From assembly GCA_050012475.1 (NCBI GenBank), contig JBEKHC010000091.1, positions 1-20,465 of the forward strand: a DNA stretch of 20,465 nt. The letters are read 5' to 3'. The notes beneath the pieces were generated by a model. The model was not told where the DNA came from, did not search any database, and saw only the letters and a list, made by a program, of their open reading frames with translations. Source of the DNA: Candidatus Velthaea sp. (GTDB taxonomy: Bacteria; Vulcanimicrobiota; Vulcanimicrobiia; Vulcanimicrobiales; Vulcanimicrobiaceae). Positions within the stretch are counted from its first letter, which is position 1. The number at the start of each line of letters is the position of its first letter. Of the stretch, positions 1-20,465 are shown piece by piece. A program made the translations under genes and the position numbers.

Positions 1-87
1 CTTGGCCTGGTAGCGTTCGCGCACAGCAGCGTAATTCGGAGTTTCGGCCGGCCCCAAACCCGAGGCCCGTTCGACCATTTTCGCCAC
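1..87 (-). CDS. N-terminal fragment of a CDS running off the left edge (MAKMVERASGLGPAETPNYAAVRERYQAK...), product unknown
   Basis: GTG at 87..85 with GGAGGA RBS (100..95) 7 nt upstream; 29 open codons to the edge; alternative in-frame ATG at 78. Too short to assign a product. Confidence 0.6.
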   Translation of the reverse strand, partial: MAKMVERASGLGPAETPNYAAVRERYQAK

Positions 88-446
88 GAATCGTTCCTCC
101 ACAGATGGGGAAGCCCGCCTCCAGTTCGCCCCCACTAGGCTGATCTCCCGAGGCGCCCGGGTGAAACGCGGAAAATCCGCACCTCAAAGCTCGAGCTTCC
201 GGAACCCGCCGCCTACGCCAAACCTTAACCGGCCGAACGCGGGGCACGGGCTCGTGAGACGCACTCTTTGGACCATGAATAACGTTACCGGATCGAACCT
301 GCTGGTTTTTTGCCACAGATGGGATCCGGACCCGGATCCGGCGGCCCGAGCAATCGAGCCGTCAAATTGTCGCGCGAACAGCCGACAATATCTCTAAGGG
401 CGCACCCGTACAGCGCGCCGACAAAAGTCCCAAAGAGGCAAAACAC

Positions 447-719
447 GTGAGCTCAATTTTCTCAATCACGACCGTTGCCGTTATCGTCGTTGCGACATTC
501 GTCGCCACAAGAGTCCTCGACAAACGCGCTGCTGAGAAGGCCGCCCGCGAGTCAACGCTCGCGCGGCACCAAGCGTATCACGACCCGCGTTTTCGCATAG
601 CCGCCTTGTGCCCGGAGTGCATTCACGACGCAAGTCACCGGACGATCGATCCCAACTGCCCGCATTGCGTCCAATTTTCGCCGGCCGCCGGGTCAAACAC
701 GGTGTCCGCCGCCGCCTAA
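447..719 (+). CDS. Small membrane-anchored protein with two CxxC motifs (putative Zn-binding)
   Basis: GAGG upstream of GTG; hydrophobic N-terminus IFSITTVAVIVVATFVA; CPEC...CPHC plus several His; stop overlaps the convergent gene's stop by 4 bp. Confidence 0.65.
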   Translation: MSSIFSITTVAVIVVATFVATRVLDKRAAEKAARESTLARHQAYHDPRFRIAALCPECIHDASHRTIDPNCPHCVQFSPAAGSNTVSAAA

Positions 720-1534
720 GCAGCGGGACGTCGGCCGGCCAAAAATCGCTCGCAGGCAGCGGCAAATTTCCCGAACGCGCTGCGTTGCAGCGTATGGCCT
801 TCGCCGACGAACACCTCGATCGTCACGTTCGGACCGCCGTGCTCGCGCACGAAAGCCAAGTCGGCAGGGAAGATCACCGAATCGCTCGGATCGGCCACCG
901 GCAAGTACAACGGCTTCGGGTAGTCGCGCAGCGCTTCGCGCAGATCCCACGTACCGGCGTCCGCGCCGTTTTCCGCGCCCAGCGCTTCGAGCGTTTCGAT
1001 GCGCATCGATTGCATCGCGTGCACCTTCGCGTCGATCTCGAGCGGTACGGCGCCGGCGAACAGCGCGCGAATCGCTGGGGCCCGCTCTGCCGGCGGTATC
1101 GCCAGCACGTCCCGCACATCGTCGACGAAATCCGCGGCCCACGCGCCCGGCGCCTGATGGATCATCGGATCGATCGCGACGACCCGTTCGCAGGCGATGC
1201 GCCGCCCGCCCAAAATCGCGACCGCCCCGCCCCACGAATGTCCGAGCAGCCCGCGAATGGGACCGTCGAGGCTCGCGGCAACCGCCGCGAGATCGGCCAG
1301 GCTTCGTTCGAGCGTCAGCGGTCCGCGCACGCCCGCCGAATCGCCGTGACCGCGCTGATCGTAGGCCACGACGCGATAGCTCGAGGCGAAATAATCGGCC
1401 GTCCGCATCCACATTTTGCGCGAACTGGTGATCCCGTGAACGCAGAGCAAGATCGGGCCGGTGCTGCCCCATTGCTCGACGGCGGTGACCGCGCCGTCGC
1501 CGAGCTGCACGTGCCGGGCTCCCGATGCGATCAC
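716..1534 (-). CDS. Alpha/beta fold hydrolase (esterase-like)
   Basis: Oxyanion motif VHGITSS, YDQRGHGDS, nucleophile elbow GHSWGG, C-terminal His (GEGHTL); ATGA overlap with upstream gene. Confidence 0.9.
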   Translation of the reverse strand: MIASGARHVQLGDGAVTAVEQWGSTGPILLCVHGITSSRKMWMRTADYFASSYRVVAYDQRGHGDSAGVRGPLTLERSLADLAAVAASLDGPIRGLLGHSWGGAVAILGGRRIACERVVAIDPMIHQAPGAWAADFVDDVRDVLAIPPAERAPAIRALFAGAVPLEIDAKVHAMQSMRIETLEALGAENGADAGTWDLREALRDYPKPLYLPVADPSDSVIFPADLAFVREHGGPNVTIEVFVGEGHTLQRSAFGKFAAACERFLAGRRPAA

Positions 1535-2418
1535 GCCGGCTGACGGCTCTTGAACGTGAGTTCCGAGATCCCTGATTTGTCGAGCTGACCCAAGCCGCGT
1601 TTGACCATCTCGTCGTATTGCGCTTTGGTCGCAGCCGCCAGCGGCAGATCGAGCCCTTCATCCCTGGCCAGCTGCAGCGCGATGCCCGAATCTTTGGCCG
1701 CGTGTTCGGCGCTGAAATACGCCTCGTGATCGTGCTTTTGCATGTCTTCGCCGTCGGTTTCGAGCACGCGCGAATTTGCGCCCGTTTGCGAGAAGACTTC
1801 ACGCAGCATCGTTAGATCCAAGTCGAGCGCATCGCATAAGCCCAGCGCCTCGGCCAGCCCCGCGGTGTTGATGTTCATGAGCATGTTGATGAGCGCCTTG
1901 ACTTGCGCGGCTTTCCCCGGACCGCCGACGAACTTGAGCGATACCGACATCTGTTCGAGGATCGGCTTGATCGCCTCGAACGCATCCTCGTCGTTGCCGC
2001 AGATAAGGTACAGCTTGCCGTCGCGCGCCTGCGGGATCGAACTCGCCATCAGCGTCTCGACCGTTCGCGCACCGGCCGCCGCCGCCCGTTCGGCGGCTTC
2101 GACGTGCACGGCCGGCGTAATCGTCGCGCAATTCACGAAGATCTTGCCCCGCGCACCGGTCAGCAGCGAGTCTCCGCTCGGCGCGAAAATCGTGCGCATC
2201 GCGTTGTCGTCGGTGACGACCGTGATGATGACGTCGGCGTTTGCCGTGACGTCGGCGAGCTTCGCACAGCCGGCAGCGCCCAGCTCTTTAGCCAGCTCGG
2301 CGACTCGGTCCGGGGCGACATCGTACACTGCGGTGATCGGATATCCGACATCCTTGAGATGCCGGGCAATGTTGGCACCCATCCGGCCGATGCCCACGAC
2401 CCCAATGCGTTCTTTCAT
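1531..2418 (-). CDS. NAD(P)-dependent oxidoreductase, beta-hydroxyacid dehydrogenase (3-hydroxyisobutyrate dehydrogenase/GarR-like) family
   Basis: GVVGIGRMG Rossmann motif, catalytic Lys region GKAAQVKALIN, KDSGIA motif; GGGGGAG RBS. Confidence 0.9.
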   Translation of the reverse strand: MKERIGVVGIGRMGANIARHLKDVGYPITAVYDVAPDRVAELAKELGAAGCAKLADVTANADVIITVVTDDNAMRTIFAPSGDSLLTGARGKIFVNCATITPAVHVEAAERAAAAGARTVETLMASSIPQARDGKLYLICGNDEDAFEAIKPILEQMSVSLKFVGGPGKAAQVKALINMLMNINTAGLAEALGLCDALDLDLTMLREVFSQTGANSRVLETDGEDMQKHDHEAYFSAEHAAKDSGIALQLARDEGLDLPLAAATKAQYDEMVKRGLGQLDKSGISELTFKSRQPA

Positions 2419-2481
2419 CTCTCCCCCAAAGAAGCGTTCGCGATTGCCGGCGGTCCGCCGGTCTCGAAAACGGCGCGAGCT

Positions 2482-2916
2482 TTATTTCAGGTGCTGACGG
2501 GCGGCATGCGTGCCGTCGACGAGCGCCGGCCGCATCGCTGTGGCGAGCTCGTCGAGCCCGACACAGATCGCGTCGTAGTCGCCTTTGTAGCCGATGTCGT
2601 ACGGGCCGGAAATCTTGCCCGTCGCGACGTCGACGACGCTGGCGTTCGCCGTCCAAATCATCGCCATGTGACGCGTCGCCGAACTGAAGACGACCCGCGA
2701 CAGATGGCGGGCTTCGCCGACCTGCCGCGCGCACGCAGCGTCGCTGCAGGTGACCGCGACGTAGCGCGCCGGCGTACCGGCTGCGCGCAGGTCGTGCGCG
2801 AGCCGGCTGCCGAGTGCTCGCAGCTCCGGGGACGTCGGCGTTACGGCGTAATCCAGCCCCGGATCGCCCGGAGCGAAGGTGAGAACGCCGACGATGAGAC
2901 CCACAACGGCGAGCAT
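2482..2916 (-). CDS. DUF3280/DUF2380-like protein
   Basis: Pattern CSDAACARQVG...VVFSSATRHMAMIWTANASVVDVATGKI...DIGYKGD resembles my recollection of DUF3280/DUF2380; 13 bp downstream of the cytochrome c. Confidence 0.6.
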   Translation of the reverse strand: MLAVVGLIVGVLTFAPGDPGLDYAVTPTSPELRALGSRLAHDLRAAGTPARYVAVTCSDAACARQVGEARHLSRVVFSSATRHMAMIWTANASVVDVATGKISGPYDIGYKGDYDAICVGLDELATAMRPALVDGTHAARQHLK

Positions 2917-2929
2917 GTTGGTGATCCGC

Positions 2930-3355
2930 TTATTTCAATGATTGCACGACAGTCGGCGACTTCAACGCACCGTCGTAGGTCAACGCTTTGCCGGCCTTGT
3001 AGCCGTTGAAGTGCAGAATGTACGCCATGATCGAGACATACTGGTCGTGCGTCAAGCTGGCCGGCTCGTTGAGCGGCATCTGCTGCGAGATGAATGTGAA
3101 CATGTCGCCCACGGTCAGTTTCGTATTCTTGGCCAGCGTGTTGAGCGTTGCCCCGGTGAGCGCCGGCCCGGCGCCGCCTTCGAGATGTTCACCGTGGCAG
3201 GCCGAGCATTTCGCTGCGAAGAGTTTGTCACCGGCAGCGGCTTGCGCGGCACTATAGCTGACGCTCGATGGCGGCGTCCCCGACGCCGCCATCGAGCCCA
3301 GGCCGATCGCGATTGCGGCCACGATGGGCCAAGTTCCCGAGACTCTTCCGGTCAT
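2930..3355 (-). CDS. Exported class I monohaem cytochrome c (probable electron acceptor of the PQQ dehydrogenase)
   Basis: Hydrophobic signal-like N-terminus, CSACH haem motif, GPAL, candidate axial Met in QQMPL; AAGGA RBS. Confidence 0.9.
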   Translation of the reverse strand: MTGRVSGTWPIVAAIAIGLGSMAASGTPPSSVSYSAAQAAAGDKLFAAKCSACHGEHLEGGAGPALTGATLNTLAKNTKLTVGDMFTFISQQMPLNEPASLTHDQYVSIMAYILHFNGYKAGKALTYDGALKSPTVVQSLK

Positions 3356-3386
3356 TCCTTGCTTTCCGTAACTGTCTGGTAGCGGT

Positions 3387-3845
3387 TTACTTGGTCGTCT
3401 GCGCGTGCAGTTCGTCCAAGTCTTCGAGCATGTTGAGGGTTACGGCATCCTTGATGCCGGCGTCTTTGAGTCCGCTTGCCGCACGCATCTGCGCGGCGAG
3501 TTCGTCGGAATGATGGTACCCGCGCACGGCCGCATTGTGTTTCTCGATCGTCGCGGCCGGAATGTTTCCGCCGTTCTTTTCCAAGACCCAGGCCTCGAAT
3601 TGCACGTATGTCGGCTTGCGCTCGGTCACGAAGGCGATGACCTCGTCGCGCTTGAGATTCAAGCCATCGATCGTCATTTGATCGAAGCCCGCACCCGCAG
3701 AGTCATAGCCATCCTGCAGTTTTCCCGCCGCCGCCAAGGTCAGTTTCGTCCAAAGTCGCGGCAGATGAATGGCACCCAACGGCCCGGCAGTGCCTGAGCT
3801 GATCAGCGGAACGGTCTTCGTGCTGCTGGTTACGCTGCTGGTCAT
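3387..3845 (-). CDS. DUF5069-like cytoplasmic protein
   Basis: GPLGAIHLPRLWTKLTLAAAGKL...GY...GFD...FEAWV...LDE pattern recalled for DUF5069; strong GGAGGGG RBS; no signal peptide. Confidence 0.7.
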   Translation of the reverse strand: MTSSVTSSTKTVPLISSGTAGPLGAIHLPRLWTKLTLAAAGKLQDGYDSAGAGFDQMTIDGLNLKRDEVIAFVTERKPTYVQFEAWVLEKNGGNIPAATIEKHNAAVRGYHHSDELAAQMRAASGLKDAGIKDAVTLNMLEDLDELHAQTTK

Positions 3846-3897
3846 AATGCTTATTTCCCCTCCAAGGTTGTGTGAAGTGACGCCGGAATCGGCGCGG

Positions 3898-4713
3898 TTA
3901 TCCGGGACTTTCGGGCTTGTAAAGCTTGACGCCGTACCGGGTCAGGATCGCCGTCAAGTCGGGTTTGTTGCGTGAAATGACCGAGTTGAGTTGAGCAGCG
4001 AGCGCGGTGTTGCCTTTCTTCACCCCCATCGCCATTGGAAACGCATACTGCTCGGGTGAACCCAGCGAGCGCGTGTTTGGGACGGTAACGACCGCCACGT
4101 CGGGACGTTTCTGGAGATAGTAGCCGATCGCGGGCTCCCAGGTGATGCCCACGGCGATCTTGCCCGCCTGCAACGCGTCGAGCATCTCTTCGGGCGACGC
4201 CCCTTCGGTGTCGCCGACATCGAACACCGTCGAATGCAGAATGAGCGCGCGCATCTGCAAACCCGTCTGCGCGGGCGTGTCCGCCTCGAATCCGATGCGC
4301 AGTTTTTTGAGCACCGGTGAATCGAGCGACGAGATCGGATAGTTCTTGCTCTTGGGATAGATGAAGACGTACGACGAGATATAGTAGGGGTCGGTCGCCG
4401 TAACGTTTTCACTCGCGTACGGGACGTTGACGACGACGTCGCACTTGCCCGTATTGAGATAATCGTGGATGAACTGATCGTAGCCGCCGCTGCCGCGCAT
4501 CGACGCCCACGTGTACTGCACGGACGTCCCCAGCCGATGCGCAACCTGCTCGGCGATCTTGTTCTCGAAGCCCTGGCCGGCGCGATTCGAGAACGGCATG
4601 TAATCGGGGTCGGCGCAGACGCGCAATGGTGCCAGCGCGTGAGCCGGAAGGCTCGGGGTGAAGAGGAGCGTCGCGGCGGTGAACGCCGCCGCGACGCCGG
4701 AACGCCAACGCAT
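3898..4713 (-). CDS. xoxJ: MxaJ/XoxJ-family periplasmic substrate-binding protein
   Basis: True start is ATG 4713 (TGATG overlap with the xoxF stop), not 5085; signal peptide ...PAHA; LRVCADPDYMPFSN...GFENKIA, PYYISSYVF, MGVKKG motifs. Confidence 0.9.
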   Translation of the reverse strand: MRWRSGVAAAFTAATLLFTPSLPAHALAPLRVCADPDYMPFSNRAGQGFENKIAEQVAHRLGTSVQYTWASMRGSGGYDQFIHDYLNTGKCDVVVNVPYASENVTATDPYYISSYVFIYPKSKNYPISSLDSPVLKKLRIGFEADTPAQTGLQMRALILHSTVFDVGDTEGASPEEMLDALQAGKIAVGITWEPAIGYYLQKRPDVAVVTVPNTRSLGSPEQYAFPMAMGVKKGNTALAAQLNSVISRNKPDLTAILTRYGVKLYKPESPG

Positions 4714-6485
4714 CAGAGCGAGAAGACCAACAAGTCGCCGCCGAGTTGCGTGTAGCTCGCCAAGTCCTGCGCCGCGTTGACGGCTCCCAGACCGGCAGTG
4801 GGTTCGGTCAAGCCCGCCGCGAGCCCAAGCGCGGCCCAGCCGCCGACGCCCGAGAGGATCGCGACATACTGATGACCGGCATGCGTGTAGGTGATCGGGT
4901 TGCCGATGATACCCGACGGGGTGTGGAAGCGCCACAGTTCTTTGCCGTCTTTGGTGTTGATGGCTTTGAACCAGCCGTCCATCGTGCCGTAGAACGCGAC
5001 GCCGCCCTTGGTGGAAAGCGTCCCGCCCCAAGCCGGGAACAACTCGTGATCGCTCCAAACGATCTTGCCGTTGATCGGATCCCACGCTTCGACTGCACCG
5101 CGATAGTTGCCCGGACCCGGATACATCTTCACGATGGCGCCGACGAACGGGAACCCGCCTTTGTACTTCACGGCGAAGGCTTTGTAGTCCATGCAGTTGT
5201 GGTTGGTCGGGACGATGAAATAGCCGGTCGTTTCATCAAACGATGCAGGCTGCTGATCCTTGCTGCCCATGGCAGCGGGGCAGATGCCATGTACGTTGAC
5301 GCCGGCCTTGGTGCCGTATTTGGGATCGAGAACCGGCCGGCCGGTTGTCATGCTGATGCTCGTCGCCCAATTGACGTCGTTATCGAACTTATGCGCCAAG
5401 AGCAGCTTGCCGTTGCGGCGGTCCAGTTCGTAGGCGAAACCGTTGCGGTCGAAGTGCACCAGTGCCGGAATCGTTTCGCCGTTCATGTTGAGATCGACGA
5501 GAATCATCTCGTTGATGCCGTCATAGTCCCACGCGTCGTGCGGCGTCATTTGATAGGCCCACTTCGCCGCACCGGTGTTGGCGTCGCGCGCGAAGATGGT
5601 CATCGACCATTTGTTGTCGCCCGGCCGCTGGGTCGGATTCCACGTTCCCGGATTCCCCGTGCCGTAGTAAATCAGGTTGAGTTTGGGATCGTACGAATAC
5701 CAGCCCCAGGTCGTGCCGCCGCCGACTTTCCAGGCGTCGCCTTGCCAGGTCGAAACACCGGCATTCTTGGGTCCGTTGAATCCGGCCGGGATCAAAGTTT
5801 CGCTGTCCGGACCCGCGCTGTACGCGCGCCAGACGCGCTTCCCGGTCGAGAGGTTGAGCGCCGTCAAGTAGCCGCGCACGCCGTATTCGCCGCCCGACAC
5901 GCCGACGATGACTTTGTCATTGACGACCAGCGGGGCGGACGTTACCGTCTGCCCGAGTTCGGGATTCGCGTTCTTGGTGTTCCAAATCGGCTTTCCCGAC
6001 GCAGCGCTCAGCGCGATGATCTGGCCGTCGAGCGCGTCGACGATGATCTTCCCGTCGCCGTAGGCGACGCCGCGGTTCACCAGGTCACAGCACGCAACCG
6101 AGGTGGCGAAGGGGTCTTGTTTCGGCGTGAACTGCCACTTGATGTGATAGTCCGACAGATCGATCGCATACACGTGGTTGGGGTAGGCGCTCTCGAAATA
6201 CATCGTGTCGCCGATGACGAGCGGCTGGCCTTCGTGCCCGCGCGTCGCACCGGTCGACATCGTCCAAGCCGCCTTGAGGTTGGCTACGTTGTCGGTTTTG
6301 ATCTCATCGAGTTCGCTGAAGCGCAGATTAGCGTAGTTCTGGCTGGGCATCACCCATTGGCCGGCATTCGACGACATGTCGTTGAGCGCGACCTTCTGCT
6401 GTGCCACGACCCGCTGCGCCAAACCGCCGCCGCCGAGCACGAGAACGGCGGCCGCGATGCCGATGGCTAGAGCTTTTCGCTTCAT
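4713..6485 (-). CDS. xoxF: PQQ-dependent methanol/ethanol-family dehydrogenase, lanthanide-dependent XoxF type
   Basis: Start at ATG 6485 (MKRKALAIG signal peptide, 590 aa); RGHEGQPL, vicinal CCD, GGEYGVRG, GTGNPG, WDYDGINE with the extra Ln-binding Asp. Confidence 0.92.
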   Translation of the reverse strand: MKRKALAIGIAAAVLVLGGGGLAQRVVAQQKVALNDMSSNAGQWVMPSQNYANLRFSELDEIKTDNVANLKAAWTMSTGATRGHEGQPLVIGDTMYFESAYPNHVYAIDLSDYHIKWQFTPKQDPFATSVACCDLVNRGVAYGDGKIIVDALDGQIIALSAASGKPIWNTKNANPELGQTVTSAPLVVNDKVIVGVSGGEYGVRGYLTALNLSTGKRVWRAYSAGPDSETLIPAGFNGPKNAGVSTWQGDAWKVGGGTTWGWYSYDPKLNLIYYGTGNPGTWNPTQRPGDNKWSMTIFARDANTGAAKWAYQMTPHDAWDYDGINEMILVDLNMNGETIPALVHFDRNGFAYELDRRNGKLLLAHKFDNDVNWATSISMTTGRPVLDPKYGTKAGVNVHGICPAAMGSKDQQPASFDETTGYFIVPTNHNCMDYKAFAVKYKGGFPFVGAIVKMYPGPGNYRGAVEAWDPINGKIVWSDHELFPAWGGTLSTKGGVAFYGTMDGWFKAINTKDGKELWRFHTPSGIIGNPITYTHAGHQYVAILSGVGGWAALGLAAGLTEPTAGLGAVNAAQDLASYTQLGGDLLVFSL

Positions 6486-6571
6486 GAAAATACCCCGTAT
6501 GTCCGGCGGGCTAAGAAAAGTCCGCTGACTGAAGGTAGTCGCGGATGAGATTTGCAGCAAGTCGACCGTTC

Positions 6572-6600
6572 AGTGTAGGTGCAAAATGCCTTTACAAGAA
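6572..6600 (-). promoter_or_regulatory. Possible xoxF promoter: -10 TACACT with weak -35 TTCTTG
   Basis: TACACT (6577..6572) 17 bp from TTCTTG (6600..6595) in the AT-richer divergent intergenic region. Confidence 0.3.
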
Positions 6601-6680
6601 AACCAAGCAAAGTTGAAAGTTTGTTCCCGCTTCGGCTGTCAAGCCACCACCCGTCCTCCGGCGTCTTAAGGCGAGAATAC

Positions 6681-7346
6681 ATGCAACCATCAACGGTGTC
6701 GTCGTCCGGGCTGGCGACGATCCACCTGGCAATCGTGGCAGAAAACAACGTCACGCGCGAGGCGCTCACGGCGGTCTTGCGCGAGGACCCGGAGATCGCC
6801 GTCATGGGATCGGCATCCGACATCACGGGCGCGGAGGCATTTCTCGAACGGCCGGAACTGCAAGTCATGCTCGTCAACATGAGTCTGGGCGCGGAGGGCC
6901 GGCCGGCGACCGGACTGGAGCTCATCGAGCGATGTAAAGCGCGCCGGCCGGATGTCGGCGTGCTGTCGCTCAAGCACGTCATCGATGAATCGCTGCTGCG
7001 CGCTGCACTCGTCGCCGGCGCCGACGCGTGCTGTCTGGCGACGACGCCCCAAGCTCGTCTCCTCAAGGCCATCAAAGCGGTCGCCGAGGGCGCGACGTGG
7101 CTGGACCCGGAGATTTCGCGCGTTCTGCTGCATCCGCGCGAGCTACCTGCCGCTCCGCACCTTTCGCCGCGCGAACGGGCAATTTTGCGGCTGATCGTCG
7201 ACGGTTATTCGAACGGCGAAATCGCCGGCCGCCTCGACTGCGCGACGGCGACGGTGCACACGCACGTCCTCAATCTGTTCCGAAAGTTAGGCGTGCACGA
7301 TCGGGTCAGTGCCGCCGTGTCAGCGCTGCGCTGCGGTCTGGTTTAA
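6681..7346 (+). CDS. NarL/LuxR-family response regulator with degenerate (aspartate-less) receiver domain
   Basis: ATG 6681, 221 aa; HTH LSPRERAILRLIVDGYSNGEIAGRL...TVHTHVLNLFRKLGVHDR; REC-like N-terminus. Confidence 0.9.
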   Translation: MQPSTVSSSGLATIHLAIVAENNVTREALTAVLREDPEIAVMGSASDITGAEAFLERPELQVMLVNMSLGAEGRPATGLELIERCKARRPDVGVLSLKHVIDESLLRAALVAGADACCLATTPQARLLKAIKAVAEGATWLDPEISRVLLHPRELPAAPHLSPRERAILRLIVDGYSNGEIAGRLDCATATVHTHVLNLFRKLGVHDRVSAAVSALRCGLV

Positions 7347-7413
7347 CCGAATCGGTCGACGGCGTTCGGACCGCCGGGCTCGATGCGCCGAGCAGCGCGA
7401 TCGCGAACGGCCC

Positions 7414-8382
7414 TTACAGACCCTTCACCGTCGCTCGAACGGCGCTGCGCGCGGCAATGTTGCCGGCGGAAACGACGTCGCCATGCAGGCCGAAGCGTTC
7501 GAGCACGTCGCGCGCCGCGTCATATGGATCGCTTGCCGGGTCGAGCGCTCCAAGCTCTCGCTCGATTCGCGCTTCGAGCGCGCCCAGGGCCAGCGCGCGG
7601 ACCCGATGCGCAAACGCCGCGCGCCGCTTCTCGGTTATCTCACCGGTCGTTTTCAAGTAACGATCGTGCTCGACGATCGCCGCCCAGAGCGCATCGATTC
7701 CTTTGCCGGTTACGGCTTGCGTTGCGACCAGGGCCGGAACCCAGCCGCTGAACTGCAACATCTCCATCATCGACCGGACCTCGCGCTGCAGTTGCAAGGC
7801 CATCGGGTGATCGCTCTTGTTGACCACGAACACATCGGCGATTTCCAAGATGCCGGCTTTGAGCACTTGTACCGAATCACCGCTACCCGGCTGCAGCGCG
7901 ACGAGCGTCGTGTCCGCGATCTCCGCAATTTCGATCTCCGACTGACCGACGCCGACCGTTTCGACGATGATGACGTCTTTGCCAAACGCGTCCATGAGCG
8001 ATACGGCGTCGGCGGTCGCACCCGAAACGCCGCCTAAGTGTCCGCGGCTGGCCATCGAACGAATGAACACGTCGGGGTCGACGAAGTGCTCGGTCAGCCG
8101 AATGCGATCGCCCAGCAACGCGCCGTGCGAAAAAGGAGAACTGGGATCGACCGAGATGACGCCGACGGTTTTCCCGAGTTTGCGAATGAACGCGACGAGC
8201 GCCGAGCACAACGTCGACTTGCCCACCCCGGGCGGCCCGGTCAGACCGACGGTCATTGCGCGTCCGGTTCGCGGATACAGGGCCCGGATCAGATCGGCTC
8301 CGTGGCCCGACTCGCAAAGCGAAATCGCGCGGGCGAGCGCACGCGTACGACCGGCGTAGAAATCGCTCAGCAGTTCATCCAT
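7414..8382 (-). CDS. meaB: Methylmalonyl-CoA mutase-associated GTPase MeaB/ArgK
   Basis: GLTGPPGVGKST P-loop, VDPSSPFSHGALLGDRIR, FIRSMASRG, VETVGVGQSE, NKSD; likely start ATG 8382. Confidence 0.93.
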   Translation of the reverse strand: MDELLSDFYAGRTRALARAISLCESGHGADLIRALYPRTGRAMTVGLTGPPGVGKSTLCSALVAFIRKLGKTVGVISVDPSSPFSHGALLGDRIRLTEHFVDPDVFIRSMASRGHLGGVSGATADAVSLMDAFGKDVIIVETVGVGQSEIEIAEIADTTLVALQPGSGDSVQVLKAGILEIADVFVVNKSDHPMALQLQREVRSMMEMLQFSGWVPALVATQAVTGKGIDALWAAIVEHDRYLKTTGEITEKRRAAFAHRVRALALGALEARIERELGALDPASDPYDAARDVLERFGLHGDVVSAGNIAARSAVRATVKGL

Positions 8383-8502
8383 CGGCGGCAACGCTTTCGG
8401 CGCCGCCGTTCGCGCTACTCCGCAACGCAGCGCTCAAACGGCGAAATGTGGCGGCCGGGCGGCGGCGGGACGCCTCGGACGCATCGCCAATGCCCGAACC
8501 CA

Positions 8503-11500
8503 ATGACCGCTCTGGGATACCATCGCACTCCGCACCTCGCACGCGAACTGCTCGTTTTTGTTACCGAAGACGATATTTGGACCGCTTCGACGGACGGCGG
8601 AATCGCCCGCCGTTTGACCACCAGTGCCGGCGAATGCTCGCTGCCACGGCTCTCGCCGGACGGGTCGGCGGTCGCCTTCGTCGGTCGCGATGAAGGGCAT
8701 CCCGAGGTCTTCGTCATGCCGTCGATCGGCGGACCGCCGCACCGCATCACCTTTTTGGGCGCCGAAGCGCTCTATGTTTGCGGCTGGTCGGCCGACGGCA
8801 GCGAGGTCTTCTTCACTTCGGACGCCGCATCGCCGTTCATCAAAGAGACCAACGCTTTCGCCGTCTCGGCGAGCGGCGGCCCGGTGCGAGCGCTCAACAT
8901 CGGCCATGCGATGTCATTCGCGGTCGCCGCCGGCGGCGCGATGCTCATCGGACGCAACGCCATCGACCCCGCGCGCTGGAAGCGCTATCGCGGCGGAACG
9001 GCCGGGCAGCTTTGGGTCGACGGGACGGGGAGCGGCGCATTCACCCGGGTGGGCCGCGACGTCGCCGGCAATCTCGTGTGGCCGATGTGGGTCGGTTCGC
9101 GCGTCTTCTTCCTTTCCGATCACGAAGGCGTCGGCAACATCTATTCCTGCGCGCCCGACGGCGCCGATCTGCGCCGTCATACCGACGAGCGCGAGTATTA
9201 CGCCCGCTTTCCATCGACCGACGGCCGCCGGATCGTCTACGCCTGCGGTGCCGAGATCGTGATCCTCGATCCGGCCGACGACAGCATCCGGCGCGTCGAA
9301 CTGCAGACTCCCTCGACGGCACCGCAAAGCGCGCGCCGGTTCGTCGAGGCCGGCGATCTGCTCGAAGCCTTTGCCCCGTCCCCCGACGGCACGTCCCTGG
9401 GGCTCATCTCACGCGGCCGAGCCTTCGCAATGCCGCTCTGGGAAGAAGCCGTCACCGAATACGGCGCCGAAGACGGCGCGCGGCGGCGCCATTTCACCTG
9501 GCTGCACGACGGAACGCGCATCGCCTACGTCGACGATTCAGCGGGGTTCGAGCGGATTGCCGTCGAGCCCGCCGATCGCAGCGCGGCGCCAGATCACTTC
9601 AGCAGCGCGAACGTCGGCCGCATCACCGAACTGATCGCTTCGCCGGTCGACGACACCTTGGCGTTTGCGAACCACCGCCATCAGCTCATGGTGATCGCCC
9701 CCGGCAAAGAACCGCGGCTGCTCGACACGAGCAGCGGCTGGCGAATAACGGACCTGGCTTTTTCTCCCGACGGGCGCTTCATCGCCTACGCCTGGTCGCC
9801 CGCGCACGACACCTCGATCATCCGGATCGTCGACTTGACCGACGACCAGGTGTACGATGCGACGTCGCCGCTGCGGACCGACCGCGCTCCGGCTTGGGAT
9901 CCGCAGGGGAAATATCTGTATTTCATTTCGACCCGCGACTTTCACCCGGTCTATGACGCGCTGCAATTCGACCTGAGTTTTCCTCAAGCGATGCGGCCCT
10001 TCGTGGTCACGCTGCGGGCCGACGTCCCCAATCCGTTCGTCGCCAAACCGGCGCCGATTCATCGCGCCAAAGACGACGACGAAGACGACGATGCGGAAAA
10101 GGCGGACGCACCGGCGCCGATCACGATCGATTTCGCCGGCTTGCCGCAGCGCATGCTCGGATTTCCGGTCGACGAAGGCCACTACGAGCAAATCGCCGGC
10201 GTGAAGGGGCGCGTGGTTTTCAGCCAATTCCCGGTGCGCGGCATCCAGCCGCATGCGCGGGGCAGCGACGAGTCCGAGCACGGCGGCACGCTCATGGCGT
10301 ACGATTTCACCCAGCAGCGCTCGGCGACGCTGGTGCGCGACATCGACGATTTCCGGGTCGGCGCCGACGGCCGCACCCTGGTCTACGCATCGCGCGAACG
10401 GCTGCGCGTGATCGACGTCGGCGCCGACCTGCCCGAAGACGAAGAGGAACCCAAAGCGCCGACCGAGTTCAACCGGCGCAGCGGATACCTCGATTTAGGC
10501 CGCGTCAGTGTCCTGGTCGAACCGCGCAGCGAGTGGCGCCAAATGTACGCCGAAGCCTGGCGCCTGCAGCGCGAGCAGTTTTGGGACGAAGGGATGTCGG
10601 GCGTCGACTGGGACGCGGTCTACGCGCGTTACGCGGCGCTGCTGCCGCGGCTGCGTACGCGGGTCGAACTTTCCGATCTGATTTGGGAAATGCAAGGCGA
10701 GCTGGGGACCTCGCACGCGTACGAGATCGGCGGCGATTTTCGCGTTCCGCCCCAATACCGGCGCGGCTTCTTGGGGGCCGACTACGTTTGGGACGAGGGC
10801 GCGGGCGGCTACCGCATCACGCGCATCTACCGCGGCGACTCCTGGGATCGCGAACTGGATTCGCCGCTCGCCGAACCGGGGCTGGACGTTCGCACCGGCG
10901 ATGTCATCGTCGCGCTGGGCGGACGCAGCGTCACCCGCGAGGTCACGCCGGACTCGCTGCTCGTCAACGTCGCCGCCCGCGACATCAGTTTGACGCTCAT
11001 GCGCGACGAAGAACGGCGGCGGGTCTTCGCCCGCACGCTGCGCGACGAACGGATGCTGCGCTACCGGGCTTGGGTCGAAGAAAACCGGCGGGTCGTCCAC
11101 GACCGCACCGGCGGCCGCGTCGGATACGTGCACATTCCGGACATGGGCCCGTGGGGCTTCGCCGAATTTCACCGCGGCTTTTTATCCGAGTTCAACTTGG
11201 CGGGCCTGATCGTCGACGTGCGCTACAACCGCGGCGGGCACATCTCGCCGCTGCTGCTCGAGAAGCTGGCGCGGAAGCGCGTCGGCTACGACGTCTCGCG
11301 GTACGGACCGCCGGTGCCGTATCCGCCCGAATCCGTGGCCGGCCCGATGGTCGCGCTGACCAACCAGTTCGCGGGCTCCGACGGCGACATCTTCAGCCAT
11401 TGCTTCAAGCTCTACGGGCTGGGACCGCTCATCGGGATGCGCACCTGGGGCGGCGTCGTCGGCACCAACCCCTACCATCGGCTCGTCGACGGGACGCTGA

Positions 11501-11751
11501 CCACTCAGCCCGAGTACTCGTTCTGGTTCAGCGACGTCGGCTGGGCGGTGGAGAACTACGGCACCGACCCCGACGTCGAGATCGACATCGCACCGCACGA
11601 AGCGACGCGCGGCACCGACCCGCAGATGGAGCGCGCGCTGGAAACGATCATGGCCGAACTGCGCGATCGGCCCGAGCGACAGCCATTCGGACCGCGGCCG
11701 CGTTTGCCGCTGCCGCGCCGCGGCTTGGCGAACATCGCTGAGGAAGGTTGA
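8503..11751 (+). CDS. Tricorn protease homologue (S41 family; beta-propellers, PDZ, catalytic domain)
   Basis: Likely start ATG 8503 (MTALGYHRTP); WKRYRGG, GELGTSHAY, GYVHIPDM, DVRYNRGG, catalytic AGSDGD, GMRTWGG; no signal peptide. Confidence 0.93.
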   Translation: MTALGYHRTPHLARELLVFVTEDDIWTASTDGGIARRLTTSAGECSLPRLSPDGSAVAFVGRDEGHPEVFVMPSIGGPPHRITFLGAEALYVCGWSADGSEVFFTSDAASPFIKETNAFAVSASGGPVRALNIGHAMSFAVAAGGAMLIGRNAIDPARWKRYRGGTAGQLWVDGTGSGAFTRVGRDVAGNLVWPMWVGSRVFFLSDHEGVGNIYSCAPDGADLRRHTDEREYYARFPSTDGRRIVYACGAEIVILDPADDSIRRVELQTPSTAPQSARRFVEAGDLLEAFAPSPDGTSLGLISRGRAFAMPLWEEAVTEYGAEDGARRRHFTWLHDGTRIAYVDDSAGFERIAVEPADRSAAPDHFSSANVGRITELIASPVDDTLAFANHRHQLMVIAPGKEPRLLDTSSGWRITDLAFSPDGRFIAYAWSPAHDTSIIRIVDLTDDQVYDATSPLRTDRAPAWDPQGKYLYFISTRDFHPVYDALQFDLSFPQAMRPFVVTLRADVPNPFVAKPAPIHRAKDDDEDDDAEKADAPAPITIDFAGLPQRMLGFPVDEGHYEQIAGVKGRVVFSQFPVRGIQPHARGSDESEHGGTLMAYDFTQQRSATLVRDIDDFRVGADGRTLVYASRERLRVIDVGADLPEDEEEPKAPTEFNRRSGYLDLGRVSVLVEPRSEWRQMYAEAWRLQREQFWDEGMSGVDWDAVYARYAALLPRLRTRVELSDLIWEMQGELGTSHAYEIGGDFRVPPQYRRGFLGADYVWDEGAGGYRITRIYRGDSWDRELDSPLAEPGLDVRTGDVIVALGGRSVTREVTPDSLLVNVAARDISLTLMRDEERRRVFARTLRDERMLRYRAWVEENRRVVHDRTGGRVGYVHIPDMGPWGFAEFHRGFLSEFNLAGLIVDVRYNRGGHISPLLLEKLARKRVGYDVSRYGPPVPYPPESVAGPMVALTNQFAGSDGDIFSHCFKLYGLGPLIGMRTWGGVVGTNPYHRLVDGTLTTQPEYSFWFSDVGWAVENYGTDPDVEIDIAPHEATRGTDPQMERALETIMAELRDRPERQPFGPRPRLPLPRRGLANIAEEG

Positions 11752-11803
11752 CACCAAGCGCCCGACCCGTGAATTTTTGCTCTCAACGCGGCAATCGTAA
11801 GCG

Positions 11804-13099
11804 ATGCTGACGACGCTCGCGGCGGGAATCTTCGTGCCGCTGCTCCTGATCCTGTGGAGCGGCAAAGGCCCCGTGCGGCGTTCGCCCTGGCCCGCGATTG
11901 CGGTTCTGCTCTGGTACGGCTCCGGACTGGTGCGCGCCGCCGCCGCGAACGTGCGCGCACCGCGCGAGTGGGACTTCGCTTGCTTCTGGCTGTACGGGCA
12001 TCTGGCCGCCGGCCATCAAAACATCTACGATCCCGCCGCTTTCGCCCGGTTCGCCTCGCCCTTCGCGACGAGCGACGAGTTCCGGCTGGCGGTCTTGAAC
12101 GTCGGCTTTCCGTACCCGCCGCCGACGATCGCGCTGTTCTATCCGCTCGGCTACGCGACTTCGGTGCCGGTCGCGTTGGCCGTTTGGTACACGGCGCAGT
12201 TCGCTGCGTTGGCCGCAGCCGCATGGATCCTGGCCCGCCTCTTCTTCCCCGCCGATGGCCGGCGCGCGGGGCTGTTGCTGCTCGCGATCGTTGCGGCGCT
12301 GCCGGCCACGCTGCAAACCGTCGACAACGCGCAGACCAACTTCATCGTGTTGCTGCTCGTGGCGCTGGCCTTACGCGACCGCGACGCTCCGGGCGGAGCC
12401 GTTTGGGAAGTGCTCGCGCTGTGGGTGAAACCGTACGCGGCCGCGCTCCTGCTCTTCGACGCCGTCTGCGGCCGCCGCCGGCGGCTGCTGACGGCGCTCG
12501 GCGCCGCAGCGCTCAGCTTCGCCGGCGCAGCGCTGCTGCTGGGTCCCGCAGCTCTGGCCGCCTACGTGCATTCCAACCCGTCGTCGCGCGAACCGGCCTT
12601 CGCTTTTACCGAACAAGTGAATCAATCGCTCTTGGCGTTGGTTTTGCGGATGCACGCGATGCCCCGGGTGCACGTTTGGGCGCTGGGCGAGCCGCTGTTC
12701 GTAGCGGCGTCGCTGGTTTTGGCGAGCGTGACAGCCGTGATGTGCGCTCGAACAACCCACCGAAGCGAGGCAGGATTCGCCGTTGTCCTCCTGCTAGGCT
12801 TGATCGTGTATCCCGGCACGCTTAGCTCCTACGGGGTCATCCTGGCCATCCCGTTCTTGGTTTTGTGGCGCAATCGAACGGCATTCCCCGGCGGATCAGC
12901 GACGGTCGCGGCGATCCTCTTCGCCGCCGTCGTGCTGCAAGGCGGGGTCGTGCAACGATCCTTCGCGGCCTACGTCTTGAGCTGGGCTGCCTGCCTTTAT
13001 CTGCTGCTCGTCGCCCAGCCCGACGGCCACGATGCGATGGAGAGGCCGAAGAACTCGCTGGCCGCCGCGACGACCGCTGCCGGCGCAGGGGGGGTATGA
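11804..13099 (+). CDS. GT-C fold membrane glycosyltransferase, family 87 (DUF2029)-like
   Basis: Many hydrophobic segments; DFACFW, FPYPPP, AQTN, KPY and NQSL motifs. Confidence 0.8.
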   Translation: MLTTLAAGIFVPLLLILWSGKGPVRRSPWPAIAVLLWYGSGLVRAAAANVRAPREWDFACFWLYGHLAAGHQNIYDPAAFARFASPFATSDEFRLAVLNVGFPYPPPTIALFYPLGYATSVPVALAVWYTAQFAALAAAAWILARLFFPADGRRAGLLLLAIVAALPATLQTVDNAQTNFIVLLLVALALRDRDAPGGAVWEVLALWVKPYAAALLLFDAVCGRRRRLLTALGAAALSFAGAALLLGPAALAAYVHSNPSSREPAFAFTEQVNQSLLALVLRMHAMPRVHVWALGEPLFVAASLVLASVTAVMCARTTHRSEAGFAVVLLLGLIVYPGTLSSYGVILAIPFLVLWRNRTAFPGGSATVAAILFAAVVLQGGVVQRSFAAYVLSWAACLYLLLVAQPDGHDAMERPKNSLAAATTAAGAGGV

Positions 13100-13749
13100 C
13101 GATCTCGCTCCTCCCGCGCCAGGCACTGCTCAAAACGGGCGACGTCGACCACGCCGCCTGGAACTACGACGGTCTGCTCGGATACGTCTCGCGGCAGCGA
13201 TTCGCCCTGGTTCGTTCACTGCTGTCCGAGCGCCGCGCCGGCAAACTCCTCGAAGTCGGCTACGGCAGCGGCGTGTTTTTTCCCGAACTCGCCAAGCATG
13301 CCGACCAGCTGTATGGTGCGGATATCCATCAGCAGACCGCCGAGGTGACCGCGGTGTTGGCCCAGGCCGGCGTCGATGCCCAACTGGTGACGGCGTCCGC
13401 CGAGGCGCTGCCCTTTCCCGACGCGATGTTCGATGCGATCGTCGCGGTGAGCGCTTTCGAGTTCTTTCCCGACGCAGGCCGCGCCATCAACGAGCTTGCC
13501 CGTGTGCTGGCCCCCGGCGGCCGGATCATCGTGGTCACGCCGGGCCGCAGCCCGCTCTTGGACTTGGCGCTGCGTATCTTCACCGGCGAGTCGGCCGCCA
13601 AAGACTTCGGTGATCGCCGAGAACGCATCGTCCCGACGTTGACGCGCGCAATGCGGCACCTGCGGTCCATCTTTTTTCCCTTCCGCTTTGGGGTCCCGAT
13701 CTATCGCGCACTGCTGCTGACCAAGAACGGCGAACGCCTGATGGAGTGA
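13096..13749 (+). CDS. Class I SAM-dependent methyltransferase
   Basis: ATG 13096 (ATGA overlap with GT87 stop); LLEVGYGSG, SAEALPFPDAMFD, RVLAPGG. Confidence 0.88.
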   Translation: MTISLLPRQALLKTGDVDHAAWNYDGLLGYVSRQRFALVRSLLSERRAGKLLEVGYGSGVFFPELAKHADQLYGADIHQQTAEVTAVLAQAGVDAQLVTASAEALPFPDAMFDAIVAVSAFEFFPDAGRAINELARVLAPGGRIIVVTPGRSPLLDLALRIFTGESAAKDFGDRRERIVPTLTRAMRHLRSIFFPFRFGVPIYRALLLTKNGERLME

Positions 13750-13770
13750 GCATCCTCAATCGGGCGAAAT

Positions 13771-13799
13771 TTGACGCTGGGGCTGAATTTTGATAGGAT
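13771..13799 (+). promoter_or_regulatory. Sigma70-type promoter of the infC-rpmI-rplT operon
   Basis: TTGACG - 17 bp - TAGGAT. Confidence 0.8.
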
Positions 13800-13808
13800 C
13801 ACCGGGCC

Positions 13809-13928
13809 GAAGCAGAACCGCGTGGTTCTCACCGGATGCCCTCGGGCGATCCGGTTCTACTGTTCGCCAACCGTTTTTGTCAACGGTTTGTCATGAGCGG
13901 GGTGCTTCGGCATCGCCGCTTTTTTATT
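13809..13928 (+). ncRNA. Ribosomal protein L20 leader-like cis-regulatory RNA
   Basis: GAAGCAGAACC-gcgt-GGTTCTCACC followed by hairpin 13831-13855, hairpin 13869-13888 and a terminator, directly upstream of infC-rpmI-rplT. Confidence 0.7.
13896..13928 (+). terminator. Intrinsic terminator (attenuator) in the infC leader
   Basis: AGCGGGGTGC-TTCG-GCATCGCCGCT followed by TTTTTATT. Confidence 0.75.
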
Positions 13929-13953
13929 CCACGATTTTGCCGGAGGGCAAGCC

Positions 13954-14607
13954 ATAGCACGACCGCTTCGTATCAACGATCAGATTCGCATTCGCACCGT
14001 CCGCGTCATCGACGAGGACAGCCAGCAGCTCGGTGTCATGCCAACCGAGAACGCGCTTTCGTTGGCCCGTCAGAAGGGACTCGATCTCATCGAAGTCTCG
14101 CCAACCGCGGTCCCACCGGTGTGTCGAATCAGCGACTACGGGCGTCTAAAGTACGAGCAGTCCAAGAAAGACAAAGACGCGCGCAAAAAGCAGAAAAACT
14201 GGGAATTGCGCGAGGTCAAGTTACGGCCCAAGATCGAGACGCACGACTATGAAGTCAAAGCCCGCATGGCCGAACGGCTGCTGCAGGACGGCGGCAAAGT
14301 CAAAGTGACGATCATGTTCCGCGGCCGCGAGATCACCTACACGTCGTTCGGCAAACGGCTCCTGGACCGGATGGCCGCCGACATGTCGAACATCGCGATT
14401 CTCGAGCGCGAGGCGAAACTCGAAGGCAAGAACATGTTTATGATCTTGGCGCCGCGCGCGGTGCCGCTGGGGCCGCCGAAATTCACCCACGTGAAAGATT
14501 CGGCGGTCGAGGCTGCAGCCAAGAAGGACGCGGAAGAGGAAGCCGAGGCCGAGGAATCACCGGCGCAAGCGGTTCCCGCCGGGACCGCCGCATCCGAAAC
14601 AGTCTGA
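13954..14607 (+). CDS. infC: Translation initiation factor IF-3 (non-canonical ATA start)
   Basis: GGAGG 13942-13946, 7 nt before in-frame ATA; extension encodes conserved RINDQIRIRTVRVID; DLIEVSP, DYGRLKYEQSKK, KVKVTIMFRGRE. Confidence 0.95.
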   Translation: MARPLRINDQIRIRTVRVIDEDSQQLGVMPTENALSLARQKGLDLIEVSPTAVPPVCRISDYGRLKYEQSKKDKDARKKQKNWELREVKLRPKIETHDYEVKARMAERLLQDGGKVKVTIMFRGREITYTSFGKRLLDRMAADMSNIAILEREAKLEGKNMFMILAPRAVPLGPPKFTHVKDSAVEAAAKKDAEEEAEAEESPAQAVPAGTAASETV

Positions 14608-14632
14608 ACACAACACAACGTCGGGAGAAGTC

Positions 14633-14839
14633 ATGCCGAAGATCAGAACCCATCGGGGGACCGCAAAACGCGTGAAGGTGAGTGCGAACGGAAAAGTGAT
14701 GCACCGTCACCAGTTCAGCGGCTGCGGTCATATCCTGAGCAAGAAGACCCGTAAGCGCAAGCGGAATTTCCGCAAGGACCAGCCCGTTTTCGCCGGTGAT
14801 CTCAAGCGCTTTGCGCCGCAGATTCCGTACTTGCTGTAA
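14633..14839 (+). CDS. rpmI: 50S ribosomal protein L35
   Basis: MPKIRTHRGTAKRVKVSANGK...HILSKKTRKRKR; position between infC and rplT. Confidence 0.97.
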   Translation: MPKIRTHRGTAKRVKVSANGKVMHRHQFSGCGHILSKKTRKRKRNFRKDQPVFAGDLKRFAPQIPYLL

Positions 14840-14853
14840 GGGGGACATGATCG

Positions 14854-15228
14854 ATGGCACGTATCAAACGCGGCGTTCACGGACTCAAACACCGCCGCAA
14901 GGTCATGAAGCTCGTCAAGGGTTTCCGCGCCGCCCGGCGGCGGAACTACCGGGTCGCGAACGAAGCGCTGCTGCACTCGCTGGCCTATGCGTTTCGCGAC
15001 CGGCGCGTGCGCAAACGTGATTTTCGCTCGCTGTGGATCTCGCGCATCAATGCTGCCGCCCGGCGCGAAGGTTTGTCGTACTCGCGCTTCATCGCCGGCT
15101 TGAAAAAGGGCGGCGTGACGGTCAATCGCAAGGCCCTGGCCGATCTCGCCGTGCACGACGCCGCGGCGTTCGCGCAGCTCTTGTTGCTGGCGAAGAATTC
15201 GCTGGGCGGCGAAACCGCGGCTGCCTGA
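14854..15228 (+). CDS. rplT: 50S ribosomal protein L20
   Basis: MARIKRG...YAFRDRRVRKRDFRSLWISRINAA...NRKALADLA. Confidence 0.98.
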   Translation: MARIKRGVHGLKHRRKVMKLVKGFRAARRRNYRVANEALLHSLAYAFRDRRVRKRDFRSLWISRINAAARREGLSYSRFIAGLKKGGVTVNRKALADLAVHDAAAFAQLLLLAKNSLGGETAAA

Positions 15229-15250
15229 GCCGCCACGCGTACCGGACCCC

Positions 15251-15289
15251 ACGAACGAGGTGCAGCGCGCGCCTCGTTCGTTTTTTTTT
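15251..15289 (+). terminator. Intrinsic terminator of the infC-rpmI-rplT operon
   Basis: ACGAACGAGGTGC / GCGCCTCGTTCGT stem followed by a T-run. Confidence 0.9.
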
Positions 15290-15332
15290 CCGAAGCGTCC
15301 GGCGGCGACGGATTCATCGTCGACGGATGCGC

Positions 15333-15920
15333 TTAGGCGACGACGCGGTTTTCCCGGTGGGCCGTGATGTACGCGATCAGCCGGCGCACGCAAACGATGC
15401 CGGCGATCGTGGCGATGAGCACGAGCCCGGCGGCCAGAAACGGCATGAACCAGGCCAGGACGATCCCGCCGATCGCCAGTCCGTCCTCGACGACGCTCAC
15501 GATCGGATTGGCCAATCCGCCCGTCGTCGCCGTCGACGCCGCCCGGGCCGTTGCCGAGACGCCGTGAATGGCAAGCGCATTCGCGCCGCCCAGCACGCCC
15601 AGCAAGATCATGCTCGGATCGTTGCCGGGTGCGACGACCGCGCCGGCGATCATCGCGCCGGCCAGCGGTTTGGCGATCGTATGCAGCGCTTGCAGCCCGT
15701 GATCCACGAGCGGAACCTTGTCGCCGAGCACCTCGAGAATGCTCGCGACGACCAGCACCGCAAGCGCCCCATCGGAACCGAGCCACGCGAATTGATGCGC
15801 CGGCGCCGGAAGCAGCCCCCAGTGCAGGGCGAGCGATACCGCGAGCAAGGTGACGAATGCGCGCACGCCGGCCGTCGATGACAGGACGTAGGCAAGCGCA
15901 TACTGGGTGGGTGCGTCCAC
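15333..15920 (-). CDS. DUF4126-family membrane protein
   Basis: GTG 15920 with GGAGG RBS; AGVRAF, LEVLGDKVPLVDH, TGGLANPIVSVVED. Confidence 0.85.
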   Translation of the reverse strand: MDAPTQYALAYVLSSTAGVRAFVTLLAVSLALHWGLLPAPAHQFAWLGSDGALAVLVVASILEVLGDKVPLVDHGLQALHTIAKPLAGAMIAGAVVAPGNDPSMILLGVLGGANALAIHGVSATARAASTATTGGLANPIVSVVEDGLAIGGIVLAWFMPFLAAGLVLIATIAGIVCVRRLIAYITAHRENRVVA

Positions 15921-15991
15921 GGCATACCTCCGCTGCCGCTTACCGCAGCGGCCCCGAAAAGTAACGCGCGCCGCGATGCGCAGTTGAGGCG

Positions 15992-16870
15992 TTAAATTGA
16001 GTGCACGTTTCCATCGGCGATCAGCGGCTCGCCCAGCAATAAACGCACGAGCGTGTCGCGGGCGCGCAGCGAGTTCGGCCGCGCCGGTTCGATGATATCG
16101 TGCGAGGGAGGTAAGCCGACCAGCTCGTGCACGGCGACGGGCGCATTGGCCCGGCGCCAGCGTTGCGCAAGCCGCCGCACCGCTCGATTGTTCACTGACG
16201 ACTCTTGGGCGTTGATGACCAAGTCGATCGCCTGCGCCTGCGGCCCGCGGTTGGCGTCGTCGTACACCGCGTCGGCGATCTCGATGCCGACGGCTACCGC
16301 GTGGAGGGGATACCGCGGATATCCGTGCGCCGGCTGCTGGCGCTCCCGGTCGATCGGATCCCACCACAAAAACACGTTGGGCAACGCTCGAATCATCGGA
16401 ATCAGCGGCGCGTGCAATTCGTGGGGCAAGCCGGCGACGCCCAAAAACGGCGCGACGGCGACGATCCGGTCGACGTGCGGCAAGGTTGCCGCCGCGTGGA
16501 TGGCGAGCGTTCCGCCCAATGAATGACCGCCGATCACGATCCGTTTCTCCAAACGCGCAACGGCGGTGATGACGGCGCGTAAATCGGACGTCAACCCGTC
16601 GGCGCTCAAACCCCGCAACGCGCTCGTCAACCGATCGGCGTGGCCGTGCAGCGGTAAGCGCAGGACCACGACCGTCGCGCCGGCGATGTTGAGCGCCGCG
16701 GCGATCGATCCCCATGCCGGCGGGCTGGCCGTCAACCCGTGCAGCAAAATGACCGTCTCTTCCCCATCGCCACACAGCAATTGCGAGCGCATTCCTGCAG
16801 CGACCATCGTCTCGGCATCATCGCGCGCCTGCAGATACGCGCGCAGCTCGTCGACGGCCCCGCTCACCAT
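15992..16870 (-). CDS. Alpha/beta fold hydrolase (carboxylesterase/lysophospholipase-like)
   Basis: LLHGLTASP, LPLHGH, GHSLGG, C-terminal SHDII. Confidence 0.88.
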   Translation of the reverse strand: MVSGAVDELRAYLQARDDAETMVAAGMRSQLLCGDGEETVILLHGLTASPPAWGSIAAALNIAGATVVVLRLPLHGHADRLTSALRGLSADGLTSDLRAVITAVARLEKRIVIGGHSLGGTLAIHAAATLPHVDRIVAVAPFLGVAGLPHELHAPLIPMIRALPNVFLWWDPIDRERQQPAHGYPRYPLHAVAVGIEIADAVYDDANRGPQAQAIDLVINAQESSVNNRAVRRLAQRWRRANAPVAVHELVGLPPSHDIIEPARPNSLRARDTLVRLLLGEPLIADGNVHSI

Positions 16871-17250
16871 GAAACGTCGCCCGCCAGCGCGATCAGCGCA
16901 AACCGCCGCTCGTCGTCCGCGAGCGCCTGCGCCTCAATCGCCTTACGCAGCGTCGGCAATCCGTCGCGCACGAACGCCCGCGCGGCGGACTCCTTCGTGT
17001 CGGCGATTGCCCGCAACAATTGCAGCGCGTCGTCGACCGCCCGCGCGACGCCGTCGCGAATCGCGCGTTCGGCCTGCGCCGCCGGAACCGGCGTGCCTGC
17101 TGTGTGCGTCGCCAACATCAAGACGTAATCCAGCGCCGCCGCCGATGCCAACAGCTGCGGCGCTTGCCGCGCGATCTCGGCCTGCGCGCGATACTCGCGC
17201 ACGCCGCCCATGAGCAATGCCTGCAAATCGACGACGTCGCGCGGGTTCAT
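16864..17250 (-). CDS. Hypothetical Ala-rich helical protein
   Basis: Fills the gap between the Nudix and hydrolase genes in the same direction; 7-bp overlap with the downstream gene. Confidence 0.65.
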   Translation of the reverse strand: MNPRDVVDLQALLMGGVREYRAQAEIARQAPQLLASAAALDYVLMLATHTAGTPVPAAQAERAIRDGVARAVDDALQLLRAIADTKESAARAFVRDGLPTLRKAIEAQALADDERRFALIALAGDVSW

Positions 17251-17269
17251 TTCACTGCGGCCGGGTGCG

Positions 17270-17797
17270 CTAACGCGTCGTCAGCGCCCACATCACGGCG
17301 ATCTGCGTTTTCGCGTCGGGCAACCGGTTCGCCACAATCATGGCCTGCAGCTCGTCCAACTCGAAGGTGCGCGTTTCGATGTCTTCGCCCTCGTCGAAAT
17401 CCGTCGCGCCGGGCTCGAAATCGTCGGTGACGAAAAAATGCAGCAGTTCGGTACAAAATCCGGGTGCCGAATAGGCGGTCCATAAGGGCCGGATCGAGCG
17501 CGCGCGCAGACCGGTCTCTTCACGCAGTTCGCGCAGGGCTGCGTCGCGCGGCTCTTCGCCGGGATCGATTCCGCCGGCACAGACTTCCCACGTGTGCATC
17601 GCTAACGCCGGGCGGTACTGACGCACGAGGACCAGCTGATTCGGCGACGGAGCGGCGATCACCGCAACGGCTCCCGAGTGTTCGACGACCTCGTACGAAT
17701 GCTCGCCGCGCGGCGTTCGCAGCGTGTCGACACGGATGTTAATGACACGGCCTTCATAGGGCCGCCGAGTCGCGAGTAGCTCCATGTCGTCCCCCAT
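17270..17797 (-). CDS. Nudix hydrolase, ADP-ribose pyrophosphatase (NudF)-like
   Basis: Nudix box GGIDPGEEPRDAALRELREETGL, VVEHSGAV, LVRQYR, YSAPGFCTE, DAKT; start ATG 17797 (leaderless) or 17785. Confidence 0.9.
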   Translation of the reverse strand: MGDDMELLATRRPYEGRVINIRVDTLRTPRGEHSYEVVEHSGAVAVIAAPSPNQLVLVRQYRPALAMHTWEVCAGGIDPGEEPRDAALRELREETGLRARSIRPLWTAYSAPGFCTELLHFFVTDDFEPGATDFDEGEDIETRTFELDELQAMIVANRLPDAKTQIAVMWALTTR

Positions 17798-17803
17798 ACG
17801 CGG

Positions 17804-17814
17804 TATACTACACA
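17804..17814. promoter_or_regulatory. Overlapping divergent -10 elements (candidate bidirectional promoter)
   Basis: Plus strand TATACT 17804-17809; minus strand TGTG-TAGTAT 17814..17805. Confidence 0.55.
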
Positions 17815-17818
17815 GACC

Positions 17819-18088
17819 ATGCAATATGAAACACCCCAACAACATCAACAAAAGGACATCCCCGACGAAGCCGCCCGCAAACTCGGATCGGCACAGCCGA
17901 GTTCCGACTCCTTGGATGCAGTAGGTGCGGCGCCGGCGGGCGTACCGCTCGAACGCGTGAACGCCGAGCGCCTGCCCCGGGAGATCCTTCCCGTCGAAGC
18001 CCTCCCCGTCGAGAAGCAAGGGGGCGACTACATGACGCCTGAAACCCGTCCGCGCGACATCCGCCCCCGCGAATACCGCCCCGTCTAA
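17819..18088 (+). CDS. Small Pro/Glu/Arg-rich, probably disordered hypothetical protein
   Basis: ATG 9 nt after TATACT; fills otherwise gene-free space; no recognisable domain. Confidence 0.55.
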   Translation: MQYETPQQHQQKDIPDEAARKLGSAQPSSDSLDAVGAAPAGVPLERVNAERLPREILPVEALPVEKQGGDYMTPETRPRDIRPREYRPV

Positions 18089-18105
18089 GCTGAATTCGGC
18101 TCGGC

Positions 18106-18161
18106 TTCGCTCGCCGAATCCTTTTCGCTCGCCGAATCCTTGGGATCGACTTCGTCGATCC
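18106..18161. repeat. Exact tandem 18-bp duplication (TTCGCTCGCCGAATCCTT x2) plus perfect hairpin GGATCGAC-TTC-GTCGATCC
   Basis: Copies at 18106-18123 and 18124-18141; hairpin 18143-18161; lies between convergent genes. Confidence 0.85.
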
Positions 18162-18183
18162 GCCGCATTTGGGGCTTCGCCGG

Positions 18184-19065
18184 CTAAACGACGGTCGTCG
18201 CCGACAACTCCTCCAGGATCGTCGGGCGGTGCGGTTCCCAGCCCAGTTCGCGCGCGGCGCGGTCCGACGAGACCTGAAGGTCGGCAGCGAGCGCGTCGGC
18301 GATCGGGCCCATCGTCCGGCGCGCGTCTTCGAGCGCGATGTGCTCGATGCTGCCGTCGCTCCCGGCCGCGCGCGACGCCGCCCGGGCGATCTCGACGTAC
18401 GGAACGGCTGCGCCGCGGGAAGCATTGTAGACCGAGCCGCGTTCCGCACGCTCGAGCGCCAGAACGTAGAGTTCGGCCAGCGCGTCCACCCGCACGCAGC
18501 TCCAGCGGTTGGTTCCGTCCCCGACGACGTGCACCCGCGCGCGCCGCCCTTGGTCGACCATGCCGCCGACGAGGCCCCCCCCGTCACCGTACACGATCGC
18601 CGGCCGAATGACGATCGTGCGCAGATGGTGCGCGGCCGCTCCCAGGACCCGCCGCTCGTGCGAAGGCCGCCAAGCAACGAACGGGGTGGGCGCCAGCGGA
18701 GCGTCCTCGCCCACGATCGCGTCGCCGCGGCTGCCGTAGACCCAGATGCCGCTGGTGTAAACGAACGCTTCGTGGTCGCTGTTGATCGCGTCGAGCATCA
18801 CGTCCAGGGCGGCGCCCTCGAGCTCGGGAGCGTGCTGCCCGCCCGGGAAGCCGCAGTGCACCACGCCGTCGGCGTCGCGAACCATCTCGTGCAAGACCGC
18901 GCTGTCTTCCATGTCGCCGGCAACGGGATGGATCCCGGCTCGCAGCAGCTTCTCGATCGCCGAGTCGTTGCGCGCGAGCCCGACCACATCGTGGCCATGG
19001 CGCTTGAGTTCCGCAGCGACGTGAGCGCCGATGTACCCCGTTGCTCCGGTCATGAAGACCCGCAT
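18184..19065 (-). CDS. NAD-dependent epimerase/dehydratase family (atypical SDR)
   Basis: MRVFMTGATGYIG, FVYTSGIWVYG, IRPAIVYG, ARELGWEP; start ATG 19065, just after the upstream stop. Confidence 0.9.
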   Translation of the reverse strand: MRVFMTGATGYIGAHVAAELKRHGHDVVGLARNDSAIEKLLRAGIHPVAGDMEDSAVLHEMVRDADGVVHCGFPGGQHAPELEGAALDVMLDAINSDHEAFVYTSGIWVYGSRGDAIVGEDAPLAPTPFVAWRPSHERRVLGAAAHHLRTIVIRPAIVYGDGGGLVGGMVDQGRRARVHVVGDGTNRWSCVRVDALAELYVLALERAERGSVYNASRGAAVPYVEIARAASRAAGSDGSIEHIALEDARRTMGPIADALAADLQVSSDRAARELGWEPHRPTILEELSATTVV

Positions 19066-19069
19066 GTTC

Positions 19070-19429
19070 CTAGGTGCCTCCGGCGACATTTCTGCGCGCC
19101 CAGATCGTGATGATATCGAAGACGATGGCCACTTCGGCTGCCGCGATGCACGAACCGGGAACCCATTTGGCCGGGGCGAGTACGTCCCACAGCGCCAAAA
19201 CGGCGGCAACCAGGTACGCCACGTATTTAGTGATGACGATGCGCGTCTCATCGCTGGGCAACCGGTATGCGCGCCGGAGCCCGACCGAGGAGCCGACGAT
19301 GATCAAGACGATCGCGGCGGCCGCCAGCCCGCGGTGCGTGCCGAGGTTCGTCAGCACCAGCCGCCCGCCGTAGGCCACGAGGAGCGCGATGACGCCCAAA
19401 GCGGCGATCTCGCCGAACCGGGAATTCAT
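19070..19429 (-). CDS. Small hypothetical membrane protein (about 4 TM segments)
   Basis: ATG 19429 (MNSRFGEIAALG...), 119 aa, four hydrophobic stretches; C-terminal part of the 381-aa track ORF. Confidence 0.7.
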   Translation of the reverse strand: MNSRFGEIAALGVIALLVAYGGRLVLTNLGTHRGLAAAAIVLIIVGSSVGLRRAYRLPSDETRIVITKYVAYLVAAVLALWDVLAPAKWVPGSCIAAAEVAIVFDIITIWARRNVAGGT

Positions 19430-19501
19430 CGCGGAGCCCTTTTCGCCATGGACGAAGCTTCGGCAAGGGAGCCATGACTCCGGCGAAGGAATCGTGGGCC
19501 G

Positions 19502-20290
19502 GTGCCGACCGAGCTGGGCCTCCACAATCCGCGCGGCGAGCGCGTTCGGGAGCTGCGTTCCGCCCGCGGCCGGTGCGAGCAGGGACGGTTCGCGATCGAA
19601 GGGCCGACGCTCATCGGGGAAGCGCTCCAGAGCGGCATCACGATCCGTGAAATCTACGCCGTCGCCGACCGCTTGGCCGACCATCCGGAGATCGCCGCGC
19701 TCGAAAGCCCGACGCTGCCGATGTTTGCGGTCTCGTCGCGTCAGTACGCACGCTGGTCGGAACTCGAATCGCCGCCCGGCATCCTCGCCGTCGTCGAGAC
19801 GCCGGTGGGCGACCCCCACGCCATCCTGGCCCGGCCGGGCACCGTCTTGCTCCTGGCGGGCATCAGCGACCCCGGAAACGCCGGCACGCTGCTGCGCTCC
19901 GCCGAGGCGTTCGGAGCGGCGGGCGCGCTCTTCGGCCGCGGCGGGGTCGACCCGTATACGCCCAAAGTCGTACGCGCGGCGATGGGCTCTCTGTTTCGCC
20001 TGCCGGTGGCCACCGTCGATGCCGGCTGGCTCAGCCCGGCGGCGAAGGCCGCAAACCGGCTCGTCGTCGCCACTGACGTTACCGGCGACGATATTGCCCG
20101 GACGGCCCTGCCCCCCAACGTGATTCTGGCAATCGGGAACGAGCGGCGCGGGGTTCGCGACTTCCTCGCCGGCTGGGACGTTTGCGTGCAGATCCCGCAT
20201 CAGGGACCGGCCCAAAGCTTGAATGCAGCCGTCGCCGGAAGCATCTTGCTGTACGTCCTTTCACGCCCGGATAAAAAAGCTTGTCAATAG
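19502..20290 (+). CDS. TrmH/SpoU-family RNA 2'-O-methyltransferase
   Basis: FAIEG, ISDPGNAGTLLRSAEAFG, KVVRAAMGS, IGNERRG, SLNAAVAGSILLY. Confidence 0.93.
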   Translation: MPTELGLHNPRGERVRELRSARGRCEQGRFAIEGPTLIGEALQSGITIREIYAVADRLADHPEIAALESPTLPMFAVSSRQYARWSELESPPGILAVVETPVGDPHAILARPGTVLLLAGISDPGNAGTLLRSAEAFGAAGALFGRGGVDPYTPKVVRAAMGSLFRLPVATVDAGWLSPAAKAANRLVVATDVTGDDIARTALPPNVILAIGNERRGVRDFLAGWDVCVQIPHQGPAQSLNAAVAGSILLYVLSRPDKKACQ

Positions 20291-20335
20291 CTTGTCAATA
20301 GTTTTGTCAACCCGCACGAAAACGTTGCTTGTCAA
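20278..20335. repeat. Four TTGTCAA direct repeats (first two as exact AGCTTGTCAAT 11-mers)
   Basis: TTGTCAA at 20281, 20292, 20304 and 20329. Confidence 0.85.
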
Positions 20336-20338
20336 GTC

Positions 20339-20367
20339 TTGGCGGCTCACTACCGCAATGTTATACT
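20339..20367 (+). promoter_or_regulatory. Sigma70-type promoter with extended -10 for a gene at or beyond the right edge
   Basis: TTGGCG - 17 bp - TATACT, with TGn immediately before the -10. Confidence 0.7.
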
Positions 20368-20465
20368 CGCTGCAACAGCGTCAGGACCCACCTCGATAGC
20401 GGCCGAACATTTTACGCTCGAAACGTTGGACAAAGGGGTATCGCCGACAGATGCGCACTTCGGAG

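Follow-up and report, generated by a model that had tools for sequence, protein, structure and literature searches.

A DUF5069, dehydrogenase and hydrolase trio linked to lanthanide-type xoxF in Eremiobacterota is a candidate for cytoplasmic formaldehyde oxidation

Where does the formaldehyde made by a XoxF methanol dehydrogenase go in a genome in which the canonical genes for its oxidation are mostly missing? The question is raised by a locus in the window (the whole stretch of 20,465 nt that was analyzed), whose host is a soil bacterium of the phylum Eremiobacterota. A sequence-only reading had described seven co-oriented genes and a divergent regulator here. All seven ORFs were verified on the (−) strand, re-measurement returned exactly the claimed junctions of −1, 52, 31, 13, 63 and −4 bp, and the regulator is present at 6681..7346 on the (+) strand, with ATG 6681 as its likeliest start. 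The start of xoxJ overlaps the stop of xoxF, and the start of the hydrolase gene overlaps the stop of the gene for a divergent beta-hydroxyacid dehydrogenase (bHAD). The terminators said to be absent between the genes are indeed absent (zero minus-strand terminator-like sites); across the window the terminator scan gave 7 sites against a shuffle mean of 7.9, and neither it nor the promoter scan produced a signal better than chance. One RNA-library contig (n = 1, 100% identical) covers 1467-1667, i.e., the bHAD/hydrolase junction; the regulator and the 2419-2481 gap are uncovered by such contigs, which are uninformative on absence, strand and level.

The product of 4713..6485 (−; 590 aa; TIGR03075, 670.9 bits) retains the vicinal pair Cys132-Cys133 and the lanthanide-ligand motif D320-Y-D322 (WDYDG at 319), and the D-x-D pattern is kept in 30 of 33 related matches, the other three not being covered at the site. 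Its closest solved structure is XoxF 6oc5 (733 bits), ahead of 4mae (709), 6dam (700), MxaF 1w6s (633) and 7o6z (565), a ranking by bit score against the PDB. Judged from its sequence, the protein is a XoxF of lanthanide type, with methanol oxidation as its predicted activity. It is followed by a xoxJ-like gene for a periplasmic binding protein (3898..4713, −; 271 aa; TIGR03871, 210.5 bits vs a cut-off of 212.15), and xoxJ occurs in 25 of 26 xoxF loci. A monohaem class I cytochrome c, also present in 25 of the 26, is encoded at 2930..3355 (−; 141 aa; CSACH at 50; PF13442, 44.7 bits); with 36.3 bits against MoxG TIGR03872 (cut-off 147.8) it falls outside the XoxG/MoxG cytochrome cL family and is likely the XoxG-equivalent electron acceptor. 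The DUF3280 label proposed for the 144-aa product of 2482..2916 (−) survives in part: the ORF has no match of its own, and five of six homologues match PF11684 (best E 1e-6). This gene is found in 5 of 26 xoxF loci and is an optional accessory of the cluster. Profile matches place the regulator in the NarL/LuxR type; its Asn66 occupies the site normally taken by the phospho-Asp, and there 23 of 28 xox-type matches have Asn and none has Asp. Compared with xoxF-xoxJ-xoxG clusters (Mfumv2_1183-1185 of the volcanic methanotroph Methylacidiphilum fumariolicum SolV), the locus shares XoxF with the lanthanide Asp, XoxJ and a c-type cytochrome, and pqq, fdh and RuBisCO likewise lie elsewhere in the genome; it differs in its cytochrome, far under the MoxG cut-off, in its regulator without phospho-Asp, and in three additional signal-less co-oriented genes.

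These three genes encode a DUF5069 protein (3387..3845, −; 152 aa; PF16798, 25.8 bits vs a cut-off of 27), bHAD (1531..2418, −; 295 aa; PF03446/PF14833) and an alpha/beta serine hydrolase (716..1534, −; 272 aa; PF12697, 76.8 bits). By a hydropathy proxy, which is not a signal-peptide predictor, none has a signal-like N-terminus, as had been claimed, whereas the N-termini of XoxF, XoxJ, cytochrome c and the DUF3280-like protein are hydrophobic. We consider it possible, if tentatively and at somewhat under an even chance, that this trio, joined to the XoxF/XoxJ/cytochrome c unit, oxidizes formaldehyde to formate in the cytoplasm.

The scarcity of canonical formaldehyde genes, noted beforehand within the window, extends to whole genomes: among 40 xoxF-bearing Eremiobacterota, FrmA (over cut-off) and Fae were each found in none and Fhs in six. 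In the window genome (93.8% complete), searches for Fae, Fhs and GshB found nothing, and FrmA, MscR, FdhA, PurU and BshA appeared only under cut-off; with Fae and Fhs not found and PurU under its cut-off, neither an H4MPT nor an H4F route is apparent. Fdh, RuBisCO and PqqC are present, and FolD, in single copy, counts against the formaldehyde reading. Of the thiol-synthesis genes covered (GshB, BshA and EgtD), EgtD exceeded its cut-off. The best candidate for a Zn class III alcohol dehydrogenase of the FrmA/MscR type reached 294-295 bits vs 544 and 513, and the cluster dehydrogenase, being a PF03446/PF14833 protein, is not of that type. A tetrahydrofolate route through FolD and FtfL has been proposed for verrucomicrobial methanotrophs, in which formaldehyde oxidation is described as not fully understood (10.1101/2022.08.24.504922; PMC3404531). 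That route addresses the same formaldehyde-to-formate gap, but Fhs is present in just the 6 of 40 genomes given above, the window genome not being one of them, and folD/fhs transcripts are low in SolV. The former source also reports that SolV XoxF yields formate directly in vitro (10.1101/2022.08.24.504922), so the need for such a route could fall away.

Next, we asked whether the trio belongs to xoxF. The predicted linkage is conserved: of 44 copies, 5 were uninformative, and in 37 of the other 39 bHAD lies downstream of xoxF in the same orientation; DUF5069 is present in all 26 xoxF loci. For bHAD, the earlier reservation that the two final genes might be unrelated neighbours is refuted; the hydrolase tracks bHAD rather than xoxF, being found in 11 of 26 xoxF loci (missing from 15) vs 25 of 32 non-xox bHAD loci. 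In the phylum (n = 357), bHAD occurs in 259 genomes and xoxF in 45. Across the order the trio is a near-core feature, also without xoxF, which, together with the behavior of the hydrolase and the lack of C1 induction of the SolV orthologues, leaves the idea of a methanol-specific module unsupported. That the trio mostly occurs without xoxF (259 vs 45 of 357; 40 vs 5 of 266 in Verrucomicrobiota) speaks against the formaldehyde reading.

Such a distribution could also arise if the trio served housekeeping with no part in XoxF chemistry, and xoxFJ had landed upstream of it once, in the order's ancestor, with the link inherited since; we regard this explanation as rather improbable. In the bHAD tree, xox-linked and unlinked copies are intermixed and pair as well supported sisters, which is what vertical descent with repeated xoxFJ loss would give; two loci (L056, L059) keep pqqBCE and the trio and lack xoxFJ, and orthologue expression is constitutive. 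However, the xoxF-bHAD link is found in three chromosomal settings and survives gene-order shuffle in the window's genus, and one genome (G146) has a second xox cassette that comes with a bHAD and DUF5069 of its own; there, the xox-linked bHAD groups with other xox copies (100/99) and a separate copy lies elsewhere. Two further cassettes bring DUF5069 alone: in G301 it directly follows xoxF, and in G236 it stays with xoxFJ with bHAD located elsewhere. Moreover, bHAD and DUF5069 are both present in each of the four small Verrucomicrobiota genomes that bear xoxF, and in two of them bHAD lies ≤3 kb from xoxF.

In Verrucomicrobiota (n = 266), bHAD occurs in 40 genomes and a xoxF-type gene in 5, of which all 5 have bHAD and 4 have DUF5069. 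DUF5069 is nested within bHAD (15 of 15 DUF5069 genomes have bHAD; 25 of the 40 bHAD genomes lack DUF5069), and the single FrmA-bearing genome of the 266 is without bHAD. Methylacidiphilum-type genomes have bHAD where the pdh genes end, convergent to xoxFJG; in one genome (G403) bHAD and xoxF are on different contigs. The usual third neighbour of the bHAD/DUF5069 pair is a GloB-like (MBL) or another alpha/beta hydrolase: in 74 non-Eremiobacterota GTDB loci, drawn from the best 80 of ~3600 stretches, we counted an MBL protein in 31, an alpha/beta hydrolase in 11 and both in none, with FdhD near bHAD in 7 and no xoxF adjoining it in any. Both hydrolase types occur together in two metagenome loci (L208, L230), and the window genome has an MBL homologue elsewhere.

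FrmB is an alpha/beta hydrolase and Fmh has an MBL fold. The trio and the thiol-dependent routes, Gfa + FrmA + FrmB with glutathione and MscR + Fmh with mycothiol (PMC10950700 for the latter), would share the logic of adduct, NAD-linked oxidation and hydrolysis to formate. The third partner is likewise an alpha/beta or MBL hydrolase and two proteins (P0136, P0199) carry DUF5069 joined to a GFA domain, but the dehydrogenase is of the beta-hydroxyacid type, the small protein has the fold of 3OMD and not of Gfa, and GshB was not found. Of the earlier analogy to an activating protein, NAD dehydrogenase and hydrolase, the layout stands and is seen again, with unrelated hydrolases, in a second phylum. 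DUF5069 itself is not Gfa-like: it has no PF04828 match, no conserved Cys and the 3OMD fold.

Near homologues of the small protein carry the name DUF5069 (Atlas 0.97). Its model matches 3OMD, a Leptospirillum protein of unknown function (Z 14.9, rmsd 2.6, 131 aligned), with no other match above Z 5.3; a sequence search of the PDB gave no match, and no relative of the DUF5069 paralogue was found in viral contigs. Conserved residues are H27, R30, W32, K34, Y47, D55 and E84. A Cys carrier or Cys relay with bHAD was considered and rejected: the window protein has zero Cys, the family has no conserved one, and Cys50, present in 93 of 120 close homologues, is found in only 9 of 34 broad ones, is absent from the window and Methylacidiphilum-type proteins and shows no clean covariation with bHAD Cys123. 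Natural bHAD-DUF5069 fusions (P0122, P0131, L082, L162) represent both phyla; the L162 model (pLDDT 84.5, pTM 0.59) has a disordered linker. An apparent triple fusion (P0300) was discarded for a translation full of frameshifts, as were P0129 and P0138. Fusions to amidohydrolase, GAF and ArsR-type domains and tandem repeats also occur. The repeats and the GAF and ArsR-type fusions, as for ligand-binding domains, would suit a protein that binds or stores the XoxF cofactor (lanthanide or PQQ) in the cytoplasm, or a domain that senses a small molecule, with the two enzymes acting on the ligand. No gene is linked to xoxF more closely than DUF5069 (26/26), which is also very abundant in SolV. We consider this very unlikely: DUF5069 is present in 10 of 12 bHAD-positive single-contig Eremiobacterota genomes without xoxF (2 of the 12 have bHAD alone) vs 0 of 12 bHAD-negative ones, it tracks bHAD across two phyla, and the fold search gave no metal- or quinone-binding relative. 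DUF5069 is instead predicted to be an aldehyde-binding or carrier partner of bHAD.

The dehydrogenase keeps GxGxMG (GIGRMG), Asp33 and Lys174, the last invariant in 55 sequences. With HIBADH/MmsB, tartronate semialdehyde reductase (TSR) and sulfolactaldehyde reductase (PDB 3w6u, 1yb4) it has in common the Rossmann GxGxMG, Lys174 and a C-terminal xxKD. However, its substrate loop, ETLMASS, follows E-x-x-M-A-S-S in place of the canonical D-A-P-V-(S/T)-G-G (DAPV(S/T)GG), and it adds invariant His231/His239 and a C-terminal DKS..E.TF..R. It scores under every named NCBIfam cut-off (HIBADH, 124 vs 341 bits; TSR, 122 vs 292), and a plasmid search at 1e-30 returned no match. The bHAD members (52-70% identity across two phyla) form a separate subfamily, predicted to perform NAD-linked oxidation of an aldehyde adduct. 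The hydrolase conserves Ser100 (GHSWG), Asp122 and His247 in 30 sequences, the FrmB/FghA model is not among the 16 NCBIfam families with a match at E ≤ 0.001, and the enzyme is predicted to release the acid.

That TSR and HIBADH are the nearest named families could point to a C2/C3 aldehyde or hydroxyacid as the substrate (a side product of RuBisCO such as methylglyoxal, glycolaldehyde, glyoxylate or tartronate semialdehyde), which we rate as unlikely yet a credible minority reading; the trio would then sit with xoxF either because XoxF makes such aldehydes too or because both serve one lifestyle. Consistent with this, the Verrucomicrobiota partner is GloB-like, Mfumv2_0873 being counted among SolV glyoxalase II copies in PMC12235487, and a GlcD-like FAD oxidase lies near bHAD in 5 of the 74 non-Eremiobacterota loci (best 80 of ~3600 stretches). 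The scores far under the TSR/HIBADH cut-offs and the different loop count against it, and this reading leaves unexplained why all 26 loci have DUF5069 after xoxF.

Expression bears on both substrates. The SolV orthologues of bHAD, DUF5069 and the hydrolase, assigned by synteny, are Mfumv2_1191, _0874 and _0873, labelled mmsB, phyH and gloB. RPKM values on H2, CH4/NO3 and at umax (PMC5623727, Table S1) are 11371/20372/6848 for DUF5069, 2968/2914/2984 for bHAD and 1359/1564/734 for the MBL hydrolase, compared with 6220/5291/6041 for xoxF, 257/173/261 for folD, 396/457/282 for fhs and just 362/338/525 for lpd, upstream of bHAD. Thus, folD/fhs transcripts lie about 6-17-fold under bHAD and about 24-118-fold under DUF5069. 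The trio is strongly and constitutively expressed, equally high on H2 and on methane, which fits a Calvin-cycle link under the C2/C3 reading; the C1 induction proposed as a check was not seen. On acetone/2-propanol vs methane the trio is 1.2-2.3-fold up in TPM (DUF5069, 9720/8210 vs 6843; bHAD, 3054/2242 vs 1752), whereas xoxF is higher on methane (5533 vs 2737/2496). This rise would favor the C2/C3 reading but may be background because many other SolV genes also rise about 1.5-3-fold. Under the terms used, no trio rows were found in the supplements of PMC8024496, PMC7768010 and PMC7907005.

Taken as a whole, the sequence-only reading is partly supported: linkage, gene gap and layout hold, a methanol-specific module is not supported, and DUF5069 is not Gfa-like. 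Under the formaldehyde reading, XoxF would release formaldehyde in the periplasm with cytochrome c taking the electrons, and cytoplasmic capture as a hydroxymethyl adduct, X-CH2OH, would occur by or on the abundant DUF5069, the carrier X being neither glutathione nor a DUF5069 Cys in this host. bHAD with NAD+ would convert X-CH2OH to X-CHO, formally the primary-alcohol oxidation of its family, and the hydrolase would free formate, with the genome's formate dehydrogenase and RuBisCO as users. The trio would then be a housekeeping aldehyde sink, kept after xoxFJ loss and moving with xoxF when the cassette moves. Weighing against this reading, besides the points given above, are the uninduced expression in SolV, the bHAD genomes that lack DUF5069, the xoxF loci that lack the hydrolase, the separation of bHAD from xoxF in Methylacidiphilum-type genomes and G403, and the presence of both hydrolase types in L208 and L230 and of an MBL homologue in the window genome. 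A bolder version, which we deem quite improbable, is a protein-carried route without small thiol or pterin, in which the invariant Lys34/His27 site of DUF5069 traps formaldehyde, bHAD oxidizes it to the formyl level and an interchangeable hydrolase releases formate; this would be the actual formaldehyde-to-formate step in Eremiobacterota and verrucomicrobial methanotrophs.

Mfumv2_1191, _0874 and _0873 now stand as named candidates in a species that has been cultured, and with their transcripts far above folD/fhs the formaldehyde question is reduced to a short enzyme assay. Should the substrate reading be wrong, the trio is still a highly expressed three-gene module without an assigned role. 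If it converts formaldehyde to formate, the route would be a previously undescribed one; the finding would give DUF5069 its first function, give two phyla that are common in soils and waters a non-homologous formaldehyde route, and suggest that lanthanide-dependent methanol use is encoded in about one-eighth of Eremiobacterota genomes (45/357).

Re-examination of the window's ORFs returned the seven minus-strand genes (716–6485) and the six junction lengths as the sequence-only reading had given them, in a host genome of 5.36 Mb (93.8% complete) placed in Eremiobacterota by the names of homologues. XoxF carries the vicinal Cys pair and the lanthanide motif D320-Y-D322, and its closest solved structures are XoxF enzymes; XoxJ scored 1.7 bits below the family cut-off, and the cluster cytochrome is a monohaem c scoring far under the MoxG cut-off. 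The DUF3280 label agrees with homologues carrying that name, which is its only basis. The three genes read as signal-less, for DUF5069 (3387–3845), a divergent beta-hydroxyacid dehydrogenase (bHAD; 1531–2418) and an alpha/beta hydrolase (716–1534), indeed lack hydrophobic N-termini (hereafter, the trio). GC-rich hairpins without U tracts lie in the gaps before DUF5069 (3846–3897; −13.3 kcal/mol) and bHAD (2419–2481; −23.2 kcal/mol), both genes having a strong ribosome site, and are possible processing or stabilising elements. A NarL-type regulator (6681–7346), divergent from xoxF, likely acts without phosphorylation, since its phospho-acceptor position is Asn in 23 of 28 matches and Asp in none and no kinase gene adjoins it. 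On the (+) strand, a 90-aa ORF (447–719; hydrophobic N-terminus, CxxC...CxxC) converges with the hydrolase and overlaps its stop; it had no match in Pfam or in related loci, and RNA-library contigs 305–819 and 331–1362 cross it. Unremarkable neighbouring genes (meaB, tricorn protease, GT87, methyltransferase, infC-rplT, NUDIX, epimerase, SpoU methylase) fill 7414–20290, with meaB-tricorn synteny kept in relatives whether or not xox genes are present. Four metatranscriptome runs (one study) held contigs 99–100% identical to the window over the hydrolase, bHAD, DUF5069, xoxJ and xoxF, one of which (1467–1667) crosses the bHAD/hydrolase junction; contigs cover infC-rplT, and most of 8005–13340 is uncovered. 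They support expression of the cluster weakly, because the runs were found with the window itself and contigs reveal neither strand nor level nor whether the genes share one transcript.

Among 357 genomes of the phylum (at least 80% complete), bHAD orthologues occurred in 259 and xoxF in 45, tallies that take in unpublished genomes. Two xoxF genomes, with copies only 48–49% identical, were excluded from linkage counts; of 44 copies at ≥69% identity, 5 were not judgeable (4 stood at the end of a contig and 1 was not retrieved), and bHAD lay downstream on the same strand in 37 of the other 39. The 26 xoxF loci with at least 3 kb downstream (7 with less were left out) contained DUF5069 in 26 cases, xoxJ in 25, cytochrome c in 25, bHAD in 24, the hydrolase in 11 and a DUF3280-like gene in 5; because 10 of the 26 were fetched around bHAD, its 24/26 is biased upward and 37/39 is fairer. 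Genome G059 (L018) enters both counts, and the conclusions are unchanged without it. The xoxF linkage that the sequence-only reading had proposed checking by gene neighbourhood is therefore conserved. The commonest order was xoxF-xoxJ-bHAD-DUF5069-cytc, shuffled in the window's genus, and the cassette was found in three chromosomal settings (meaB/mcm, rpoB/rpoC and gdh/pqq/egtD). One genome (G301) has a second xoxF directly followed by DUF5069, and another (G236) has xoxF-xoxJ-DUF5069-cytc with bHAD and the hydrolase elsewhere.

The trio also holds together away from xoxF: in 32 bHAD loci without xoxF, the hydrolase was adjacent in 25 and DUF5069 in 21, and DUF5069 occurred in 10/12 single-contig bHAD-positive, xoxF-negative genomes versus 0/12 bHAD-negative ones. 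In a bHAD tree (65 rows), xox-linked and unlinked copies were repeatedly sisters with strong support, a pattern that fits vertical descent of bHAD with repeated loss of xoxFJ. Where one genome (G146) has two copies, the one inside the xox cassette groups with other xox copies. We consider it rather unlikely that the trio stands beside xoxF only as an inherited neighbourhood. Seven loci (L017, L030, L035, L044, L046, L048, L051), with or without xoxF, carry a TonB-dependent receptor and two small exported proteins upstream of the regulator or bHAD, possibly for lanthanide or PQQ uptake. In genome G000, DUF1800-DUF1501 and a TonB-receptor-like gene are followed by a second DUF5069 (L062:8160-8606, contig C28; 38% identical), and the genome has three more PQQ dehydrogenases (C5, C22, C65; 33–41% to XoxF), two of them adjoined by a similar cytochrome c; G255 has three tandem-DUF5069 genes.

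Outside the phylum, the bHAD subfamily matched ~3600 stored stretches in GTDB, and the best 80, mostly from Verrucomicrobiota, supplied 74 non-Eremiobacterota loci. Within this selection, DUF5069 lay near bHAD in 20/74, whether fused or in co-oriented, convergent or divergent arrangement, an HTH+MBL GloB-like hydrolase (MBL) in 31, a different alpha/beta hydrolase (28–31% identity to a portion of the window's hydrolase) in 11, FdhD in 7, and MBL together with the alpha/beta hydrolase in none; both hydrolases co-occurred in 2/80 metagenome loci. Among 266 sampled Verrucomicrobiota genomes, 40 had bHAD, all 15 with DUF5069 and all 5 with a xoxF-type gene fell within these 40, and the single FrmA fell outside them; small hypergeometric values overstate this co-occurrence because kin are not independent. 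In-frame bHAD-DUF5069 fusions were found in both phyla (P0122, P0131, L082, L162), and other DUF5069 fusion partners were GFA (2), amidohydrolase, GAF (3) and ArsR-type HTH. Four small xoxF-bearing genomes of the 266 (G403, G457, G475, G496) had all three components: their bHAD shares 60% and their DUF5069 51% identity with the window's proteins, and MBL lies immediately before DUF5069. bHAD lay ≤3 kb from xoxF, convergent and after pdh/lpd genes, in G475 and G496, and 1.7 kb from MBL-DUF5069 in G403, whose xoxF is on a different contig. The trio is a real, conserved module.

For Methylacidiphilum fumariolicum SolV, a cultured methanotroph, orthologues were assigned from synteny and gene length rather than from sequence, using the G457/G475 gene order and a table forming part of PMC5623727: Mfumv2_1191 (bHAD; 897 bp, labelled mmsB), Mfumv2_0873 (MBL; 816 bp, gloB) and Mfumv2_0874 (DUF5069; 441 bp, phyH; compare L257:5215-5652). 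The phyH (phytanoyl-CoA dioxygenase) label of the very highly expressed Mfumv2_0874 looks wrong. RPKM in that table (H2; CH4/nitrate; µmax) were 11371/20372/6848 for DUF5069, 2968/2914/2984 for bHAD and 1359/1564/734 for MBL, alongside xoxF (6220/5291/6041), cbbL (10312/4553/9150), fdh2A (568/665/1342), folD (257/173/261), fhs (396/457/282) and lpd (362/338/525). TPM tabulated in PMC12235487 (acetone; 2-propanol; methane) were 9720/8210/6843, 3054/2242/1752 and 1276/992/555 for DUF5069, bHAD and MBL, respectively, 2737/2496/5533 for xoxF and 213/305/160 for folD. The trio is therefore expressed highly enough to suit a main flux, yet constitutively; the sequence-only reading had made methanol induction a test, and these synteny- and length-assigned orthologues show no induction on C1 substrate, being high on H2 too. 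This cuts both ways, as xoxF is also high on H2, yet the trio did not fall with xoxF on C3 substrates. We regard service in C2/C3 aldehyde metabolism as an unlikely alternative, if one to keep in mind.

bHAD keeps the Rossmann motif, Lys174 and Asp33, the last of which we take to signify NAD preference. Oxidation of X-CH2OH to X-CHO is the usual chemistry of its family, and in the trio bHAD would convert an adduct X-CH2OH to X-CHO, with the acyl-X product cleaved by the hydrolase; such cleavage is suggested by the origin of the hydrolase partners in unrelated families. Since a loop E-x-x-M-A-S-S replaces DAPV(S/T)GG of 3w6u, bHAD probably acts on something other than the named hydroxyacids. 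DUF5069 has a high-confidence predicted fold (pLDDT 95; sole fold match, 3OMD), with H27, R30, W32, K34, Y47, D55 and E84 conserved in >90% of 37 diverse sequences and no conserved Cys among them. Because its transcripts exceed those of the dehydrogenase 2–7-fold in SolV, DUF5069 fits better as a carrier or scavenger than as an enzyme; a cofactor-binding role for it appears improbable. Our tentative proposal is that the trio oxidises a formaldehyde adduct. In family f3 (L015, L053, L054, L056, L058, L059, L061), egtD and a betaine-type ABC transporter-like set follow the trio, and ergothioneine is a candidate for the adduct partner X.

The host genome has PqqC, formate dehydrogenase, RuBisCO, one FolD and EgtD. 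At its 93.8% completeness, searches for Fae, Fhs and GshB found none, candidates for FrmA, MscR, FdhA, PurU and BshA all scored below cut-off, and contig C74 holds a partial GFA match above cut-off (32 positions); of the canonical genes that the sequence-only reading proposed to scan for, fae, fhs and frmA were thus not detected above cut-off, and FolD is present. A scan of 40 genomes among the remaining 44 with xoxF detected FrmA above cut-off in none, Fae in none and Fhs in 6; as the xoxF genomes are incomplete, these absences mean "not found" only. The module belongs to none of the Frm, Msc, H4MPT and H4F systems, and may work like the thiol-dependent ones (Frm; Msc, cf. the MscR/Fmh system in part of PMC10950700).

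The module is apparently undescribed: the literature searched neither mentions DUF5069 nor describes the trio, and subscription papers and bioRxiv supplements beyond reach could name these genes. The portion of PMC9758169 covered contains neither xoxF nor formaldehyde, term searches of the supplements of PMC8024496, PMC7768010 and PMC7907005 returned no trio rows, and xoxF3 clusters contain other hypothetical genes (PMC10875860, in part). XoxF1 yields formaldehyde in vivo (PMC6414531, in part), and the sections covered of 10.1101/2022.08.24.504922 and PMC3404531 leave the formaldehyde step open, with FolD/FtfL or Zn-ADH as candidates. For this open step in cultured methanotrophs, the trio supplies highly expressed candidate genes.
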